A DNA stretch of 64,000 nt from Dehalococcoidia bacterium (GTDB lineage: Bacteria; Chloroflexota; Dehalococcoidia; Lucifugimonadales; JAGWBF01), in the NCBI GenBank assembly GCA_965207935.1, contig CBDBNM010000002.1, positions 397,692 through 461,691 of the forward strand, written 5' to 3'. Shown piece after piece: positions 1 to 64,000 of this stretch (positions are counted from its first letter, which is position 1; the number at the start of each line of letters is the position of its first letter). The position numbers were made by a program, and so were the translations under genes. The notes below the pieces were generated by a model. That model made no database searches and was not told the origin of the DNA. It saw only the letters and a list, made by a program, of their open reading frames with translations.

Positions 1-1240
1 CGACCATGTAGCCCCACTCGCCGTCGCCGCAGATGTGCTTGTAGGCCCAGTTCCACGCTTCCGGGTTCAGGGGCTCGCCGGCGCAGGTGAGCAGGCGCAG
101 GCTCCGCAGGTTGCGGTTGCCGATGTAGCTCTCGCCCTCGCGCATCAGCATCCGCACAGCCGTGGGAGCGGTGAAGATGACGCTGACGCCGTACTTCTCG
201 ATGATGCGGTAGGCAACGCTGGGGTCAGGGTAGTCGATGGCCCCTTCCCTGAAGAGGGTCGTTGCGCCGGCGATCAAGGGGGCATAGCAGATGTAGCTGT
301 GGCCCACGACCCAGCCGATGTCGGACATGCACCAGAAGACATCTTCGTCCTTGATGTCCCAGAAGGTCTTCAGGTGGAAGTAGGTGCCCACCATGTAGCC
401 GCCGTGGACATGCTGGACGCCCTTGGGTTTGCCCGTGGTGCCGGAGGTGTAGAGGATGTAGAGGGGGTCCTCCGAGTCCATCACCTCGGCGGGACACTCG
501 GTCTCCGAGAGCTCCATGAGGACATCGTAGTCCACTTCCTTGGCGCCCGTGAGGAGCTCCTTGGATGTACGCTGCCACACAACCACCCGCTCGACAAGGT
601 CCAGGTCGGCTACTGCTTCGTCGGTGATGGCCTTCAGGGGCACGACCCGGCCCCGGCGATAGCCCACATCGGCGGTTATCACCACCTTGGCGCCCGCGTC
701 GGTGATGCGGTCGCGGAGGGAGCCAACGCTGAAGCCGGCATAGACGACGCTGTGAATCGCGCCAATGCGGGCGCAAGCCAGCATAGCGACGCACCCCTCG
801 GGGCTGAGGGGCATGTAGATGACCACCCGGTCGCCCTTCTTCACCCCCAGGGCCTTCAGGCCGTTGGCGAAGCGGTTGACCATCTGGGCCAGGCGAGCGT
901 AGGTGAACACCCGCTCGGTGCCGTCCTCGCCCAGCCAGATGAAGGCAGCCTTGTTGCGCCGGGCAGTGCCGAGGTGCCGATCCAGGCAGTTGACGGTTAT
1001 GTTGCACTGGCCGCCCAGGAACCACTTGAAGCTGGGGTAGTCCCACTGGAACACCTTGTCCCAGGTTCGGTGCCACTCCAGCTCCGATGCGACCTCAGCC
1101 CAGAACCGCTCCGGGTCCTGGATGGACCGCTGGTAAACCCCCTCGTAGTCCTGGAGGTTCGCCTGGTCCCGCAGGGCCTGGGGAGGCTCGTACTGGTCGG
1201 TTACCTTGAGCAGGTTTTCCAGGCTCTCACGTTGCACCAT
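1..1240 (-). CDS. acs: AMP-forming acetyl-CoA synthetase family protein, N-terminal ~413 codons only (gene runs off window start); not present in supplied ORF track
   Basis: Own translation of the minus strand from ATG at 1240..1238 gives MVQRESLENLLKVTDQYEPPQALRDQANLQDYEGVYQRSIQDPERFWAEVASELEWHRTWDKVF... It carries the AMP-binding signature YTSGTTGKPKGV and FWCMSDIGWVVGHSY, both typical of Acs. The frame stays open to position 1. The track ORFs 35..1267(+) and 225..1076(-) are off-frame shadows of this gene. Confidence 0.85.
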   Translation of the reverse strand, partial: MVQRESLENLLKVTDQYEPPQALRDQANLQDYEGVYQRSIQDPERFWAEVASELEWHRTWDKVFQWDYPSFKWFLGGQCNITVNCLDRHLGTARRNKAAFIWLGEDGTERVFTYARLAQMVNRFANGLKALGVKKGDRVVIYMPLSPEGCVAMLACARIGAIHSVVYAGFSVGSLRDRITDAGAKVVITADVGYRRGRVVPLKAITDEAVADLDLVERVVVWQRTSKELLTGAKEVDYDVLMELSETECPAEVMDSEDPLYILYTSGTTGKPKGVQHVHGGYMVGTYFHLKTFWDIKDEDVFWCMSDIGWVVGHSYICYAPLIAGATTLFREGAIDYPDPSVAYRIIEKYGVSVIFTAPTAVRMLMREGESYIGNRNLRSLRLLTCAGEPLNPEAWNWAYKHICGDGEWGYMV

Positions 1241-1246
1241 GGGGCT

Positions 1247-2458
1247 CTATCCCCCGTTTTTCTTTGAGCGCTCTGAGGCCTCGGCTTCCGCCTTGGCGAA
1301 ATCATCTTCGCTGAAGTTATAGAGGGAAGCTCCGCCCTTCAGGATGTCCGCCGCCGTCTCCCGGGAGACGGTGCTGAGCAGGTTGTTGGAAACGTTAGGG
1401 AAGTTGGAGTCGAAGTGGGGGTAGTCGGTAGAGATGCACATCCGGTCCGCACCGATTAGGCCGGCGGTGGGCTCGATCTCCGGTTCGCTGCCTTCGACGG
1501 CCGCCCAGCAGTTGCGCCTGAAGTACTCCTTGGGTGTCATGGACAGGTATGGCGCGTGGGAGTCCCGGTAGTTGGCGTAGTCCCACTCGATGCGGGTCAG
1601 GAGGCCCGGCACCCAGGAGTTCTGGGCTTCCAGGAATCCCACCCTGAGCTTGGGATGGAACTCGTACACGCCGCCGGTGATCTGGGCGATGAGGGCTTGC
1701 TGCATCTCGATCCAGTGGCTGGCGACGTGCCTGGGGAAGCGGTTCTCCCCGTAGATCACGTTCATGTTGGAGTACCACGCCCCCGTGCCCTCGTGGAAGC
1801 ACCAGGACACATCCAGCTCCTCGTGGAGGCTGTAGAGGGGGTCCCAGTAGTTGGAGTGCCAGTAGTGCCCGTTCACGAAGTTGGGCCGCAGGAAAGAGCC
1901 CACAGCGCCCATGTCCCGGACGCACCGCACCAGCTCCCGGCAGGCGAGGTTGACGTCGTGCACGGGAAGCATGGCCACGAACTTCAGGCGGGCGGGGCTG
2001 TAGGAGCAGAAGTCATGGATCCAGTTGTTGTAAGCCTGGCATATGGCCAGGGACATCTCCGGGTCCATGTTGTTCCGGGCCAGCCAAGCCAAGCCGCCCG
2101 TCGGGAAGAGCACGGCGATGTCGATGCCCTCCATCTCCATGCCCATGACCTGGGCTTCCTCGTCGTAGTCCCGCTGGATGGCGAAGTCCAGCCGGCCGCT
2201 TGCCGCGAGCCTGGAGTCCGAGAGCGGCTGGCTGCCGGAGGTGGAGTTGCCCTTGGCACGCTTGCGGTACTGCTGGAGGTCCACATCCATGGACGCCGGG
2301 GTGTTGTCTATCACCACCATGCCCCGCCGGGGCTTCCCGTCGGACCCCACTGGCATCCGTATCCGGTCCTTGAACTCGTCATCCAGGTACCGCTCGAACA
2401 TGTCGGGGGGTTCCATGATGTGCATATCGCAATCGACGAACCGGAGTCCTTCTTTCAT
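1247..2458 (-). CDS. Amidohydrolase-2 family (ACMSD-like metal-dependent TIM-barrel hydrolase)
   Basis: 403-aa ORF with an N-terminal FVDCDMHIMEP metal-ligand context and a C-terminal ISTDYPHFD motif typical of the family. Its stop lies 6 nt upstream of the acs start, so the two look like one operon. Confidence 0.7.
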   Translation of the reverse strand: MKEGLRFVDCDMHIMEPPDMFERYLDDEFKDRIRMPVGSDGKPRRGMVVIDNTPASMDVDLQQYRKRAKGNSTSGSQPLSDSRLAASGRLDFAIQRDYDEEAQVMGMEMEGIDIAVLFPTGGLAWLARNNMDPEMSLAICQAYNNWIHDFCSYSPARLKFVAMLPVHDVNLACRELVRCVRDMGAVGSFLRPNFVNGHYWHSNYWDPLYSLHEELDVSWCFHEGTGAWYSNMNVIYGENRFPRHVASHWIEMQQALIAQITGGVYEFHPKLRVGFLEAQNSWVPGLLTRIEWDYANYRDSHAPYLSMTPKEYFRRNCWAAVEGSEPEIEPTAGLIGADRMCISTDYPHFDSNFPNVSNNLLSTVSRETAADILKGGASLYNFSEDDFAKAEAEASERSKKNGG

Positions 2459-2515
2459 TCTCTTCTCCTTATGGCCTCTCTGCCTAAAGTGACCGGCGGA
2501 TTATCCCAGCCATTA

Positions 2516-2545
2516 TATCGTTGCCATCCCTTTGGGACAACGATA
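2516..2545. promoter_or_regulatory. Inverted repeat TATCGTTG-N14-CAACGATA in divergent promoter region (candidate operator)
   Basis: 8-bp perfect arms at 2516..2523 and 2538..2545. An inner TCCC-TTT-GGGA mini-palindrome sits in the spacer. The repeat lies between the divergently transcribed amidohydrolase and SulP genes. Confidence 0.3.
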
Positions 2546-2657
2546 GGCCGACCCCCGAGGGGCACATGAGTTTTGCCGGATAGCATAGGCCATCAAGAAT
2601 GTGGTGTAAGGTCATCGCTACGGGCACCTGGGAAGCTCTCCTCAGAATCGTGCGCTA

Positions 2658-2667
2658 TGGTATAAAT
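2658..2667 (+). promoter_or_regulatory. Possible extended -10 promoter (TGgTATAAAT) for SulP gene
   Basis: TGGTATAAAT lies about 40 nt upstream of the TTG start at 2705. No convincing -35 was found. Confidence 0.3.
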
Positions 2668-2704
2668 AGCTGAGCCAGCTTGGAGGGTTGATATTGGGGT
2701 AGGC

Positions 2705-4351
2705 TTGAGGCAACGAGTCGACCTGCAAACCATCCGCGGCGATGTCTTTGGAGGCATAGTTGCGGCCGTGGTGAGCCTGCCGCTTGCGCTGGCCTTTGGT
2801 GTGGCCTCGGGCCTTGGTGCTGCTTCAGGTCTGTATGGAGCGGTCGCCGTGGGCTTTTTTGCGGCGATATCCGGTGGGACCCGAACCCAGATATCAGGTC
2901 CCACCGGCCCTATGGCTGTGGCGATGGCGGTGGTGATCACCAGCCATGCGACGAGTCTCGCAGGTGCGTTTACGATTGTCATCCTGGCGGGGCTGATACA
3001 GATCATGCTGGGCGTACTGCGCATCGGCCGGTTCGTCGCCTACACGCCCTACTCTGTGATATCCGGGTTCATGTCCGGAATCGGCCTGATTATCATACTG
3101 GTACAGACGCTGCCCTTTTTGGGGTCAGACATCGCCAGTGGAGGGCCGATGGGAGCGGTCCGCGCCTGGCCGGCCGCCATAAGCGACGTGAATTTCAGTG
3201 CGCTGGCCATCGCGGTCTCCACTCTCGTGGTGGTCGTGGCCTGGCCATCCCAGCTCAGGAAGCTTATGCCCCCAGCGCTTGTGGCGCTCATATTCGGCAC
3301 GCTGCTGGGCGTATTTTGGTTGAGCGAAGCCCCGGTAATCGGAAAAGTTCCGACCGGCCTGCCAGAATTGCAACTGCCCGACCTTTCGACAGGCAACCTT
3401 TTTCACATCATCTATCCTGCCGTGACGCTCGCACTGCTCGGCTCTATCGACACCCTGCTGACCTCTTTGGTAGCTGATTCGATGACGCGCACTCGTCACA
3501 TGCCCAATCGCACGCTGGTGGGCCAGGGCGTTGGCAACATGGCCGCCGGCTTCATAGGTGGATTGCCAGGTGCTGGAGCCACAATGGGTACTGTGGTGAA
3601 CATACGGGCAGGCGGCAAGACGCCTCTTTCGGGAGTGGTTTCGGCGCTGATTCTGCTCGCGATTGTGCTTGGGCTGGGGAGATATGTTGAGGATGTCCCG
3701 CACGCGGTCCTCGCTGGCATCCTGATGAAGGTCGGTTGGGACATAATCGACTGGCGATTCATGACCAGGATATTCCGTGTTCAGCACGAACATCTCATTG
3801 TGATGGCTGTGACTCTCGGGCTGACGGTGTTCGTGGACCTGGTCACAGCGGTGACCATAGGTCTCATCATTGCCGGAATGGCCAGCGCACGCCAGTTCGA
3901 GCGGTTCGAACTCGACAGCGTGGTCTCGGTACCGCTGCTGGATCGGAATTTCCTGTTTACCGGGGGGAATAGAGGCGATGAGGGTGAGTGCCGGGAAGAC
4001 GAGGAGTGGGACGAATTCTCCGCGCACGTAGGGCTTGTAGCGCTGAAGGGGACCTTCTCGGTCGCGTCCGCGCACAAGCTCATGAACACGATCAGCTCCG
4101 ACATCCAGGAACATCAGGTCGTCATCTTCAATTTTACGGATACCATCTACATGGACGACAGCGCCGCTCTTGTTGTTGAGCAGTTGATCGATACGGCCAT
4201 AAAGCAGGATACCGGCTGCATAATCCTGGGGCTGGCCGGCCAGCCCGCTGTCACTCTCAAGGCGCTCGACGTACTGCGGCAGGTTCCGGGAAAGAACGTG
4301 GTAACGACCCTGGACGAGGCGAGAGACGCTGCGGCAGCGATGCTCAAGTAG
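2705..4351 (+). CDS. SulP family inorganic anion (sulfate/bicarbonate) permease with C-terminal STAS domain
   Basis: 548 aa with N-terminal GGIVAAVVSLPLALAFGVASG and TQISGPTGPMAV motifs and many TM segments. The soluble C-terminal ~120 aa look STAS-like (VVIFNFTDTIYMDDSAALVVEQL). Confidence 0.85.
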   Translation: MRQRVDLQTIRGDVFGGIVAAVVSLPLALAFGVASGLGAASGLYGAVAVGFFAAISGGTRTQISGPTGPMAVAMAVVITSHATSLAGAFTIVILAGLIQIMLGVLRIGRFVAYTPYSVISGFMSGIGLIIILVQTLPFLGSDIASGGPMGAVRAWPAAISDVNFSALAIAVSTLVVVVAWPSQLRKLMPPALVALIFGTLLGVFWLSEAPVIGKVPTGLPELQLPDLSTGNLFHIIYPAVTLALLGSIDTLLTSLVADSMTRTRHMPNRTLVGQGVGNMAAGFIGGLPGAGATMGTVVNIRAGGKTPLSGVVSALILLAIVLGLGRYVEDVPHAVLAGILMKVGWDIIDWRFMTRIFRVQHEHLIVMAVTLGLTVFVDLVTAVTIGLIIAGMASARQFERFELDSVVSVPLLDRNFLFTGGNRGDEGECREDEEWDEFSAHVGLVALKGTFSVASAHKLMNTISSDIQEHQVVIFNFTDTIYMDDSAALVVEQLIDTAIKQDTGCIILGLAGQPAVTLKALDVLRQVPGKNVVTTLDEARDAAAAMLK

Positions 4352-4461
4352 ACAATCCAACCCCTGGGACTTTGGTCTAGGGTGCTAGCCCATGTTTGTG
4401 GCGCATAAGGGTGCGGGCCAATAGAGGCGCGGTCCTTGAACTCGGCAATGCTCCGTCCTGG

Positions 4462-4481
4462 ATTGCGGCCTTCGCCGCAAT
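4462..4481. terminator. Hairpin ATTGCGGC-CTTC-GCCGCAAT between convergent SulP and rhodanese genes
   Basis: Perfect 8-bp GC-rich stem with a 4-nt loop in the 150-nt convergent intergenic gap. There is no clear U-tract. Confidence 0.4.
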
Positions 4482-4502
4482 GACGAGCGGGACTACGATG
4501 CG

Positions 4503-5339
4503 TCACCCTCCCGCCTCGATAGGGGTGTCGTCCCGGTTGCCCCACTCCTTCCACGAGGCGTCGTAGTTGCATGCCCGCTCATAACCCAGGAGCTTCAACA
4601 CCAGCGTGCTGTGACCAGCACGAATGCCGGCCTGTCAGTGGGCCAGCACCTCTTTTTCGGGGGTTATCCCCTTAGCCTCCAGGAGCTCCCGCATTTCATG
4701 GGCGGGCTTGAAGGTGTGGGTCCCGTCATCCATCAGGTCCGACCACTCCAGGTGATGGGCGCCAGGGATGTGCCCGGCCCGTTGGTTGCCCCGGGTGTTC
4801 TCCCCCGTGTACTCGGCCCGGCTCCGCACATCCCAGACCACCACGTCCGGGTCCTGGTACGCCTCCTTCAGACGCTCTGCGGTGACCAACAATGAGGGAT
4901 TCGGCTTGGGAGTGAACGAAGCCCCTTCCTTCCCCCTGCTTGGGGACATGCTCAATGGCCGGCCTTCCTCCAGCCACTTCTTCCAACCGCCGTTGAGCAC
5001 CTTGACCTTGTCGTGGCCGTAGTAGTTCAACACCCACCAGAACCTTCCGGCATACAGGGACCGGGTGTGGTCGTAGGCCACCACCAGGGTATCGTCCCCG
5101 ATGCCCAGCCCTTCCATCATGTGGGCGCACTGCTCGGGCGTAACAACGTGCACCTGGCCCGTGTCCTGGTTCTTCTCGTAGTTGTCGGGCACCACGACAG
5201 CGCCGGGAATGTGGGCGCGATAGTAGGAGGCCACGGGGTCCGTATCCACGATGCAGATGCCAGGGTCTTCCAGGTGCTCGGCCAGCCACTCGGTCTCAGC
5301 CAGGTATTCAGGGTGGGCATATCCTTCTGCTGTCGCCAT
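4503..5339 (-). CDS. Two-domain rhodanese / thiosulfate-3-mercaptopyruvate sulfurtransferase with in-frame TGA at the catalytic Cys position (candidate selenocysteine); track ORF 4635..5339 is the truncated version
   Basis: The track ORF ends ...EKEVLAH at TGA (4637..4635). The same frame continues [43 protein letters not shown] to TGA at 4505..4503. H-[TGA]-QAGIRAG matches the rhodanese active-site loop C-x-x-G-x-R. The total of 278 codons matches SseA-type enzymes. Confidence 0.75.
4605..4622 (-). promoter_or_regulatory. Putative bacterial SECIS-like hairpin downstream of rhodanese TGA
   Basis: The minus-strand RNA reads UGA-N12-CGUGCUG-GUCA-CAGCACG. This is a perfect 7-bp stem whose apical loop begins with G, 19 nt from the UGA. 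The GCUGGUCACAGC apex resembles the GGUC-type apex of the E. coli fdhF SECIS (from memory). Confidence 0.5.
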
Positions 5340-5536
5340 CCCGCTCCTCCTAATGCCAGCTATCGGACTCGTCCCAGCCTATAGCCGTCCCCCAGCCCAG
5401 TCAACATCAGGCCCCGTACACCAGTCACCCTTGACCGGGAAACGGGCGCACCCTACGATGGTGTTCCGTTCCAGGCCCGGATGGGGCCGAAAAGGCGCAT
5501 GGGGGAGTCCACTGCTGCAAGAAAAAGGAGGTTGTC

Positions 5537-6454
5537 ATGGAGTGGGAGTACGAACTGGTTGCCGAATGCGGTCGGCTTACCGAAGGCCCCGTCTGGGACG
5601 GAGAAACCCTCCTGTTCAGCCACATCCCGGGCAGCAGGATCATGCGGTACGACCCCGATTCGGGGGCCTGCACCGAGTTCCGGACCGACACCAACCACAT
5701 CAACGGGCTGAACTTCGACACTCAGGGTAGGCTGTACGGGTGCTGTTCGGGGGGACGCTCCATCGTGCGCCTGGAGCCCGACGGCTCAACCACCACCGTC
5801 GTTGACCGCTGGGAAGGACTGCGCTTCAACACCCCCAACGACCTGGCCCTGGACAGCAAGGGTCGCATCTGGTTCACCAATCCCTGGAACGAAGGCAATA
5901 TCGACCCCAGCGAAAGCATGGAGATGGACCACGAAGAGGCCTTCCGGGCAGACCCCCAGCCCGACGGCAGCTTCAGCATCTCCAGGGTCACCTTCGACAC
6001 CACCAAGACCAACGGCATCCTGGTGTCTCCCGATGAGACCATCCTGTACGTGGCCCAGAGCGACGGCGTGTCAGGACGCACCCGTGAGCTCAGAGCCTAC
6101 CCCATCCAGGCCGACGGCTCTCTTGGGCCGTACACCCTGCTCCACCAGTTCGGGGAGGACCACAGGGGTCCCCAGCGGGGCATCGACGGCATGTGCCTCG
6201 ACAGCGAGGGGAACATCATCGCCACGGCGGGTATCAACACCAGCGGCCCCGGCCCCATGATCTACGTCTTCGAAGCGCCCAGCGGTCGGGTGCTGGAGAC
6301 CCACCGGGTGCCCGACGGCGTGAATACCCCGACGAACTGCGCTTTCGGCGGGCCGGACCTGTCCACCTTGTACATCACCTCGGGCCAGGGGCACCTTCTG
6401 AAGGTCGGCAACACGGGCCGCCGTGGGTGGATCCTCTGGCCCCCGGCGAAGTAG
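5537..6454 (+). CDS. SMP-30/gluconolactonase/LRE family beta-propeller hydrolase
   Basis: 305 aa with EGPVWD, NGLNFD, FNTPNDLALDSKGRIWFTN and PTNCAFGGPDLSTLYITS, all characteristic of SMP-30 lactonases. AAGGAGG RBS upstream. Confidence 0.8.
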   Translation: MEWEYELVAECGRLTEGPVWDGETLLFSHIPGSRIMRYDPDSGACTEFRTDTNHINGLNFDTQGRLYGCCSGGRSIVRLEPDGSTTTVVDRWEGLRFNTPNDLALDSKGRIWFTNPWNEGNIDPSESMEMDHEEAFRADPQPDGSFSISRVTFDTTKTNGILVSPDETILYVAQSDGVSGRTRELRAYPIQADGSLGPYTLLHQFGEDHRGPQRGIDGMCLDSEGNIIATAGINTSGPGPMIYVFEAPSGRVLETHRVPDGVNTPTNCAFGGPDLSTLYITSGQGHLLKVGNTGRRGWILWPPAK

Positions 6455-6517
6455 CGGCGGAGGGGCCTAAAGCCAGGAGAGGCTCAGGCATCACGTAAGC
6501 CGGAGCGGCGGGGTCCG

Positions 6518-6709
6518 CTATACCTGGTAGCGCTGGAGGAGCTGGCGGGCGATGACCAGGCGCTGGATCTCGTTGGTGCCCTCGCCGATGATCATCAGGG
6601 GCGCATCCCTGTAGTAGCGCTCAATGGGGTTCTCCTTGATGTACCCGTAGCCCCCGAATATGCGCATCGCCTCCAGAGTTACCTCGGCGCATATCTCGCC
6701 GGCGAACAG
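6518..6709 (-). repeat. Direct repeat copy A (192 bp) of acyl-CoA dehydrogenase 3' end
   Basis: Hand alignment with 10466..10657 has no gaps and 14 mismatches in 192 nt (about 93% identity). 13 mismatches are synonymous and 1 is Gly/Ser. Homology ends abruptly after GGCGAACAG (6701..6709). Confidence 0.9.
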
Positions 6710-6730
6710 TAGCAGGAATGCGCCTCTCAT
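6518..6730 (-). pseudogene. Displaced 3' fragment of acyl-CoA dehydrogenase (last 63 codons) with an 8-codon novel N-terminus
   Basis: The translation ...[62 protein letters not shown] is identical over 59 aa to the C-terminus of the intact gene at 10466..11626. Its ATG (6730..6728) overlaps the TAA of the 969-aa gene as TAATG. Confidence 0.85.
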
Positions 6731-9639
6731 TAGTTGTCAAGGGTCAGCAAGTCGAAGCGTCCCCTTTTTAGCAGGTTCTCGCGAGCGCGCTCCGCATTTG
6801 CTCGAACGGTGGAATCTGCGCTATCTAGACCTGCCTTCAGGATTCTCGTGGCAGGCTCCGTCATAATGTAAAAGGAATCGCCTCCCAATTTGTCAGTTAA
6901 CTTAGCGAAGCACTCAACCACGATTTCAGCGTTACGAGGCAGAAGCTCGGTTAACGTTTCGACCTGCCCGTATATCTCCCTGGTATCAGAAAGCCCAGTA
7001 TCGAGGATTCTCGAAAAGGCATCCAACCGCCATTCTTCATCCAGGCATGGCGCTTCCAGCCAGCGTGAAAACCTCGCGAGCTCCTTCGCGTCGCCTGCCT
7101 CAAGACGCCATTCGAAGAAAGACATCAACCTGTCATTGAGGTCCTTATCCAAATGCTTGCCGGTGTTCCTCAGAATGAACCCTATATGGTTAAACAGATT
7201 TCCCCAATACTCGGTTTCAGGGCCAGTCTGTTGATAGAATCGTTCTATAAGGCTCTCAGGTCCTTTGAGGGGGTAATGGCCCCACAAGAAGTAAGCAAAT
7301 AGGTGCTGACCAAGAGTGTCAACGAAGGTGTCCAGAGGATGATCCCGTAACTCAAGGTTAGCAAGGTGTATCAGTGCAAACGCGAAGTCGTCTCTCAGGA
7401 CATTGAACATTGGGCCGTTGGGATGCGTGTAGCGGAGCAGTGTGCCAAACCCCGTCCGCCATCCAGGCAGGGAGCCCTGTGGGAACACGTCCTGCCTGTG
7501 TTCTACAGCCCACGCCTCATTCAACCCAAGCAAACGTCCATAGTTAAACCCCAAGATCGCGTATTCCGGTAACGTTAAGGGGATCGTGGCTTCTGGCGTA
7601 AATCTCCCTTCCAAAGTGTCCATGACGAAGTGAATGTCGTCTTCTCTACCCTGCCTTCTCAACCACAATCCGAATCGGATCAAGCTTTCCAAGCCACGGC
7701 TTCGGGTGTTGTTGATCGCCTCGGCGAATTGATCGTTCCGGTCTGGGAATACCGGGTTATCCCCATCTAATCGCGCGTCGAACTGGGTACAAAGCGCATC
7801 CAAAAGCTTGGCCAATCGCACATGTGCAGAAACCGGCACGTCAACATCTTCTTCAACGCAGCTTCCCACCAAGTCCCCGACGGCGCGGCGTGCTGTCTGC
7901 CAGTGAGGCTTCTCTTTAGGTCGATCGTCGTATCCGTAACCTTCCTCTGGTTCCTGGTCAGGGTGAGACATTACCCATTGGCAAAACTCTAGACAATGTT
8001 CCAGTTCGTCGAAGTTACCCTCACTCATGTGTTCCTGCATTCCCGCAACCATTGCTCGCACGTAAATTGGTCGTTCAATCTTATCCCGGTGGTCAAGCCA
8101 GTAGCGTAGCCTTGCCTTATGCGGGAGCACCAGGTCCTTGAAGAAGGTTTGAAAAGTTTCAGCCAAGGCCTCGACGTTAACCTCCGTTAGCCAACTTTCC
8201 TCGTCATCTGCACTCTCGTACCTGTGCTCCGAGTCCCAATCGTTAATGAAGACGAGCAACTCTTCATCGGGTAGGGCAGCGAGGTCTTCTAGCGACCTTG
8301 GGCTTCGACGTGCGACCACTCCACCTCTTGCGTATCCAATTTGCAAGTAGTCGTCGTCAGCTATCTGCCTGTCATGTCCATCTTCCAATTGACGATAATA
8401 GTCTAGATATTCGTCAAATAGCACGCACTCAAAGGGTTTAAACTGCATCCTGTGGAAGTTGCGCCGAAGATGCTCAAGCTGCTCTGGGGTCAATGCTTCA
8501 CTGTCATACTGTCTCTTCGGACCGCTCAGGAAGAGGTCGAATATCCCACTTAGCTCCTCCCTGCTAAGCAACTCTGTACCGAAGCGTTCACATCCGCTAC
8601 GCACCATTTGTTGAAACTCGAAATGATGTGGCCACACGTCGTAGTGTTCTTGCATTAGTATGAAGTCGCGAATCAGAGGCTTCGTCTGCTCGCTTGGATA
8701 TAGGGCGGCAAGGTGTTGTTGCAAACGATTAAAGAGCCTCCATCGGTGAACACGTAATCGCTCGAGCAACTCAGGTATTAGGTCAGGAGCTTGTTTAAAC
8801 ACTCTCTCGCAAGCAACGGTTAGCATGTGAACCAGTAACTCTGCAGGCTCCTCGTCTTCTACCCCACTACCCGAACCACTAAGGCGCGGGCACCAAATCT
8901 CCGAATAGTCTTGATCCGTACCTTGTTCTAGGTGGTCTTGATGTGTGCTTAACCGTATCATCTCAACGGTGGCATCTACTAAGGCCAGCGCAACTTTGAG
9001 TGGTTCCCTTTCTGATAGTGGGATTACTCCTTTCTCTAGCACCTCACGATAGTTCCACGTGTCGACCGAGGGGGTAGGTCGAAGTAGGGTCGTCCAATCT
9101 TCTGGGTTCTGCCTGCGGCGCAGTTGTTTGTCCTCAGCGGCAGGATCCGGAACAAATTTAACCAGGGCTTGCACAAGCTCCAAAGCAACCGAGTTTTCGT
9201 TTTCGGTCACCCAGTGAAATAGTAACTCGGAAAACTTACGGGTAAGGAACCAGGGATTAGCTCCACCTGATTTGAGCAGTATAGGCTTGAGTCTTGCAGA
9301 GTGGACGCCGGGAAGTTGCAACGCGATCTCGATAATTCCCAACCGGACCATCGGATTCTCGACCTCGGGGAGCTGTAGAACGACTTCCACAACTTCATCG
9401 GGAACTTCCCGAACAATGTTCTTCAGATACTCAAGCTCAGGCCAAAGAGGGAATTGGTTCGAACCATCGGGGAGATCGATCGGGCCCGGAGGGGATTCAA
9501 AATATCCGCGCTCCACTAAAGGCTGCAGCCACAAAGGATTCCTTAGCTGTGAGAAGAAATACCGACGGTCGTTCTCCTTCTTGGCTGACGAAAGAGCCCT
9601 TTCTACAAGTTCATCCGTTGGCTTCTTCCAAGATGTCAT
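6730..9639 (-). CDS. Hypothetical 969-aa protein, apparently all-alpha/repeat-like, acidic and Trp-rich; no catalytic or NTP-binding motif recognised
   Basis: A long uninterrupted ORF in low-GC DNA has a strong coding likelihood. The start ATG at 9639 is preceded by TAAGGGG and overlaps the upstream gene by 29 nt. I found no Walker A, DEAD/H, HNH, PD-(D/E)xK or recombinase motif by eye. The N-terminus reads [26 protein letters not shown]...[13 protein letters not shown]. Confidence 0.8.
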
Positions 9640-10273
9640 GGAGACCCCTTAGTCGTTCAAATTCGCTACTGGCCGCAACGTACAGCAGCCCGTCGAGGGT
9701 TTGAAAATGCTCTTCAACGTCGAATGCTGCTATTTGACCATAGCCCGATTCGCGGATGTGGGCAAATTCAAAGAACCCTTTCTTGGTGCGCCTCCATTCC
9801 TGTACGAAATTGGAGGGGACTCGGTCTATAGACTCGTAATCTAGGAGTTCGTTGAAGAAGATTGTTTCCGATTCGTTTGCTCTCGCTCGCCCCTTCTTGT
9901 GGTCATCGATCAGATCCTTAACCGTCTGGCAAATATCATACGGAATTGTATGCCCTCCATCAGGATCGTCAGGCGTCATGAAACCTCTACCTGTCCATTC
10001 GTCCTTCCATTCGCTTTGTAGTTTGTCGACGCGCTGGGCATATTGGACTTGACTTCTTTGATTGCCCGAGATGGTCGGTCCCAGTCCGTTCATGATTTCC
10101 CTGCCAGCATGAGCAACAAATGTAATGAAACCAGGTGGTTTCCACTTCAAAAGGAACAAGGCACCTTCGTACACATCGGCGTATACTGGCAACACCAGCG
10201 TCTCCCTAAGCCAGTCTAGGACGCGTTGTTGCTCGGGCGTTAGGGCCATTTCAGAGTGAAGCAATGCTGGCAT
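9611..10273 (-). CDS. Hypothetical 220-aa protein, first gene of the islet operon
   Basis: The ORF has the same low-GC codon usage as the 969-aa gene and overlaps it by 29 nt. No recognised domain. The C-terminal RLRGLH fits only the minimal Rx4H pattern, which is weak. No obvious SD upstream; the alternative start is at 10249. Confidence 0.7.
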   Translation of the reverse strand: MPALLHSEMALTPEQQRVLDWLRETLVLPVYADVYEGALFLLKWKPPGFITFVAHAGREIMNGLGPTISGNQRSQVQYAQRVDKLQSEWKDEWTGRGFMTPDDPDGGHTIPYDICQTVKDLIDDHKKGRARANESETIFFNELLDYESIDRVPSNFVQEWRRTKKGFFEFAHIRESGYGQIAAFDVEEHFQTLDGLLYVAASSEFERLRGLHDILEEANG

Positions 10274-10465
10274 GTAAGTTCAATGTAATCAACAGTATGT
10301 TACCGCAGATTCTGGACTCCTATTCGACAATCTGCTCAAGAAACTGTAAGCCATAGGGTGGAGGACGTGGGGGAGCTCGTCGTGATCTTCGGTGTCTTTG
10401 CCTGCTTCACATATTTGCTAGGCAACAGGCAGAGCCTGCGCGCGGGCTTAGTCACCCAGGGACCT

Positions 10466-10657
10466 CTACACCTGGTAGCGCTGGAGGAGCTGGCGGGCGA
10501 TGACGAGGCGCTGGATCTCGTTGGTGCCCTCGCCGATTATCATCAGAGGCGCATCTCGGTAGTAGCGCTCGATGGGATTCTCCTTGATATATCCGTAGCC
10601 CCCGAAGATGCGCATCGCCTCCAGGGTCACCTCGGCGCATATCTCGCTGGCGAACAG
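10466..10657 (-). repeat. Direct repeat copy B (192 bp), the functional 3' end of the intact acyl-CoA dehydrogenase
   Basis: See copy A at 6518..6709. Confidence 0.9.
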
Positions 10658-11626
10658 CTTGGCCATTCCCGCTTCCAGGTCAACCCTCAGGCCCTGGTCC
10701 TTCTTCTCGGCGGCCTTGTAGGTCAGCAGGCGGGCCGCCTCTATCTTCGTCCCCATGTCCGCCAGCTTGAGCTGGATGGCTTGGTGGCGGGAGATGGGCG
10801 ACCCGAAGGTGCGCCGGCCCTGGGCGTACTTGATGGCCGCTTCGAAGGCGGCCGTGGCCACGCCGACAGCGCGGGCTGCCACGTTGATGCGACCAGTCTC
10901 CAGACCGGCCATCACCTGCTGGAAGCCCTGGCCCTCCACCCCTCCCACCAGGTTGTCGGACCCGACCCGGAAGTTGTCGAAGATCAGCTCACAGGTGTCC
11001 AAGCCCCGGTATCCCAGCTTGTCCAGGTGCCTGCCCACCTCGAAGCCTTTCCCGCCCTTCTCTACGATGAAGCAGCTTATCCCTTCGTGGGGAGGAGTGG
11101 CGTCCTTGTTGGTCTTGGTTATCAGGGCGAAGGTGTCCCCGTGCTGCCCATTGGTGATGAACATCTTGGTGCCGTTGATCAGGTACTCTTCGCCGTCGCG
11201 GGTTGCGGTCAGCTCTATGGCCTGCACATCGCTTCCGGCGTTGGGTTCGGTCAGGGCGAGCCCGCCCCGCTTTTCGCCGCGGGCCATGGCGGGCAGGAAC
11301 CGGGCCTTCTGCTCTTCGGTCCCGTAGTGGGTAACCACGTAGGTCATGATGTGATGGGTGCCGATAATGCCGCTAATGCTCATCCAGCCCTTGCACAGCT
11401 CTTCGAAGATCATGGCGAAAGTGGTGTAGTCCAGCCCCATGCCGCCGTACTCTTCGGGGATGGTTATGCCAAAGAGGCCCATCTCCTTCATCTTTTCGAC
11501 CAGCTCCAGGGGGACGATGTCGTTGCGCTCGTACTCCTGGACGATGGGCTCCACATCCCGCCGGACAAACTCTCGCACCATGTTGATGATCTGGGTGCGA
11601 GCTTCCTCAGGTGTTCTGGTTGTCAC
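10466..11626 (-). CDS. Acyl-CoA dehydrogenase (short/medium-chain type)
   Basis: ACAD hallmarks are present: GLALTEPNAGSD, the FITNG region and the C-terminal [23 protein letters not shown]. The track ORF extends to 11689. I prefer the GTG at 11626 because GAGGAGGAAGC lies 9 nt upstream and the resulting ~386 aa length is typical. Confidence 0.9.
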   Translation of the reverse strand: MTTRTPEEARTQIINMVREFVRRDVEPIVQEYERNDIVPLELVEKMKEMGLFGITIPEEYGGMGLDYTTFAMIFEELCKGWMSISGIIGTHHIMTYVVTHYGTEEQKARFLPAMARGEKRGGLALTEPNAGSDVQAIELTATRDGEEYLINGTKMFITNGQHGDTFALITKTNKDATPPHEGISCFIVEKGGKGFEVGRHLDKLGYRGLDTCELIFDNFRVGSDNLVGGVEGQGFQQVMAGLETGRINVAARAVGVATAAFEAAIKYAQGRRTFGSPISRHQAIQLKLADMGTKIEAARLLTYKAAEKKDQGLRVDLEAGMAKLFASEICAEVTLEAMRIFGGYGYIKENPIERYYRDAPLMIIGEGTNEIQRLVIARQLLQRYQV

Positions 11627-11793
11627 CAAGAGCTTCCTCCTCGATAACGGTGACCGTGATGCAGCTATTCTAGCGAGGGAGGCTGGCAAAGGTCTAGGTT
11701 CCGGGCCTCTACTTCAATTGCTCTCCAGCAAGCAGTCCGAATATAATTGGCCTAAGTTAGACCCTAGAGTTTACTGGCCCGGCCTTCTACGCT

Positions 11794-12582
11794 GTGCTTC
11801 TAGCCATTGACATCGGCAACACCAACATCACCCTGGGGGCCTTCGAAGAGGGCCACCTGAAGTCAACCTGGCGGGTAGCCACGGACCTCAGGAGGCTGGG
11901 GGACGAGTACGGCCCCCTGGTCTCCAACATGCTCCCTTACAAGGGCATCGACCCCGGGGACATCACCGACGCATGCATCTGCAGCGTGGTGCCTCCCCTG
12001 TCCCCCATCTTCGAACAGGTGTGCCGCACCTACTTCGACGTGGAGCCTCTCACCGTATCGGCCGGGGTGAAGACGGGCATTCACATCATCTACGACAGCC
12101 CCAGGGATGTGGGGACCGACCGCATCGCCGACGCCGTGGCGGCCCTGCGACTCTACGGCGGCCCGGTCATCGTGGTGGACTTCGGCACCGGCACGGTCTT
12201 CGATGCCATCAGCAAGAACGGCGAGTACATCGGCGGGGCGATAGCCCCCGGCCTGGCCGTTGCCGCCGAGGCCCTGTACCGGAACACCTCCCAGCTTCGG
12301 CGGGTGGAGCTTGTCCCTCCCAAGTCGGCCATCGGGCGAAACTCCATCGCAGCCCTGCAGTCCGGCTTGGTGCTGGGCTACGTGGGCTTGGTCGAAGGTA
12401 TGATCGCCAGGTTCAAAGCCGAGCTGGGAGAGGAAGCCACCGTGGTGGCAACGGGAGGGCTGGCGGAGGTCATGGCGGAGCAGACCTCGGTCTTCGACAA
12501 CATCAACCCCGACCTGACCCTGATCGGCCTCCAAGCCATCTACGAGCTGAACAAGCGGGCCCCTGCGGGGAGCGGAGACTGA
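11794..12582 (+). CDS. coaX: Type III pantothenate kinase
   Basis: LLAIDIGNTNITLG at the N-terminus, VVDFGTGTVFD and the ~260 aa length are typical of CoaX. Confidence 0.9.
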   Translation: MLLAIDIGNTNITLGAFEEGHLKSTWRVATDLRRLGDEYGPLVSNMLPYKGIDPGDITDACICSVVPPLSPIFEQVCRTYFDVEPLTVSAGVKTGIHIIYDSPRDVGTDRIADAVAALRLYGGPVIVVDFGTGTVFDAISKNGEYIGGAIAPGLAVAAEALYRNTSQLRRVELVPPKSAIGRNSIAALQSGLVLGYVGLVEGMIARFKAELGEEATVVATGGLAEVMAEQTSVFDNINPDLTLIGLQAIYELNKRAPAGSGD

Positions 12583-12583
12583 C

Positions 12584-13777
12584 ATGGCGGGAGTCCTGCA
12601 GGACAAGAACATCGTCCTGGGTGTTACGGGGAGCATCGCCTGCTACAAGGCCCTGGACCTGGCCAGCAAACTCACCCAGGCAGGGGCCGGCGTGGACACC
12701 ATCATGAGCTACGGGGCAACCCAGTTCATCGCCCCCCTCGCCTTCCGCAGCCTCACCCACCGGCCCGTGACAGTCGATATCTTCGACCCGGACTCGGAGC
12801 TGAGCATCGAGCACGTTCAGCTAGCCGGGAGGGCGGACATTGTCGTCGTGGCCCCGGCCACCGCCCACTTCATTGCCAAGGTGGCTTACGGATTTGCCGA
12901 CGACCCCCTGACCACCACCATCCTGGCCACCCAGGCGCCCGTGCTTATCGCCCCTGCCATGGACGGGCACATGTACGAAAACCAGGCCACCCAGGACAAC
13001 ATCGAGAAGCTGAAGGCCAGGGGGATCACTTTCGTAGGTCCGGCCAGCGGGCACCTGGCCTCGGGACTTGTGGGCATGGGTCGGTTGGTGGAAGTCCCCC
13101 AGCTTATGGGGCACATTAGCGCCCTGCTGGGGAAAGACGGGGACCTGGCCGGACGCACCATAGTCGTCAGCGCAGGGGGCACCCAGGAGGCCATCGACCC
13201 CGTCCGGGTGATCACCAACCACTCGTCGGGAAAGATGGGCTACGCCCTGGCTGAGGCAGCCCGGGACCGGGGCGCCAGGGTGGTGCTCGTTTCGGCCCCA
13301 ACCGGCTTGGACGACCCGGCGGCGCTGGAGGTGGTGAAGGTACGCTCAGCCGTCGAGATGCGGGATGCTGTGCTGGCGGCGGTCAAAGGCGCCGACGCGC
13401 TGATAATGGCGGCGGCGGTGGCCGACTACCAGCCCGCCGACGTTGCAGGTCAGAAGATCAAGAAGGACAGCTCGGCATTGACCATCGACCTTGAAAGGAC
13501 GCCGGACATCCTCCAGGAGGCCCAGGGCAGCTTCCTCAGGATCGGCTTCGCTGCCGAGACCGAGGATCTGCTGGCGAACGCCAGGGACAAGCTGGAGCAC
13601 AAGGCCCTGGACCTGATCGTAGCCAACGATGTGTCCGCAGAGGGGTCGGGGTTCGGCGCCGATACCAATAAGGTCACCCTTGTCGGCAAGTCCGGGGAGG
13701 CGGAAGACCTGCCCCTGATGTCCAAGCAGGATGTGGCCCACCGCGTCCTGGACCGCGTAAAGGCGCTCCTGGGCTAG
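12584..13777 (+). CDS. coaBC: Bifunctional phosphopantothenoylcysteine decarboxylase / phosphopantothenate-cysteine ligase
   Basis: 397 aa with GVTGSIACYKALDL flavoprotein N-domain and ITNHSSGKMG and AAVADY ligase motifs. The start is 1 nt after the coaX stop. Confidence 0.9.
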   Translation: MAGVLQDKNIVLGVTGSIACYKALDLASKLTQAGAGVDTIMSYGATQFIAPLAFRSLTHRPVTVDIFDPDSELSIEHVQLAGRADIVVVAPATAHFIAKVAYGFADDPLTTTILATQAPVLIAPAMDGHMYENQATQDNIEKLKARGITFVGPASGHLASGLVGMGRLVEVPQLMGHISALLGKDGDLAGRTIVVSAGGTQEAIDPVRVITNHSSGKMGYALAEAARDRGARVVLVSAPTGLDDPAALEVVKVRSAVEMRDAVLAAVKGADALIMAAAVADYQPADVAGQKIKKDSSALTIDLERTPDILQEAQGSFLRIGFAAETEDLLANARDKLEHKALDLIVANDVSAEGSGFGADTNKVTLVGKSGEAEDLPLMSKQDVAHRVLDRVKALLG

Positions 13778-13939
13778 CTTAGCCCCGTGGGTTGGGGGAT
13801 GGACAAAGGGCGATTGTGCGTTGGGTGGTCAGGAAGGTAGCATGGTCCACGGGAGTGCACTAGCAGCGAAACAAACTTTCCCCCAGATTCGCCTGACTGG
13901 CAAATGCCCGATGGGTTGATCTGAGGAAGGTGATCCTTT

Positions 13940-15433
13940 ATGGCGGATCCCAACTTTGCCGACAAGACTATCTGGACCGGGGACAACCTGGACATCCTGC
14001 GGGGGATGAACTCGGAGTGCGTTGACCTAATCTACCTTGACCCTCCCTTCAACTCCAACCAGGACTACGCTGCGCCGGTAGGCAGCAAGGCAGCTGGCGC
14101 CGCTTTCAAGGACACCTGGACACTCTCAGATCTAGATGTCGCCTGGATGGGCCTGATCGCCGACGAGCAGCCCGCCTTAGCCCATGTGGTCAAGACAGCA
14201 GGCCTGACCCATGGCAAGGGAATGCAGAGCTACTTGACCATGATGGCTATCCGGCTGATGGAGATGCACAGGGCCTTGAAGCCAACCGGCAGCATTTATC
14301 TCCACTGCGATCCGACAGCCAGCCACTACCTTAAGATGCTGATGGATGCGGTGTTCGGTGTCGAGAACTTTAGAAATGAGATAATCTGGCGAAATACCGG
14401 GGCACACAATTTCGCTGACCGCTTCGGCCCAATCCATCAAGATATTCTGTTCTACGCGAAATCGAACCAATACAAACATAGAGCCATATATGGACCATAT
14501 TTGAAAGGCCATGTCGAAACTTACTTCAAGAAACAGGACGAACATGGCCGGTACTGGACTAACTCAATCCACGGTTCGGGAACTCGAAACGGCATGAGCG
14601 GTGAACCATGGCGAGGGTATGACCCTACCCCGTTTGGTCGCCATTGGGCCGTTCCGAGCGCATTAGTTTTGGCTTTTGGGATTGATCCTGACCTATCACA
14701 ACATGAAAAATTGGACGCTCTCTATGATTTGGGTCTAATCGACCTACCGGAGACGACAGGGCAAAGTTTGCCGACATACCGACAATATCTAGACAGGAGT
14801 TCGGGCCAGCTTTTGCAAGACATTTGGGCATTTCAGCCGCATACTAGGGACTGTCTGTATGGGACGGAGGCGAGTATTGATGAGGATGTATGCTGGATCT
14901 CCCCTAGAGATAAGAAGGAACGCACTGGCTACCCAACACAGAAACCATTGGGCTTGCTGGAACGTATCATCCTAGCCTCCTCCGACGAGGGAGACCTGGT
15001 GCTCGACCCGTTTTGTGGCTGCGCCACAGCCTGCGTAGCTGCCGATAAGTTGGGGCGCAAGTGGGTTGGAATTGATATTTCCCCCAAGGCTGCAGAGCTG
15101 GTTAACCTACGGCTTCGGCAGGAGATGGGTAGCCTATTTCATCACGGATATGTGACTGCGCGTTCAGACATTCCCCAGCGCACGGATATTGAGAAGCCCA
15201 AGCCTTACAGGGAAAATAAGCATGTCCTCTTCGGCGAGCAAGAGGGTTTCTGTGCCGGTTGCAAGGGGGATTTTCCATTCCGCAATTTCACCGTCGACCA
15301 CATCGTCCCCAAGTCAAGAGGCGGGACGGATCACGTCGAGAACCTTCAGCTCCTTTGCATGGCATGCAATTCTCTGAAGGGGGACCGGCCCATGGAGTAT
15401 CTGATGGCGCAGTTGGCTGAGGCGAAACCCTAA
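13940..15433 (+). CDS. DNA methyltransferase (N6-adenine/N4-cytosine, beta-class order) fused to a C-terminal HNH endonuclease domain
   Basis: Motif IV IYLDPPFNS is near the N-terminus, and motif I LVLDPFCGCATACVAADKLGRKWVGIDIS lies at about residue 360. The HNH module is FCAGCKGDF...FTVDHIVPKSRGGTDHVENLQLLCMACNSLKGD. GGAAGGTGA RBS upstream. Confidence 0.85.
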   Translation: MADPNFADKTIWTGDNLDILRGMNSECVDLIYLDPPFNSNQDYAAPVGSKAAGAAFKDTWTLSDLDVAWMGLIADEQPALAHVVKTAGLTHGKGMQSYLTMMAIRLMEMHRALKPTGSIYLHCDPTASHYLKMLMDAVFGVENFRNEIIWRNTGAHNFADRFGPIHQDILFYAKSNQYKHRAIYGPYLKGHVETYFKKQDEHGRYWTNSIHGSGTRNGMSGEPWRGYDPTPFGRHWAVPSALVLAFGIDPDLSQHEKLDALYDLGLIDLPETTGQSLPTYRQYLDRSSGQLLQDIWAFQPHTRDCLYGTEASIDEDVCWISPRDKKERTGYPTQKPLGLLERIILASSDEGDLVLDPFCGCATACVAADKLGRKWVGIDISPKAAELVNLRLRQEMGSLFHHGYVTARSDIPQRTDIEKPKPYRENKHVLFGEQEGFCAGCKGDFPFRNFTVDHIVPKSRGGTDHVENLQLLCMACNSLKGDRPMEYLMAQLAEAKP

Positions 15434-15459
15434 ATGTTGCGGCGGATAAGACGAGCTAT

Positions 15460-15479
15460 GCGTGCCAGAAGAGGCACGC
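15460..15479 (+). terminator. Hairpin GCGTGCC-AGAAGA-GGCACGC downstream of the methyltransferase gene
   Basis: 7-bp GC-rich stem 27 nt after the stop codon. No U-tract. Confidence 0.3.
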
Positions 15480-15585
15480 GAAATCTGGGGCATGGCCATG
15501 TTTCGCAAGCAAAGGCCGCGGTCCGAGCATTTTCACAGGGTAAGTCAAAACCGAAAAGTGGCCAGGGCAAGAGGAAACGTCGCCA

Positions 15586-16044
15586 ATGAACTTCCGATCG
15601 AACCCTGACGGCAGCAGAACCATGACCGTAAGCGAAAGTGAGAGTCAAGCATACCTTCTCTTGGGACTATTGGCATCGCTAGCCGGCCGCAGAGAATTGA
15701 TGGACGAACTAAAGAACGGGAATAAGTCCCTCGACGATCGCATAGCTGGCGGGATGACGGGATGGAACGCAGGTGAAATTCCCTCAGATGAGATGTCAAG
15801 AATGGAGGCTTTCAGACACGCCCTTGTCCACGGGCTCTGCATAGTAGCCGAAGACGGGGGCATCTTCATTTCCGATGAGAAGTATGGCGAGGACGACTCA
15901 CGAAGTCACTTATCATTGTCCCTTGTCGAGCTCCAAGAAATGGCGGGCGCGTGGGTAGAATGGTTGGCACCGCCGATCGTTATTGATCGTTATATGGCCG
16001 CAGGACACCCGCACCCCATCCAGGTGTCCATAACCCCGAAGTAA
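15586..16044 (+). CDS. Hypothetical 152-aa protein (orphan)
   Basis: ORF with AGAGGAAAC upstream and no recognised motif. Its codon usage resembles the neighbouring methyltransferase gene. Confidence 0.45.
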   Translation: MNFRSNPDGSRTMTVSESESQAYLLLGLLASLAGRRELMDELKNGNKSLDDRIAGGMTGWNAGEIPSDEMSRMEAFRHALVHGLCIVAEDGGIFISDEKYGEDDSRSHLSLSLVELQEMAGAWVEWLAPPIVIDRYMAAGHPHPIQVSITPK

Positions 16045-16089
16045 GCCGATTTCAAGGGCGAGCCCAACACATAGGGGCTACATCGGCAA

Positions 16090-16326
16090 GTGAGGATCGA
16101 ACCTGTGTCAGCAGTGGATGGACACCTCGGCGAGTTTGAACCTGTCGTCGACGGAATGGAGGAGCCAATGACCGAGGAATATCGAAAATTTGACCCAGCG
16201 GACTACATCAAGACCACGAAAGATGTCCAGGGGCTCCTCGATGCCTCTGCGGATGAGGACCCTGGGGACGGGGTCGTGATTCGAGCTGTGTTGAAGTACA
16301 TCGCCCAAAGACACCGTTCGTCTTGA
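16090..16326 (+). pseudogene. Truncated HigA-like addiction-module antidote protein (N-terminal half only, HTH missing)
   Basis: KFDPADYIKTTKDVQGLLDASADEDPGDGVVIRAVLKYIAQRHR matches the pattern wD-a-eyL...i..YL.aaled.Dp..i..AL.diArArG of COG3636/TIGR02684-type antitoxins (from memory). It stops where the helix-turn-helix should begin. There is no RelE/HigB-like partner upstream. Confidence 0.5.
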
Positions 16327-16383
16327 GTAATACCTGGGAACTTATCATCCATTAGATGCGTCTAAGAACTTAGGGAGGGCGCA

Positions 16384-17334
16384 ATGAAACGACTCACGAT
16401 TATCTTCGCAGTTCTGCTGGCCATCATCCTGGCAGCCTGCCAAAACCCGACGCCAACCCCGACGCTGGCGCCGACATCCACACCGACACCCACCCCCACG
16501 GCGGTACCACCGACGCCGACCGCCACCCCTGCACCTACGGCGACGCCCACCATCAGCCCAGGAACCGCTGCCTACAATGCCTTCTTGGAGATGCTTGAGG
16601 AGGCCCCTGCTGACTTGCGCGCTGAGACCAAAGCCTGCTTGATGGACCTCTTCGAGGAGGACCCATCTGTGGCTGAGTCGTTCACCACGGGGGAGGACCT
16701 GAGCGGGCCGGCGATGCTCAGCTTTCTGGCCTGCCTGACGCCCGAGGAGGCCGCAGCGCTGACGCCTCCCGGTGAAGGCCCTCCGCCGGATGTTGCCGGC
16801 TTGGCCTGTCTGGCCGAGAAGCTTGAGGGCGCCCCCGAGAAAGACCGTATCCTCGCCGTCCTCTCAGGCGCCGACCCATCGGGGGAAGGGCTGACGCTGG
16901 AGGAAAGCGCGGTGCTTGGTGGGGCTGTGGAAGCCTGTGACCTCGATACCGGTTTCACCTTCCCTGGAGGAGAGGGCGCCGAAGAGAATCCGTTGGCCGG
17001 TACAGAGTGGAGGCTGGTCCTCGTGCTGGGCAGCGCCCTCCCTCCCACCGGGGTGGTGGGGGGCGACCCAACCGCCGAGTTTACAGCCATGGATATGATG
17101 GGATGGACAGGCTGCAACTCCTACGGCGCCAGATACAGCATACAAGGAGAGGAACTGCTCCTTGACAACCTGGCGTGGACGGATGCGGGCTGCCCGTCTC
17201 AGGAGCTAACCCAGCAGGAACAGCGGATGCAGGACTCGCTGGCGACGGTGGAGGAGTTCGAGATTTCAGGGGACCAACTTACGCTTCACAGCGAAGGCGG
17301 CGAGGCGCTGGTCTTCGAGCGAATCAGGCAGTAG
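16384..17334 (+). CDS. Lipoprotein with Pro/Thr-rich linker and C-terminal META (HslJ-like) domain
   Basis: Signal peptide with lipobox LAAC (MKRLTIIFAVLLAIILAAC), then a PTPTPT low-complexity linker. The C-terminus reads LAGTEWRLV...GCNSYGARYSIQGEELLLDNLAWTDAGCP, which is typical of META domains. Confidence 0.75.
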   Translation: MKRLTIIFAVLLAIILAACQNPTPTPTLAPTSTPTPTPTAVPPTPTATPAPTATPTISPGTAAYNAFLEMLEEAPADLRAETKACLMDLFEEDPSVAESFTTGEDLSGPAMLSFLACLTPEEAAALTPPGEGPPPDVAGLACLAEKLEGAPEKDRILAVLSGADPSGEGLTLEESAVLGGAVEACDLDTGFTFPGGEGAEENPLAGTEWRLVLVLGSALPPTGVVGGDPTAEFTAMDMMGWTGCNSYGARYSIQGEELLLDNLAWTDAGCPSQELTQQEQRMQDSLATVEEFEISGDQLTLHSEGGEALVFERIRQ

Positions 17335-17420
17335 TCGCAAGAGTCTCTGGGGTAGAGGGCCAGAGGCAAAGGCCCGTCGCGCGGACCGGGATCTGAGATG
17401 GAAGGCGCTGCTGGGCTAGC

Positions 17421-18878
17421 TCAGCCTCGCAGGTTGGGGTGGCGGGCAGCCTTGGCTTCGTCCAGGCGGGTGACCGGGGTGGTGTGGGGAGCGCCGGTCA
17501 CCATCTCCGGGTCCTCTGCAACTTCCCTGTCGATGGCCTTCATCACATCGATGAAAGCATCCAGGGTCTCCTTGCTCTCGGCCTCGGTGGGCTCGATCAT
17601 CAGGGCTTCTTCGACGATGAGGGGGAAGTACATGGTGGGGGAGTGGAACCCGTAGTCCAGCAGCCTCTTGGCGATGTCCAGGCCCTTGACGCCCTTGGCC
17701 CGCTGGTCCTTGGACGAAAGTATGACCTCATGCATGCACCGGCGGTCGTAGGGTAGGTGATAGGTGTCCTTCAGAGCTTCCAGCAGGTAGTTGGCGTTGA
17801 TCACCGCATCGCCGCTGATCTGCTCCAGCCCCGATGCCCCCAAGCTCCTTATGTAGGTGTAGGCCCGCACCAGCACGCCGAAGTTGCCGTGGAACCCACC
17901 TACACGTCCGATGCTATCGGGGGGAGACTCCAGGGAGTACGCATCTGAGCCGTTCTCTCCGTTCTTGACCACGATGGGCGACGGCAGATAGGGCAGCAGG
18001 GTGTCCGAGACGCATACCGGCCCTGCGCCCGGCCCGCCTCCACCGTGGGGGGTGGAGAAGGTCTTGTGAAGGTTGAGGTGGACAACGTCGAACCCCATGT
18101 GCCCCAGCTTGGCGCGACCAAGGAGGGCGTTCATGTTTGCGCCGTCGCCGTACACCAGCCCACCGGCCCGGTGCACCATGTCGCAGAGATCGACGATGTT
18201 GCTGTTGAACAACCCCAGGGTGTTGGGCTGGGTTATCATCACCCCGGCCAGCCTGTCCGATGCCAGCTCGGCCATCCGGTCCAGGTCTATGTTGCCCCTG
18301 TCGTTGGACGGCACGCTGACGACCTCGAAACCGGACATCGCGGCGGAAGCCGGGTTAGTGCCGTGGGCGCTGTCGGGTATGGCCACCACGGTGCGCCCAT
18401 CGTCGCCCCGCTGCTTATGGTATGCCCGGATCATCAGCATGCCGCACAGCTCACCCTGGGCGCCCGCCAGGGGAGCGAGGCTGGTTCCCTTCATGCCGGT
18501 GATCTCCGCCAGGTAACCCTGAAGCATGTACATCAGCTGCAGGCTACCCTGGGCCTGAGCGTCGGTCTGGCGGGGATGGGAAGCTGCGAAGCCGGGCATG
18601 AATGCCATCTCTTCGTTCAGCTTGGGGTTGTACTTCATGGTGCAACTGCCCAAGGGGTAGAAGTTGGTGTCTATGGAGTAGTTCAGGCGGCTCAGGTTGG
18701 TGAAGTAGCGCACCAGCTCCGGTTCGCTGAGCTCAGGAAGGGGCAGGTCGTCCCTGAGCATCTGCTCTGAAAGGAGGGGCTGCTCAGGAACATCCAGGTC
18801 GGGAAGGTTGGCGCCTACCCTGCCCGGAGTGCTCCTTTGCATCAAAGTGCGCCTGTCGAAGGAGGGCAGCGCGCTCAT
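17421..18878 (-). CDS. gcvPB: Glycine dehydrogenase (decarboxylating) subunit 2
   Basis: 485 aa with FYPLGSCTMKYNP and the PLP-Lys context HLNLHKTFSTPHGGGGPG. Confidence 0.92.
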   Translation of the reverse strand: MSALPSFDRRTLMQRSTPGRVGANLPDLDVPEQPLLSEQMLRDDLPLPELSEPELVRYFTNLSRLNYSIDTNFYPLGSCTMKYNPKLNEEMAFMPGFAASHPRQTDAQAQGSLQLMYMLQGYLAEITGMKGTSLAPLAGAQGELCGMLMIRAYHKQRGDDGRTVVAIPDSAHGTNPASAAMSGFEVVSVPSNDRGNIDLDRMAELASDRLAGVMITQPNTLGLFNSNIVDLCDMVHRAGGLVYGDGANMNALLGRAKLGHMGFDVVHLNLHKTFSTPHGGGGPGAGPVCVSDTLLPYLPSPIVVKNGENGSDAYSLESPPDSIGRVGGFHGNFGVLVRAYTYIRSLGASGLEQISGDAVINANYLLEALKDTYHLPYDRRCMHEVILSSKDQRAKGVKGLDIAKRLLDYGFHSPTMYFPLIVEEALMIEPTEAESKETLDAFIDVMKAIDREVAEDPEMVTGAPHTTPVTRLDEAKAARHPNLRG

Positions 18879-18934
18879 CTCGGCTCTTTCCCTGTCAGCG
18901 CAAACGTGCGAATAGTCATCACAGGTACCTCATC

Positions 18935-20248
18935 CTATGCCAGACCTGCCAGGGCTTCTACCAGGCGGTCGATGTCCCCGCGGGTGTTTACTTCGGTTAC
19001 GCAGAGCAACATTCCGTTTTCGACGATGTCCCCGACATCCAGACCGCCTACGATGCCGGCTTCCAACAGCCCGGTGTTTATCTCCGAGGCCGGGCGCGGG
19101 CACCTGACAGTGAACTCCTGGAAGAACTCCCCGCCGTCATGCAAGGAGTAGCCAGGGAGTTGGCCTAGGGCCGAGGCGGCGTAGTGGGCTTTGTGGTAGC
19201 AGAGCTCGGCCATGTGGCGCAGGCCCTGTCTGCCCATGGCCGCCATGTATATGGTTGCTGCCAGGGACATCAGGGCTTGGTTGGTGCATATGTTGCTGGT
19301 GGCCCTCTCCCGCCGGATGTGCTGCTCCCGGGTGCTCAGGGTCAGCACGTAACCGGTGCGTCCCTGGGAGTCGGTGGTCTCCCCGGCGATCCTGCCGGGC
19401 ATCTGTCTCAGGTAGTCCATCTTGCTGGCGAAGAGACCGACGTAGGGCCCGCCGAAGCTGACGGGCAAACCCAGGGCTTGGCCTTCTCCCGTGACGATAT
19501 CGGCGCCATGCTCACCGGGAGGCTTGAGCATTCCCATGGCAAATGGGTCGGCCGACACCACAAACAGCGCCCCCTTGGAGTGGGCTTCCCTCTCCAAGGC
19601 TGCCATATCTTCGATATAGCCCAGGAAGTTGGGGTACTGGACGATGAGGCAGGCCGTATCTTCTGAGCAGGCGCCTTGCCCGGAGTCCAGCACATCTATC
19701 TGAATGCCCTGGGCGCTGACGTAGGTGCTTATCACTTCACGGTAGGTGGGTGAAGTGGAGCCCAGCACCGCCGCCCGACCCCGTCCGGTGATGCGGCAGG
19801 ACATCAGGGCCGCTTCCGCCAGCGCCGAGGCGCCATCGTACATCCCTGCGTCGGAGACCTCCATACCCAGCAGATTGCACACCATGGTCTGGAAGTCGTA
19901 GGTGGCTTGGAGGGTGCCCTGGCTGGCCTCGGGCTGGTAAGGGGTGTAGGCAGTGAGGAACTCTCCCCGGCTGAATAGGGCCCTTACTACGCTGGGGCTG
20001 AAGTGGTTGTAGGCCCCGGCGCCCAGGAAGGAGATGTGCCTGCCGAGATGGTGGTTCTGGGCAGCCATCTCCCCCATCTCCCGGCGAAGATCCAGCTCCG
20101 AAAGGGGAGGGGGGATATCCAGCTTCGGATTGCGATACTCGTCGGGGATGTCGGCAAACAGGTCATCCAGGTCGGAGACCCCGATGGCCTTCAGCATCGC
20201 TGCCCGGTCATCCTCGGTATTGGGTATGTAGTGGCTCCGACCCTTCAA
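18935..20248 (-). CDS. gcvPA: Glycine dehydrogenase (decarboxylating) subunit 1
   Basis: 437 aa with HYIPNTEDDRAAML, FLGAGAY and TAYTPYQPEASQGTLQ. Confidence 0.92.
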   Translation of the reverse strand: MKGRSHYIPNTEDDRAAMLKAIGVSDLDDLFADIPDEYRNPKLDIPPPLSELDLRREMGEMAAQNHHLGRHISFLGAGAYNHFSPSVVRALFSRGEFLTAYTPYQPEASQGTLQATYDFQTMVCNLLGMEVSDAGMYDGASALAEAALMSCRITGRGRAAVLGSTSPTYREVISTYVSAQGIQIDVLDSGQGACSEDTACLIVQYPNFLGYIEDMAALEREAHSKGALFVVSADPFAMGMLKPPGEHGADIVTGEGQALGLPVSFGGPYVGLFASKMDYLRQMPGRIAGETTDSQGRTGYVLTLSTREQHIRRERATSNICTNQALMSLAATIYMAAMGRQGLRHMAELCYHKAHYAASALGQLPGYSLHDGGEFFQEFTVRCPRPASEINTGLLEAGIVGGLDVGDIVENGMLLCVTEVNTRGDIDRLVEALAGLA

Positions 20249-20312
20249 TGGGGTTCCTCCGGCGTGCTTCCTACGATGTGCTCTGGGCGGTCAGGGCTAG
20301 GCTGGGCGGTGA

Positions 20313-20344
20313 GGTTCGCCCTTCGATTTCCCTCAGGACGAACC
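20313..20344. repeat. Short palindromic interspersed repeat (copy 1), related to 31183..31219
   Basis: GGTTCGCCCTTCGATTTCCCTCAGGACGAACC. The core CCTTCGATTTCCCTCAGG(A/G)CGAAC recurs in inverted orientation at 31183..31219, and the outer arms GGTTCG.CC/GG.CGAACC can pair. Confidence 0.7.
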
Positions 20345-20418
20345 GACTATTCCCGAACCCTCTGATGAGCGGAAACGTTTGCTCCCAACATATGTCGCGT
20401 ATGAAGGTGGACAGGCAG

Positions 20419-20808
20419 CTAGCTGGGCAGTTCGCTGAGAAACGCTTCGTACTGCTCTGCCGTCAGCAGTCCGTCCAGCTCCGATGGATCGGATGTTGCA
20501 ACGTGGACAAGCCAGCCCTGACCATAGGGGTCTTCATTGACCAACTCGGGATTGCCCGACAGCTTTTCGTTTACTTCGACGATTTCGCCCGATACCGGTG
20601 AGAAGATATCCGAAACCGCCTTGACCGACTCCACCTCTCCAAGCTTGTCAAACTGGGCCAGCTTGGCGCCGACCTTGGGCAGGTCGAGGTACACCACATC
20701 GCCTAGGTGGTCCTGGGCGAACTCGGTTATGCCCACAACCCCTTTGGAGCTGCCATCCATGAGCACCCACTCATGGTCCTTGGAGTATTTGCGGTCGGTC
20801 GGATTCAT
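20419..20808 (-). CDS. gcvH: Glycine cleavage system H protein (lipoyl carrier)
   Basis: 129 aa with the lipoyl-Lys motif GEVESVKAVSDIFSPVSGEIVEVN. Confidence 0.92.
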   Translation of the reverse strand: MNPTDRKYSKDHEWVLMDGSSKGVVGITEFAQDHLGDVVYLDLPKVGAKLAQFDKLGEVESVKAVSDIFSPVSGEIVEVNEKLSGNPELVNEDPYGQGWLVHVATSDPSELDGLLTAEQYEAFLSELPS

Positions 20809-20828
20809 CCGCCACTCCTTTGTCAGGC

Positions 20829-21929
20829 TCAGGACGATGCTTTCCTAGAGTAGAAGGGCAACGGCGTAACCACGCCATCAGCCATCTGCCCCCGGATATC
20901 TACCTGTATTTGCTGGCCGGGGGTGGAAAAACCTTCCAAAACATAGGCCAAAGCTATATTCCTGTCAAGGGACGGAGATATGCTCCCGCTGGTTATCCTG
21001 CCCACTTCTTCGCCATCGCCGTGGACCCCGTACTCTTCCCTTGGAATCCGCTTGCCTTCGACCACCAAGCCCACCAAACGCCTTTCCGTACCCTCGCCGT
21101 TCTGGCGTCGCAGCACCTCGGCGCCGACGAACTCCTTGTCCAGCTGCACGTAGCGTCCCAAGCCCGCTTCTACGGGGGTCGTGTCGGGAGTGATGTCGTG
21201 CCCGTGCAGGGCCAGCCCCGCCTCCAGCCGGAGAACATCCCTGGAGCCAAGGCCGCAGGGCGAGCCACCCGCTTCCATAAGCGCATCCCAAATGCCGGGA
21301 GCATCTGCCGCATCTACTATGAGTTCGAAGCCGTCTTCGCCGGTGTAGCCGGTCCTCCCTATAAGGGCCGACCTGGATGCGACCTGGCTTTCCGTGCTCC
21401 CGAAGGGCCTGAGATCCGATGGCGTTCCATCGCACAGAGCATCAAGGCTGGAGGCCGCCGCCGGTCCTTGGAAGGCGATCATGGCGGTGGAGAGGGTACG
21501 GTCATCCACTGTGGCATTCGTAAACCGCTCCTGCACCCACCGGTCCAGCCACGCCACCACCTCGTCCCGGTTTCCGGCGTTGCACACAAGCAGGTAGCTT
21601 TCGTCGCCCAGGCGGTAGAAGACGGTGTCGTCGATGATCCCGCCAGCCTCGTTGCAGATCATGGCGTACCGGGCCCGGCCCAGCCTCAGGCTGGCTGCGG
21701 AGGCGGTCACGACCCAGTCCAGCAGGGATGCGGCGTCGCTGCCGGATATGTAGAGCCTGCCCATGTGGGAAACATCGAAGATGCCGGCTCGGGTGCGCAC
21801 CGCCTTCGTCTCATCCAGGATGCCCGAATACTCAAGGGGCATCTCCCAACCGGCGAAGGGCACAATGCGGGCGCCAATCCGAACATGGGTCTGGTAGAGG
21901 GCTGTGCGCTTAAGGTTCTCGGAGCTCAA
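20829..21929 (-). CDS. gcvT: Glycine cleavage system aminomethyltransferase T
   Basis: 366 aa with [25 protein letters not shown] and [11 protein letters not shown]. Confidence 0.92.
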
Positions 21930-21984
21930 AGCCGGTACCTCCCGAATCGACCGTCGCCGCTTAGCTTAAACTACCTCAGGGCAA

Positions 21985-23847
21985 CTAACAACCGGCGGCT
22001 TGTGCAGGGCTGTCCTGCTGGTCGGACCCGGCGCCGTTGAGGCCGTAGTTCACCGCGTAAAGGTGGGCGTAGGCCCCATCCCTGGCGAGAAGCTCATCGT
22101 GCTTGCCAACCTCGACGATGCGTCCGTGGTCCATCACCACTATCTTGTCGGCGTTTCGTATAGTCGAAAGGCGGTGGGCGATGATGATCGACGTACGGCC
22201 CACCAGGATGTCCTTTAGGGCATTCTGGATGAGCATCTCGGTGTGGGAGTCGATGTTGGCAGTCGCTTCGTCCAGGATCAGGATGCGGGGGTTGGCCACG
22301 ATGGCCCTGGCGAAGCTGATGAGCTGCCTCTGGCCCACGCTCAGGTTGGAACCCCGTTCGGCCAGTTCGGTATCGTACCCCTGCTCCAGCGCAGATATGA
22401 AGTCATGGGCGCCCACCGCCCGAGCGGCAGCTTCCACCTGCTCGTCGGTGACATCTGCGTGGTTGTACCGGATGTTCTCCTTGACGGTTCCCGACAGCAG
22501 GTAGGGCTCCTGGAGCACCATGCCCATCTTGCCGACGATGGACCGGCGGGTGTAGTCCCTCAGGTCGTGCCCGTCGACCTTTATACTTCCCCCCGTAACG
22601 TCGGCGAACCGGGTCAGCAGAGTGACGAAGGTGCTCTTGCCTGCCCCCGTCGCCCCGACCAGAGCTACGGTCTCGCCAGGGAGGATATGCAGGTCCACAT
22701 CCTTCAGAACATCAATCCCCGGCACGTACTGGAAGCTGACCTTGTCGTAGTTGACCTCGCCCCGGATGTCTTCTGCATCGATGGCACCCTTGGCGTCCAC
22801 CACATCGGGCTTCAGGTCCAGCACTTCAAATATCCTGGCCCCAGCGGCCATCGCCCGCTGAAGGTGGCTGTACTGCATGGTTAGCTGGCGTATAGGTTCG
22901 AAGAAGCGCTGAATGTACATGGTGAAAGCTAGGAGCACACCCCACTCTATGCTTCCCCCCAGCACCAAATATCCGCCCATGACGATGACCGAGCTGATGG
23001 CAAAGCCTGTGAGGGCTTCGACCATGGGACTGAGGCCCCCGGAAAAACGGCTTGCCTGCAGGTTAGCATCCAGGTGCTCCCGGTTCAGCTTCTCGAAATT
23101 GGCCAGGTTCTGCTCCTGCCGGTTCATGCTCTCGACGACGCGTATGCCGGTGATGTTCTGGTTGTATTCTCCGTTCACAATGGCGATGGCCTGCCGGATG
23201 CGGACAAAGGAACGCTTGGCGTACCGCTGCCAGAAGGCCAGGAGGAGGAACAGGACCGGGACCACGCTCAGGCATAGGAGGCCCAGGCGCACGTCGGTGA
23301 CACCCAGCAGCGGGAGAACGACCAGCATGAGGAGGATGACGCCGCCCAAGGTGAGTATTTCCGAAAGGCTTTGGATAATGACGTCCAGGGTTTCCTGGAT
23401 CTGCATGACGTCGCTGGTGCTGCGGGAGATAAGTCTCCCTACTGGAGTCTGGTGGTGGAAGGCGGGAGACAGGGCTTGGATGTGGTCGAACATCTGCGTC
23501 CGCAGGTCGTACAGCACCTTCTGGCTCACCCTGGGTATGAAGATAAAGTGGATGTGGTTGGCGGCGAAGTGGACCAATGCGACAGCAAAGAATGCCCCTG
23601 CCATGATATCCAGGCCGCTCCTGTCCCCTTCAATGATGAACTCGTTGATGGTGAACATGAGCAGCAGGGGGATGGACACGTTGGCTGCCGTGTAGGTCAG
23701 GACGGAAGCAACGGAGATGAACGCCTCAGGTTTGTAGGGCTTGAGGTAGCGCAGCATGCGGACAACGACCTTGTGGTCGTAGGGCGAGCCGAATTCACCT
23801 TCATCGTCGAGGGTGTCCAACGTAGGGGAGCCCGTGTTCCGCATCAT
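21985..23847 (-). CDS. ABC exporter, fused permease/ATPase half-transporter
   Basis: 620 aa with a six-TM N-domain, Walker A GATGAGKST, signature LSVGQRQ and Walker B ILILDEAT. Confidence 0.88.
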   Translation of the reverse strand: MMRNTGSPTLDTLDDEGEFGSPYDHKVVVRMLRYLKPYKPEAFISVASVLTYTAANVSIPLLLMFTINEFIIEGDRSGLDIMAGAFFAVALVHFAANHIHFIFIPRVSQKVLYDLRTQMFDHIQALSPAFHHQTPVGRLISRSTSDVMQIQETLDVIIQSLSEILTLGGVILLMLVVLPLLGVTDVRLGLLCLSVVPVLFLLLAFWQRYAKRSFVRIRQAIAIVNGEYNQNITGIRVVESMNRQEQNLANFEKLNREHLDANLQASRFSGGLSPMVEALTGFAISSVIVMGGYLVLGGSIEWGVLLAFTMYIQRFFEPIRQLTMQYSHLQRAMAAGARIFEVLDLKPDVVDAKGAIDAEDIRGEVNYDKVSFQYVPGIDVLKDVDLHILPGETVALVGATGAGKSTFVTLLTRFADVTGGSIKVDGHDLRDYTRRSIVGKMGMVLQEPYLLSGTVKENIRYNHADVTDEQVEAAARAVGAHDFISALEQGYDTELAERGSNLSVGQRQLISFARAIVANPRILILDEATANIDSHTEMLIQNALKDILVGRTSIIIAHRLSTIRNADKIVVMDHGRIVEVGKHDELLARDGAYAHLYAVNYGLNGAGSDQQDSPAQAAGC

Positions 23848-23866
23848 ATGGACAGACCTGCCTCAC

Positions 23867-25690
23867 TCATCCGGTCACCGCTCCCAAGTCGGCCCGCCGG
23901 GGAGCATCCAGGAGCATCTCTTCCTGGGGGCGGAGCTGAAGCTCGTAAATCTCCCTGTACATGCCGTCGCGGCCCACTAGCTCATCATGGCTGCCCATTT
24001 CGGCGACCTTCCCGTCCTTCAGAACAAGAATCAGGTCCGCCCTGCGAACGGTGCTCAGCCGGTGGGCTATGACGAAGGTGGTCCGGCCGGCCATCACCTC
24101 CTCCATAGCCTTGTGAATCTTCATCTCGGTTTCCACATCCACGCTGGATGTGGAATCGTCCAGGATCAGGATGGGCGGGTCCGTGAGGATGGTGCGGGCA
24201 ATGGAGAGTCTCTGTCTCTGACCGCCGGACAGGGTGACGCCCCTTTCTCCCACCCAGGTATCGTAGCCATCCGGCAGCTCCATTATGTGGTCGTGGAGCT
24301 GGGCGACCTTAGCCGCCTCCACAACCTCCTCGAAGGAGGCCTCGGTGTTCCCGTAGGCGATGTTGTCCCGGATGGTGGCGGTGAACAAGTGAACGTCCTG
24401 CTGGACGATACCCACGTTGCGACGAAGGGACGCAAGGGTGAAGTCCCGTACGTCCACCCCACCCACCGTGATGTTGCCGGAAGTCGCATCGTAGAAGCGC
24501 GGTATGAGGCTGACGATGGTGCTCTTTCCGCTGCCGGGGGACCCCAGCAGGGCAACTACGGAGTTGGCGGAGACCTTCAGGTCCACGTGACTCAGGGCGG
24601 GAGCGCCATGGTCGTAGGCGAAGGACACATCGTCGAAGACCACCTCGCCGGAAACCAGGTCCACTTCCAAAGCATCGGGCTTTTCGGAAACCGGCGATTC
24701 CGCATCCAGCACATCGAAGAGCCTTCGCCCCGAGGCAGATGCCCTGGAATAGACGTTGATGATGAATGGCGTCATCCTTATGGGAAAAGTCAGGAGGTTA
24801 AGGTACAGGACGAACTGGGTGAACTCGGCCGCATCCATATTCCCGCCGATGACCTGCCGACCGCCGAACCACAGCAGCAGCCCCAGGGCGATGGTGAAGC
24901 CGACGGACATCTTGGCGCTCTCGGTGCCTTGAAGCTGCTCCGACTGCAAGAACTCGTGCTGCACTTCCCTGGCCTTCGCCGCATACTTCTTCTTTTCATG
25001 TTCTTCGGCGGCAAAGGCCTTCACTACGTGGATGCCTGTCAGGTTCTCCTGCAGAAGGGTAACCATCTGCCCGGTGACTTCCTGCACCCGCGCCCACATC
25101 CGGCGCATCCGGCCCATCACAACCGACGATCTGATCACCAGAAGGGGAGTCAAGGAGAGGCTGATCAGGGCGAGCCTCCAGTCCATAATCAAGAGAACGC
25201 ACACGATGGCGAAGAGGCGGACCGCAACCTCCGGGGCCCTGATCAGCCCCATCGAGACAAAGCGCCGCACCGTTTCGATGTCGGAAGTCGCCTTGGACAA
25301 TAGGTTGCCGGTGTGCTCCTTGTCGTGAAAGGCAAAGCTCACATTCTGGAGCTTGTCGTAGAAGCGATTGCGCAGATCATAGGCGACCATTTGGGAAAGG
25401 GAGTCCGCGGTGTAGGTGCGAAAAAAATCGAAGAGACCCCGGGAGATGCTGACGAGGCACAACAGCACGGCCATCCAGAAGAGGCCTTCGGGGAAGGCGA
25501 ACAGGATTTCATTGCGGTCAACCGATGTGATGGCGCCGGCGCCGTGCTCATCCACGATCCCTACCCCAACGCCGACGAGACGGACGATGAGCATGGCGAG
25601 GGCAGTTGCGCCAACCAAGCTCACATAGGCAAGGACCAGGCGCACCTTGTGGCGCCACACCATGCCCATGATTCTAAGAGGGACAACCAT
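23867..25690 (-). CDS. ABC exporter, fused permease/ATPase half-transporter (probable heterodimer partner)
   Basis: 607 aa with Walker A GSPGSGKST, signature LSGGQRQ and Walker B ILILDDSTS. It lies immediately upstream of the paralogous gene. Confidence 0.88.
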   Translation of the reverse strand: MVVPLRIMGMVWRHKVRLVLAYVSLVGATALAMLIVRLVGVGVGIVDEHGAGAITSVDRNEILFAFPEGLFWMAVLLCLVSISRGLFDFFRTYTADSLSQMVAYDLRNRFYDKLQNVSFAFHDKEHTGNLLSKATSDIETVRRFVSMGLIRAPEVAVRLFAIVCVLLIMDWRLALISLSLTPLLVIRSSVVMGRMRRMWARVQEVTGQMVTLLQENLTGIHVVKAFAAEEHEKKKYAAKAREVQHEFLQSEQLQGTESAKMSVGFTIALGLLLWFGGRQVIGGNMDAAEFTQFVLYLNLLTFPIRMTPFIINVYSRASASGRRLFDVLDAESPVSEKPDALEVDLVSGEVVFDDVSFAYDHGAPALSHVDLKVSANSVVALLGSPGSGKSTIVSLIPRFYDATSGNITVGGVDVRDFTLASLRRNVGIVQQDVHLFTATIRDNIAYGNTEASFEEVVEAAKVAQLHDHIMELPDGYDTWVGERGVTLSGGQRQRLSIARTILTDPPILILDDSTSSVDVETEMKIHKAMEEVMAGRTTFVIAHRLSTVRRADLILVLKDGKVAEMGSHDELVGRDGMYREIYELQLRPQEEMLLDAPRRADLGAVTG

Positions 25691-25870
25691 CTATACGAGC
25701 ACACACATCCTTGGGGAAAGGCTACAAGGGTTTCGGCCCTAATCCGGAGGACCCGCACCAGCCCCTCATCATCGAGTATCACCCCAGTATCAGTATCATC
25801 ATATTACATCACTTGGGCTAGTACGCCAACCGCGACACCCAAGTTGGAACGATGTACGCGTTGCCTTCAA

Positions 25871-25899
25871 TTGACCCTGCCGCAGTTGTGGCTTAGTAT
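25871..25899 (+). promoter_or_regulatory. Sigma-70-type promoter TTGACC-N17-TAGTAT for the aldehyde dehydrogenase gene
   Basis: -35 TTGACC at 25871..25876, a 17-nt spacer and -10 TAGTAT at 25894..25899. AAGGGAGG RBS sits before the ATG at 25934. Confidence 0.55.
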
Positions 25900-25933
25900 G
25901 AATTCCCAACCATAAAGGGAGGTCCTTAGCCAC

Positions 25934-27343
25934 ATGAAGATGCACATAGCCGGACAATGGGTGGATAAGGCTGCCAAAATGCCCGTCCTCAACCCCTACG
26001 ACGCCGTCGAGATAGACACGGTGCCCAGGGGAGACGCGGGCGATGTGGATTCGGCCATCTCCAGCGCCGTAATAGGGGCCGACATCATGGCTAAGATGCC
26101 CGCCTATGACCGCTACATGATCATCAAAAAGACCGCCGACCTGATCGCCGAGCGGGCCGAAGACCACGCCCGCATACTGAGCATGGAAGAGGGGAAGACC
26201 CTCACCGAAGCCAGGGGCGAGATCGGCAGGGCTGTGCAGACCCTCACCATGTCAGCCGAGGAAGGCAAGCGCATTCATGGCGAGACCATTCCGCTGGATG
26301 CGGCGCCGGGCACGGGCCGGGCCTTCGGTTTCACCATACGAGTGCCCTGTGGGGTGGTGGCGGCCATATGCCCCTTCAACTTCCCCCTGAACCTGGTGTG
26401 CCACAAGGTCGGACCCGCCCTGGCTGCGGGAAACGCTGTGATCATCAAGCCCGCCTCAGACACCCCCCTGTCGGCGCTGAAGCTGACCGAGGTGCTGCTG
26501 GAGGCGGGCCTGCCGCCCGAAGCGGTCCAGTGCGTCACCGGGCCGGGCGGCGAGATAGGCGATGCCCTGAGCACCGACCGGCGGGTGAGGAAGATCTCCT
26601 TCACAGGCAGCAGAGACGTCGGCGAGCGCATCTGCCAGAAGGCCGGTATCAAGAAGGTGACCATGGAACTCGGCTCCAACAGCCCCATGGTCATCATGCC
26701 CGACGCCGACCTGGACAAGGTCGCCCAAGCCACCATCGCCAGCGGCTACTCAAACGCGGGGCAGGTGTGCATCTCCACCCAGCGGGTGCTGGTGGATGCC
26801 AGGGTGTACGGAGAGTACCTGGATGTCCTCAAGCCTCAGGTGGAGCGGATGAACGTGGGGAACCCCCAGGCCCAGGGGACGCAGATGGGGCCAATGATTC
26901 GCGAGTCCGACGCCATACGAGTGGGCGACTGGATTCAGGAGGCGGTGGACTCGGGCGCCAGGGTTGTGGCCGGCGGCGACAGGGAAGGCACCCTGCACGC
27001 TCCTACGGTGGTGGCCGACGTAACTCCCGGTATGCGCATATCCCACGATGAGCTGTTCGGGCCGGCGGTGGCTGTCAGCCACTTCAAGGACATCGACGAA
27101 GCCATCACCATGGCCAACGACACCATATACGGTCTGTCAGCCGGGCTGTTCACCCAGAACCTTGAGTGGGCAATGCGATTTGCCCGGGAGGTGCATTCGG
27201 GCAACCTGATGATCAACTCCAGCCCCCAGTTCAGGGCGGACCTGATGCCCTATGGCGGGTTGAAGGACAGCGGCATGGGAAAGGAAGGCCCCTACTACGC
27301 CGTACAGGAGATGACGGAGCTCAAGATGGTCGCCTTCCACTGA
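25934..27343 (+). CDS. NAD(P)+-dependent aldehyde dehydrogenase family protein
   Basis: 469 aa with FTGS, the catalytic Glu context ELGSNSP and the catalytic Cys context AGQVCISTQRV. Confidence 0.88.
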   Translation: MKMHIAGQWVDKAAKMPVLNPYDAVEIDTVPRGDAGDVDSAISSAVIGADIMAKMPAYDRYMIIKKTADLIAERAEDHARILSMEEGKTLTEARGEIGRAVQTLTMSAEEGKRIHGETIPLDAAPGTGRAFGFTIRVPCGVVAAICPFNFPLNLVCHKVGPALAAGNAVIIKPASDTPLSALKLTEVLLEAGLPPEAVQCVTGPGGEIGDALSTDRRVRKISFTGSRDVGERICQKAGIKKVTMELGSNSPMVIMPDADLDKVAQATIASGYSNAGQVCISTQRVLVDARVYGEYLDVLKPQVERMNVGNPQAQGTQMGPMIRESDAIRVGDWIQEAVDSGARVVAGGDREGTLHAPTVVADVTPGMRISHDELFGPAVAVSHFKDIDEAITMANDTIYGLSAGLFTQNLEWAMRFAREVHSGNLMINSSPQFRADLMPYGGLKDSGMGKEGPYYAVQEMTELKMVAFH

Positions 27344-27375
27344 TCCGGGGGCCGAAAGGTCCCCACAGGGTCAGG

Positions 27376-28140
27376 CTATAGAGGGGCGTATTTGCCCCTC
27401 CTCAGGCGGAAGGGGGCCATGTTCGAAAGTAGGAAGGCCCCCCACTTCAGGACCTGGGACAGGCCCAGCTTGCTTTCTCCCTCGGTGCGTCCGATAAAGG
27501 TGATGGGCACCTCCACCACCTTCAGGCGCTGGCTGAGAGCCAGGAGCATGGACTCTACCTGGAACTCGTAGTGATTGGCCTTGGACCGCTCCACTACCAG
27601 CCGGGCAGCCGTTGAGCTATAGACCCGGTAGTTGGTGGTGGACTCGCGGGGTGTGCCGAGAAGGTAGCGCGTCATCAGGTTCGCCAACCTGCTCTGCACC
27701 CTCCGGCGCCACTCCCAGTCCTTCACCCCGCCTCCTGAGATGTACCTGCTCCCCGTCACAAGATCGGCCTCCTGAGACGTGGCAGTGTCAAGCAGTTCGG
27801 GGAGATCGGCAGGATCATGGGACCCATCCACATCCATGGTGACGATGTAACGGCAGCCCTCTTCCAAGCAAGCCTGCAGGCCGTCGCGGATTGCCGATCC
27901 TAGCCCCCGGACTCCATGGCGGGACAGCAGTGATATTCCGGGATATCTCGCGGCCAGCTCCCGAGCTACGTCGCCTGTGCCGTCAGGGCTGTCATCGTCC
28001 ACAACAAGAGTCCAGACCTCGCCGGGCAGCTCCAGAGCTTGGAGCTTGTCCACCAGGCCCGGCAGGTTCTCGGCCTCGCTATAGGTCGGCAGCACCAGCC
28101 CGATCTCATCCAATGGAACCTCCGCTGATAGCATATTCAC
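27376..28140 (-). CDS. GT2 family polyprenyl-phosphate (dolichol-P-mannose synthase-like) glycosyltransferase
   Basis: LVLPTYSEAENL, VVDDDSPDGTGDVA and DVDGSHDP (DxD region). Confidence 0.8.
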   Translation of the reverse strand: MNMLSAEVPLDEIGLVLPTYSEAENLPGLVDKLQALELPGEVWTLVVDDDSPDGTGDVARELAARYPGISLLSRHGVRGLGSAIRDGLQACLEEGCRYIVTMDVDGSHDPADLPELLDTATSQEADLVTGSRYISGGGVKDWEWRRRVQSRLANLMTRYLLGTPRESTTNYRVYSSTAARLVVERSKANHYEFQVESMLLALSQRLKVVEVPITFIGRTEGESKLGLSQVLKWGAFLLSNMAPFRLRRGKYAPL

Positions 28141-28158
28141 CGGACGATAGGGAAGTCA

Positions 28159-29166
28159 TTAGGGACTCCCCTCGGTGCGGGCCCAAACGAGGGCCGCTGC
28201 GCCCAGGAGCCCGATGTCATCGCCCAGGGATGTCACGACGATCCTGTACCCCAGCTTGCGGATATGCTCCATAGCGTTCTCGTCGACGTACTTCTCCACC
28301 ATGGGGCGCAGATAGTCCCAGTTCTGGGACACGCCGCCACCCATGACTATCGTGTCCGGGTTGACAAGGTGAAGAACGTTCACCAACCCTACACCCATGG
28401 CATGGCTAACCCTCTCCAGAAGCTCCTTGGAAGGCTCGTGTCCACTCCTGGCAGCCTGGAAGACATGTTCCGAAGTCAACTTCTCAAGGTCGCCGCCAGC
28501 TATATCGGCTAGGACCGAATCGCTCCCCGTCCAGGCCAGACTTCGTGCAGCTTCAGCGATGGCTGTGCCGGAGGCGTAGCTCTCCAGGCACCCCCGATGG
28601 CCGCACTTGCACAGGGGCCCGGAGGCATCGATGCACATGTGGCCGATCTCCCCCGCCATCCCGAAGGCGCCCTCCACGAGCCTTCCATCAGCAACGATGC
28701 CTCCCCCTATGCCCGTGCTCTGGGTTATGTAAATCAAAGTCTTAGACCCTTTGCCCGCGCCGTAGGTGTATTCTCCCAGGGCGGCCAGGGTTGCATCGTT
28801 GCCCGTAAGGACCGGCCAGGGCCCCTTGTCCAGCCAAATCTTCTTGAATGACACTCCATCCAGATGCATGAGATTGGGCGGGGCGTACATTATGCCGGTG
28901 TCGGGATCGACGGGGCTTGCCACAGCTAGGGCGATGCCCGCAACCTTGTCACCGTCATCATAGGACAGTGCTTCGGAGACCAGGTCGTTGACCCGGCTGA
29001 CGATCTCATCCCTGGGGTCTTGGGAGCCTGTGGGGGTACGTCCTCTCCAGGCAATGCGCCCGTCGCGGGTGATCAAGGCCGCCCGCACCCAGGTGCCGCC
29101 AAGGTCGATGGCAAGGGCGTAGGGCCCCCCATCGGTACCCTGCTCGCGGTCCAACTCTTCTACCAT
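28159..29166 (-). CDS. ROK family sugar kinase (glucokinase-like)
   Basis: The N-terminal ATP motif AIDLGGTWVRAA and the ROK zinc motif CKCGHRGCLESYASG. Confidence 0.85.
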   Translation of the reverse strand: MVEELDREQGTDGGPYALAIDLGGTWVRAALITRDGRIAWRGRTPTGSQDPRDEIVSRVNDLVSEALSYDDGDKVAGIALAVASPVDPDTGIMYAPPNLMHLDGVSFKKIWLDKGPWPVLTGNDATLAALGEYTYGAGKGSKTLIYITQSTGIGGGIVADGRLVEGAFGMAGEIGHMCIDASGPLCKCGHRGCLESYASGTAIAEAARSLAWTGSDSVLADIAGGDLEKLTSEHVFQAARSGHEPSKELLERVSHAMGVGLVNVLHLVNPDTIVMGGGVSQNWDYLRPMVEKYVDENAMEHIRKLGYRIVVTSLGDDIGLLGAAALVWARTEGSP

Positions 29167-29188
29167 GTCGCCGGTGCCCAGGAGGCCA

Positions 29189-29791
29189 TCAACCCTCCAG
29201 GATGCTGTCTAGGGCCTTCCGCAAATCATCGGGATCGGTGGGCCCCGAAAAGACCCGCACCAGTTTGCCTTCCCTATCGATGAAGAACTTCTCGGGGATC
29301 TTCACCACACCGTAGTCTATAGCAATGCTCCCCCTATCATCCAGAAGGTTGGGATACGGGACATTCAGCTCCGCCACGAAATCCCTCACGTTCTCCTCCG
29401 TGTCCCAAAGGGCCAACCCCAGGAACTCGACTCCTTGGTCCCGGTACTCGGCGTACACTTCTGCAAGACCCGGGGCTTCGTTTCGGCAGGGAGGGCACCA
29501 AGATGACCAGAAGTCCAGGACCACCACCTTGCCCTTCAGGGAAGCCAGGCTGAGGGTCCCTCCATCCAGGGACACAGCTTCGAACGGCGGGGCCGGCTCG
29601 GGGTCCAGCCAGGCATCTCCAAAGGCCGTGTTGATGCCGGGTTGTCCTATCCTGTTTTCAGACCAACCCACACCCCAAGCCAGCATGCCGAAGAAGACAG
29701 CGAGGGGGACCAGGGCGACGACTATGATCAGGGTGCGCTTGCGGTTCCCCCGCCTGCCGCCTTCAGGCACTATGGGGCCGGCGTCGCTCAA
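29189..29791 (-). CDS. TlpA/ResA/CcmG-like membrane-anchored thiol:disulfide oxidoreductase
   Basis: One N-terminal TM and a thioredoxin fold with WSSWCPPCRNEAP. It sits in the cytochrome c maturation neighbourhood. Confidence 0.8.
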   Translation of the reverse strand: MSDAGPIVPEGGRRGNRKRTLIIVVALVPLAVFFGMLAWGVGWSENRIGQPGINTAFGDAWLDPEPAPPFEAVSLDGGTLSLASLKGKVVVLDFWSSWCPPCRNEAPGLAEVYAEYRDQGVEFLGLALWDTEENVRDFVAELNVPYPNLLDDRGSIAIDYGVVKIPEKFFIDREGKLVRVFSGPTDPDDLRKALDSILEG

Positions 29792-31080
29792 GCCTCTTCC
29801 CCCCGCAATCTGGATGTACCCTCCTCGTCCAGGGCCAGCCGAAGCAGGCGTTCCTTGGCCGCCTGCCTGGTCTCCCTGTATTCATTCTCGCCCAAGTTGC
29901 CCTGGGCGTACAGGTCGTCCAGGTCGGCGATCCTCTGGACAAGCCGGTCTTCGTCCAAGGCTTCGACCTCTACCATGTATCCCTGGACTGTACCGTGCCC
30001 TATTTCACCGGATGCCGGCATCCCGGCTCGTTTGTAGGATGCTATCAATCCGATGGACAGCAGCGATAGCAGCACCACGACCAGGGTGATGGGTATCCAT
30101 ATCTTCAGCAGCCCTCCCTCGGTCAGGGTCTCACCGGCTCTCGACCACCAGGATATGGCGGGCAGGCCCGACACCCTCAGGGACACCCTCCCTCCGGGAA
30201 CGACGTCATTCAGTTCCCAGGAAGTGTAGGTGATCCCTCCGATATCCACCGTCTCGACCATCGTCCCATCATCCAGGGAAGCGTAGGCGAAGAACCCCAA
30301 ACCTTCGGGCAGGAGCACGGAGAACCTGTCGGCCCCCATGTGGAAGGTCTTCTCGATGGTCGCCGAGCCGTCGGCATAGGGCATCTCGTAGGTATAGGTA
30401 ACCTGGTGTATGCCCGGCGTAACAGGGGCTGTCAGAGCAAAGCCGGTGCCTATGTTTATGATCTCACCGCCAGGTAGGTCGGACCCCACGTCAAGCTCCG
30501 TTGCTCCCTCGGGCAGGGAAAAGCGCATGAAGTTAAAGTTGACGGGCTGCTCCAGGTCGGGCACAAAGGTGCGATCGCCATCATTGATAACGCCGACAGC
30601 CTCCAGGGCGAAAACGCTCTCCTCGTCGGGCCCTTCGTTGATAAGCACCGCGTGGGCATCGACGGTTAGAACATCGATGTCCTGAATCACCTCGTACACC
30701 TTCAGTTCGACGGGCTGGGAGCCGATGGGCGACGGCACGGATGCGCTGTACAGGACATCCTGGTAGCTGACGGCCACAGCGTAGGTGCTGTCCTCCACGA
30801 CCTCCACATCGGTGAAGGTGAAGGCGCCCCCTTCCCGGGTGGTAGTCGAAAGCACCTGTATCTGGCCCTCATCGCCGAAGCGGTGGAGCAGCACCTCGAG
30901 CCCCATAGGTGCCTGGCTTCCCTCCGTCCCATTTATCACTTCGCCCCGCACATCTACCATCTCCTGAGCCGATGCTTGCTGATAAGAAATAGCAGATGGA
31001 ACCACGACGAAGATGCAAATGACTATCAGGAGGAAGAATGGGAGGATTCTGGGACGGCTCTCAGCGTGAGTCCGCATCAT
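29788..31080 (-). CDS. Hypothetical membrane-anchored protein (signal/TM, large extracytoplasmic beta-rich domain, C-terminal TM plus CcmI-N-like cytoplasmic tail)
   Basis: 430 aa with N-terminal ILPFFLLIVICIFVVVPSA and a TM LLKIWIPITLVVVLLSLLSIGLIASY. The tail QRIADLDDLYAQGNLGENEYRETRQ shares the pattern Q.I..L...[YF]..G.L.E.EYR with the 132-aa ORF upstream. Confidence 0.55.
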   Translation of the reverse strand: MMRTHAESRPRILPFFLLIVICIFVVVPSAISYQQASAQEMVDVRGEVINGTEGSQAPMGLEVLLHRFGDEGQIQVLSTTTREGGAFTFTDVEVVEDSTYAVAVSYQDVLYSASVPSPIGSQPVELKVYEVIQDIDVLTVDAHAVLINEGPDEESVFALEAVGVINDGDRTFVPDLEQPVNFNFMRFSLPEGATELDVGSDLPGGEIINIGTGFALTAPVTPGIHQVTYTYEMPYADGSATIEKTFHMGADRFSVLLPEGLGFFAYASLDDGTMVETVDIGGITYTSWELNDVVPGGRVSLRVSGLPAISWWSRAGETLTEGGLLKIWIPITLVVVLLSLLSIGLIASYKRAGMPASGEIGHGTVQGYMVEVEALDEDRLVQRIADLDDLYAQGNLGENEYRETRQAAKERLLRLALDEEGTSRLRGEEA

Positions 31081-31136
31081 GTTCGTCTGCTTTTCCGGGC
31101 GGGAAGTCTTGCATGAGCCCGACCCTCACTCCCGTC

Positions 31137-31259
31137 ACTCCCGCCTTCGCGGGAGTCTACGCCCCCTGCCCACGGCCGGTCTGTCCGTTCGCCCTGAGGG
31201 AAATCGAAGGAGAACGGACAGCGGTGTTGCAGACCACGGTAGATCCCCGCTTTCGCGGG
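31137..31259. repeat. Cluster of three REP-like palindromic units in a 193-nt spacer inside the ccm gene string
   Basis: The three units are ACTCCCGC-CTTC-GCGGGAGT (31137..31156), GTCCGTTC-N21-GAACGGAC (31183..31219, related to 20313..20344) and CCCGC-TTTC-GCGGG (31246..31259). Their spurious translations contain the PAKAGI / FRGND strings commonly produced by such repeats. Confidence 0.7.
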
Positions 31260-31273
31260 AACGACGAAATAGT

Positions 31274-31672
31274 TCAAAGGCCTCCGGACAGGGTCTCAGT
31301 GGATTCTTCGCGGTCTTCTGACCCTTGATTAGTCGGCGAACCTTCGCTATTGGCCGAAGCCCTGCTGGAGAAGATGCGCTGCTCCAGCTCCTTGTCCAGC
31401 AGGGAGAGCTCCTCATCTCTTATGGAGCGGGCGGCCTCCATTCGGATGAGCTGCAACTGGCGGCGGTACTCGGGCTCTTCGAGGGTCCCCAACTGGAACT
31501 CCATCTGCAATGCCCGTATCTCCTGGTACATCTCCTCCCGACGTCTCCGCTGCTCCACCTCGGTGGACCGGGGAATATCCGGGCCACCTCCCGGGTTACC
31601 CCGGCGAAAGAAAGGGTAAGCCACCATCGCCACGGCGAAGATGGCCAGGAGGCTGACTATCAGAAAAGCCAC
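31274..31672 (-). CDS. Small single-TM protein, CcmI N-terminal-like (putative cytochrome c maturation accessory)
   Basis: 132 aa with the N-terminal TM MAFLIVSLLAIFAVAMVAYPFF. This is followed by YQEIRALQMEFQLGTLEEPEYRRQL, reminiscent of the CcmI/CycH N-terminal module. It lies directly downstream of ccmF. Confidence 0.5.
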   Translation of the reverse strand: MAFLIVSLLAIFAVAMVAYPFFRRGNPGGGPDIPRSTEVEQRRRREEMYQEIRALQMEFQLGTLEEPEYRRQLQLIRMEAARSIRDEELSLLDKELEQRIFSSRASANSEGSPTNQGSEDREESTETLSGGL

Positions 31673-31777
31673 TGTCGGTTCTCAGTCCTTTAGGCCCTAC
31701 AGCCCTTTTTCGCTAGGGGAGGAGCTGCCGGATTCTCCAGCCTACAGCAAGAACGTCGCGGCGATGGTCCTCCCTGC

Positions 31778-33796
31778 CTAGTCACTGCCTGCCTGTCCCA
31801 CAGCTCCCGGGATGCTTTCCACACCCCTGCGCCTTGACGCCAATTCGAAGGTGGGAGCGGACTCCGGGGCCCTTCGAGGCCACAGGGAGACAACAGTCCC
31901 CAACATGAACATAGGCCCAGCAATCCACATCCACCACACCAGGGGGTTCACAAACACCCGGAAGCCCGCGCTGTTATCCTCGGAGAGCTCGCTGGGCACC
32001 ACGTAGAAGTCCTCCACCGGCGTGGAGCGAATTGACGCCCGGGTGCTGGACATCTGGAAATCGGGATAGAAGGCCCTCTGGGGGTGCATCTCGCCGATGA
32101 ATTCATCCTCCTTGTAGGCCCGCAGGGTTGACACAAATTCGGTGCGGTCGCCCCTGAAACTCGACTCGGTGCCCACATACTCTATGCGGTATTCGCCTAT
32201 GACCGCGCTTTCTCCCGGCTGCAGCACCACATCCCTCTGTATCTCGTAGAACGACGAACCCACGATACCCAGCACCAGGAGGAGGACCGACAGGTGGACT
32301 ATGTAGCCGCCATACCGAGGACGATTGCCTGCGATCAATCTCAGGAAGGCAAGCGGATAGCTGTTCCCCTGCTGGCGCAACGTCCTGGTGCCCCTATACC
32401 ACTCGGCGAGTATCCCCGTTGTCACCATGGCGCATATCCCGAAGGCCAGCAGCGGATACACCTCTCCTATCCCGATGAGGCGCAAGATCACAATGACACC
32501 GACCCCCACCGCAGCGGGAATAGCCAGCGCCCTTAACAGGGTGCGGGGCGAGGCTCGACGCCACGGCATCAACGGCCCAACTCCCATCAGAAAGACCAGG
32601 GCCAGCATCAGCGGCCCGTTGACCTGGTTGTAGAAGGGCGCCGCAACGGTCACCACACTTCCCCGGAACGCCTCTGAAATCAGCGGATAGACAACTCCCC
32701 ACAGGGTGACAAAGGCGATGGCTAGGAGCAGCAGGTTGTTGACCAGGAAGGATGCCTCCCGCGAGAGCGTCGATTCCAGGGTGGACCTGCTCTTCAGGGC
32801 GTTGTATCGCAGGAAGAATATGGCAAAGGGCACGATCACCCCGATCGCCGTAAACATCAGGAAGATCCAGCCCAGGGACGATGCTCCGAAGGAGTGCACC
32901 GACGGCACCGGCCCCCCGCGGTTCATGAACATCCCGTAGAGGGCGAGGCCGAAGGCGATGTTGATGAGCACGATGTTCCACATCCGGAACATGCCCCGGC
33001 GCTTCTGCACCATGATGGAATGGATGAAGGCCGTCAGTGCCACGAAGGGCATGAAACCGGCGTTCTCCACCGGGTCCCAAGCCCAGTATCCTCCCCATCC
33101 CAGGATGGTGTAGGCCCACCAACCCCCCAAGAGCAGGCCCGATCCCAGCAGCGCCCAGCTCACTATTCCCCACGTCCGGCCCGAATCCACCCACTCGTCC
33201 CCGGACTTCCCTTCGATGAGTGCGCCAAGGGCAAAGGCAAGGGGTATGGCCACAGCTACCAACCCCGCCATCATCACGGGCGGATGGATAAACATGCCGG
33301 GGTGGGTCAGGAGCGGGTTGATACCCTGGCCATCGGAGGGGGTGAAGGACAGCTCGGAGAAGGGGTTGGCCATGAAGTAGGTCACCGCAAGGAAGAAGGT
33401 GAGCACCAGCATCAGCACCATGCTGGTATAGGGAAGGAAGTCCTGCATCCTGGCAGGCGCCAGCTTCAAGGCGAGGGCCGACATGGCCGCCAGCACAAAT
33501 CCTATGTAGAGTAGGGAGCCCTCGTTGCCGGCGTAGAAGGCCACCCAGGTGTAAATCCGCTCCATCGACAGGTTGCTGTTCTCAGCCACGTAGGCGATGC
33601 GGAACTCGTTGGTGAGAAAGGCTCCAACGAGGCTGATGACCGAGACGGCTAACGCCAGAACAACCACGTACACGGCAAGGCGGGAGCTCTCCAGGAGCTC
33701 GGGTATGCGCCTCAGTCGTCCCAGCCCGGAACCAATGGCAGAATAGGCCGCCAGGGCGACGGCCAAGGCCAAGCTTATGCTGCCGAGGTCTGCCAA
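31778..33796 (-). CDS. ccmF: Cytochrome c-type biogenesis heme lyase CcmF
   Basis: 672 aa polytopic protein with the WWD motif WGGYWAWDPVEN and conserved His-containing loops. Confidence 0.9.
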   Translation of the reverse strand: MADLGSISLALAVALAAYSAIGSGLGRLRRIPELLESSRLAVYVVVLALAVSVISLVGAFLTNEFRIAYVAENSNLSMERIYTWVAFYAGNEGSLLYIGFVLAAMSALALKLAPARMQDFLPYTSMVLMLVLTFFLAVTYFMANPFSELSFTPSDGQGINPLLTHPGMFIHPPVMMAGLVAVAIPLAFALGALIEGKSGDEWVDSGRTWGIVSWALLGSGLLLGGWWAYTILGWGGYWAWDPVENAGFMPFVALTAFIHSIMVQKRRGMFRMWNIVLINIAFGLALYGMFMNRGGPVPSVHSFGASSLGWIFLMFTAIGVIVPFAIFFLRYNALKSRSTLESTLSREASFLVNNLLLLAIAFVTLWGVVYPLISEAFRGSVVTVAAPFYNQVNGPLMLALVFLMGVGPLMPWRRASPRTLLRALAIPAAVGVGVIVILRLIGIGEVYPLLAFGICAMVTTGILAEWYRGTRTLRQQGNSYPLAFLRLIAGNRPRYGGYIVHLSVLLLVLGIVGSSFYEIQRDVVLQPGESAVIGEYRIEYVGTESSFRGDRTEFVSTLRAYKEDEFIGEMHPQRAFYPDFQMSSTRASIRSTPVEDFYVVPSELSEDNSAGFRVFVNPLVWWMWIAGPMFMLGTVVSLWPRRAPESAPTFELASRRRGVESIPGAVGQAGSD

Positions 33797-33799
33797 CGC

Positions 33800-34324
33800 C
33801 TAGCTCCCTTCTCTCCCATCGGCGATGCCTTCCATCTCAGCATCAGCCATCGCCAGGTATTCACCCATCTGCCCCGATTGCGAATCTGCCGGCTCGCCCC
33901 TTACCCTCATACTCCGCACAACCAGCAGCAGCAATACCAGCGCCCCCGCCAGCCCAACCGGCGGGACAACCCAGGCCAGTAGGCCGAAGCCTTCCTTGGG
34001 AGGCGCCGCGAGGACAGCTTCATCGTAGCTCTCCACAAAGTATTCGAGAATCTCATCGCGGGACCATCCATCCTCCAGCTTCTCCCGGACCACCGCCCTC
34101 ATTTGGGCCGCCAGCTCCACCTGGGACTGGTCGATGGTCTCCCCAGGACACTGCAGGCAGATGAGCTGCTTGTCGATGGACTGGGCGCGTTCCTCCAGGG
34201 AGGGCGGGGTTTCGCTGGCGCACGCATAGAAAGTCAGCACTAACCCCAGCAAGAGGACGGGGAGGATGCCATTTCGCAGAGTTAGGTTCACAACTCTGAC
34301 ATTACCCTGGCCGGAATGGGCCAT
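33800..34324 (-). CDS. ccmH: Cytochrome c-type biogenesis protein CcmH/NrfF
   Basis: LICLQCPGETIDQS (CxxC) followed by a TM segment. The gene starts just upstream of ccmF: its stop at 33800 lies 4 nt before the ccmF start. Confidence 0.85.
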   Translation of the reverse strand: MAHSGQGNVRVVNLTLRNGILPVLLLGLVLTFYACASETPPSLEERAQSIDKQLICLQCPGETIDQSQVELAAQMRAVVREKLEDGWSRDEILEYFVESYDEAVLAAPPKEGFGLLAWVVPPVGLAGALVLLLLVVRSMRVRGEPADSQSGQMGEYLAMADAEMEGIADGREGS

Positions 34325-34346
34325 GCAGCTTCACCGGCCTTAAAGA

Positions 34347-34976
34347 TCAGGGGCAGCTATCATGGTCGTCTATGAGGCAAGCCCGAATGTAGGTGACCGC
34401 CCGCCACCTATCATCCACGGAAAGAAGCTTTGCAAAGGAGGGCATGACGGTTACACCATTGGTTATCCAGCCGTAAATGCCGGCATCCGTCTGGTCCACC
34501 ACGTAGGAATCCTGCAGGTTCGGGGTGATAGTGTACGGTTGGGAATCGGTGCCGTAGCCGAAGTCCTCTTTCATGGTCTTGAGCACAGGTCCGTCACCCA
34601 GCCCCTGGGCGCCGTGGCAGAACACGCAGTTGGTGGAGTAGATGTACTCCCCCGCCGCCAGGACCGACCCTCCGGGAGTGAACGGATTTTCGCCCGTGCT
34701 TAGCTGCACCCCAGTGATGGGTACGGAACCCGCCGGAGCCGACAATACCGGGGGCTCGTGGGGTCCGTAGGACTGCTGGTAGTGCATCTCGTAGAAGATG
34801 TCCACGGGATATGTCCCGCTGGCGCAGCCAGCGGCTGCCAGGGCAACCACTACGAGAATGAGGGATGACAGGACAAGGGTCCGCCCCTTCGATAGTCTCG
34901 AAAAGACAGATGCCCCACGGCGTTTGCGTGCCACGGGATTCCCCTTCCCGGCGTTCAATACCAGATGGTCCTTCAT
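34347..34976 (-). CDS. Membrane-anchored monoheme cytochrome c (ActE-like)
   Basis: Single CVFCHG heme motif, an N-terminal TM/lipobox-like LAAAGC, and a distal Met region TVMPSF. Confidence 0.7.
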   Translation of the reverse strand: MKDHLVLNAGKGNPVARKRRGASVFSRLSKGRTLVLSSLILVVVALAAAGCASGTYPVDIFYEMHYQQSYGPHEPPVLSAPAGSVPITGVQLSTGENPFTPGGSVLAAGEYIYSTNCVFCHGAQGLGDGPVLKTMKEDFGYGTDSQPYTITPNLQDSYVVDQTDAGIYGWITNGVTVMPSFAKLLSVDDRWRAVTYIRACLIDDHDSCP

Positions 34977-34981
34977 GGGAG

Positions 34982-35494
34982 CTACACTTTACCCCGCTTG
35001 ACATCTTCTGCCCCCGCCTGGGTCAGTGCCTGCTCCACGCGGTCGACCTCCTCGGGCTCGCACTCCACCAGGACGCCGACATACCCTTCGGTGATGCGGT
35101 CGTCGTAGAGCCCCAGGGACGGCCTAGGCAGCCGAGACTCGAATATGATGCCCAGGACGGTGAACAGGATGGCCCCCAGCATCGTTCCTTCATAGGTCAC
35201 GATGGCCATGGGGGGCAGGGACAGGATGGGTTTCCCTCCCGTTACCAGGGGGTATGCCATCTGGGTCATCGAGGTCAGCAGGATGCCTGCGGTTAGCCCG
35301 CAGAGGGCTCCGACGAAGGGAAAGACGTAGAGGCGGTGGCTGCTTTCCTTCTCACCGAAAGCCCCCTCAGGGTACGGCGCTCCCGTAAGGAAATCGTAAT
35401 CGTTGTCGCTTATGCCCATTCGCTGGAGGCTGTCTCCCGCCTCTGCAGCATAGTTGGCATCGGAATATAGGCCCAGTACACCTGTTTTAGCCAT
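34982..35494 (-). CDS. ActD-like (DUF3341-type) membrane subunit of quinol:cytochrome c oxidoreductase
   Basis: 170 aa with N-terminal VLGLYSDANYAAEAGDSLQRMGIS and two TM segments. The position within the ACIII-like cluster supports the call; the family assignment is from memory. Confidence 0.5.
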   Translation of the reverse strand: MAKTGVLGLYSDANYAAEAGDSLQRMGISDNDYDFLTGAPYPEGAFGEKESSHRLYVFPFVGALCGLTAGILLTSMTQMAYPLVTGGKPILSLPPMAIVTYEGTMLGAILFTVLGIIFESRLPRPSLGLYDDRITEGYVGVLVECEPEEVDRVEQALTQAGAEDVKRGKV

Positions 35495-35552
35495 CTACCG
35501 CCTCCTTCCTCTATCCTCGCCCTTGGGCGGGCATGGAGGAGTTTGCCCGCAA

Positions 35553-36929
35553 CTACTCCTCCCGGAGTACCGCGGGTACCTTTCTTCTACCGATTTGTAT
35601 CTCATCCCGGGCAATCTCTCCCTCCTTGATGTCGTAGAGGGGGATGAGGGGGAACACCTTGGCAAACAGCAGCATAAGCATGCAGACCAGCGCAAAGGTG
35701 CCCATAACTATGACCACCTCGACCACGCTGGGGGCATAGGTGAAGTAGGTGAAGTTCATGACCTGCTTCTGGGCAAGGCCGGGCACGATGATCAGGAAGC
35801 GCTCCAGCCACATGCCGATGTTCACCGATATGCAGGCGATGATCATCAACCCCGGGTTCCTGCGCACGCCCTTGAACAGCCACATGCCGACAGGAATGAA
35901 GTAGGTGGTACCCACAAAGGTGATGAACCACCAGCTCCACGGTGCTTGGGCCGATAAGAAATCCTTAACGGATATCTCATCCGCTTCCAGGCTGTAGAGG
36001 CCGAAGAAGAACTCCAGGACGAAGAAGAAGAACCAGCCGGTGGCAACCACCATCAGCAGCCTGCCGAGGGCATCGAAATGCTCGGGGCGTATGTACTCAT
36101 GCCATCCGTACAGCCAGCGCATGACGGCCATGACTATCACCACGGCTGCAACGCCCGAGTGGACGGCGCCGATGACGAAGTAAGGCGGGAAGATGGTGGA
36201 ATGCCAGCTCTTCACCGAGATGGCCATGCTGAAGTCGAATGACACTATGCTGTGGACCGACACGAAGACGGGAAGAATCAGCGCCGAGAGCAGGATGCCT
36301 GCGATTATCTGCAGCTTCCACTGCCTCGGATTTCCCCGCCAGCCCAATGCGAGCACGGAGTACATCTGGCGTCGTATGCCCGTCGAGCGGTCCCTTACGA
36401 CAGCCAGATCGGGGAGAAGGGCGATGTAAACGAACAGGATGCTGGATGTCAGGTAGGTGAACACCGCTGACGGGTCCCAAATGAGGGCCGACCGCACGTT
36501 GGGATATACGCCCCTGGCCCAGTCGAAGGGGAAGACCCAGTAGAAGACCCGCCAGGGACGCCCTGCATGAATCAGGGGCATCAGCATGGCTGTCATCAGG
36601 GAGAAGACCGTCAGGACCTCGGCGGCCCTGGTGGCAGGGCGCCTCCACTCCGCCTTGGACAGCCGAAGGATGGCTGAGAGCATAACGCCGGCGTGGGATA
36701 TGCCGATCCAGAAGACGAAGTTGGTGATGAAGAAGCCCCACATGACGGGGCGGTTCAGGCCGCTGACGCCCAGTCCTTTGTTGAACATGTAGCCGGCGGC
36801 GCACATTGCGCCCACGACGATGATGCCAAAGAAGGCGATCAGCCCCCATTGCCATTTGGGGTGCAAGAAGATGGTGTGAAGCAGGTCCCGGTTTATCTGC
36901 CGGTCTGCCAGCGCCCTACCTTCCTGCAT
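35553..36929 (-). CDS. NrfD/PsrC-family polytopic quinol-interacting membrane subunit (ActC/ActF-type)
   Basis: 458 aa with about 10 TM and VMWGFFITNFVFWIGISHAGVMLSAILR, which is typical of NrfD-like proteins. Confidence 0.75.
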   Translation of the reverse strand: MQEGRALADRQINRDLLHTIFLHPKWQWGLIAFFGIIVVGAMCAAGYMFNKGLGVSGLNRPVMWGFFITNFVFWIGISHAGVMLSAILRLSKAEWRRPATRAAEVLTVFSLMTAMLMPLIHAGRPWRVFYWVFPFDWARGVYPNVRSALIWDPSAVFTYLTSSILFVYIALLPDLAVVRDRSTGIRRQMYSVLALGWRGNPRQWKLQIIAGILLSALILPVFVSVHSIVSFDFSMAISVKSWHSTIFPPYFVIGAVHSGVAAVVIVMAVMRWLYGWHEYIRPEHFDALGRLLMVVATGWFFFFVLEFFFGLYSLEADEISVKDFLSAQAPWSWWFITFVGTTYFIPVGMWLFKGVRRNPGLMIIACISVNIGMWLERFLIIVPGLAQKQVMNFTYFTYAPSVVEVVIVMGTFALVCMLMLLFAKVFPLIPLYDIKEGEIARDEIQIGRRKVPAVLREE

Positions 36930-36957
36930 GGAATTCCTTCATCTTGTTACACATCCT

Positions 36958-38433
36958 CTATTCCGGCTTCCCAAGCACCAGGTACTTACCCTTCATGAAG
37001 GGGCGGTACAGGATGTACATCAGCCCTTCCTTCATCTCCCAGACCGACATGAGCGGGATCAAGCGGGTGCCCAGCAGGAAGATAAATGCGGCGCCGCTCA
37101 TCATCCCAAGGACCATCAGGATATCCAGCAGATCGGGAAGCACGGGCAGGAGCTGGGTTGCGATGCCTCCGTGGGCAGCGTCGAAATGGGCTATGGACTC
37201 CGCGCCTACATCCTTGATGTTGAAGGCGGGAACATAGGTGCGCACCATCATGAAGAAGGCGCCGATGAGCACCGACGCTCCGGCGATGGTAGGCCCGATG
37301 ATGCTCTTGCGCACCCCGTTCCACAGCAGCAGGGCAAAGGGGATGATGAAGCCGAAGAAGAAGTTCAGCAAGAACGGAGTCCGGTAAGACTCGACCATCA
37401 GGAGCTTGATGACGCTCTGCTCGGTCTCGTCTCTGCCGTACCAGAAGGTCATGAACTCGGAGAACCAGAAGTAGCCCCAGAGCAGGGTCAAGCCCAGGAG
37501 CACCTTGGCGAAGGACCAGAAGGGGTCGAGGCCGATGTACCGGTCGTAACCCCCCACCTTCTTCATCAGGAACAGGACCACCAGCAGCAGCCCCGCCGAG
37601 GCCTGGATGCCTGTAAGCACATGGTGGGCCGCAAATATGGAGTCCCGCCAGCCGGGTATCAGGCTAAGGGCGAAGTCTAAGCTGATCAGGGTGTGCACCC
37701 AGACCAGCAGCATGAAGTAGAAAGCGCCGAGGATAGCCAGCTGCCCCTTCTGGACGTTCCAGTCGCGAACAGTCCCTTGCCAGCCCCAGGCGAGGCGTCC
37801 CATGAGCCGGGCGCGCAGCCCATTGGAGACCTGGGCTATCTGGGCCATGTCGGGCCGTGCAGACACCCAAAGTATTGCCAGCCCGCACACCGCTACTCCA
37901 ATGAGCCCGGCCATATCCCACCAGAGGGGCGCCCCGATTGGTGCGCTGAACCAGATGGTGCGCCGGTCCTTGCCCAACTCCAGATAGCCATCGCCATTCA
38001 GATCGATGCCCGGAAGGACGAGCATCATTGGTATGAAGGCCACGACTGCGAGGATTCCGACCAGGGAGAACATCTCCGAAGCCCGGGAGAAGGGCCTGCG
38101 CCAGTGGTTCTTTGTCCATCGGAAAGCGATGGCAGCCAGGGGCGCGGTGGTAGCTGTCACTATGATGAATGCGAAAGCGGCGGCGTAGTAGCCGTACTCA
38201 TTCCTGGCCGAATCGGAGAGGCCCACATCCAAGGCCCTGATCAGGAAGGCCAGGATGCCCAGGGCGAACAGCCCGCCCGCCACAGCCACAGCCAGCCAGA
38301 ACTTGGGGCATGCGGCATCGTACTTCTCAGCGAGGTCCTGCATAACAGACCTGTCGGTGAGATGTATCTCGGGAGGGCCGGTTTCCACGGCATGTCTAGC
38401 CATGTCCACCATCTCCTGTACGACGTGGGTCAA
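36958..38433 (-). CDS. Second NrfD-like polytopic membrane subunit (ActC/ActF-type)
   Basis: 491 aa polytopic protein, paralogous in architecture to 35553..36929. The likely start is ATG 38403, which overlaps the ActB2 stop. Confidence 0.7.
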   Translation of the reverse strand: MTHVVQEMVDMARHAVETGPPEIHLTDRSVMQDLAEKYDAACPKFWLAVAVAGGLFALGILAFLIRALDVGLSDSARNEYGYYAAAFAFIIVTATTAPLAAIAFRWTKNHWRRPFSRASEMFSLVGILAVVAFIPMMLVLPGIDLNGDGYLELGKDRRTIWFSAPIGAPLWWDMAGLIGVAVCGLAILWVSARPDMAQIAQVSNGLRARLMGRLAWGWQGTVRDWNVQKGQLAILGAFYFMLLVWVHTLISLDFALSLIPGWRDSIFAAHHVLTGIQASAGLLLVVLFLMKKVGGYDRYIGLDPFWSFAKVLLGLTLLWGYFWFSEFMTFWYGRDETEQSVIKLLMVESYRTPFLLNFFFGFIIPFALLLWNGVRKSIIGPTIAGASVLIGAFFMMVRTYVPAFNIKDVGAESIAHFDAAHGGIATQLLPVLPDLLDILMVLGMMSGAAFIFLLGTRLIPLMSVWEMKEGLMYILYRPFMKGKYLVLGKPE

Positions 38434-39211
38434 TCTTCTTTAGATAGATCACGTTGGGCTCGGTGCCGATGTTCTTGAGAAGCTGGTATGCCCGGTCGTC
38501 TTTGAGGACCTTCTCGTTTGTCTCTTCATCGACCTCGACGTACTGGCTCAGCTGGCTGTCGGGGTCGTTGTAGTCTCCGAATATCAGCGTACCTGTCGGG
38601 CAAGCCTGGACGCACGCGGGGGCGAAGTTCCCTTCGGCCAACGCGCGGTCGTTCAGCTCCCCGCCCTCGGCAGCTTCCACCTTGCGCTCGCCCCGCCGGA
38701 GCCTCTGGATGCAGAAGGAGCACTTCTCCATGATTCCGCGGCTTCTGACGGTCACGTCCGGGTTAAGCTGGTTGCGCATCCGCTCCGGCCACACGGGTTC
38801 CCAGTAGTTGAAGAAGCGCACCTGGTAGGGGCAGTTGTTGGCGCAGTAGCGGGTGCCCACGCAGCGGTTGTACACCTGGACGTTCAGGCCCTGGTCGTTG
38901 TGGTAGGTGGCATACACCGGGCATACCGGTTCGCAAGGCGCGTTCTCGCAGTGCTGGCACAGCACGGGCAGGAACCGCGCCTTGATGTCCTGGAAGGGCG
39001 CATCCTCGGGATGGCTGCGGTACTCTTCAGGAACTTCCCAGTAGCGCTGTATGTGTATCCACTCTATGGGCCTTCGCTCGTGGAAGCGCTCCTCGGTGTT
39101 GAGCTGCACGTTGTTTTCGACCTGGCAGGCAACCACGCAGGCTTGGCATCCCGTGCACTTATCTATATCTACGATCATTCCCCACTTGTGGGGCTTCCTC
39201 TGGGCCATCAC
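38396..39211 (-). CDS. 4Fe-4S ferredoxin-type iron-sulfur subunit (ActB2 / PsrB-like)
   Basis: The Cys clusters are CTGCQACVVAC, CQHCENAPCEPVCP, CVGTRYCANNCPY and CSFC. Confidence 0.85.
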   Translation of the reverse strand: MMAQRKPHKWGMIVDIDKCTGCQACVVACQVENNVQLNTEERFHERRPIEWIHIQRYWEVPEEYRSHPEDAPFQDIKARFLPVLCQHCENAPCEPVCPVYATYHNDQGLNVQVYNRCVGTRYCANNCPYQVRFFNYWEPVWPERMRNQLNPDVTVRSRGIMEKCSFCIQRLRRGERKVEAAEGGELNDRALAEGNFAPACVQACPTGTLIFGDYNDPDSQLSQYVEVDEETNEKVLKDDRAYQLLKNIGTEPNVIYLKKIDPRRTGDGGHG

Positions 39212-39263
39212 CTAGCCTGCCTTTCCTTAGGTCGGGCTACTTTCAGCATCGCTTCCACTCCCC

Positions 39264-41627
39264 CTAGCTCCCCGTCACCTGCACAGGGTCCTCGTGCTCT
39301 GTGCCTATTGGGAAGGCGGTAACGATTCCTTCGAACTTAGAGACTCTGATGTTGCGTCCCGTGGGGGTTACGCGCACCTGGGTGGATGCCCACGCCGAAG
39401 ACCCGGTGTCGGGGTCGGTCTGCTGGGGGCTGAGCAGGGACAGGATGTTTCCTCCCCGGACCTCACCATCCCTTGTGGCATACTCGATGCCGGGCAGATG
39501 GCCCTGCCCCACAGGTATCCCAACAACATCGGGTGGAATGGCCGGATGAGGGTATACCACAGCCTCGATATCGCCCTCGGTGGAGACTATGCTTACCACA
39601 TCCCCTTCCTGTAGGCCCATCTGCCTGGCACGGTGGGCATTGATCTCGACCCACGTCTGCCAGGTCACGGTCGTCAGGGGATCGGGCGCTGCTTGGAGCC
39701 AGGGAATGTGCGCTCCCCTGCCGTCCAGGATCGAGTTGTGCAGGAAGGGCACCAGGTGGAATATGTTTCCACCCGCAGGGCCATGGTAACGTGGCCGAGA
39801 GTGCTGCTCGGCGATCCGCCTCAGGTCCGGCGGTGCAGGAGCGTCGGCCCCCGCCGTGGCTTCCCTGTCTTCCCAGCCGCCCCGCTCCAAGAGCATATTC
39901 CAGAAGGCAGGGAATGTGAGGGCGCCGGGTTGGTCTTCTCCATCCTTCAGCAAGGGCGAGCCTCTGCCCGTATCGTACAGCCTCTGGGCAGCATCCCGGA
40001 GCACGCCGTAGAAAGTGTCGGGCAGGCCATCATCCAGGCCCAGGTCCCCCGATAGCGCCAGGAGCAGGTCCGGGAAGCTGCGAGGGTCGAGGTCGGGCAG
40101 GGGGTTCACTACCGGCTGCTGGAATCCGACCGTCTGGAAACCCGGGCCGGGCTCGGGAACATCATCCCCCCAGTCTTCCAAGGCTGACCGCACCGGGAGG
40201 ACCAGGTCCGCCCGCTGAGCTGTATCGTCCATAAAGCTGGAGAAGCTCACTACCAAGGTGTTGTCCGGCGCGCTGTCCAGCGCGTTGGCAAAACCGGTGC
40301 TGCTGGGCAGGTTGTACGCCGGGTTGGCCCCGCAGACCATCAGCGCCTGAAGCTGGCCTCCACGCAGGTTAGAGGCAACTTCGCCCCAATCATCCATGCT
40401 GCCTATCGGGTATGCCAACTCCAGCTCTTCCAGCGGAGGGGCCGGATTGAACACGACCCCGCCGTCTCCAATGCCTCCTCCTACGCTGCCGGCCAAGTAG
40501 TTGAGGAGGTACACGGCTGCCATGCTGGAGGGGCCGTTGGTGTGGGCAGACGCTTCACCACCGCCGATGGCCAGCGGCGCGCTGGAGTGGGCAAACTCCG
40601 CTGCGATTCTCTCGATCATGTGGGCCGCCGTTTCGCCTCGTATGGACTCGGGTACACCCACATACCAGGGGTTGGACGGATCGACGATATGCTCAGCGCT
40701 GAAGGGGTCAAGGGCTGCCAACAGGTCGTCCCGGGTGGCGCCTCCCGCCATGCCGGCGGCTGTATCGCCGTCAGGTCCGGCGATGATTGCGTGGGCCATG
40801 CCCAGGGCTACGACTCCCTCCATGCCGGTCCTGACAGGTATCCACTCGTCGGCGCTGGCGGCCGTAGCGGAGTAGCGAGCTCCTATGTGCACGAAGAAAC
40901 CTCGAACGCCCCCGTGTTCATGGGACCGAAAATTCCCGAATCCCCGGGAGAGCTGAACTGGCGAGAGCCAGGTGGAGAGGAAATCGGCGCCAAAGGAGAG
41001 CAGGTAGGTGGAGTTCTCCAGGTCGAAGCTGGGAAGGTCCTTCTGGCCGAACAGGTTGGCGGAGGTGGACCTCAGGACTGAATCGCCCATAATGTCCAGC
41101 CCCAGGTAGCGCCCGCCGTAGGCGGATGCGAACCGGTCCACCACCACTGCCTGGTGGCCTCGCATGGGGGCTGTGATCATCATCGTAGCGGAGCTGTTGC
41201 CGGAAGTCCTAATGCCTCCAAGCCTGCCGGCTATAGTGTTCATCGCCTCATCCCAGGAGATGGGGGCGTAGGCGCCCTCCCTCCTGTTGCCGCTCCTTCT
41301 CATTGGCCCGGAGAGGCGGTCAGGATGGTACAGGGACTGGAGGGCCCCATCGCAGCGCACGCTCTGCTTGCCTGCGTTTGTGCGGTACAGGGGATTCCCC
41401 CTGACCTTCTTGGCTCGGCCCTCCATCACACGGACGAGGATTCCCTCCCTCTCGGGGCACCCGCCGCACAGGGTGGCATACCAGGTGTCCCGTCCCCTGA
41501 CCAAGTCCTCGGGGATATCGACGGGGCTCTGTATCTGCATCTCGCTGTCGGGGAACACGTTGCACGCAACGGCGCCCAGCGCCGAGATGCCCGCCCATTT
41601 CAGGAAGTTTCTGCGTGTTACCTTCAT
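39264..41627 (-). CDS. Molybdopterin-oxidoreductase-like large subunit with Tat signal (ActB1-like)
   Basis: The Tat motif MKVTRRNFLKWAGISALGAVA starts at ATG 41627, 7 nt after the ActA stop. The body has DMSO-reductase-superfamily architecture. The track start at 41678 is probably too far upstream. Confidence 0.75.
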   Translation of the reverse strand: MKVTRRNFLKWAGISALGAVACNVFPDSEMQIQSPVDIPEDLVRGRDTWYATLCGGCPEREGILVRVMEGRAKKVRGNPLYRTNAGKQSVRCDGALQSLYHPDRLSGPMRRSGNRREGAYAPISWDEAMNTIAGRLGGIRTSGNSSATMMITAPMRGHQAVVVDRFASAYGGRYLGLDIMGDSVLRSTSANLFGQKDLPSFDLENSTYLLSFGADFLSTWLSPVQLSRGFGNFRSHEHGGVRGFFVHIGARYSATAASADEWIPVRTGMEGVVALGMAHAIIAGPDGDTAAGMAGGATRDDLLAALDPFSAEHIVDPSNPWYVGVPESIRGETAAHMIERIAAEFAHSSAPLAIGGGEASAHTNGPSSMAAVYLLNYLAGSVGGGIGDGGVVFNPAPPLEELELAYPIGSMDDWGEVASNLRGGQLQALMVCGANPAYNLPSSTGFANALDSAPDNTLVVSFSSFMDDTAQRADLVLPVRSALEDWGDDVPEPGPGFQTVGFQQPVVNPLPDLDPRSFPDLLLALSGDLGLDDGLPDTFYGVLRDAAQRLYDTGRGSPLLKDGEDQPGALTFPAFWNMLLERGGWEDREATAGADAPAPPDLRRIAEQHSRPRYHGPAGGNIFHLVPFLHNSILDGRGAHIPWLQAAPDPLTTVTWQTWVEINAHRARQMGLQEGDVVSIVSTEGDIEAVVYPHPAIPPDVVGIPVGQGHLPGIEYATRDGEVRGGNILSLLSPQQTDPDTGSSAWASTQVRVTPTGRNIRVSKFEGIVTAFPIGTEHEDPVQVTGS

Positions 41628-41634
41628 TGGTCCT

Positions 41635-42276
41635 CTAGTAGTGACAGGTGGTGCAATCGGTGGGGGCATCGTAATCACGATGGCAGTCCACGCAATCGCC
41701 CATCTTCAAGCTCCGTTCCTGTTTGATCTTGGTCATCTCCCGCACATCGCCGTGACACATGGTGCACACCTGTTCCACTGGCGATATCCCGTTCGCCTCA
41801 GCAGCGTCGATCACACTCTGCTTCTGACTGAAGAATCTTACGTGGGGTTCGTGGGCGAACTGCACATGGTCGGGGATGCGGTGCACCTTCTCCCAATCGA
41901 TAGGCTGGGGTGTGGCCCCAGGCACGATCACCCCCGAACTATCCCTCCCCGCGTACTCCAGCAGTTTAGCGATCTCAACGTTGGACTCGCCGGTGACGGT
42001 GGTATGGCAGATGAGGCACTGCTCCACCGCAGGAACGGTGGCTGATTCGCCGGTTACGACGTTCCGGTGGCAGAACTCGCAGGCGATGCCTTCGTCATCG
42101 ACGTGGATGTCGTGGGGAAAGGCGATGGGCTGGTCGGGGCCGCCTGCACCGAATCCGAATAGTGGTGTGGACCACCACGCCGTCAGAACGTAAATGAGCA
42201 CGAACAGCATGATGCCGGCTGACGCCAGTCCTCCCAGGGCCAGGGGCACTATTCCTATTCGAGGCAGCCTTGGCAT
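41635..42276 (-). CDS. Membrane-anchored pentaheme cytochrome c (ActA-like)
   Basis: Five CxxCH motifs (CEFCH, CLICH, CTMCH, CVDCH, CTTCH) and an N-terminal TM. Confidence 0.85.
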   Translation of the reverse strand: MPRLPRIGIVPLALGGLASAGIMLFVLIYVLTAWWSTPLFGFGAGGPDQPIAFPHDIHVDDEGIACEFCHRNVVTGESATVPAVEQCLICHTTVTGESNVEIAKLLEYAGRDSSGVIVPGATPQPIDWEKVHRIPDHVQFAHEPHVRFFSQKQSVIDAAEANGISPVEQVCTMCHGDVREMTKIKQERSLKMGDCVDCHRDYDAPTDCTTCHY

Positions 42277-42391
42277 CAGGAGATGTCCATCACCCTTCGA
42301 ACAACGATATTTTCTCTGCGGATCGGTTTCAAACTAGTCCGCCTTAGGAACGCAGAGCAGGCCGGCGCCCGGTGGAGCGCGCAAGGCCTGC

Positions 42392-42691
42392 TCATATCCA
42401 GAACCTGTTGTACACAGCCTCCAGCAGCTGGGTGTTTCGCACCGTCAGCACCATGAAAAACACCGCCAAGCCTATAAGCCCGATGACTCCCAGGTACATG
42501 GGGCGGCGCAGCATAAGGAACTTTGACGGCAGGTGTCCCGAGGCGACCAGGGATGGGATGACAGCGTGGGCGGTGACGAAGGTGAAAGCTATAAGTACGA
42601 TGCAGAAAAAATAGGCCCACAACCAGTGGAGCCAATTTCCGATATCCGACCAGTGGCCCGCATCGACTATGGCCGGGTCTACTTCGGGCAT
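42392..42691 (-). CDS. Small hydrophobic protein (2-3 TM) upstream of ActA
   Basis: 99 aa with clear TM segments (WLWAYFFCIVLIAFTFVTAHAVIPSL, LGVIGLIGLAVFFMVL). The overlapping 164-aa ORF 42276..42770 is Arg/Pro-rich and looks non-coding. Confidence 0.5.
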   Translation of the reverse strand: MPEVDPAIVDAGHWSDIGNWLHWLWAYFFCIVLIAFTFVTAHAVIPSLVASGHLPSKFLMLRRPMYLGVIGLIGLAVFFMVLTVRNTQLLEAVYNRFWI

Positions 42692-42805
42692 GGGTGCCTT
42701 CCACCTCCCTCACACCAGCTACAGGCAAGGTTCGACCCTGCCGGGGGCTGAAGCAAGTGAAAATTATCACACTGCCAAAGGGGTGTCAAGGGAAGTTGAA
42801 CGTCG

Positions 42806-42834
42806 TTGACCTGCATGTTCATGCCCATTAGAAT
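42806..42834 (+). promoter_or_regulatory. Near-consensus promoter TTGACC-N17-TAGAAT
   Basis: -35 at 42806..42811, a 17-nt spacer and -10 at 42829..42834, upstream of the small Tat-signal ORF. Confidence 0.55.
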
Positions 42835-42893
42835 AGCCAGGATTCAGGGTGGAGGCTAACTCCTACCCCAAGCTGGCAGCAAAGGGAGAACCA

Positions 42894-43112
42894 ATGGCCG
42901 ACGAACAAAAGGCAACCGGGGGCTATTCCAGGAGAAGTGTGCTGGGGACGATGCTGCTCGGCGGGTTGGCTGTCTTGAGCGCGGTGCCTCTGCTAAAGGG
43001 CTTCCTTCAGCAGGAAGAGTCCCCCGAGGAAAACGGCGGAGAGTTCCCGCCCGAGGGCTCCATCTTCCACCCCAGCCAGGACCCCACGACAGACCCTCGC
43101 AGAAGCGCCTAA
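42894..43112 (+). CDS. Small (72-aa) protein with twin-arginine-like signal and no mature domain
   Basis: ATG 42894 is preceded by AAGGGAGA. The sequence is MADEQKATGGYSRRSVLGTMLLGGLAVLSAVPLL followed by an acidic Pro-rich tail. The track start at 42849 (GTG) lies too close to the predicted promoter. Confidence 0.5.
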   Translation: MADEQKATGGYSRRSVLGTMLLGGLAVLSAVPLLKGFLQQEESPEENGGEFPPEGSIFHPSQDPTTDPRRSA

Positions 43113-43143
43113 AGGTCCCGACCTCTCCCCCCGTCTGCCCACC

Positions 43144-43273
43144 CTACTTCCTGCGCCCGAACTCCCGTTCCAGGTGGTAGGAGCTAAGGTGGATCATGGT
43201 GGGCCTGCCGTGGGGGCAGGTGTGGGGGCTGCCGCACTCCCTTAGCTGCCTTACCTGACCCTCCATTTGCTCC
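43144..43273 (-). pseudogene. Displaced 3' fragment of mutL (last 42 codons plus stop); direct repeat copy A
   Basis: It translates to EQMEGQVRQLRECGSPHTCPHGRPTMIHLSSYHLEREFGRRK*, against EQMEGLVRQLRECDSPHTCPHGRPTMIHLSSYHLEREFGRRK* in the intact mutL. There are 9 mismatches in 130 nt (7 synonymous) and no gaps. Confidence 0.85.
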
Positions 43274-43282
43274 ACGCAATTC

Positions 43283-43501
43283 TTACAAGACCCGTTGTAT
43301 TAGAATCAATGCCCGCGCTGCGTTCGGACCTGGCTTCCATATCCTTTCCGTGGGCCAGAGATTCTCTATTGTCTCGGCGACGTTGCCTCCTAGCGTGAAG
43401 TCGCCCTCTGAGAGGGAATCCTCGTTATCGAGCACGTCGTTGGCAAGGGCCTTCGCCTCGACCATGTAGTGCTGACCTAACAGGGCCGGCAGGACTGCCA
43501 T
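43283..43501 (-). CDS. Hypothetical small protein (72 aa from ATG 43501)
   Basis: MAVLPALLGQHYMVEAKALANDVLDNEDSLSEGDFTLGGNVAETIENLWPTERIWKPGPNAARALILIQRVL. The longer track ORF (to 43732) would run through the divergent promoter region. There is no recognised domain, and coding status is uncertain. Confidence 0.35.
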   Translation of the reverse strand: MAVLPALLGQHYMVEAKALANDVLDNEDSLSEGDFTLGGNVAETIENLWPTERIWKPGPNAARALILIQRVL

Positions 43502-43551
43502 CACCAGGACGCCGGCGAACTTGCCGGACCGTAGGGGGCCTGCACATTCCC

Positions 43552-43586
43552 TGTCAAAGGGTGTTCGGCGGCCGAACAAGTTGACA
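43552..43586. promoter_or_regulatory. Divergent promoter/operator: TGTCAA-N4-[TGTTCGGC-G-GCCGAACA]-N2-TTGACA
   Basis: Two inverted -35-like hexamers (43552..43557 and 43581..43586) flank a 17-bp perfect palindrome (43562..43578). An extended -10 TGATAGAAT (43607..43615) ends 7 nt before ATG 43623, which suggests a leaderless or very short-leader transcript. Confidence 0.45.
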
Positions 43587-43622
43587 GAAGATGCCTTGGC
43601 CGAAATTGATAGAATCGGGAAC

Positions 43623-44723
43623 ATGAGCGTATTGAAGTTCTTTGCCAGATACCGCTGGGAACTGCTGCTGTTCCTCGGGATTCCGGCCGCCTCCTGGTTT
43701 GCAGGGCTCTTGGTGCTGGCGCTTAGCGACATTTACGATCTCTATTGGTTCAGCAACGCCGATGCTGAGTTCGTACAGTGGTGCGTCAGAATTGCTGTTT
43801 CAACGGCGCTGCTGGGCGCTTCGTATCTCTATGTGCGTCGTCAGGAGCGCTGGTTTCTGCCACTCATATGGCGCTACCTACTGGCATTTAAGGTCTTCAC
43901 AGTGCCTCTCATAGTCATCTGGGCAGTGTGGCTCTCAGATTTCGCGGTTTCAGGGATATCGGGATTGGTCTGGGCAATCGGCATATGGCTGGTCGGGGTT
44001 GCCCTGCTCTTGCCCGTCGAGCTGTGGTTTGCGCGGCAGGCATCGCGATCCAGCATTGCGCACGCGTTCTTCCTGGTGCTGGTTAGCGGGCTGGTCGCTG
44101 GAGGAGGAAACCCAGCGGAAAGCTTCTTTAGAATATGGGTAGAGGAGCTAGGCAGTAGTAGGGCTGCTGGGGGAATGGTGTTGGCTTTGGCATCATTTAC
44201 CCTCTCCATTGCCGCAGGTTTGCTTGGCGTGTGGTTGCTTGGCAACTTCGAACGTCGCGGGCCGGTGTTCCGCAGACGCACCATCTACGGGATGCTGGCC
44301 TTCGAAGGCTACCAATGGTTGCATCCTGGGTTGGTAGTGATGGCCGTTTTCGGATGGTCTGCCCTCACTCACCTTGACGAGTGGGGTCTCTGGTTGTTCT
44401 CTTTCCTCGTTCCCTTTTGGGGCATCCGTGGCGGGAATCGCCCTTACACTGGCGTTGGTGTACCTTGTGCGGGTGCGGCACCCGTTGCCGCACGGCGAGA
44501 AGGTGTAACGCGTTACGTCTCTTCCCCTAGGGAAAAGCACACAGACCGTCGGCGTTGGCCACTGAGCTGCACCTGTAGCTTCGATGGCGAGGAAGTCTTT
44601 CCGAATGCCCGCACTCCCAGCCTACTTCCTGCGGCCGAACTCCCGTTCCAGGTGGTAAGAGCTGAGGTGGATCATCGTCGGCCTGCCATGGGGGCAGGTG
44701 TGGGGGCTGTCACACTCCCTTAG
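43623..44723 (+). CDS. Hypothetical multipass membrane protein, probably frameshifted near 44413..44422 (true end likely TAA 44506..44508)
   Basis: From ATG 43623 the product is strongly hydrophobic (about 8 TM) up to ...WGLWLFSFLVPFWG. After the CCCTTTTGGGG run the listed frame turns Arg/Pro-rich and reads antisense into mutL. The +1 frame instead gives a clean TM helix, ASVAGIALTLALVYLVRVRHPLPHGEKV*. Confidence 0.55.
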   Translation: MSVLKFFARYRWELLLFLGIPAASWFAGLLVLALSDIYDLYWFSNADAEFVQWCVRIAVSTALLGASYLYVRRQERWFLPLIWRYLLAFKVFTVPLIVIWAVWLSDFAVSGISGLVWAIGIWLVGVALLLPVELWFARQASRSSIAHAFFLVLVSGLVAGGGNPAESFFRIWVEELGSSRAAGGMVLALASFTLSIAAGLLGVWLLGNFERRGPVFRRRTIYGMLAFEGYQWLHPGLVVMAVFGWSALTHLDEWGLWLFSFLVPFWGIRGGNRPYTGVGVPCAGAAPVAARREGVTRYVSSPREKHTDRRRWPLSCTCSFDGEEVFPNARTPSLLPAAELPFQVVRAEVDHRRPAMGAGVGAVTLP

Positions 44724-44751
44724 CTGCCTTACCAGACCCTCCATTTGCTCC
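44622..44751 (-). repeat. Direct repeat copy B (130 bp), the functional 3' end of mutL
   Basis: See 43144..43273. Homology ends after the shared GACCCTCCATTTGCTCC. Confidence 0.9.
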
Positions 44752-46361
44752 TCGTTCATAGCCATCCCCGCCCTTATTGCGCTGTGGCAGGCTATGGATG
44801 CTGCCATAGCATCGTTTCGCTCCCGGAGCACACCTTCGTAAGACATCATGTCCAGGACTTCTAGGAGGGCCTTGGCAGGGTCCGTAGTAGCGGCGATTCC
44901 CGGTATCCCCCGCACCAAGTAGGTGCGTTCTCCGAAAGGCTCAAGCAGGTAGCCGTAGCTCTCCAGCAGGTCCAAGTTTGCTTGAAGCAGCTCCTCCTGC
45001 TCGGGGGCCAGCTCCACGGACACCGGCTGGAGCAGGGCCTGCACCTGGGTGTCTCGCTCCGCCACTTCCCGGGATACCCGCTCATAGAGCACCCTCTCAT
45101 GGGCGGCGTGCTGATCGATGAGAAGCATGCCCTCAGGGCCCTCGGCAACCAGGTAGGTGTACTTCACCTGGCCGATGATGCGGAGGGACGACATCCCCTC
45201 CAGGGGAGTCGGATTGACGCCGACACTGGGGGCCGCCGGTTCCGTCTCGGTGTAGGGGTTCCCTCCGCCCGACCTGGGGGAAGGCCAGGACAGAATAGGG
45301 CCCGCTTGCGGGGCCGGAGGGGCCGCCGAGGGGATATTCAGCTCCGGCACGGGGGCTACCGCTACCAGGGTGCCTCGGACAGCCCTCTGGACGCAGCCAA
45401 ACACCCGGTCGTCCTGCCGGAAGCGCACCTCCCGCTTGGCCGGATGGACGTTCACATCCACCTCTCCCGGAGGGACCGAGATGTTCAGGACAGCGACGGG
45501 GTGCCGGCGCTCCGGGAGGAATCCGTGGTAGGTCTCCGACAGGGCAGCGGAGAGCAGGGGACTCTGTATCCACCGGCGGTTCAGCAGGAAGGTGATGTAG
45601 GTGCGGTTCGACTTGTGAAGGGACGGCGCGTTCACGTAGCCGGACACCTTGTACCCATCGCCCGCCCCTTCCCACACTACCTCCAACATGGAGGCGGTGG
45701 CCTCAGCCCCGTACACCGAGACCAGGGCGTCGTTCAGGGCGCCGCTGCCTCCGGTGGTAAGGACGTTGCGACCGTCCACCTGCAGGCGAAAGGCCACCTC
45801 GGGGAAAGCCAGGGCGAACCGGGATAAAAGGTCGCTGATCCTCCCGGCCTCCGCAGATGGGGACCGGAGGAACTTTCGCCTGGCGGGCAGGTTCTCGAAC
45901 AGCCTCTCCACAGTCACGGAGGTGCCGGCGGGACAACCGACGGAGCGGAGGGTCTTCTCCTCTCCCCAGTCCACCTGCACCTCCCGGCCCACATCGATGT
46001 CCTTCTCGCGGCTGACCAGCTTGACCATGGCGACCGATGCGATGCTGGGCAGTGCCTCGCCCCGGAAGCCCATCGTCATTATCCGGTCGAGGTCGTCTGA
46101 GGAGCTGATCTTGCTGGTGGCGTGGCGCTGGAAGGCCAGCGTGACCTCCTCGGCTGGAATCCCTGAACCGTTGTCCACCACCCGGAGGAGGTCTATTCCT
46201 CCGCCCTTCACCTCGATGGTTACCTGGGAAGCGCCGGCATCCAGGGAGTTTTCGACAAGCTCCTTGACCACCGACGAGGGTCGTTCTATCACCTCACCAG
46301 CGGCGATCTTGGAAGCTAGGTCCGGTTCCAGCAGATGGATCATCGCCCCATCCCCACCCAT
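44622..46361 (-). CDS. mutL: DNA mismatch repair protein MutL
   Basis: 579 aa with the GHKL ATPase N-terminus IAAGEVIERPSSVVKELVENSLDAG and RGEALPSI. The C-terminal endonuclease-type domain carries the CPHGRP motif. Confidence 0.92.
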   Translation of the reverse strand: MGGDGAMIHLLEPDLASKIAAGEVIERPSSVVKELVENSLDAGASQVTIEVKGGGIDLLRVVDNGSGIPAEEVTLAFQRHATSKISSSDDLDRIMTMGFRGEALPSIASVAMVKLVSREKDIDVGREVQVDWGEEKTLRSVGCPAGTSVTVERLFENLPARRKFLRSPSAEAGRISDLLSRFALAFPEVAFRLQVDGRNVLTTGGSGALNDALVSVYGAEATASMLEVVWEGAGDGYKVSGYVNAPSLHKSNRTYITFLLNRRWIQSPLLSAALSETYHGFLPERRHPVAVLNISVPPGEVDVNVHPAKREVRFRQDDRVFGCVQRAVRGTLVAVAPVPELNIPSAAPPAPQAGPILSWPSPRSGGGNPYTETEPAAPSVGVNPTPLEGMSSLRIIGQVKYTYLVAEGPEGMLLIDQHAAHERVLYERVSREVAERDTQVQALLQPVSVELAPEQEELLQANLDLLESYGYLLEPFGERTYLVRGIPGIAATTDPAKALLEVLDMMSYEGVLRERNDAMAASIACHSAIRAGMAMNEEQMEGLVRQLRECDSPHTCPHGRPTMIHLSSYHLEREFGRRK

Positions 46362-46397
46362 GGTTTTGGCCCGGGGATACTCTCTCCAGGCAGCCTA

Positions 46398-46841
46398 TCA
46401 GAACAGCGGGAGAGTAGTGCCTCTAGCCTTGTATTGGCGGTCTTCGGAATGGCCGTCCCTTACGTAGTCGTTGATGATGTTGTAGATGCGCTCCATCTGC
46501 CCATCATCTGGCTTCTTAAAGAAATAGGGGGGCACCCACACCCCTCCAAAGGCCGCCACTATCTCCGGGTAGTCGTCAATCACAAAGTCCGGCACGAGGG
46601 GCACTCCGAGCCCTTCCAAGCGCTCGTGGAAGCGGTCCGTCGGCTTCTCATAAACCCCGCTAACCATCGGCTCCAAGTTGTGCTCCCGCACCATCTCCCA
46701 TCGGAGACCTACCCCTGACCAGATGTAGATGCTGTGGCCATCGGCGAGCAGCTTATGAAAGGTATCCATGGTGCCGGGCCTGAGAGTGTTGTCCAAGCCC
46801 AGGAGCGTGTAGTCCACATCGAAGAATATGTTCAAAAGCAC
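46398..46841 (-). CDS. HAD-superfamily hydrolase-like small protein
   Basis: 147 aa with the N-terminal FFDVDYTL (DxD-type motif I). The size and pattern are consistent with HAD phosphatases. Confidence 0.55.
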   Translation of the reverse strand: MLLNIFFDVDYTLLGLDNTLRPGTMDTFHKLLADGHSIYIWSGVGLRWEMVREHNLEPMVSGVYEKPTDRFHERLEGLGVPLVPDFVIDDYPEIVAAFGGVWVPPYFFKKPDDGQMERIYNIINDYVRDGHSEDRQYKARGTTLPLF

Positions 46842-46934
46842 GTTCCAATCGGGAGAAAGGATTGTGCAGCTCGCCCTTCCGGCCTAGCTGACGGGGGATT
46901 GTACCAACGCGCCATAGGCTACTGCAACAGGCCT

Positions 46935-47309
46935 TTAGCCTTCATGGTCGAGCTGGAGCTCCCGGACGGCGCGCTCCAGCTCCTTCAGGTTGCTTCCAAC
47001 CAGGATGTGGCTCCCGATCCTGACCAGGGGGCGCCGAAGCAGTCTTGGCTCCTTCAACACCAGCTCCACCATCCGGTCCTCGTCCAGGTCATCGGGGTTG
47101 AGCCCCAAGGCCTTGAAGCTGGGGCTCTTCCAGGAGAAGATGTCGGACATCTTTCCGCCCTCAGCCAAGCCCCTCAGCTCGGCCTCGGACAAGGGGTCCT
47201 TGAAGAAGTCCCGCTCCACCAGCTCAGCCCCTTCCTGCGAAAGAAACTCTTTCGCTTTGCGGCAGGCCGATCAACGAGGCCACCAATAAAACTCCACTCT
47301 ACCAAGCAT
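46935..47309 (-). CDS. ArsC/Spx-family thioredoxin-fold protein with in-frame TGA at first Cys of the CxxC motif (candidate UxxC selenoprotein); track ORF 46935..47219 is the truncated version
   Basis: Own translation from ATG 47309 (GGAGGTGAAC upstream) gives MLGRVEFYWWPR-[TGA 47273..47271]-SACRKAKEFLSQEGAELVERDFFKDPLSEAELRGL...RRPLVRIG. This aligns with the Spx/ArsC N-terminal Y..P.C..CRKA..WL motif. Total length is 124 codons, typical for the family. Confidence 0.75.
47237..47255 (-). promoter_or_regulatory. Putative SECIS-like hairpin downstream of the ArsC/Spx-family TGA
   Basis: The minus-strand RNA reads UGA-N15-GCGAAAGA-GUU-UCUUUCGC. This is a perfect 8-bp stem with an apical loop starting with G, 23 nt from the UGA. 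Flanking CCU...AGG could extend the helix. Confidence 0.5.
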
Positions 47310-47337
47310 GTTCACCTCCGCTCATGGTCTGGGCTGG

Positions 47338-49989
47338 CTATTCGGATAACCGGCCCGGTCCGTTCTGATTTTCCCTGGCCTTGCTTTGCAGGTCGTAAAG
47401 CAGGTTTATGGCCTCCAGGGGGGTCATGTTCGCCACATCCAGGGCCAGGATCTGCTCGGCAACCTGGTCCTGTGCTCCAAACAGGGGTATCTGGGCTCCG
47501 CTTCCCCCATCGGCGCTCTTCTTCGCTCGACGCCTGCCATGGGAGACCTCTAAGGGACCGCCCGGCGTCTTCGAATCCGAAGCTTGGCTCTCCAGCTCCT
47601 CCAGGACCTCCCGCGCCCGGTTCACAACGGACCTGGGCAGGCCGGCCAGCTGGGCAACGTGAATACCGTAGCTCCTGTCTGCGCCCCCAGGCACAATCCG
47701 GTGCAGGAACACAACCCGCCCTTCCTCCTCAGCGACCGCCACGTTGTAGTTCCTGATGCGCGGAAGGACCCCCGCCAGCCGGGTCATCTCATGGTAGTGG
47801 GTGGCGAAGAGGGTCTTGCAGCCCAGCCTGGGGCTGTTGTGGATGTATTCCGCAGCCGCCCTGGCAATGGACAGGCCATCATAGGTGCTTGTGCCTCTTC
47901 CCACCTCGTCCAGCACAACCAGGGACCGGGGGGTAGCTTGGTTCAGGATAGCCGCAGTTTCCACCATCTCGACCATGAAGGTCGATTGCCCTGTGGCAAG
48001 ATCATCCTGCTGGCCAACCCGCGTGAATATGCGGTCCACCAAGCCGATTGAGGCTGAGTCGGCGGGCACATAGCTGCCCACCTGAGCAAGGAGAACGATC
48101 AGGGCGACCTGGCGAATGTATGTGCTCTTGCCGGCCATGTTGGGCCCTGTCAGCAGGATCATCTGAGCGTCGCTCGAAGACAGGGAACACTCGTTGGGCA
48201 CGTAGGTGCCCACCGGGACCATGTTCTCCACTACGGGATGCCGACCTCCCTTGATTTCGATGCCCTCACCTTCGTCCAGATCGGGTCTGACGTACCGCTG
48301 GCGATGAGCGACTTCGGCCAGGGAAGACAAGGCGTCGATATGGGCCAGGAAGTCGGCCAGGGAAGCTATCGCCTTGCTTTCCTGGGCTATCTGCCCGCAG
48401 ACCCTCCGGTAAAGGTCACCCTCCAGCCTTTCGATGTTTTCCCTGGCGTTCAGGATCAGGGACTCGTACTCCTTAAGCTCCGGGGTGATGTACCGCTCGC
48501 CCCCCACCAGGGTCTGGCGTCGCACATAGCTCTCGGGCACCTGGTCCAGGTTCGACTTGCTCACCTCGATGTAGTAACCGAACACCTTGTTGTAGCCAAC
48601 CTTCAGGCCCCGGATTCCCGATCGGTCCCGCTCCCGTTGCTCCAGCCCGGCGATGTACTCGTGGGCGTTCCGGGAACCGGAGCGCAGGTCGTCCAGCTCC
48701 TGGGAGAACCCGCTTGCTATCACCCTGCCCTCGCCCACCTGGCCGGAGGGCTCCGGGTCGATGGCCTGGCTGATGAGGTCGACGACCTCTTCGGGGCTGC
48801 GCACTCCCGTGAGCAGCATGCCCAGAGCGGATTCGGAGTCGTCGGAGCCTATCAGGCCGATGATAGCGGCGCCCGCTTCCAGGCTGGTCTTGAGCCCCAG
48901 GAGCTCCCGGGGGACAGCCGCGCCTGATCGTATGCGGTGCAGGACCCGCTCTATGTCGCTGACGTGGGCCAGCTGGGACATGACCCGCTCCCTGAGGTTC
49001 AGGTTGGCGTGCAGCTGGGATACGCCGTCCTGACGCTTCCGGATCTCCCCCAGGTCCAGGAGGGGCTGGCCCACCCACCGGCGCAGGAGACGCCCTCCCA
49101 TGGAGGTGCGGGTCAAATCGAGGATGGACAACAAAGAGGTCCCTGTCGCACCGCGTCCAACCTGGAACAGCTCCAGGTTGCGTCGTGTCTGCTGGTCCAG
49201 GACCATGTAGCTGTCCGTCGAGTAGGTCGCCAGGTGTGAAAGCTCGGACAGGGCGGTCTTCTGGGTGTCCTCCAGGTAGTCCAGGACCATTCCAGAAGCG
49301 ACCACTGCCGTGGGAAGTTTGTCGCAGCCGAAGGCCTCCAGGGTTGCCACCTCGTAATGCTCCATCAAACGGCGCCTGGCATCATCCAGCCGTAGCATAG
49401 AGGACGGCATCTCGGTAACTGAGCATCCATCCAGGTCAGGAGTGGGGCCAGCTCCCTCAATGGTCAGCAACTCGGCAGGGGAGAGCCGGCCCAGCTCGGA
49501 ACCAAGACCTTCGACAGGCATCTGGGTAGTGCGAAACTCGCCGGTGGATATATCCACATAGGCCAAGCCCGCCACATCATCCTGCACACACACTGCGGCC
49601 AGGTAGTTGTTGGCCTTCTGCTCCAGCAGGGAAGGTTCCACCACGGTGCCGGGGGTTACCACCCTAACCACATCCCGCTCCACCAGCCCCCTGGAGGCGG
49701 CAGGGTCGCTGAGCTGTTCGCAGATGGCGACCTTGTGGCCCTTCTTGATGAGTCGGGTCAGGTACGACTCCAGGGAATGGGCAGGTATGCCAGCCAGCGG
49801 GACCTTCATGTTCTTGCCCATGGCCTTGGAGGTCAGGACAAGGTCGAGCTCCTTCGATGCCATGCGGGCATCATCATCGAAGGTCTCGTAAAAGTCCCCC
49901 AAGCGAAAGAGGAGGAGGGAATCTGGATATCGCTGCTTGATCCGGAGGTATTGCCTACGGATCGGTGTTAACGTCTCTCCCGGAGGCAT
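47338..49989 (-). CDS. mutS: DNA mismatch repair protein MutS
   Basis: 883 aa with N-terminal TPIRRQYLRIKQRYPDSLLLFRLGDFYETFDDDA, Walker A GPNMAGKST and DEVGRGTSTYDG. Confidence 0.93.
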   Translation of the reverse strand: MPPGETLTPIRRQYLRIKQRYPDSLLLFRLGDFYETFDDDARMASKELDLVLTSKAMGKNMKVPLAGIPAHSLESYLTRLIKKGHKVAICEQLSDPAASRGLVERDVVRVVTPGTVVEPSLLEQKANNYLAAVCVQDDVAGLAYVDISTGEFRTTQMPVEGLGSELGRLSPAELLTIEGAGPTPDLDGCSVTEMPSSMLRLDDARRRLMEHYEVATLEAFGCDKLPTAVVASGMVLDYLEDTQKTALSELSHLATYSTDSYMVLDQQTRRNLELFQVGRGATGTSLLSILDLTRTSMGGRLLRRWVGQPLLDLGEIRKRQDGVSQLHANLNLRERVMSQLAHVSDIERVLHRIRSGAAVPRELLGLKTSLEAGAAIIGLIGSDDSESALGMLLTGVRSPEEVVDLISQAIDPEPSGQVGEGRVIASGFSQELDDLRSGSRNAHEYIAGLEQRERDRSGIRGLKVGYNKVFGYYIEVSKSNLDQVPESYVRRQTLVGGERYITPELKEYESLILNARENIERLEGDLYRRVCGQIAQESKAIASLADFLAHIDALSSLAEVAHRQRYVRPDLDEGEGIEIKGGRHPVVENMVPVGTYVPNECSLSSSDAQMILLTGPNMAGKSTYIRQVALIVLLAQVGSYVPADSASIGLVDRIFTRVGQQDDLATGQSTFMVEMVETAAILNQATPRSLVVLDEVGRGTSTYDGLSIARAAAEYIHNSPRLGCKTLFATHYHEMTRLAGVLPRIRNYNVAVAEEEGRVVFLHRIVPGGADRSYGIHVAQLAGLPRSVVNRAREVLEELESQASDSKTPGGPLEVSHGRRRAKKSADGGSGAQIPLFGAQDQVAEQILALDVANMTPLEAINLLYDLQSKARENQNGPGRLSE

Positions 49990-50075
49990 GCGCTCACCAG
50001 CTATGCGGGATAGTAGGACCGGGTCCAGGCCCGGTCGGAATGGCTACTTCTCGAGGGCTATATGGGCGGGAGAAC

Positions 50076-50888
50076 CTACTGCTTCCAGTAACGCTCTTCC
50101 TTGATGGTAAAACCTTTGGGAGAGAGCCTTTCCTTCACATCTTCGATCATACCAGGATGCCCGCAAGCATACACCATGGTGTGGTCGGGAGACAGCCCGA
50201 ACTTGTCAATATGCTGCTCGACGATGTTGTTGACCCGACCCTTCTCCCCTTCCCACCCACGATTCATGTCGTCGGATGGACGGCTGATCGTTGGCACATA
50301 GAAGATGCTATCGGGGTGCTGGCTGGTCAATCTCTCCATCTCATCTTCGTAGGTAAACTCGTTGTAGTAGCTGGCGCCCTGCAAAACGTAGAACCTGTGG
50401 CCTTCGCCGCCATTGTGCAGGTAGCTGCGAATGGTGCTGATGAAAGGAGCGATACCTGTCACCGTCGCCACCATCAGATGGTCCCGGTACTTCTGGTCCA
50501 TGGTGAATACGCCCTTGGCCCTTGGCCTGATGCTCATGCAGTCCCCCACCTTGAGGTCCCACATGAGAGGGGTGAGGGCGCCGTCGGGAGGGGGCACCAG
50601 CTCTACGAAGATCTCCAGGTCCGGCTCGTGGGGGGCCGACGCAATGGAGTAGGCCCGTTCTATGGAGTCGAGGCCCAAGGTGCAATACTGGCCCGGCTTG
50701 AATGAAAACTCCACTTCCGGTTGCAGATGGATAACCATCAGGTCGTCGGTGACGTCCCTTCGGGACACCAGCTTGGTCTTGGGTAGGTTGGCTATGGTCT
50801 TACGTAGCTGCTGCTCCCTGTCTATGGTTGCCTGCTCCGCCCGATTCATACACATCCCTCTATCGTCTATTGGGTATCTATTGGGCAT
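50076..50888 (-). CDS. Ferredoxin-NADP+ reductase-like FAD/NAD(P)-binding oxidoreductase
   Basis: The FAD-binding RAYSIAS motif and the NAD-binding TVTGIAPFIS and VYACGHPGM motifs are present. The probable start is an internal Met (MNRAEQ...). Confidence 0.7.
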   Translation of the reverse strand: MPNRYPIDDRGMCMNRAEQATIDREQQLRKTIANLPKTKLVSRRDVTDDLMVIHLQPEVEFSFKPGQYCTLGLDSIERAYSIASAPHEPDLEIFVELVPPPDGALTPLMWDLKVGDCMSIRPRAKGVFTMDQKYRDHLMVATVTGIAPFISTIRSYLHNGGEGHRFYVLQGASYYNEFTYEDEMERLTSQHPDSIFYVPTISRPSDDMNRGWEGEKGRVNNIVEQHIDKFGLSPDHTMVYACGHPGMIEDVKERLSPKGFTIKEERYWKQ

Positions 50889-50916
50889 CTATTGGGTACC
50901 GGCGGTACCCTTAACG

Positions 50917-53769
50917 TTAAGCCGTCACGGCTGCTTCAGCTATGTCCAGTCCTGGTACCTTGGACATCGGGTCCAGGTCCCTGCTCGCCTGTATCTCCGT
51001 CGCAAGCTGACCAAAAAGATATGTGCAGCTTACGCACCCCTTTGGCACACCGGCTTCAATGGAGATTATCGCCTGGAAAGTCCTGTCCGATGTTCTCACC
51101 TCTACATGATCGCCCTCCTTAAGCCCCCTCGCCCCGGCATCGACCGGGTTCAGCTCGGCGACCTCTTCGCGGACAAGCTGGTTCCGCCTCCCCGGCTGAA
51201 TGGTGATTTCTCGCTGGGTCTGAAGGAGCACTCTTCCGGGCAGGTAAGTCAGCGATGAGTCTTCTTGCAGGGATGGGAGGATGGCCCTGTACTTGATGTC
51301 GGCCAGATCGGGTTTCCCCTCGGTGAATCCCATCGCGTACAGCTCCGCAGTGCCCTCATGGTCGGTGGATGGACACGGCCATTGCAGGCCCCGGTACTCT
51401 TTGCTGGAGTAGAGCACCTGGGTTGGGAGCGGATTCGAAGGGTCGGGCCGGAACACGGGCCGGGCTTCATCCTCCAGGCGCCGGTGGGAGATCCCAGCGT
51501 ACTCGGTGACCAGGGAGGCGATCTCATCCAGAACGTCGGCCGACGAATCGAAGTCGAACCCGGACGCCCCCATGCGCTTGCCTATCTCGCCAACCACCCA
51601 AAGCTCGGTCCTGGAATCGCCCGGGGGCTGCATCGCCGGGTGGAGCAGCTGGACCCTTCTCTCAATGTTGGTGAAAGTTCCCGCCTTTTCGGCAAAGCCG
51701 CTCCGGGGCAGCACTACATCAGCCAGCCCGCCCAGCTCGGTCAGGTAGTGATCATGCACAACCAACAGTTCCAGCTTTGCCAGTCCGGACTTGATCTCTT
51801 CCAGGGTCCACGTTGGCTCGTCGTAGGACGAAAGTCCACCCGCAAGCTTGGATATATCGCCGACCACGTACATGGCCTTCAGGGTGCCGTCAATTGCCGC
51901 CTCGATCATTCCCGCCAGGTCCAATCCGGTCTCGATCGGCACCAAGGCGCCCCAGGCATCTTCCATGACGTGCCGGTCAGCGGCGTTGTAGACGGAGCGA
52001 TGCCCCGGGAGCATCCGGGGAGAACATCCTGCGTCCCATGCCCCCTGGCTGTTGGCGCCGGGCCTGAGAGGGTATATACCGGTGGAAGGCTTCCCAATGT
52101 TGCCGGTTACGAGAGCCAGCTCAGCGATAGCCACGCCGCAGTCATGGTGCAGCTCCTGGGATATGTTATCCAACGCATAGAATATCGCCGAGCTTCCCGA
52201 GCCGGCGTAGGTGCGGGCGGCTGTTGCTATATTTTCGGAGGGCACTCCCGTCTGGCCTGATAACTCAAGCAAATCTAAGGCGTCCAGAGACGCTCGGAGC
52301 CCACCGACATCAATGCCGTGCTCCTCCAGCCATTCCCCGGATTCCAGGCCCTCGTCAAAGATGACCTTCAGCATTGCTCCCAGGACCAATTGTTCGGTGC
52401 CGGGGCGTGGCCTGAGCCATTGGTCGGCGTAGCGAGTCAACTCCACTTCCCGTGGATCGATGATGATCAGCTTGGCGCCCTTCTTGACCGCCTTCTTGAT
52501 GGGAAGGGCGGCCACGTTATGCTCTTCGGTGATGTTGGCATTGATGCCCAGGATGCAGGCTGCACCTTCAAGCTGCCAGATGGGATTGGTGGACGAGTCG
52601 TACCCCAGTACATCCATCAGCCCCGTGGTCATGTAGGGCCGCAGGTCCGAGGAGTGATCGACGTTGTTGCTCACCATCACCGACCTGGCGAACTTCTGGG
52701 CCAGGTAGTGCTCCTCGGTGGTGCTGTCGTGGGTAGTGAGGATTGCGAACTGGTCTCCCTTGTAGCGAGGCAGCTTGGAGGCGATGTGGTCCAGCACCTC
52801 ATCCCATGTAGCTTCTTCCAGCTCACCTGAAGCCTCCCGGCGCATGAGGGGTGTAGTCAGCCTGGTCTTCTTGGTGAGAAAGTCCATTCCGAACTTCCCT
52901 TTGAAGCAGGCTTGGCCATGGTTGGTGGGGGAGCTTAGCTCCGGGATTGCCCGGATGACCTGCCCCTTGCGGTTAATCTCCAGGTTTACCTGGCAGCCGA
53001 CGGGACAGAAGGGACAGATTGTCGGCATGACCTCGGCCGCTTTCTCCCACTTGTGGTCCCGTTCAACCAGTGCCCCTACGGGACACACATCCAGGCAGGC
53101 GCCGCAGAACTCGCAGCCCGACTCGAGCAGGGAGGTGCCGTGGGATGTGCCCACCAGGGCGCGCCCAGCCCGCTCGGTGAAGGTGATGGCATTGTCTCCC
53201 CGTACCTCTTCGCAGACCCGGACGCAGCGTCCGCATACGATGCACAGGTTGTAGTCCCGGTCATAGAAGGGGTCGCCCGTGTCCACGGGCAGGTCACGGT
53301 ACTTGTAGCCCAAGGGTGACTCCAGCACCATCTCCAGGTGCCGGGTGGTGTCTTTGAGCTCGCAGCGTTCGTTCTTGGGGCAGGTGACGCACCGGTCGTT
53401 GACCGAAACATGGCGAAGGCAGACATCCTGGGGGCCGCAGAGGTCTATGCGATGGCAGGTGAGGCATCCGTTGGGATGCTCGGAAATGAGCATCTCCATG
53501 ACCGACTTCCGGAGCTTCTCCACCCCTTCGGACTTGCTGTTCACCACCATGCCATCGGCAACGGGCAGGGTGCAGGATGCAGGAAAGCCGCGGCCCCCTT
53601 CCACCTCGACCAGGCAAAGGCGGCAGGCCGCATAGGGCTTCATCCCCGGGTGATAGCACAGGTAGGGAACGTACAGGCCAGCCTCGATGGCTGCTTCCAG
53701 CAGCATCTTTCCCGGCTGGGCCTTGAACTCCACCCCATCCATCGTGATGGTGAATTCTTCAGCCATCAT
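50917..53769 (-). CDS. FdsA/NuoG-like Fe-S plus molybdopterin-family subunit; canonical Sec/Cys-His active-site pair not present
   Basis: 950 aa with an N-terminal 2Fe-2S (CYHPGMKPYAACRLC), a His/Cys 4Fe-4S and two ferredoxin-type clusters, then an FdhF-like domain (CPFCPVGCQV, NHGQACFKGKFG). Where FDHs have NNVD.CAR(L/V)[U/C]HSPT, this protein reads NNVDHSSDLRPYMT. Confidence 0.7.
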   Translation of the reverse strand: MMAEEFTITMDGVEFKAQPGKMLLEAAIEAGLYVPYLCYHPGMKPYAACRLCLVEVEGGRGFPASCTLPVADGMVVNSKSEGVEKLRKSVMEMLISEHPNGCLTCHRIDLCGPQDVCLRHVSVNDRCVTCPKNERCELKDTTRHLEMVLESPLGYKYRDLPVDTGDPFYDRDYNLCIVCGRCVRVCEEVRGDNAITFTERAGRALVGTSHGTSLLESGCEFCGACLDVCPVGALVERDHKWEKAAEVMPTICPFCPVGCQVNLEINRKGQVIRAIPELSSPTNHGQACFKGKFGMDFLTKKTRLTTPLMRREASGELEEATWDEVLDHIASKLPRYKGDQFAILTTHDSTTEEHYLAQKFARSVMVSNNVDHSSDLRPYMTTGLMDVLGYDSSTNPIWQLEGAACILGINANITEEHNVAALPIKKAVKKGAKLIIIDPREVELTRYADQWLRPRPGTEQLVLGAMLKVIFDEGLESGEWLEEHGIDVGGLRASLDALDLLELSGQTGVPSENIATAARTYAGSGSSAIFYALDNISQELHHDCGVAIAELALVTGNIGKPSTGIYPLRPGANSQGAWDAGCSPRMLPGHRSVYNAADRHVMEDAWGALVPIETGLDLAGMIEAAIDGTLKAMYVVGDISKLAGGLSSYDEPTWTLEEIKSGLAKLELLVVHDHYLTELGGLADVVLPRSGFAEKAGTFTNIERRVQLLHPAMQPPGDSRTELWVVGEIGKRMGASGFDFDSSADVLDEIASLVTEYAGISHRRLEDEARPVFRPDPSNPLPTQVLYSSKEYRGLQWPCPSTDHEGTAELYAMGFTEGKPDLADIKYRAILPSLQEDSSLTYLPGRVLLQTQREITIQPGRRNQLVREEVAELNPVDAGARGLKEGDHVEVRTSDRTFQAIISIEAGVPKGCVSCTYLFGQLATEIQASRDLDPMSKVPGLDIAEAAVTA

Positions 53770-55482
53770 CTACCTCCTCACCACAACGGGAGAGTACCGT
53801 TCGGAAGAGCAGACTCCCGTTGGGCAGCGCCTGTTGACCATGTGCTCTTCGAACTCATCGCCGAAATACCGCAGGGCGGAGGCGACGGGATTGAATCCCA
53901 GCTGCCCATGGCCGCAGAGGGAGCCGGCCTGCATATCCTGCCCGACCTTGCGCATCAGGTCCAGATCTCCCGGAAGGCTTCGAAGCTCGCAGATGCGCTC
54001 CAACACCTCCAGCAAGTGGGTCATCCCCAGGCGGCATGGGAAGCACTTGCCGCAGGACTCGTACTGGCAGAAGGCGATGAGGGAGCGGGTGAGGTCCACG
54101 GCGCAGGAGTCGTCGGCCGCCGCAATAATTCCCCCGGAACCCAGGATAGCCCCGACCCCAGCCATAGCTTCGAAGTCCAGGGGGATGTCCATTTGGCCCG
54201 CACCGAGTACGCCTCCCAGAGGCCCGCCCGTCTGCAGGAGCTTCAGCTTTCTGTCTCCTGACACACCCCCAGCTACCTTGTACACCACGTCCCCAAGGGT
54301 CAGCCCGAAGGGAAGCTCCACCATACCCGGGTGCACCAGGTCTCCGGACAGGCAGAGGATAGCAGTGCCCTTGCTCCGGTCCTGGCCGATGCCGGCAAAC
54401 CAGTCGCCTCCCTGGCGGATGATCTCCGGCACATAGGAGAGGGTCTTGACGTTGTTGATGTTGCTGGGCTTGCCGAACAGGCCGACCTGGGCCGGGAAAG
54501 GAGGCCGGTACCGGGGCATAGCCCGTCCGCCCTCAATGGCTTCCATCAGGGCAGTCTCCTCGCCGGAGACGTAGGAGTCCCCGGTCAGGGCAACCTCCAG
54601 GTGGAAGCCGAAGTCGGAACCGAAGATGTTGTCTCCCAGGAAGCCCATCTCCCGGGCCTGCTCGACGGCGGTCTGGGTGCGCTCGATAGGACCTTCGTGG
54701 CCGTGTCGAATAAAGATGTATCCGAACCGGGCGCCGGTGGCGTACCCGGCCAGGATCATCCCTTCCACCAGGGTGTGGGGATCGCTGTCCAGGATGCCCT
54801 TGTCGTTGAAGGCTCCAGGGTCGCCTTCCTCGCAGTTGCACAAGATGTACTTGACTGGTTCGTTGGAGCGGGCCAGGAAGCTCCACTTGGTCGCCGTTGG
54901 GAATGCAGCCCCTCCCCTGCCCCTCAGGCCCGACTTATTGACCTCCTCCAGCACCTCTTCGGGTGTCATGCCGGTCACAGCCTTGTACAGGGCCGAGTAG
55001 CCCCCGTTGGCTATGTACTGGCGGATGTCGTAAGGGTCGATGTTGCCGGCGTTGCGCAGGGCGATGCGGACCTGGTCCTTCATCATGGGGTGCCGGCCCA
55101 GGTCCTGGTAATCGCCGGCGCCGTTTTCTCCCAGAAAGCCAAGAGCAAGGTCGGGGTCCGGCTTTTGTTCAACCAGGTGGGACGATATGATCTCCGGTAC
55201 AGCATCGGAGGTCACGCCCGCATAGAACATGCGGGCGCCCCCGGGCATGGTGATATCCACCAGGGGCTCAGCGAAGCAGAGCCCCATGCACCCCACCTCG
55301 TTAAGCGTCGCATCGATATTCCGGGACTTCAGTTCCCGCTCGATGCTCTCCTTAACCTCCAGAGCGCCGGCGGCCTTGCCGCACAGGGCTGTGCCCACCC
55401 GGACATGGGCGGCATCGCCGGAGGTCAGGGAAGCCCATTTTTCTTCTGCCTGGGCTTTGATCTGCTGAAAATTGTCTGGCAT
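53770..55482 (-). CDS. NuoF/FdsB-like NAD(H)-binding FMN and 4Fe-4S subunit with N-terminal thioredoxin-like extension
   Basis: GLRGRGGAAFPTATKW (FMN/NADH site) and ESCGKCFPCRLG (N3 cluster). I prefer the ATG at 55482 (MPDNFQQIK...) over the track start at 55560. Confidence 0.85.
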   Translation of the reverse strand: MPDNFQQIKAQAEEKWASLTSGDAAHVRVGTALCGKAAGALEVKESIERELKSRNIDATLNEVGCMGLCFAEPLVDITMPGGARMFYAGVTSDAVPEIISSHLVEQKPDPDLALGFLGENGAGDYQDLGRHPMMKDQVRIALRNAGNIDPYDIRQYIANGGYSALYKAVTGMTPEEVLEEVNKSGLRGRGGAAFPTATKWSFLARSNEPVKYILCNCEEGDPGAFNDKGILDSDPHTLVEGMILAGYATGARFGYIFIRHGHEGPIERTQTAVEQAREMGFLGDNIFGSDFGFHLEVALTGDSYVSGEETALMEAIEGGRAMPRYRPPFPAQVGLFGKPSNINNVKTLSYVPEIIRQGGDWFAGIGQDRSKGTAILCLSGDLVHPGMVELPFGLTLGDVVYKVAGGVSGDRKLKLLQTGGPLGGVLGAGQMDIPLDFEAMAGVGAILGSGGIIAAADDSCAVDLTRSLIAFCQYESCGKCFPCRLGMTHLLEVLERICELRSLPGDLDLMRKVGQDMQAGSLCGHGQLGFNPVASALRYFGDEFEEHMVNRRCPTGVCSSERYSPVVVRR

Positions 55483-55501
55483 AGGTACGCGCGGTCTTCT
55501 C

Positions 55502-55999
55502 TTATGTGTCGAGAATCTCGGAGACCATCTTCCCGGCTTCCCCGGGGCTGACTCTCCCATGGAGGTGATGGTCGATGCTGATGACCGGACCCTGCGAGCA
55601 GGCGCCCAGGCAGGTGTTCAGGCGTACGCTGGCGCTCCCGCCGGGAACATCTCCCTCCGCCTCCAGCCCCGCAGCCTCCAACACCGCCCTGACCACCTTC
55701 ATGGCGCCCAGGACATGGCAGGTAGCGCCCCAGCACACTTCGACACTGTGGGAACAGGGGGGCTCCACTCGAAAGTTGGTGTAGAAGGAGGCCACACCCC
55801 ACACATCGTTCACCGTGGTCTGGGTGTAGCTGGCTACTTCTTCTATGGCCTCGCCTGGAAGGTAGCCTACGGCATCCTGCACGGCCAGGAGAGACGACAG
55901 CACAGTGACGGTCCCCTGGGGTTGGGCGGCGATGGCTGCCTTGAGCTCCTCCCTTGTTCCCTGGAACCCTTCCTTCATCCTGTGAGCGCTCTTCCCCAC
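55502..55999 (-). CDS. NuoE/FdsG-like 2Fe-2S subunit
   Basis: 165 aa with the Cys pattern VCWGATCHVLG...CLGACSQGPV typical of the 24-kDa subunit family. Confidence 0.85.
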   Translation of the reverse strand: MGKSAHRMKEGFQGTREELKAAIAAQPQGTVTVLSSLLAVQDAVGYLPGEAIEEVASYTQTTVNDVWGVASFYTNFRVEPPCSHSVEVCWGATCHVLGAMKVVRAVLEAAGLEAEGDVPGGSASVRLNTCLGACSQGPVISIDHHLHGRVSPGEAGKMVSEILDT

Positions 56000-56130
56000 G
56001 ACCGGATTCGCTCGTGAAACTTGTAACTATCGAGCAAGCTCATGGTAGCATACCCACCAGTTCCCCACAACGCAGGGGCGCATCGCCAAAGCACCATGAA
56101 TCCGCCCCCTCTTCTTTGCCGGAAGGCCGG

Positions 56131-57459
56131 TCATCCGCTAAGACCGGCATCCTCCAGGACAGCGGCGGCTACCTCCTGCCCCAGCCTGACGCTGTAGTTG
56201 GTGCCCCTGTCCTCGGGATATATCTGGGTGGTGTTGGCGAGATACAGCCCGGGGACAGGTGTCCGCAGATCGGGGATGCGGCTGGAGTAGTTCACTCCGA
56301 TGATGGGCTGGGCGGCGTCAACCTTGTGGTGGTGGTAAGCCTGTATCCATGACGAATCGAACTGGGGGTTTATCTTGCCCAGATGGCCCACGTACTCCTT
56401 GGCCAGCTCTTCAGGCCCCATCTGGTAGATGGGATTCTCCCGGCTGGGGTAGTTGGTGAGATAGACCACGTGCTTCCCACCGTAGAGGGACGGGTCCACC
56501 AGGTTGGTCTGCTCGATCACCCCTACGAAGGGCAGCTCCCTGTCAGCTATGTTCATCCAGTACATGGGAGACAGGGGACGGTCCAGTTCCAGGATCAGCA
56601 GCACGGCGGACAGGTAGGTTACGTCGGTCAATTTTCTGGAGTAGGACTCGGGCATGGGGGGCGCGATACGGGTGAACACGTAGGAGGGTGTGGTGGCTAT
56701 TACAGCATCGTAGCTGCGCACCTCTCCCTTTGACCCTTGGGTATCGACCACCAAGCCCTTTGCCCTACCATCTTCCACCACCACCGAGCTCACCATAGCT
56801 GAGGTGGTCACTGTGCTTCCGAGCTCCTGGACACGCTCCCCGAGGCGGTCGAACACCTCTCCAAAGCTGCCCATGGGATACCCCAGCTTCTCCCGCTCCC
56901 ACACCTTGCCCCGGGAGGCCACCCGTAGGTATATCTTGCCCCAGAGCCAGGTCATGCTTATCTCTTCGTAGTGCTCGCCGAACTTGCCCCTCAGGAGGGG
57001 CTGCCACACCACTTCGTAGGCCTTTTGGCCCACCCGCTTTCGTAGCCACTCGGCCGCCGTTTCGCCCTCGAACTTAAGGCCCCTGCGGGTTTTCTGGAGG
57101 TACAAGGTAACCATGCCCAGCCGGATCCGGTCCTGGATGCTCAACGGCGAGAAGGTCAGCAAATCCTTGGGTGTGCTGAACCTCCAGATCCGGCCCCCGT
57201 GAAACAACCCGACCTTGGACTCGATCCATGCCAGCTTGTGTCCCAATCCAAGCTCGTGGATAAGATCGACCATGTGAGTGTCGCTCATAAACAGGTGGTG
57301 GTAACCCCGCTCCAAGCGGCCTCCGCCCACATCGAAGGTGGAAGCCTGGCCCCCCAGGAAGGGCGCCGCCTCAAGGACGTCAGCTGTGTGGCCCAGCTTA
57401 GCAAGGGAATGGGCAGCGGCCAGCCCCGCGGCCCCGGCGCCGATGATTCCGACCTTCAC
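56131..57459 (-). CDS. FAD-dependent oxidoreductase (amine oxidase / phytoene desaturase-like fold)
   Basis: GTG start at 57459 with GGAGAAGGAGAGG upstream. The N-terminus VKVGIIGAGAAGLAAAHSLAKLGHTADVLEAAPFLGGQ is a dinucleotide-binding motif. The track's 779-aa ORF (to 58470) adds an implausible Arg/Pro-rich N-terminus that overlaps the upstream gene out of frame. Confidence 0.75.
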   Translation of the reverse strand: MKVGIIGAGAAGLAAAHSLAKLGHTADVLEAAPFLGGQASTFDVGGGRLERGYHHLFMSDTHMVDLIHELGLGHKLAWIESKVGLFHGGRIWRFSTPKDLLTFSPLSIQDRIRLGMVTLYLQKTRRGLKFEGETAAEWLRKRVGQKAYEVVWQPLLRGKFGEHYEEISMTWLWGKIYLRVASRGKVWEREKLGYPMGSFGEVFDRLGERVQELGSTVTTSAMVSSVVVEDGRAKGLVVDTQGSKGEVRSYDAVIATTPSYVFTRIAPPMPESYSRKLTDVTYLSAVLLILELDRPLSPMYWMNIADRELPFVGVIEQTNLVDPSLYGGKHVVYLTNYPSRENPIYQMGPEELAKEYVGHLGKINPQFDSSWIQAYHHHKVDAAQPIIGVNYSSRIPDLRTPVPGLYLANTTQIYPEDRGTNYSVRLGQEVAAAVLEDAGLSG

Positions 57460-58535
57460 CTGGCCTCTCCTTCTCCGGTTATGGCATCCGTCCCCAACCC
57501 TCCAGGCGCGGATACGGACAGGTTTTTGCTGCTGGCCAACCGGGTGAGGGAAAGGTTTTCTCGCCAGAGGAATAGGAGTCCCAGCAGGCTTACTGGCAGC
57601 CACAAGGTGATGATGTGCACAAAGAAAACGTACGCTGTGGCGGCGTCCCCTCCCACCCCGAAGGCCAGCAGGGTGCTCTTGGCGACGACCTCGAAGGGAC
57701 CTATACCTCCGATGCTGGAAGGCACTGCGGTAGCCAGATTTGAGGTGGCGGTGACCAGCAGGATCACCTGGAAAGGCTGGCCCAAGTCGAAGGCAAGGGC
57801 CATCACGTAGTAGACCAGCACCTCGACCAGCCAGACGGGTGCGGACAAGGCGCACATTATCAGCAGCTTCCTGGGACTTCTGAGAGCAACGAGACCTTCC
57901 ATAAGCTGGAGCCCAACCCTGGCTGCGGTCTCTTGAAAAGCTGATGGAAGAAGAGAGGCGAGGCTGCGGACAAGGGCGTTGCCCAACTGGGGACGGAGGG
58001 CAAGGAGGACAAGGGAGGCGAATCCGCCCACAAAGGCGACGATGACGATGATGCTGAGCACCAGCCACCATGTCTTCACGTTTCCGGCATCGTCCCTGAG
58101 GACATCTGTCCAGGGCAAGAAAGGCCATACTACGGCGACAAGGAGCAGGAGGGTCAGGCCATCCATCAGCCTTTCGACGCCGATGGTAGCCAAGCCCGAA
58201 GCTTTGCTGATGCCCTCCTTCTCTCCCAGGAAGTGGGCGCGCACAAGCTCCCCCAGGCGGATGGGCAGAAGGTTGTTTGCCATGTAACCGATGGCCACTA
58301 TCGGGTAAAGGCCCAAGGGAGAAACGGGCTTCAGGTGGAGCAGAAGGTACCGCCAGCGCAAGCAGCGAATACCCAAGGCGAAGAAGTACAGGAGGACTGC
58401 GGGGATGAGATAGAGGTACTTGCCCGCATCGCCAAGTTCTCCCCGCACCTCCTGGAAATCTACCCTCCAAAGGAAGAGGGAGAGAAAGGCGGCGGAAACA
58501 ACAATCCCCAGCCAGAAACGGCGGGCGGTCAGCAA
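57456..58535 (-). CDS. Flippase-like / lysylphosphatidylglycerol-synthase-TM-domain family membrane protein
   Basis: 359 aa with about 8 TM and LRWRYLL, YMANNLLPIRLGELVRA motifs typical of the UPF0104/LPG_synthase_TM family (from memory). Its stop overlaps the downstream GTG as GTGA. Confidence 0.6.
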   Translation of the reverse strand: MLTARRFWLGIVVSAAFLSLFLWRVDFQEVRGELGDAGKYLYLIPAVLLYFFALGIRCLRWRYLLLHLKPVSPLGLYPIVAIGYMANNLLPIRLGELVRAHFLGEKEGISKASGLATIGVERLMDGLTLLLLVAVVWPFLPWTDVLRDDAGNVKTWWLVLSIIVIVAFVGGFASLVLLALRPQLGNALVRSLASLLPSAFQETAARVGLQLMEGLVALRSPRKLLIMCALSAPVWLVEVLVYYVMALAFDLGQPFQVILLVTATSNLATAVPSSIGGIGPFEVVAKSTLLAFGVGGDAATAYVFFVHIITLWLPVSLLGLLFLWRENLSLTRLASSKNLSVSAPGGLGTDAITGEGEAR

Positions 58536-58695
58536 TTACCTATAGCTCCGGGGCGAGCGCCATGAATGGACTGGAAATCGAATAAGACCATAGCCTTGCA
58601 GCAGCACCCAGTATATGCAGGGCTGGTCAGAGAAACAAGGAGGGATATGGCGGGTTCCGTTTACCTTGAGGTAACTATCGGGGTTTGCTAGACTC

Positions 58696-59019
58696 TTGCG
58701 AAAGCAGGCCGAAGGGGCAAGCCACAGGGTGCCAATCAGTCGCGAAGAAGTCCTCCACATAGCTGCGTTGTGTCGCATCGGCGTCACCGATGATGAGCTG
58801 GAACCGCTCCAGGAAAAGCTCTCCCAGGTGCTCGATCTTTTCCTGACGCTGGACCAGGTGGACACCGCCAACACGCTTGCTACCGACCATTCGGGGTCCC
58901 TGGAGAGCGTAATGCGCTCTGACGAAGCCGCCGGCTCGGCGCCCAGGGAGTCGGTACTGGCCAACGCCCCGGCTACCGAGAACGATCTGATACGTGTCAA
59001 GGCTGTCCTGGAAGGGTAG
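58696..59019 (+). CDS. gatC: Glu/Asp-tRNA amidotransferase subunit C
   Basis: ISREEVLHIAALCRIGVTDDELEPLQEKLSQVLD...RSDE is the typical GatC pattern. A more likely start is GTG 58729. Confidence 0.85.
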   Translation: MRKQAEGASHRVPISREEVLHIAALCRIGVTDDELEPLQEKLSQVLDLFLTLDQVDTANTLATDHSGSLESVMRSDEAAGSAPRESVLANAPATENDLIRVKAVLEG

Positions 59020-59030
59020 GCGGCAGCAAG

Positions 59031-60485
59031 ATGGCAGCTCTGCATGACCTCACTCTGATGGAAGTCCGCCGCATGCTGGAACGGCGGGATGTGAGCCCGG
59101 TTGAAGTGACCGAGTCCTCCCTGCGAAGGATCGATGATGTGGAAGGTCGGGTAGGGGCCTTCATCTCTGTGGATGGCGACTTGGCCCTACAGGCCGCCGG
59201 CAGCCTGCAGGAGGACGAAACCGGAGGAGCATCCCCCCTGGCCGGCATACCTATGCAGATCAAGGACTCCATCTGCACGAGGGATTTGCCGACAACCTGC
59301 GCCTCCCGGATGCTGGAGCAGTTCCGGCCAGGCTATGATGCGACGGCTGTGGAGAAGCTCTTCTCCCAGAGTGCCATCCTTCTGGGCAAGGGAAACATGG
59401 ATGAGTTCGCCATGGGTTCTTCCACTGAGACCTCGGCGTTCCACCCTACCCGCAACCCCTGGGACACGGAAAGAGTCCCCGGGGGCAGCAGCGGCGGCGG
59501 CGCGGCGGCGGTGGCTGCGGGGGAAGCTCACTACGCCTTGGGTTCCGACACCGGAGGCAGTGTACGCCAGCCGGCATCCCTGTGTGGCGTCGTGGGCCTC
59601 AGGCCGACCTATGGCTTGGTCAGCCGCTACGGCCTCATCGCCTTTGCCTCCTCCCTAGACCAGATAGGCCCCATAACCAGGGATGTATCGGACTGCGCCC
59701 TGGTGCTGTCGGCCATAGCCGGGCATGACAGCCGGGACTCCACCTCCGTTTTCGCGCCCGAACAGGACTATCTTTCTGGGCTTTCCCAGGATGTACGTGG
59801 GCTCCGGCTGGGAGTGCCTAAGGAGTATTTCGCTGATGGGCTGGACGCCGAAGTGGAGGGGGCCGTCAGGGGTGCCATCGGTGTGCTGGAAGGGCTGGGG
59901 GCCGGCGTGGAGGAGGTCTCGCTGCCGACAACTCCCTATGCCCTGGCCTGCTACTACATCCTCGCCCTTTCCGAGTGCTCCGCCAACCTTGCCCGGTACG
60001 ATGGGGCCAAGTTCGGCTACTCATACCAGGATGCGTCCACTATGTGGGAGGGCGTGGAAAAGACCCGTCAGCACGGCTTCGGCGAGGAAGTGAAACGGCG
60101 CATCATGCTGGGCACCTATGCTCTGTCTGCGGGATACTACGATGCATATTACCTGAAAGCCCAAAGGGTGCGTACCCTGATAAGGGAAGAATTCGAACGG
60201 GTCTTCGAAGCGTGCGATGCGCTCGTAACGCCCACCGCGCCAACCACAGCGTTTCGCTTGGGGGAGCGCACCGATGATCCCGTGCAGATGTATCTCGCAG
60301 ATACCTATACTGTGCCAGCCAGCGTGGCGGGGATTCCCGCCATCTCCATCCCCTGTGGGTTCTCCCGAGGGCTGCCCGTCGGCATGCAGATAATCGGCCC
60401 CGGGCTGTCGGAAAAAACCCTGCTGAACATCGCCTACGCCTACGAGCAGGCGACGGAGTGGCACACCCAAAGGCCACCCCTGTGA
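59031..60485 (+). CDS. gatA: Glu/Asp-tRNA amidotransferase subunit A
   Basis: 484 aa with the amidase signature GGSSGGGAAAVAAG and the downstream GSDTGGSVRQPA. Confidence 0.92.
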   Translation: MAALHDLTLMEVRRMLERRDVSPVEVTESSLRRIDDVEGRVGAFISVDGDLALQAAGSLQEDETGGASPLAGIPMQIKDSICTRDLPTTCASRMLEQFRPGYDATAVEKLFSQSAILLGKGNMDEFAMGSSTETSAFHPTRNPWDTERVPGGSSGGGAAAVAAGEAHYALGSDTGGSVRQPASLCGVVGLRPTYGLVSRYGLIAFASSLDQIGPITRDVSDCALVLSAIAGHDSRDSTSVFAPEQDYLSGLSQDVRGLRLGVPKEYFADGLDAEVEGAVRGAIGVLEGLGAGVEEVSLPTTPYALACYYILALSECSANLARYDGAKFGYSYQDASTMWEGVEKTRQHGFGEEVKRRIMLGTYALSAGYYDAYYLKAQRVRTLIREEFERVFEACDALVTPTAPTTAFRLGERTDDPVQMYLADTYTVPASVAGIPAISIPCGFSRGLPVGMQIIGPGLSEKTLLNIAYAYEQATEWHTQRPPL

Positions 60486-60546
60486 ACTACCAGACCATCG
60501 GCAGCTTCTGCGCTGCTGGTCCAAGTAACTCCTGGAGAAGGACAAG

Positions 60547-61932
<1,386 letters not shown>

Positions 61933-61975
61933 AAGGGGGCCCCAAGGCTTTGCAGGAAGCAGGAAAGAGGTGAGC

Positions 61976-63181
61976 ATGACCCAGGGAACGTCCCTGCCCC
62001 TGGAGGGTGTCAGGGTGCTTGACTGCACCCAGGTGCTGGCGGGCCCCTTCTGCTCCCAGCTCCTGGCCGACATGGGAGCCGATGTGATCAAGGTGGAGCG
62101 CCCCGACGGAGGCGATGAGACCCGCAAGGGGCCTCCCTACATCAACGGCTGGTCGGCATCTTTCCTGGCCGTCAACCGGAACAAGCGGGGGCTGGCCCTG
62201 GACCTGCGCAGATCCGAGGGTCAAGAGGTGCTGAAGGCCCTGTGCACCAAGGCCGACGTACTGGTGGAGAACTTCCGTCCTGGCACCATGCAAAGGTTGG
62301 GGTTGGGCTACGACGACCTGAAGAAAGTTCGACCGGAGCTAGTTTACTGCTCCATATCGGGTTTCGGGCAGACCGGCCCTTACAGCAGCCGTGGAGGCTT
62401 CGACCTGATCGCCCAGGGTATGAGCGGGCTGATGAGCGTAACGGGGACGCCCGGAGGACCTCCGGCCAAGGTGGGTGTGCCCATCACGGACCTGACGGCG
62501 GGCATGTACGGCGCCCATGGAATCCTTAGCGCCTACATCCACCGCCTGAAGACGGGACAGGGCCAGCAGGTGGATATCTCCCTGATGGAAGCCGGCATCG
62601 CATACACGGTCTGGGAGTCCACCGTTTACTTTGCCACCGGCGAGATACCGGGACCCCTGGGTTCCGCCCACCGTCTGTCTGCCCCCTATCGCGCGCTGAA
62701 GACCAGCGACGGCTACATCACCATTGGTGGTGCCGCCCAAGCCCTTTGGGAAAAGCTGTGCCATTCCATTGGCCGTCCCGAGCTGTTGGAGGACCCCAGG
62801 TTTGCCAACCGTGGCGACCGGAAGGCCAACGACGATGAGCTGGCCGCGCTTCTGGAGGAGACCTTCGCCACGAAGAGCACCGAGCATTGGATGGGGGTGC
62901 TGGAGGAGGTGGGAGTCCCGGCAGGGCCGATAAACGACCTGGACCAGGTGTATCACGACCCCCATGTGCAGGCACGGCACATGGAGGTGGACCTGGAAGA
63001 CCCGGAGATCGGACTGCTAAGGAACATAGGGATTCCGGTGAAGTTGTCCGGCACACCTGGAAGCATCCGGCGCCGGGGCCCCGCCCTGGGAGAGCACACC
63101 AGGGAGGTGCTGGAGGACGGCGGGTTCACCGCCGGCGAGATCGACAGCCTCCTGGAAGCCGGGGTCGTTAAGGCAAGCTAG
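61976..63181 (+). CDS. Family III CoA-transferase (CaiB/BaiF type)
   Basis: ATG 61976 has AGGAAAGAGGTGAGC upstream. LEGVRVLDCTQVLAGPFCSQLLADMGADVIKVERP and the GFDLIAQGMSG region are present. The track start at 61892 overlaps the asnS end. Confidence 0.85.
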   Translation: MTQGTSLPLEGVRVLDCTQVLAGPFCSQLLADMGADVIKVERPDGGDETRKGPPYINGWSASFLAVNRNKRGLALDLRRSEGQEVLKALCTKADVLVENFRPGTMQRLGLGYDDLKKVRPELVYCSISGFGQTGPYSSRGGFDLIAQGMSGLMSVTGTPGGPPAKVGVPITDLTAGMYGAHGILSAYIHRLKTGQGQQVDISLMEAGIAYTVWESTVYFATGEIPGPLGSAHRLSAPYRALKTSDGYITIGGAAQALWEKLCHSIGRPELLEDPRFANRGDRKANDDELAALLEETFATKSTEHWMGVLEEVGVPAGPINDLDQVYHDPHVQARHMEVDLEDPEIGLLRNIGIPVKLSGTPGSIRRRGPALGEHTREVLEDGGFTAGEIDSLLEAGVVKAS

Positions 63182-63678
63182 CCGGCGCCGTGGTGGTGCA
63201 CCATCTTCCACCGCCCGTCCACCTTGGTGAAGATGTTGGTGGCCCGGACGGTGAAGTTGCCCGCCCGGCCATCGAGCACCGTGGAGATGTTCTCATGGCA
63301 GGACACCCACGCGCAGTCACCCCTGATCTGCACCTGGGCATCTGTGATGTTGAAGTGCATCAGGGTGGTGTTGTAGAAGATATCGACCCAGCTCTTGCGC
63401 ACATCCGTCCAGCCCACGATTATGTCGGAGCTGGGATGGATGCAGAGGACATCATCCGAGTTTTCCCAGACCTTCTCCATCTCGTCGATATCCAGGCTGC
63501 CGAAGGCTTCATAGAAGCTTCGATTGGCCGCAAGAACCTGTTCTACTTCGCCATCTGACAAAGCCCCTCGCCGCCCCGCTTTCGTGAAGATGCCCGTGTA
63601 GGCGGATTCTACCAGAAAGGCCATCCCGGGACGACGATGGCCCACGATAGCAGGGCTGACGACAAGCCAACTTCCCAT
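63178..63678 (-). CDS. SnoaL-like / NTF2-fold (DUF4440-type) small protein
   Basis: VLAANRSFYEAFGSLDIDEMEKVWENSDDVLCIHP...RATNIFTKVDGRWKMVHHH is typical of NTF2-like folds. The true start is probably an internal Met (63627 region). Confidence 0.55.
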   Translation of the reverse strand: MGSWLVVSPAIVGHRRPGMAFLVESAYTGIFTKAGRRGALSDGEVEQVLAANRSFYEAFGSLDIDEMEKVWENSDDVLCIHPSSDIIVGWTDVRKSWVDIFYNTTLMHFNITDAQVQIRGDCAWVSCHENISTVLDGRAGNFTVRATNIFTKVDGRWKMVHHHGAG

Positions 63679-63721
63679 ATATTGAAAGGACGCTTGGCAA
63701 AGGATAGAATACGGCGGTGTT

Positions 63722-63979
63722 GTGCCTAACCTGGCTAGCTACCGGTTAGCTGGCCAAGAGGAGAGTAGGGGCCCGACATTGGCAAGCAAAGAAGAACCAC
63801 AGGCGCCGGCGCAGGCCTCAGAAAAGCCTCCCACTAAGGAGCTGTATCCTGCAGTTTGCGCCTTCTGCTGCATCGAAGGGATGGTAACGACCAAGCCGGA
63901 CGGCCCCCTGCCGGGCTGCAGAGGATGGTGCGCCCACAGGTCCAGGGTAATCATGGATGACAGGTCGGTTTTCCGCTAG
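63722..63979 (+). CDS. Hypothetical small Cys-containing ORF (uncertain)
   Basis: 85-aa ORF near the window end. It has a low-complexity N-half and a CAFCC...C..WC pattern, with no recognised family. Confidence 0.2.
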   Translation: MPNLASYRLAGQEESRGPTLASKEEPQAPAQASEKPPTKELYPAVCAFCCIEGMVTTKPDGPLPGCRGWCAHRSRVIMDDRSVFR

Positions 63980-64000
63980 CCGACCCCGGGAGAGGCCGGC

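Follow-up and report, generated by a model that had tools for sequence, protein, structure and literature searches.

Systems with displaced gene ends

Small variable islets, often with defence genes, lie between conserved genes in many bacterial and archaeal genomes without any enzyme of a mobile element, and the route by which they arrive is a long-standing loose end. The classic case of an element that replaces the 3′ end of its target gene is prophage e14, in the icd/icdC locus of Escherichia coli; IMEX elements use host Xer recombination at dif, and are flanked by dif-like sites with dyad symmetry. For e14 and phage 21, the element brings the 3′ end that finishes the intact gene, and the native end persists as an orphan at the opposite side of the element, the icdC pseudogene (PMC13626634). 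The CIMEs of streptococci occur in tandem arrays formed by accretion, and are moved by a related element (PMC5704250). In the displacement of Rhs C-terminal regions, recombination through circular intermediates has been proposed, by which the old 3′ end comes to lie downstream as a silent fragment and arrays accumulate; this mechanism is itself only a model (PMC2935791). The H47 genomic island of E. coli is small and flanked by short direct repeats; it is mobile without a site-specific recombinase of its own and therefore depends on the host for recombination (PMC5426353).

We analysed a stretch of 64,000 nt from a Dehalococcoidia contig (the window), in which an islet adjoins the 3′ end of mutL. 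As in e14, an incoming 3′ end finishes the intact gene, the native end is orphaned on the far side, and the repeat extends from the presumed point of crossover to shortly beyond the stop codon. The e14 repeat, as measured in this analysis, has 166 nt at 92.8% identity and ends right after the stop codon, compared with 139 nt at 92.1% for the mutL islet and 199 nt at 92.0% for a second islet, located at an acyl-CoA dehydrogenase (ACAD) gene. However, e14 is 15 kb long and carries intE and xisE, whereas the islets described here are of 1.5 and 3.9 kb and no recombinase was found in them. The architecture is already known, and the unusual part is that recombinases are missing altogether.

Like a CIME, the mutL islet has flanking repeats, which are candidate att sites, and no recombinase or transfer genes. 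CIMEs are nevertheless defined against integrase-bearing elements at the same site, of which none was found at the three sites considered here, and the tandem array of the relative L166 repeats long host-derived segments instead of a short core. The likeness to Rhs is that an incoming 3′ segment with a piece of conserved gene would recombine with the resident gene, with no dedicated recombinase invoked (PMC2935791), and that displaced 3′ fragments are left downstream, as single orphans at mutL and ACAD and as a four-copy array in L166. The payload of Rhs is the incoming toxin tip, whereas here a near-synonymous copy of a housekeeping gene end comes in, and the separate DNA that follows its stop codon is the payload; no Rhs-type variable C-terminal domain with an immunity gene was seen at mutL, where the incoming copy encodes the consensus MutL C-terminus. 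H47 differs in that its repeats are short, with no duplicated gene end, and in that its excision is reported to be independent of RecA and of known site-specific recombinases (PMC5426353). We discarded a reading as an IMEX element, as the repeat is mutL coding sequence and its boundary has no dyad symmetry.

The mutL islet and its displaced gene end

Self-BLAST of the window recovered a gap-free direct repeat of 139 nt with 11 mismatches (43138-43276 and 44616-44754; E = 9e-52), slightly longer than the gap-free 130-nt repeat with nine mismatches that an earlier note on this DNA had described. Within those 130 nt, two of the nine mismatches are non-synonymous (L→Q and D→G) and both are in the copy designated A; neither change occurs in any intact mutL compared. 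Each copy codes for the C-terminal end of MutL, including TCPHGRP, and homology continues 6-9 nt beyond the stop codon, copy B diverging 9 nt after it. Copy B (44616..44754, minus strand) completes mutL (44622..46361, minus strand), whose 579-aa product contains the Pfam domains MutL_C, DNA_mis_repair and HATPase_c_3; the exact protein had no record in the look-up, and its called start probably differs. Copy A (43138..43276, minus strand) consists of the last 130 nt of the gene, the stop codon and 6 nt, and runs on into the native downstream flank as do the empty sites of relatives L163 and L164. This confirms the earlier observation that copy B finishes mutL and copy A is orphaned.

The note had also asked which of the two copies is foreign. 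Between the window and a second islet-bearing contig, L172, the B copies show 0/130 differences and the A copies 7/130; the orphans show decay, with non-synonymous changes in that of the window, a frameshift in that of L172 and an S→I change in that of a third contig, L173. As judged from flank continuity and these counts, copy B is the replacement end that travels with the islet, and copy A is the displaced host end, a decaying pseudogene fragment. In the displaced gene end, the mechanism by which the islet arrived has remained legible as a scar.

An identical 17-nt block, GACCCTCCATTTGCTCC, is present in both copies (43260-43276 and 44738-44754), as noted previously, and sits within the tract transferred between the window and L172. 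Its proposed role as a specific junction core has no statistical support; a 17-nt identity at the repeat edge is not significant at 92% identity (0.92^17, approximately 0.24).

An identical islet in a second lineage

Close relatives were found by protein search and exact look-ups; MutL scans of genome and metagenome contig collections returned, among the matches listed, only relatives of at most 51% identity. The islet is absent from five relatives with 80-89% nucleotide identity. L163 and L164 provide clean empty sites, with a single mutL end and colinear with the window save for 43277-44615. Conversely, L172, an independent long-read contig of 3,978 nt from a different sample, spans the two repeats together with both flanks. 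The latter have 88.6% and 84.4% identity with those of the window, and are closest to the islet-free L164. Between these flanks, the tract at 43259..44765 shows no substitutions with respect to L172, the only differences being two single-base homopolymer indels, whereas on both sides of it there are 10-20 differences per 100 nt. On one side, no more than 12 nt separate the end of this tract from the inner end of copy B, and on the other it stops 18 nt inside copy A; mismatch-free runs of at least 150 nt are otherwise almost absent across all comparisons of the window with its relatives.

Because L172 contains the islet with zero substitutions between flanks of 84-89% identity, and because the identical tract ends at the repeat edges, the unit is both mobile and discrete, and its occurrence in a second host confirms it together with its boundaries. 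From these comparisons, the islet (cargo plus copy B) is a foreign, discrete, horizontally moving unit, recently shared by two species-level lineages. Instead of being fixed and syntenic across the clade, which according to the earlier note would have refuted its reading, the insert is polymorphic, being missing from relatives and identical in L172. L173, a short-read Logan contig, contains a diverged version of the islet (84-86%) with the same inner boundary.

Two sequence features of the copies bear on the type of recombination. First, GCAAATGG occurs in both copies of the window and of L172, and GCAGATGG in all islet-free relatives. Second, copies A and B of L172 have no substitutions in their first 60 nt and 10 in their last 70. 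We considered the position of this mosaic as a test of recombination type and set it aside, since the first 60 nt contain one informative site (position 41).

Further loci with duplicated gene ends

The ACAD locus has the same geometry, as had been pointed out from the sequence. The orphan 3′ end of the ACAD gene (6511..6709, minus strand) adjoins a native gene of the SGL family (SMP-30/gluconolactonase-like), as in the empty sites L168, L169 and L171, and the other copy of the 199-nt repeat (10459..10657, minus strand; 92.0% identity) completes the intact gene (10466-11689). The cargo (6710..10458, minus strand) encodes proteins of 969 and 220 aa, with no recombinase domains in our searches. 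The 969-aa protein, a singleton cluster, matches the C-terminal region of Dsr1 in PADLOC (2e-12). Both ACAD copies show 11-12 differences from relatives in 192 nt, so that distance does not tell which one is foreign.

A third locus in the window extends the idea that this geometry recurs at the 3′ ends of conserved genes. There, a 38-nt segment over the convergent stop codons of coaBC and gcvP2 (13760..13797) is repeated with 87% identity at 17402..17439, and the intervening 3.6 kb contain a DNA methylase-HNH fusion, ORFs of 152 and 78 aa, and a META-domain gene. At the same locus, L166 carries the four-copy array. The coaBC/gcvP2 islets duplicate segments of differing extent, some of which, as in the L166 array, include earlier inserted DNA. 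Most other variable inserts in these genomes lack flanking repeats.

Two suggestions about these loci did not hold. The cargos of the mutL and ACAD islets have no sequence in common, so they do not form one islet family by sequence. Nor is either putative junction core statistically supported as a specific site, and the boundaries of the three targets share no 8-mer, motif or dyad symmetry.

Possible routes of integration

The mobile unit comprises 1,478 bp, namely the cargo (43277-44615) and copy B (44616-44754), and thereby brings along a handle, its own version of the 130 nt with which mutL ends. In circular form, the islet would enter by one Campbell-type crossover with the chromosomal 3′ end of mutL; the islet-borne end would then finish the gene, and the resident end would be pushed downstream, where it would decay as an orphan. 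Since the handle extends through the stop codon, the target gene, which is called essential, would never be broken. Recombination of copy A with copy B would release the islet again. We estimate a probability of about 0.9 that the islet is a discrete mobile unit that entered through a single crossover in the 3′ end of mutL. The enzyme may be the general homologous recombination of the host acting on the 139-nt handle; with this addition the full account is tentative, its chances falling a little below even, and we slightly favour it over an integrase supplied in trans.

Searches of the cargo ORFs with Pfam, PADLOC, PHROGs and NCBIfam gave no recombinase domain, as the reading from sequence had anticipated, nor was one found in about ten islets from three loci and seven genomes, or in the window ORFs tested. 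An ORF at 43283-43732 of the mutL islet has no similarity to recombinases either. These results favour homologous recombination, although the inspection covered a part of each genome and a recombinase may be encoded elsewhere. The three targets without a common 8-mer or dyad symmetry, and the coaBC/gcvP2 duplications of variable extent, some spanning earlier inserts, point in the same direction, and the displacement of Rhs C-terminal regions via circular intermediates offers a published precedent (PMC2935791). The mosaic of L172 (0/60, then 10/70) resembles a crossover or conversion breakpoint deep within the repeat, in the longest block of identity, with one informative site in the first 60 nt, but it could also result from a later gene conversion between A and B. 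As a RecA substrate, a handle of 139 nt at 92% identity with perfect blocks of at most 40 nt is poor, and the 38-nt repeat is poorer. Besides, homology that ends a few bases past the stop codon fits selection on the coding sequence, whereas a handle selected for homology need not end there.

The strongest alternative, with odds that lean against it, is that the islet is a decayed, CIME-like integrative element that kept attL and attR and lost its integrase, and that was moved by a tyrosine or serine recombinase in trans or by tandem accretion. The crossover would then have taken place at the inner edge, in a short core contained in GGAGCAAATGGAGGGTC, and the remainder of the repeat would only restore mutL, as for e14 and phage 21 in icd. 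The geometry is just what an integrase produces, the icd/icdC signature being alike also in its identical inner-edge block and in homology that ends at the stop codon (PMC13626634), and there is documentation of CIMEs and of accretion as a means of mobilizing them (PMC5704250). A relic reading frame in the islet suggests decay from a larger element. Additionally, the two B copies are pure and identical and the two A copies resemble the host starting close to the inner edge, and the contrast of GCAAATGG in the copies of the window and L172 with GCAGATGG in islet-free relatives would fit a requirement for identity in the overlap. Against this, the islets at three loci and the window ORFs tested lack recombinase domains, and no integrase-bearing element was found in the eight mutL-site loci, a small sample, among the matches listed, or in the viral collection. 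For three targets without a common motif or dyad symmetry, genomes of only 1.7-2.6 Mb would have to supply several integrases, the boundaries of the coaBC/gcvP2 islets differ, and the first 60 nt of copy A in L172 are islet-like, so that an extra conversion event would be needed.

A single illegitimate event, for example homology-facilitated incorporation of linear DNA from a relative with the cargo after mutL, followed by vertical descent or by double crossover in the flanks, is improbable. One anchor in mutL and one illegitimate joint would give the observed structure, and the many variable inserts without flanking repeats indicate that non-site-specific gain is common. Nevertheless, vertical descent predicts a divergence of around 10% between the islets of the window and L172, and none was seen; spread through flanking homology predicts variable tract ends, and both ends sit at repeat edges. 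Moreover, the joint between cargo and copy A is itself inside the identical tract, the L172 host is closest to an islet-free genome, and a series of coincidences would be needed to explain this geometry at two or three loci.

A transposon-like insertion, with a long target-site duplication later diverged by mutation, would also leave direct repeats of target sequence around the insert, but is highly improbable: the islet has neither a transposase nor terminal inverted repeats, and the 139-nt copies differ in origin. A target-site duplication is identical at the moment of insertion; here the A/B divergence predates insertion, because the cargo is 100% identical in two hosts, A and B are 8% different, and the A copies differ between hosts. 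The tract without substitutions shared with L172 refutes this reading, unless L172 is chimeric. Finally, metagenome-assembled contigs such as that of the window can be strain chimeras, but a false duplication stitched from strain variants of the mutL end is just as improbable, given the same architecture in three independent assemblies from different samples (window, L172 and L173), an insert of 1.3 kb of unique DNA with homologues elsewhere, and the distinct evolutionary histories of copies A and B.

Extending the preferred reading, host homologous recombination through a circular intermediate, to other islets is more tentative still. The small Dehalococcoidia islets might constitute a class of mobile DNA that does without a recombinase of its own, in which each handle reproduces the 3′ end of a conserved housekeeping gene and the circle would insert by host recombination at that gene in any genome related closely enough, even beyond species-level boundaries; the handle would also serve as a replacement gene end, making insertion harmless, and stacked insertions would leave trails of orphan ends. 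If host recombination on a borrowed gene end suffices, orphan 3′ ends would be a simple genome-wide marker of gene traffic, and searches based on integrases would miss a class of mobile DNA. If an integrase acts in trans instead, no smaller decayed integrative elements would have been shown to remain mobile in an uncultured, streamlined lineage.

Contents of the mutL islet

The cargo (43277..44615) has 1,339 nt and a G+C content of 0.54-0.59, compared with 0.60-0.70 in the flanks. Its proteins have no family in Pfam, NCBIfam, PHROGs or PADLOC, and no transfer genes were found in it. A gene on the plus strand (43623..44508) encodes a polytopic membrane protein of approximately 294 aa, whose frame is shifted in the window by one extra T at around 44412-44415; L172 lacks this T but contains an additional G at 44087. 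A search of 5.8 billion proteins yielded only seven homologues, and their C-termini match the +1 frame of the window copy. An AlphaFold2 model of moderate confidence (pLDDT 68.5) predicts an all-helical protein, with no fold match in the PDB at E < 1.

On the minus strand, the ORF at 43283-43732 (149 aa) ends 7 nt from the junction, in keeping with the remark that the leftmost cargo gene lies close to it. We rejected this ORF as a live gene, as the homologous stretch of L173 has an in-frame stop; it is probably the relic of a decayed gene, of which the C-terminal part (43283..43498) is a remnant reading frame without a family match.

Rfam gave no match within 42700-45000, and scans of the islet region for promoters and terminators found nothing. 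Scans of viral contigs gave no match to the DNA motif of the mutL end, the membrane cargo protein or the 969-aa protein. Close to the ends of the islet there is a direct repeat of only 12 nt (43308-43319 and 44604-44615), which we regard as due to chance. The native convergent neighbour of mutL (42849..43112, plus strand) encodes a small protein that bears a twin-arginine signal and whose called length in relatives is 72 aa, and in the empty sites the stop codon of its counterpart lies approximately 30 nt from that of mutL.

Duplicated mutL ends flank a mobile islet

At the 3' end of mutL lies an ungapped 139-nt direct repeat (43138-43276 versus 44616-44754; 11 mismatches, 92.1% identity, E = 9e-52 in self-BLAST of the window), with homology extending 6-9 nt beyond the stop codon. 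Copy B (44616-44754) supplies the last 43 codons of the intact mutL (44622-46361, minus strand; all MutL domains present), and copy A (43138-43276) is a detached fragment lying 1,478 nt downstream. Our recount agrees with the earlier note in giving 9 mismatches over 130 coding nt, of which two are non-synonymous; both of these (L to Q, D to G) sit in copy A, and every intact mutL examined, copy B included, encodes the consensus C-terminus. The orphan ends are decaying, with these two changes in the window, a +1 frameshift in L172 (a contig from another lineage with the same islet) and S to I in L173 (a diverged islet version).

The window derives from a 1,657,441-nt contig of an uncultured Dehalococcoidia (Chloroflexota) genome, and in a MutL protein search contigs of 0.36-2.6 Mb yielded relatives sharing 85-93% amino-acid identity. 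We retrieved the mutL loci of five relatives, all colinear with the window on either side of the islet at 80-89% nucleotide identity. L163 and L164 are clean empty sites: their sole break with respect to the window is the absence of 43277-44615, their mutL end is single, and the mutL stop is about 30 nt from the end of a convergent small gene (window 42849-43112; called as 72 aa in both relatives). The native downstream sequence joins copy A, not copy B, which departs from it 9 nt past the stop.

The remaining three relatives contain unrelated inserts one gene farther on, between the 72-aa and 99-aa genes, for which no flanking repeats of at least 30 nt were found. This spacer is a separate hotspot, with cargo comprising an MzaB-like ATPase, a helicase and an SspD-like protein in L161 (12000-18400), three genes without assigned function in L162 (12000-16000) and a 513-aa HNH_3 protein in L165 (12000-14200). 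At the L162 insert edge (12067-12614), an approximately 250-nt, G+C-rich unit occurs two to three times in tandem (CCCCCCTCCCTTGAGGGGAGGGGATAAAGGGGAGGGTGACACCCC...) and may be a miniature repeat element.

The islet moved recently between lineages

One homologue of the cargo membrane protein led to L172, a low-coverage contig of 3,978 nt from sample ERZ25069412, colinear with window 41433-45406. Over 43259-44765 the two sequences show zero substitutions and only two single-base homopolymer indels, against 10-20 differences per 100 nt in both flanks; other window-relative comparisons, totalling about 190 kb, contained two mismatch-free runs of at least 150 nt, each of about 170 nt. The L172 flanks match the window at 88.6% and 84.4% identity but are closer to islet-free L164 (92.2% and 86.7%), so islet presence does not track host kinship. 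The identical tract starts 18 nt inside copy A, takes in the whole cargo and the whole of copy B, and stops within 12 nt of the inner boundary of copy B. Between window and L172, the B copies differ at 0 of 130 positions and the A copies at 7 of 130, with host-type states in common.

Cargo and copy B make up a discrete unit that has undergone recent horizontal transfer; copy A represents the native end, now displaced. The earlier note had asked which mutL copy is foreign, and it is copy B, identical in window and L172; its question about empty sites and polymorphism is answered by L163 and L164, which are empty, and by L172, which shows the islet to be mobile. L173, a Logan short-read assembly of 1,617 nt, holds an islet version at 84-86% identity whose orphan begins at the same boundary as in the window. 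The comparisons with L172 and L173 rule out an assembly artefact as the source of the structure, and a target-site duplication that diverged later is excluded because the 8% divergence between copies A and B predates the insertion.

Other repeat-bounded islets in the window

The second repeat pair reported in the earlier note, at an acyl-CoA dehydrogenase (ACAD) gene, is real (6511-6709 versus 10459-10657; 199 nt, 92.0%). The junction of ACAD with its SGL-family (SMP-30/gluconolactonase-like) neighbour is empty in three compared loci (L168, L169 and L171) and occupied in L166 and L167 by other cargo that lacks repeats. In the window, the islet contains two overlapping minus-strand genes, encoding a 220-aa protein of unassigned family (9611-10273) and, downstream, a 969-aa protein (6730-9639) with a PADLOC match (2e-12) to the C-terminal region of Dsr1, a defence protein. 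The 969-aa protein has no recognised N-terminal effector domain and, in a set of 15 billion proteins, has no cluster partner at 90% identity. A 52-nt stretch is 88% identical between the otherwise unrelated ACAD-site islets of the window (10358-10409) and L166 (12318-12369); on the strand opposite ACAD it would encode the start of a hydrophobic peptide (VEDVGELVVIFGVFACF).

The two islets counted previously in the window thus both stand, but the total was one short, as self-BLAST revealed a third insert, of 3.6 kb (13798-17401), around which the convergent coaBC/gcvP2 junction is duplicated (13760-13797 and 17402-17439, 87%). It holds genes for a 497-aa DNA methylase-HNH endonuclease fusion (13940-15433) and a META-domain protein (16384-17334), plus ORFs of 152 and 78 aa. 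Duplications of the junction likewise occur in L168/L169 (50 nt, 92%) and L170 (92 nt, 81.5%), and four copies in L166 (3415-3545, 5445-5591, 6849-7031 and 7698-7847; 79-89%) enclose three tandem islets, with a GmrSD-like gene (GmrSD_N), a META-domain gene and an HI1420/Gp49 toxin-antitoxin pair. The extent of the duplicated segment varies from islet to islet, and two L166 copies include the last ~60 nt of a 152-aa cargo gene, indicating that the segment took in the 3' end of previously inserted DNA. Much of the cargo at ACAD and coaBC/gcvP2 looks like defence genes, and no recombinase domain was found in any islet at these two loci.

A probable single crossover of a circular islet

Structure and tract boundaries agree with a Campbell-type insertion, to which we assign a probability of about 0.9, whereby one reciprocal crossover would join a circular islet to the mutL end of the chromosome. 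This architecture has a well-known precedent in prophage e14 of Escherichia coli, which shares the geometry of an intact icd end plus a repeated orphan (PMC13626634); the icd/icdC repeat of MG1655, as measured here, spans 166 nt at 92.8% identity and stops right past the stop codon.

Concerning the enzyme, we tentatively favour, at slightly under even odds, general homologous recombination via a circular intermediate. C-terminal displacement by this route is the model proposed for Rhs loci, and it suits the mutL islet data (PMC2935791); E. coli provides a documented case of a mobile island that has no integrase (PMC5426353). A slightly less probable candidate is a trans-acting, site-specific recombinase that would work on a decayed, CIME-like element (PMC5704250), and the classic e14-in-icd geometry lends it support. 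Against it, recombinases are missing from all of the roughly ten islets at three loci, no motif or dyad symmetry is common to the three targets, and boundaries at coaBC/gcvP2 are variable, with some duplications nested. Moreover, copies A and B of L172 are identical over the first 60 nt and show 10 differences in the last 70, placing a mosaic breakpoint deep inside the repeat. All these observations fit homologous recombination. Crossover positions do not discriminate, because the longest identity blocks between host and handle (the mutL end carried by the islet) fall at the inner edge of the repeat, as any fixed core would, and both systems predict that recombination between A and B would excise a 1,478-nt circle.

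The proposal of recombinase-free, recurrent islets aimed at gene ends was borne out; conversely, the islets do not belong to a single sequence family of cassettes, and the suggested junction cores lack support. The insertion scar at mutL is unusually readable, and with this islet it can be tested directly whether the small defence islets of streamlined genomes need no enzyme of their own to move.

Cargo of the mutL islet

The only recognisable gene in the cargo (43277-44615) encodes a polytopic membrane protein of about 294 aa (43623-44508), with only seven homologues in a collection of 5.8 billion proteins and no family match in any library searched. Its AlphaFold2 model is all-helical (pLDDT 68.5), with no counterpart in the PDB. 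The window gene contains an extra T at about 44412-44415, absent from L172, and the L172 gene an extra G at contig position 2660 (window 44087). Each indel breaks the gene; the C-termini of homologues confirm the true frame, and the indels may reflect either errors in sequencing or inactivations that arose independently and very recently. Islet G+C is below that of the flanks; we found no recombinase, Rfam family or terminal inverted repeat in the islet, and scans gave no consensus promoter or terminator. A minus-strand ORF terminates 7 nt from copy A; its DNA sequence is conserved in L173, where a stop codon interrupts it, so it is probably a relic. On an unrelated contig (L174, 3156-5639), with no mutL fragment close by, three tandem paralogues of the membrane-protein family sit downstream of EamA-transporter and NAD-binding dehydrogenase genes.

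Follow-up and report, generated by a model that had tools for sequence, protein, structure and literature searches.

A probable UxxC selenoprotein of the ArsC/Spx fold in Dehalococcoidia, with a SECIS-type hairpin inside its coding sequence

Introduction

A TGA codon that stands in frame where a protein of the ArsC/Spx family would carry the first cysteine of its CxxC motif raises the question of whether that codon ends translation, as the listed open reading frame (ORF) implies, or is read as selenocysteine (Sec). The locus in question belongs to a 64-kb stretch of Dehalococcoidia DNA, referred to here as the window, by which we mean the whole of the sequence that was analyzed. A sequence-only reading had proposed a gene for a UxxC protein at this place, pointing to a Shine-Dalgarno sequence with an ATG, an open frame upstream of the TGA, the TGA itself, and a hairpin beyond it. 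All of these elements are present, and the listed ORF, which starts at a GTG downstream of the TGA, does lack the N terminus of the family.

ArsC-like selenoproteins were reported in 2006 from Desulfotalea and Desulfuromonas (PMC1794560). The Global Ocean Sampling (GOS) selenoproteome of Zhang and Gladyshev (2008) contains an “Arsenate reductase 2 (cd03032, UxxC)” with 42 Sec and 238 Cys forms (PMC2398784), and prokaryotic selenoproteome reviews of 2022 and 2026 carry an entry for an “Arsenate reductase-like protein, UxxC,” linked to the model NF041106 (PMC9312934, PMC13188914). In the literature searched, we found no Spx-type selenoprotein described as such and no paper treating SAR202 and selenoproteins together.

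The evidence presented here makes it very likely that the locus encodes a 124-residue ArsC/Spx-fold selenoprotein in which UGA codon 13 would be decoded as Sec by means of a SECIS element; a redox role for U13 and C16 is proposed.

Results

Gene and reading frame

The features of the locus and its surroundings are collected in Table 1. In minus-strand translation, the frame reads MLGRVEFYWWPR, then TGA, then SACRKAKEFLSQEGAELVERDFF and onward, and the resulting motif is U13-S-A-C16. The N terminus of the protein is fixed by an in-frame stop lying five codons upstream of the ATG, and the N-terminal residues MLGRVEFYWW are common to the closest orthologs (L001 to L005). The listed 94-aa ORF had no entry in the contig collection searched.

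Table 1. Positions of the UxxC gene, its signals, and other features of the window
Feature	Position	Strand	Remarks
Full predicted selenoprotein CDS	46935..47309	minus	124 codons and TAA stop; ATG 47309..47307; predicted Sec is codon 13
Shine-Dalgarno-like GGAGG	47315..47319	minus	Read from the sequence; spacer of 5 nt to the ATG
TGA, read as Sec codon 13	47271..47273	minus	First position of UxxC, in frame
TGC, Cys16	47262..47264	minus	Putative resolving Cys of UxxC
Bacterial SECIS-type hairpin, within the CDS	47237..47255	minus	5' arm 47255..47248; loop GUU 47247..47245; 3' arm 47244..47237
TAA stop of the UxxC gene	46937..46935	minus	
Listed ORF, GTG start, 94 aa	46935..47219	minus	N-truncated artifact of taking the TGA as a stop
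mutS	47338..49989	minus	Pfam MutS domains I to V; directly upstream, gap of 28 nt to the ATG
Conserved 147-aa ORF	46398..46841	minus	Directly downstream; DxDxT-like motif only
mutL	44622..46361	minus	Pfam MutL_C, DNA_mis_repair, HATPase_c_3; last gene of the string
Tandem rhodanese gene	ATG 5339, stop 4505..4503	minus	TGA 4637..4635 at the catalytic Cys of the C-x-x-G-x-R loop

Conservation of the TGA and the Sec/Cys pattern in relatives

With each GTDB species represented by a single genome, a scan returned 384 relatives, and the loci of the best 80 were fetched; nearly all of these came from Dehalococcoidia, Chloroflexota, or SAR202 metagenome-assembled genomes (MAGs), with a few from Smithella. 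An ortholog in OY760073.1 is 94% identical. The homologous codon was TGA in 80 of 80 fetched loci. Contigs from four independent run assemblies matched positions 46900..47400 of the window with zero differences, and the two results together exclude a sequencing error at the TGA, one of the outcomes that the sequence-only reading had named as fatal to its proposal.

Another such outcome, that the region upstream of GTG 47219 might prove noncoding in orthologs, is contradicted by its pattern of substitution. Across the Sec-form relatives, entropy at codon positions 1, 2, and 3 was 0.73, 0.67, and 1.27 in the eight codons before the TGA and 0.53, 0.47, and 1.16 in the 24 codons after it. The upstream codons are coding sequence, varying mainly at third positions; counted from the TGA, Trp never varies at codon -3 and Tyr hardly ever at codon -5.

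Protein searches with the window product were run with Cys substituted for the UGA (124 aa). They returned mostly homologs of 88 to 99 aa, covering 70 to 76% of the query, together with full-length ones of 114 to 118 aa. Six full-length homologs had CxxC at the Sec position (for example, FYCWVRCTTCRKAKEFLSQ), as expected from the Sec/Cys pairing predicted for this codon, and in the DNA of these true Cys homologs the codon 13 position was TGT or TGC. When 1.84 billion representatives were searched exhaustively with a profile, 207 proteins reached an E value of 1e-10 or better; among the best 150 of them, at least 71 began just past the Sec position and at least 12 were full length with CxxC.

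Twenty-three database homologs had W at the Sec position. The one that was checked at the DNA level (L087) has TGA there, and we therefore read the W entries as Sec codons translated under a Trp-reading code. The W-reading frame of L087 overruns the usual C terminus of the family through a second TGA, which marks its W as a gene-calling artifact. The shortened database homologs begin at differing, nonhomologous positions (MERDFF, MLSQKG, MQAGLE, and MTCRKA), and in every genome examined the gene call was either shortened to 88 to 99 aa or had the UGA translated as Trp. As judged from these alignments, the relatives show the classic Sec/Cys pattern, with predicted Sec forms in the majority.

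A hairpin with the properties of a bacterial SECIS element

The hairpin GCGAAAGA-GUU-UCUUUCGC begins 15 nt past the UGA and has a folding energy, taken alone, of -8.6 kcal/mol. A published model of the bacterial SECIS element (bSECIS) sets four criteria, calling for an apical loop of 3 to 9 nt with G in the first two loop positions, a stem of 4 to 16 bp, a UGA-loop spacing of 16 to 37 nt, and a minimum free energy of -7.5 kcal/mol or lower (PMC13188914). The window hairpin lies within all of these ranges, with its loop GUU (G and then U at the start), a stem of 8 bp, a UGA-loop spacing of 23 nt, and the energy just given. Across the family, G was found in the first two loop positions in 81 of 81 sequences, and 80 of 81 had energies of -7.5 kcal/mol or lower. 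When a 71-nt segment of the window sequence was folded, the result was no better than that for shuffled sequences (z = -0.32) and was indistinguishable from the GC-rich background, so that the significance of the hairpin rests on comparative data.

The comparison used a gap-free alignment of 78 distinct sequences, reaching from 6 nt upstream of the UGA to 57 nt downstream. Columns 25-32 and 36-43 of the alignment form the stem, which was paired in 91.8% of cells, compared with 36 to 70% in slid controls in which the 3' partner was moved by 1 to 3 columns. Changes on both sides were seen at four of the eight stem pairs (CG/UA, 16 times; GC/AU, 32 times; GC/AU, 11 times; and AU/CG, 11 times). 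The covariation score of the stem was 0.358, a value reached by 0 of 500 shuffles, the slid controls scoring at most 0.149, and RNAalifold, run independently, returned the same stem in its inner six pairs. A lower SECIS stem (alignment columns 17-19/49-51) was 81% paired but with almost no covariation, and it is not claimed here. An Rfam scan of the window gave no match; no Rfam model matched at this place, and the scan has no bearing on the hairpin.

The stem coincides with the conserved peptide A/V-K/R-E-F/L-L-S/L-Q, and part of its conservation is therefore driven by the protein. The covariation likewise couples amino acids in part, pairing Ala (GCG) with Ser (UCG), Ala (GCA) with Leu (UUG), and Val (GUA) with Leu (UUA). 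The loop G is invariant even though it is the synonymous third base of a Glu codon.

The DNA of all six Cys-form homologs served as a control when compared with the 81 Sec-form genes. The hairpin had an energy of -5.3 kcal/mol or lower in 81 of 81 Sec forms (mean, -8.5 kcal/mol), whereas among the Cys forms it was lost in two (-1.7 and -1.8 kcal/mol) and intact in four. Decay in 2 of 6 Cys forms versus 0 of 81 Sec forms corresponds to a Fisher P value of about 0.004 and, occurring only where the UGA is gone, fits a SECIS element released from constraint. The contrast between Sec and Cys forms in the maintenance of the hairpin is partial. The four intact Cys-form hairpins are best read as recent Sec-to-Cys conversions, with a small chance that the stem is kept for another role. 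The hairpin had been proposed as an 8-bp stem with a loop starting in G, 15 nt downstream of the UGA; this description is accurate, and in the family the element behaves as a SECIS.

Genetic code and Sec machinery

TGA ends 14 of the 39 long ORFs in the window, including that of an aldehyde dehydrogenase at its expected C terminus, from which it follows that the code is not reassigned. Searches by tblastn with E. coli SelA, SelB, and SelD found no selA, selB, or selD gene in the 64-kb window or in the fetched loci; a tRNA scan found no tRNA gene in the window and, in 60 loci, only tRNA-Lys and tRNA-Pro and no tRNA-Sec. The database BSepDB, which takes in a species only if it has two or more of SelA, SelB, and SelD, places Dehalococcoidia bacterium 10f4566d-ab44-49ae-b774-fc9f760c6436 in its top-ten table, with 46 selenoprotein genes (PMC13326102). 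The same bacterium is the source of locus L046, one of the TGA orthologs, an indirect indication that the genome of the window, too, may encode Sec machinery.

A second in-frame TGA at a redox Cys had been noted in the window and was found again, at the catalytic Cys position of the tandem rhodanese (Table 1). A generic scan for TGA-interrupted genes was too noisy at the GC content of the window. A further rhodanese-like TGA candidate, at 27341, was rejected, being the normal stop of the aldehyde dehydrogenase.

Fold, active site, and family

The Pfam family ArsC (PF03960) matches residues 8 to 112 of the window protein (E = 4e-16; 59.5 bits, against a gathering threshold of 24), and Spx structures match residues 5 to 115 (E = 1e-13); in this match, Cys10 of the Spx motif C10-x-x-C13 falls exactly on the TGA. 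Codon 13 also aligns to C12 of E. coli ArsC. The placement of the protein in the ArsC/Spx family, with its TGA at the first Cys of CxxC, is thus upheld.

The true Cys homolog nearest to the window protein, P0007, is 54% identical to it, and a confident AlphaFold2 (AF2) model of P0007 (pLDDT, 89.9) puts C13 in the loop past strand beta1, one residue ahead of helix alpha1 (residues 14 to 24). With this model, Foldseek returned Spx, YffB, and ArsC-family structures at TM scores of 0.8 to 0.87; as these match equally well, the fold assigns the protein to a superfamily and to no subfamily within it. The conserved domain cd03032 is the ArsC_Spx subfamily of CDD, the one that the window protein resembles most.

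Cys16 is invariant in 80 distinct sequences (81 Sec-form genes, including that of the window). In direct alignment, this second motif Cys is shared only with Spx (C13), the corresponding residues being Ser in E. coli ArsC and Ile in YffB, and basic residues are kept at the positions of Spx R60 and R91/R92, as K/R61 and R92/R93. In sequence alignment with ArsC, only the R94 equivalent (R93) of the Arg triad R60/R94/R107 is kept, with S59 and S106 at the other two positions, and the protein is therefore no ArsC-type arsenate reductase. That assignment was rejected also on the score for the arsenate reductase model TIGR00014 (43.8 bits, under the cutoff of 106).

Every specific NCBIfam model scored the window protein below its curated cutoff. 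The Spx/MgsR model TIGR01617 came closest, with 64 bits for the window protein and 57.5 to 75.0 for relatives, all slightly below the cutoff of 75.05; the Spx model NF002459 gave 58.7 bits against a cutoff of 123. The ArsC family (seleno)protein model NF041106 gave 33 bits for the window protein and 29 to 40 for seven diverse relatives, so far under its cutoff of 85 that the clade must be a subfamily different from the one curated.

Two regions of Spx bear on the comparison with that regulator. Its C-terminal tail, about residues 116 to 131, serves ClpXP/YjbH-dependent turnover, and the region of Gly52 binds the C-terminal domain of the RNA polymerase alpha subunit. Homology to Spx stops at residue 115, after which the window protein adds 9 unrelated residues; most relatives are shorter. 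The column at Spx G52 holds G in the window protein and mostly K, R, or H in relatives, an assignment that depends on the alignment because of an indel at that point, where a conserved G also stands one column before.

Gene neighborhood

The UxxC gene lies in a string with mutS, a conserved 147-aa ORF, and mutL. Among the 80 related loci, mutS adjoined in 58, the 147-aa ORF in 57, and mutL in 56; the string is kept down to about 50% protein identity, and the 147-aa ORF is 58 to 98% identical across the loci where it is adjacent. The sequence-only reading had placed the gene in a mutS-mutL string next to a HAD-like gene. Pfam matches bear out the string, and the neighbor is where it was said to be, but its HAD identity comes down to a DxDxT-like motif, the 147-aa ORF having no match in Pfam or the PDB. 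Between the genes of the mutS-mutL string, a search for promoter- and terminator-like sites gave nothing above background, which fits, as weak evidence, a single operon. In other lineages, Cys-form homologs adjoin genes for Fur, rubredoxin, SOD, catalase-peroxidase, and a DsbH-type thioredoxin, neighbors that point to oxidative-stress chemistry.

Discussion

The comparative evidence shows that UGA codon 13 of this gene is, as far as sequences can tell, read as selenocysteine. In the mechanism that we propose, the stem-loop of 7 to 8 bp located 15 nt past the UGA would act as a bacterial SECIS element, recruiting SelB that carries Sec-tRNA(Sec) to the ribosome, where the UGA would be decoded and termination avoided. 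The motif U13-S-A-C16 would occupy the beta1-alpha1 loop, the site of the redox-active C10-x-x-C13 of Spx. There, U13 would make the nucleophilic attack with its selenolate, and C16 would then resolve the intermediate, giving a selenenylsulfide (Se-S) that would be returned to the reduced state by a thioredoxin or glutaredoxin system. This chemistry of U13 and C16 is inferred from the fold and by analogy with known CxxC and UxxC thioredoxin-fold proteins. The most likely role, on the same kind of reasoning, lies in oxidative-stress defense or thiol homeostasis, with the protein serving as a small enzyme or switch of redox type.

Three other accounts of the TGA have to be weighed against Sec. 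Were it a true stop, the product would be the 94-aa protein from GTG 47219, with the 12 upstream codons left as a leader or tiny upstream ORF; the ORF is listed in this way, and gene callers give most homologs as entries of 88 to 99 aa. We consider this highly improbable, because the 12 codons evolve as coding sequence with their invariant Trp and near-invariant Tyr, so short a protein would be missing strand beta1 and some of helix alpha1 along with the CxxC motif, the start sites of the shortened calls are nonhomologous between genomes, and full-length CxxC homologs exist. Decoding of the UGA by some other means, whether as Trp or Gly under a reassigned code or as Cys or Trp through hairpin-stimulated near-cognate suppression, would agree with the more than 20 database entries that give W at this position and with the lack of sel genes and tRNA-Sec among the genes of the window. 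It must account, however, for the ordinary use of TGA as a stop in the window, at the aldehyde dehydrogenase among others, for the second TGA crossed by the W frame of L087, for homologs having Cys, the usual partner of Sec, at that position, for a hairpin that fits the SelB-type SECIS model, and for a related genome catalogued as Sec utilizing, and it appears very improbable to us. The TGA might, finally, mark a pseudogene, or a mistake of sequencing or assembly, where a Cys codon once stood. In any one sequence, a lone change from TGY to TGA would be enough for such a picture, but the same TGA in all 80 related loci, the identity of four independent assemblies, and purifying selection on both sides of the codon reduce the probability of this explanation to almost nothing.

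If the TGA is read as Sec, the function of the protein may still differ from the one favored above. An Spx-type regulator, binding to the C-terminal domain of the RNA polymerase alpha subunit and using its selenol/thiol pair as an oxidant switch, with no enzymatic activity, is suggested by the best matches in both sequence and structure being Spx (E = 1e-13; TM, 0.83), by TIGR01617 being the best NCBIfam model, with relatives reaching 75.0 bits at a cutoff of 75.05, by the second motif Cys that is common only to Spx, and by the retained counterparts of R60 and R91/R92. On the other side stand the score of the window protein below the TIGR01617 cutoff, an end at Spx residue 115 that leaves out the C-terminal tail of some 16 residues, the K, R, or H that most of the family has in the (alignment-dependent) G52 column, and the equally good match of ArsC-family and YffB structures. 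To our knowledge, Sec occurs in catalytic redox sites and not in the sensors of transcription factors, and we know of Spx regulators characterized only in Firmicutes. We regard such a regulator as less likely than a redox enzyme or switch of the kind proposed, and on balance as unlikely, while giving it appreciable weight. A good deal more doubtful is a partnership with DNA mismatch repair, hinted at by the conserved mutS-mutL string, in which the protein would serve as an Spx-like Sec redox sensor or as a dedicated reductase; if it existed, the link might couple redox or selenium status to the activity or expression of MutS and MutL, and this would be the first Sec-dependent Spx-type regulatory switch and the first outside Firmicutes.

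The proposed redox selenoprotein has several relatives among described systems. With the GOS “Arsenate reductase 2,” compared by description only, it shares an ArsC-superfamily domain, Sec in the first position of UxxC, many Cys homologs, and a marine and metagenomic origin; the GOS study contains no Dehalococcoidia assignment, SECIS covariation analysis, or gene context (PMC2398784). The proteins of NF041106 resemble it in superfamily, in the UxxC motif, and in having a function that is only predicted, but differ in that the clade scores 29 to 40 bits against that model's cutoff of 85. Spx of B. subtilis (PDB 1Z3E, 3GFK, and 6GHB) is similar in fold (TM of about 0.83), about 30% identical throughout the domain, and alike in the place of its redox motif (C10xxC13 for U13xxC16) and in basic residues that match at R60 and R91/R92; unlike Spx, the present protein would have Sec for the first Cys, has no C-terminal tail, falls under the TIGR01617 cutoff, and is hosted by Chloroflexota rather than Firmicutes. 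The glutaredoxin-coupled ArsC of E. coli (PDB 1I9D) is equally close in fold (TM of about 0.84), with Cys12 equivalent to U13 and R94 to R93, but it differs in having no second Cys, in R60 and R107, which are without counterparts in the window protein, and in the TIGR00014 score of 43.8 bits against 106.

UxxC ArsC-like selenoproteins have been a known kind since 2008, their function is still predicted, and no new class of system is described here. What the sequences do indicate is that the Dehalococcoidia-centered clade forms a subfamily of its own, one whose members are systematically misannotated. The value of the locus lies in annotation and in a textbook-quality case of SECIS covariation, rather than in new biology. 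As a natural example of a SECIS element inside a conserved peptide, it has Ala/Ser and Val/Leu pairs that track RNA base pairing, and hairpin decay is visible after Sec-to-Cys conversion. The large selenoproteomes of marine and sponge-associated Dehalococcoidia gain a well-supported case with it, and the curated NCBI selenoprotein model (NF041106) misses the clade to which the protein belongs. Through the miscalling of this gene, a conserved redox protein stands in public proteomes of the Dehalococcoidia/SAR202 type without its active site.

Conserved gene order between mutS and mutL

The gene for the UxxC Spx/ArsC-fold selenoprotein belongs to a four-gene string, mutS, selenoprotein, 147-aa open reading frame (ORF) and mutL, that is kept in about 56 to 58 of 80 loci from relatives and persists down to a selenoprotein identity of roughly 50%. 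The Smithella loci lack the string, as do some of those from Dehalococcoidia. The 147-aa ORF has no match in Pfam or PDB, its sole motif being a DxDxT-like "FFDVDYTLL"; it is present at 58 to 98% identity in 57 of 80 Dehalococcoidia loci, and the segments of MutS and MutL on either side of it are less conserved.

Features of the window and Cys-form homologs in other loci
Feature	Position	Strand	Remark
Tandem-domain rhodanese	4503..5339	minus	Pfam PF00581, two domains
mutS / UxxC selenoprotein / 147-aa ORF / mutL	44622..49989	all one strand	also found among loci L001-L077
147-aa ORF	46398..46841	minus	between selenoprotein gene and mutL
NAD-binding oxidoreductase	50076..50888	minus	adjoins molybdopterin oxidoreductase
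Molybdopterin oxidoreductase, 950 aa	50917..53769	minus	N-terminal 2Fe-2S and 4Fe-4S domains
Cys form	L084:2051-2401		hairpin intact
Cys form	L086:3001-3351		hairpin intact
Cys form	L090:421-771		hairpin intact
Cys form	L091:3001-3351		hairpin intact
Cys form	L081:3001-3351		hairpin decayed
Cys form	L092:522-866		hairpin decayed

Trp and Cys at the selenocysteine position

Trp fills the Sec position in 23 database entries of the family ("KWNTCRKA"; P0008, P0012, P0013, P0014, P0016-P0018, P0020-P0023, P0025, P0027, P0029-P0033, P0035-P0037, P0039, and P0044). Evidently, the pipelines that deposited them used a code in which TGA is read as Trp. In the DNA of one locus (L087:433-816) the codon at this position is TGA, and the protein call there also reads through a second TGA, which is the true stop, and so acquires a spurious extension at its C-terminus.

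Cys-form homologs have TGC or TGT at the Sec position, and their hairpin is either a perfect copy of the SECIS or lost. The intact hairpins ("fossil SECIS") fold at -8.3 to -8.6 kcal/mol, and the decayed ones of L081 and L092 at -1.7 and -1.8 kcal/mol. Oxidative-stress neighborhoods surround the Cys-form homologs of L081, L084, and L086: upstream of the L084 gene lie Fur, rubredoxin, and Fe/Mn-SOD, and downstream of it a PNPOx-like gene and one of the Staygreen family; catalase-peroxidase and heliorhodopsin flank the gene in L086, and a TehB-like methyltransferase and a DsbH-type thioredoxin flank it in L081.

Other genes in the window

In the rhodanese, an in-frame TGA (4637..4635) stands where the active-site loop has its catalytic Cys, and the loop of a hairpin, CAGCAC-GCUG-GUGUUG, starts 29 nt past the UGA; this region folds no better than shuffled sequences (z = -0.75). 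"Sulfurtransferase COG2897" is listed as a selenoprotein in the Global Ocean Sampling selenoproteome (Zhang and Gladyshev, 2008; PMC2398784). The frame of the molybdopterin oxidoreductase, which is formate dehydrogenase alpha or NuoG-like, runs without interruption, and the protein is therefore without Sec.

Probable habitat of the source lineage

When runs X1-X23 were compared, positions 46900..47400 were matched exactly in four runs from one sample. Partial k-mer matches came mostly from sponge metagenomes, with some from marine and coral-reef samples, and this predominance of sponge metagenomes suggests that the source is a sponge-associated lineage of Dehalococcoidia.
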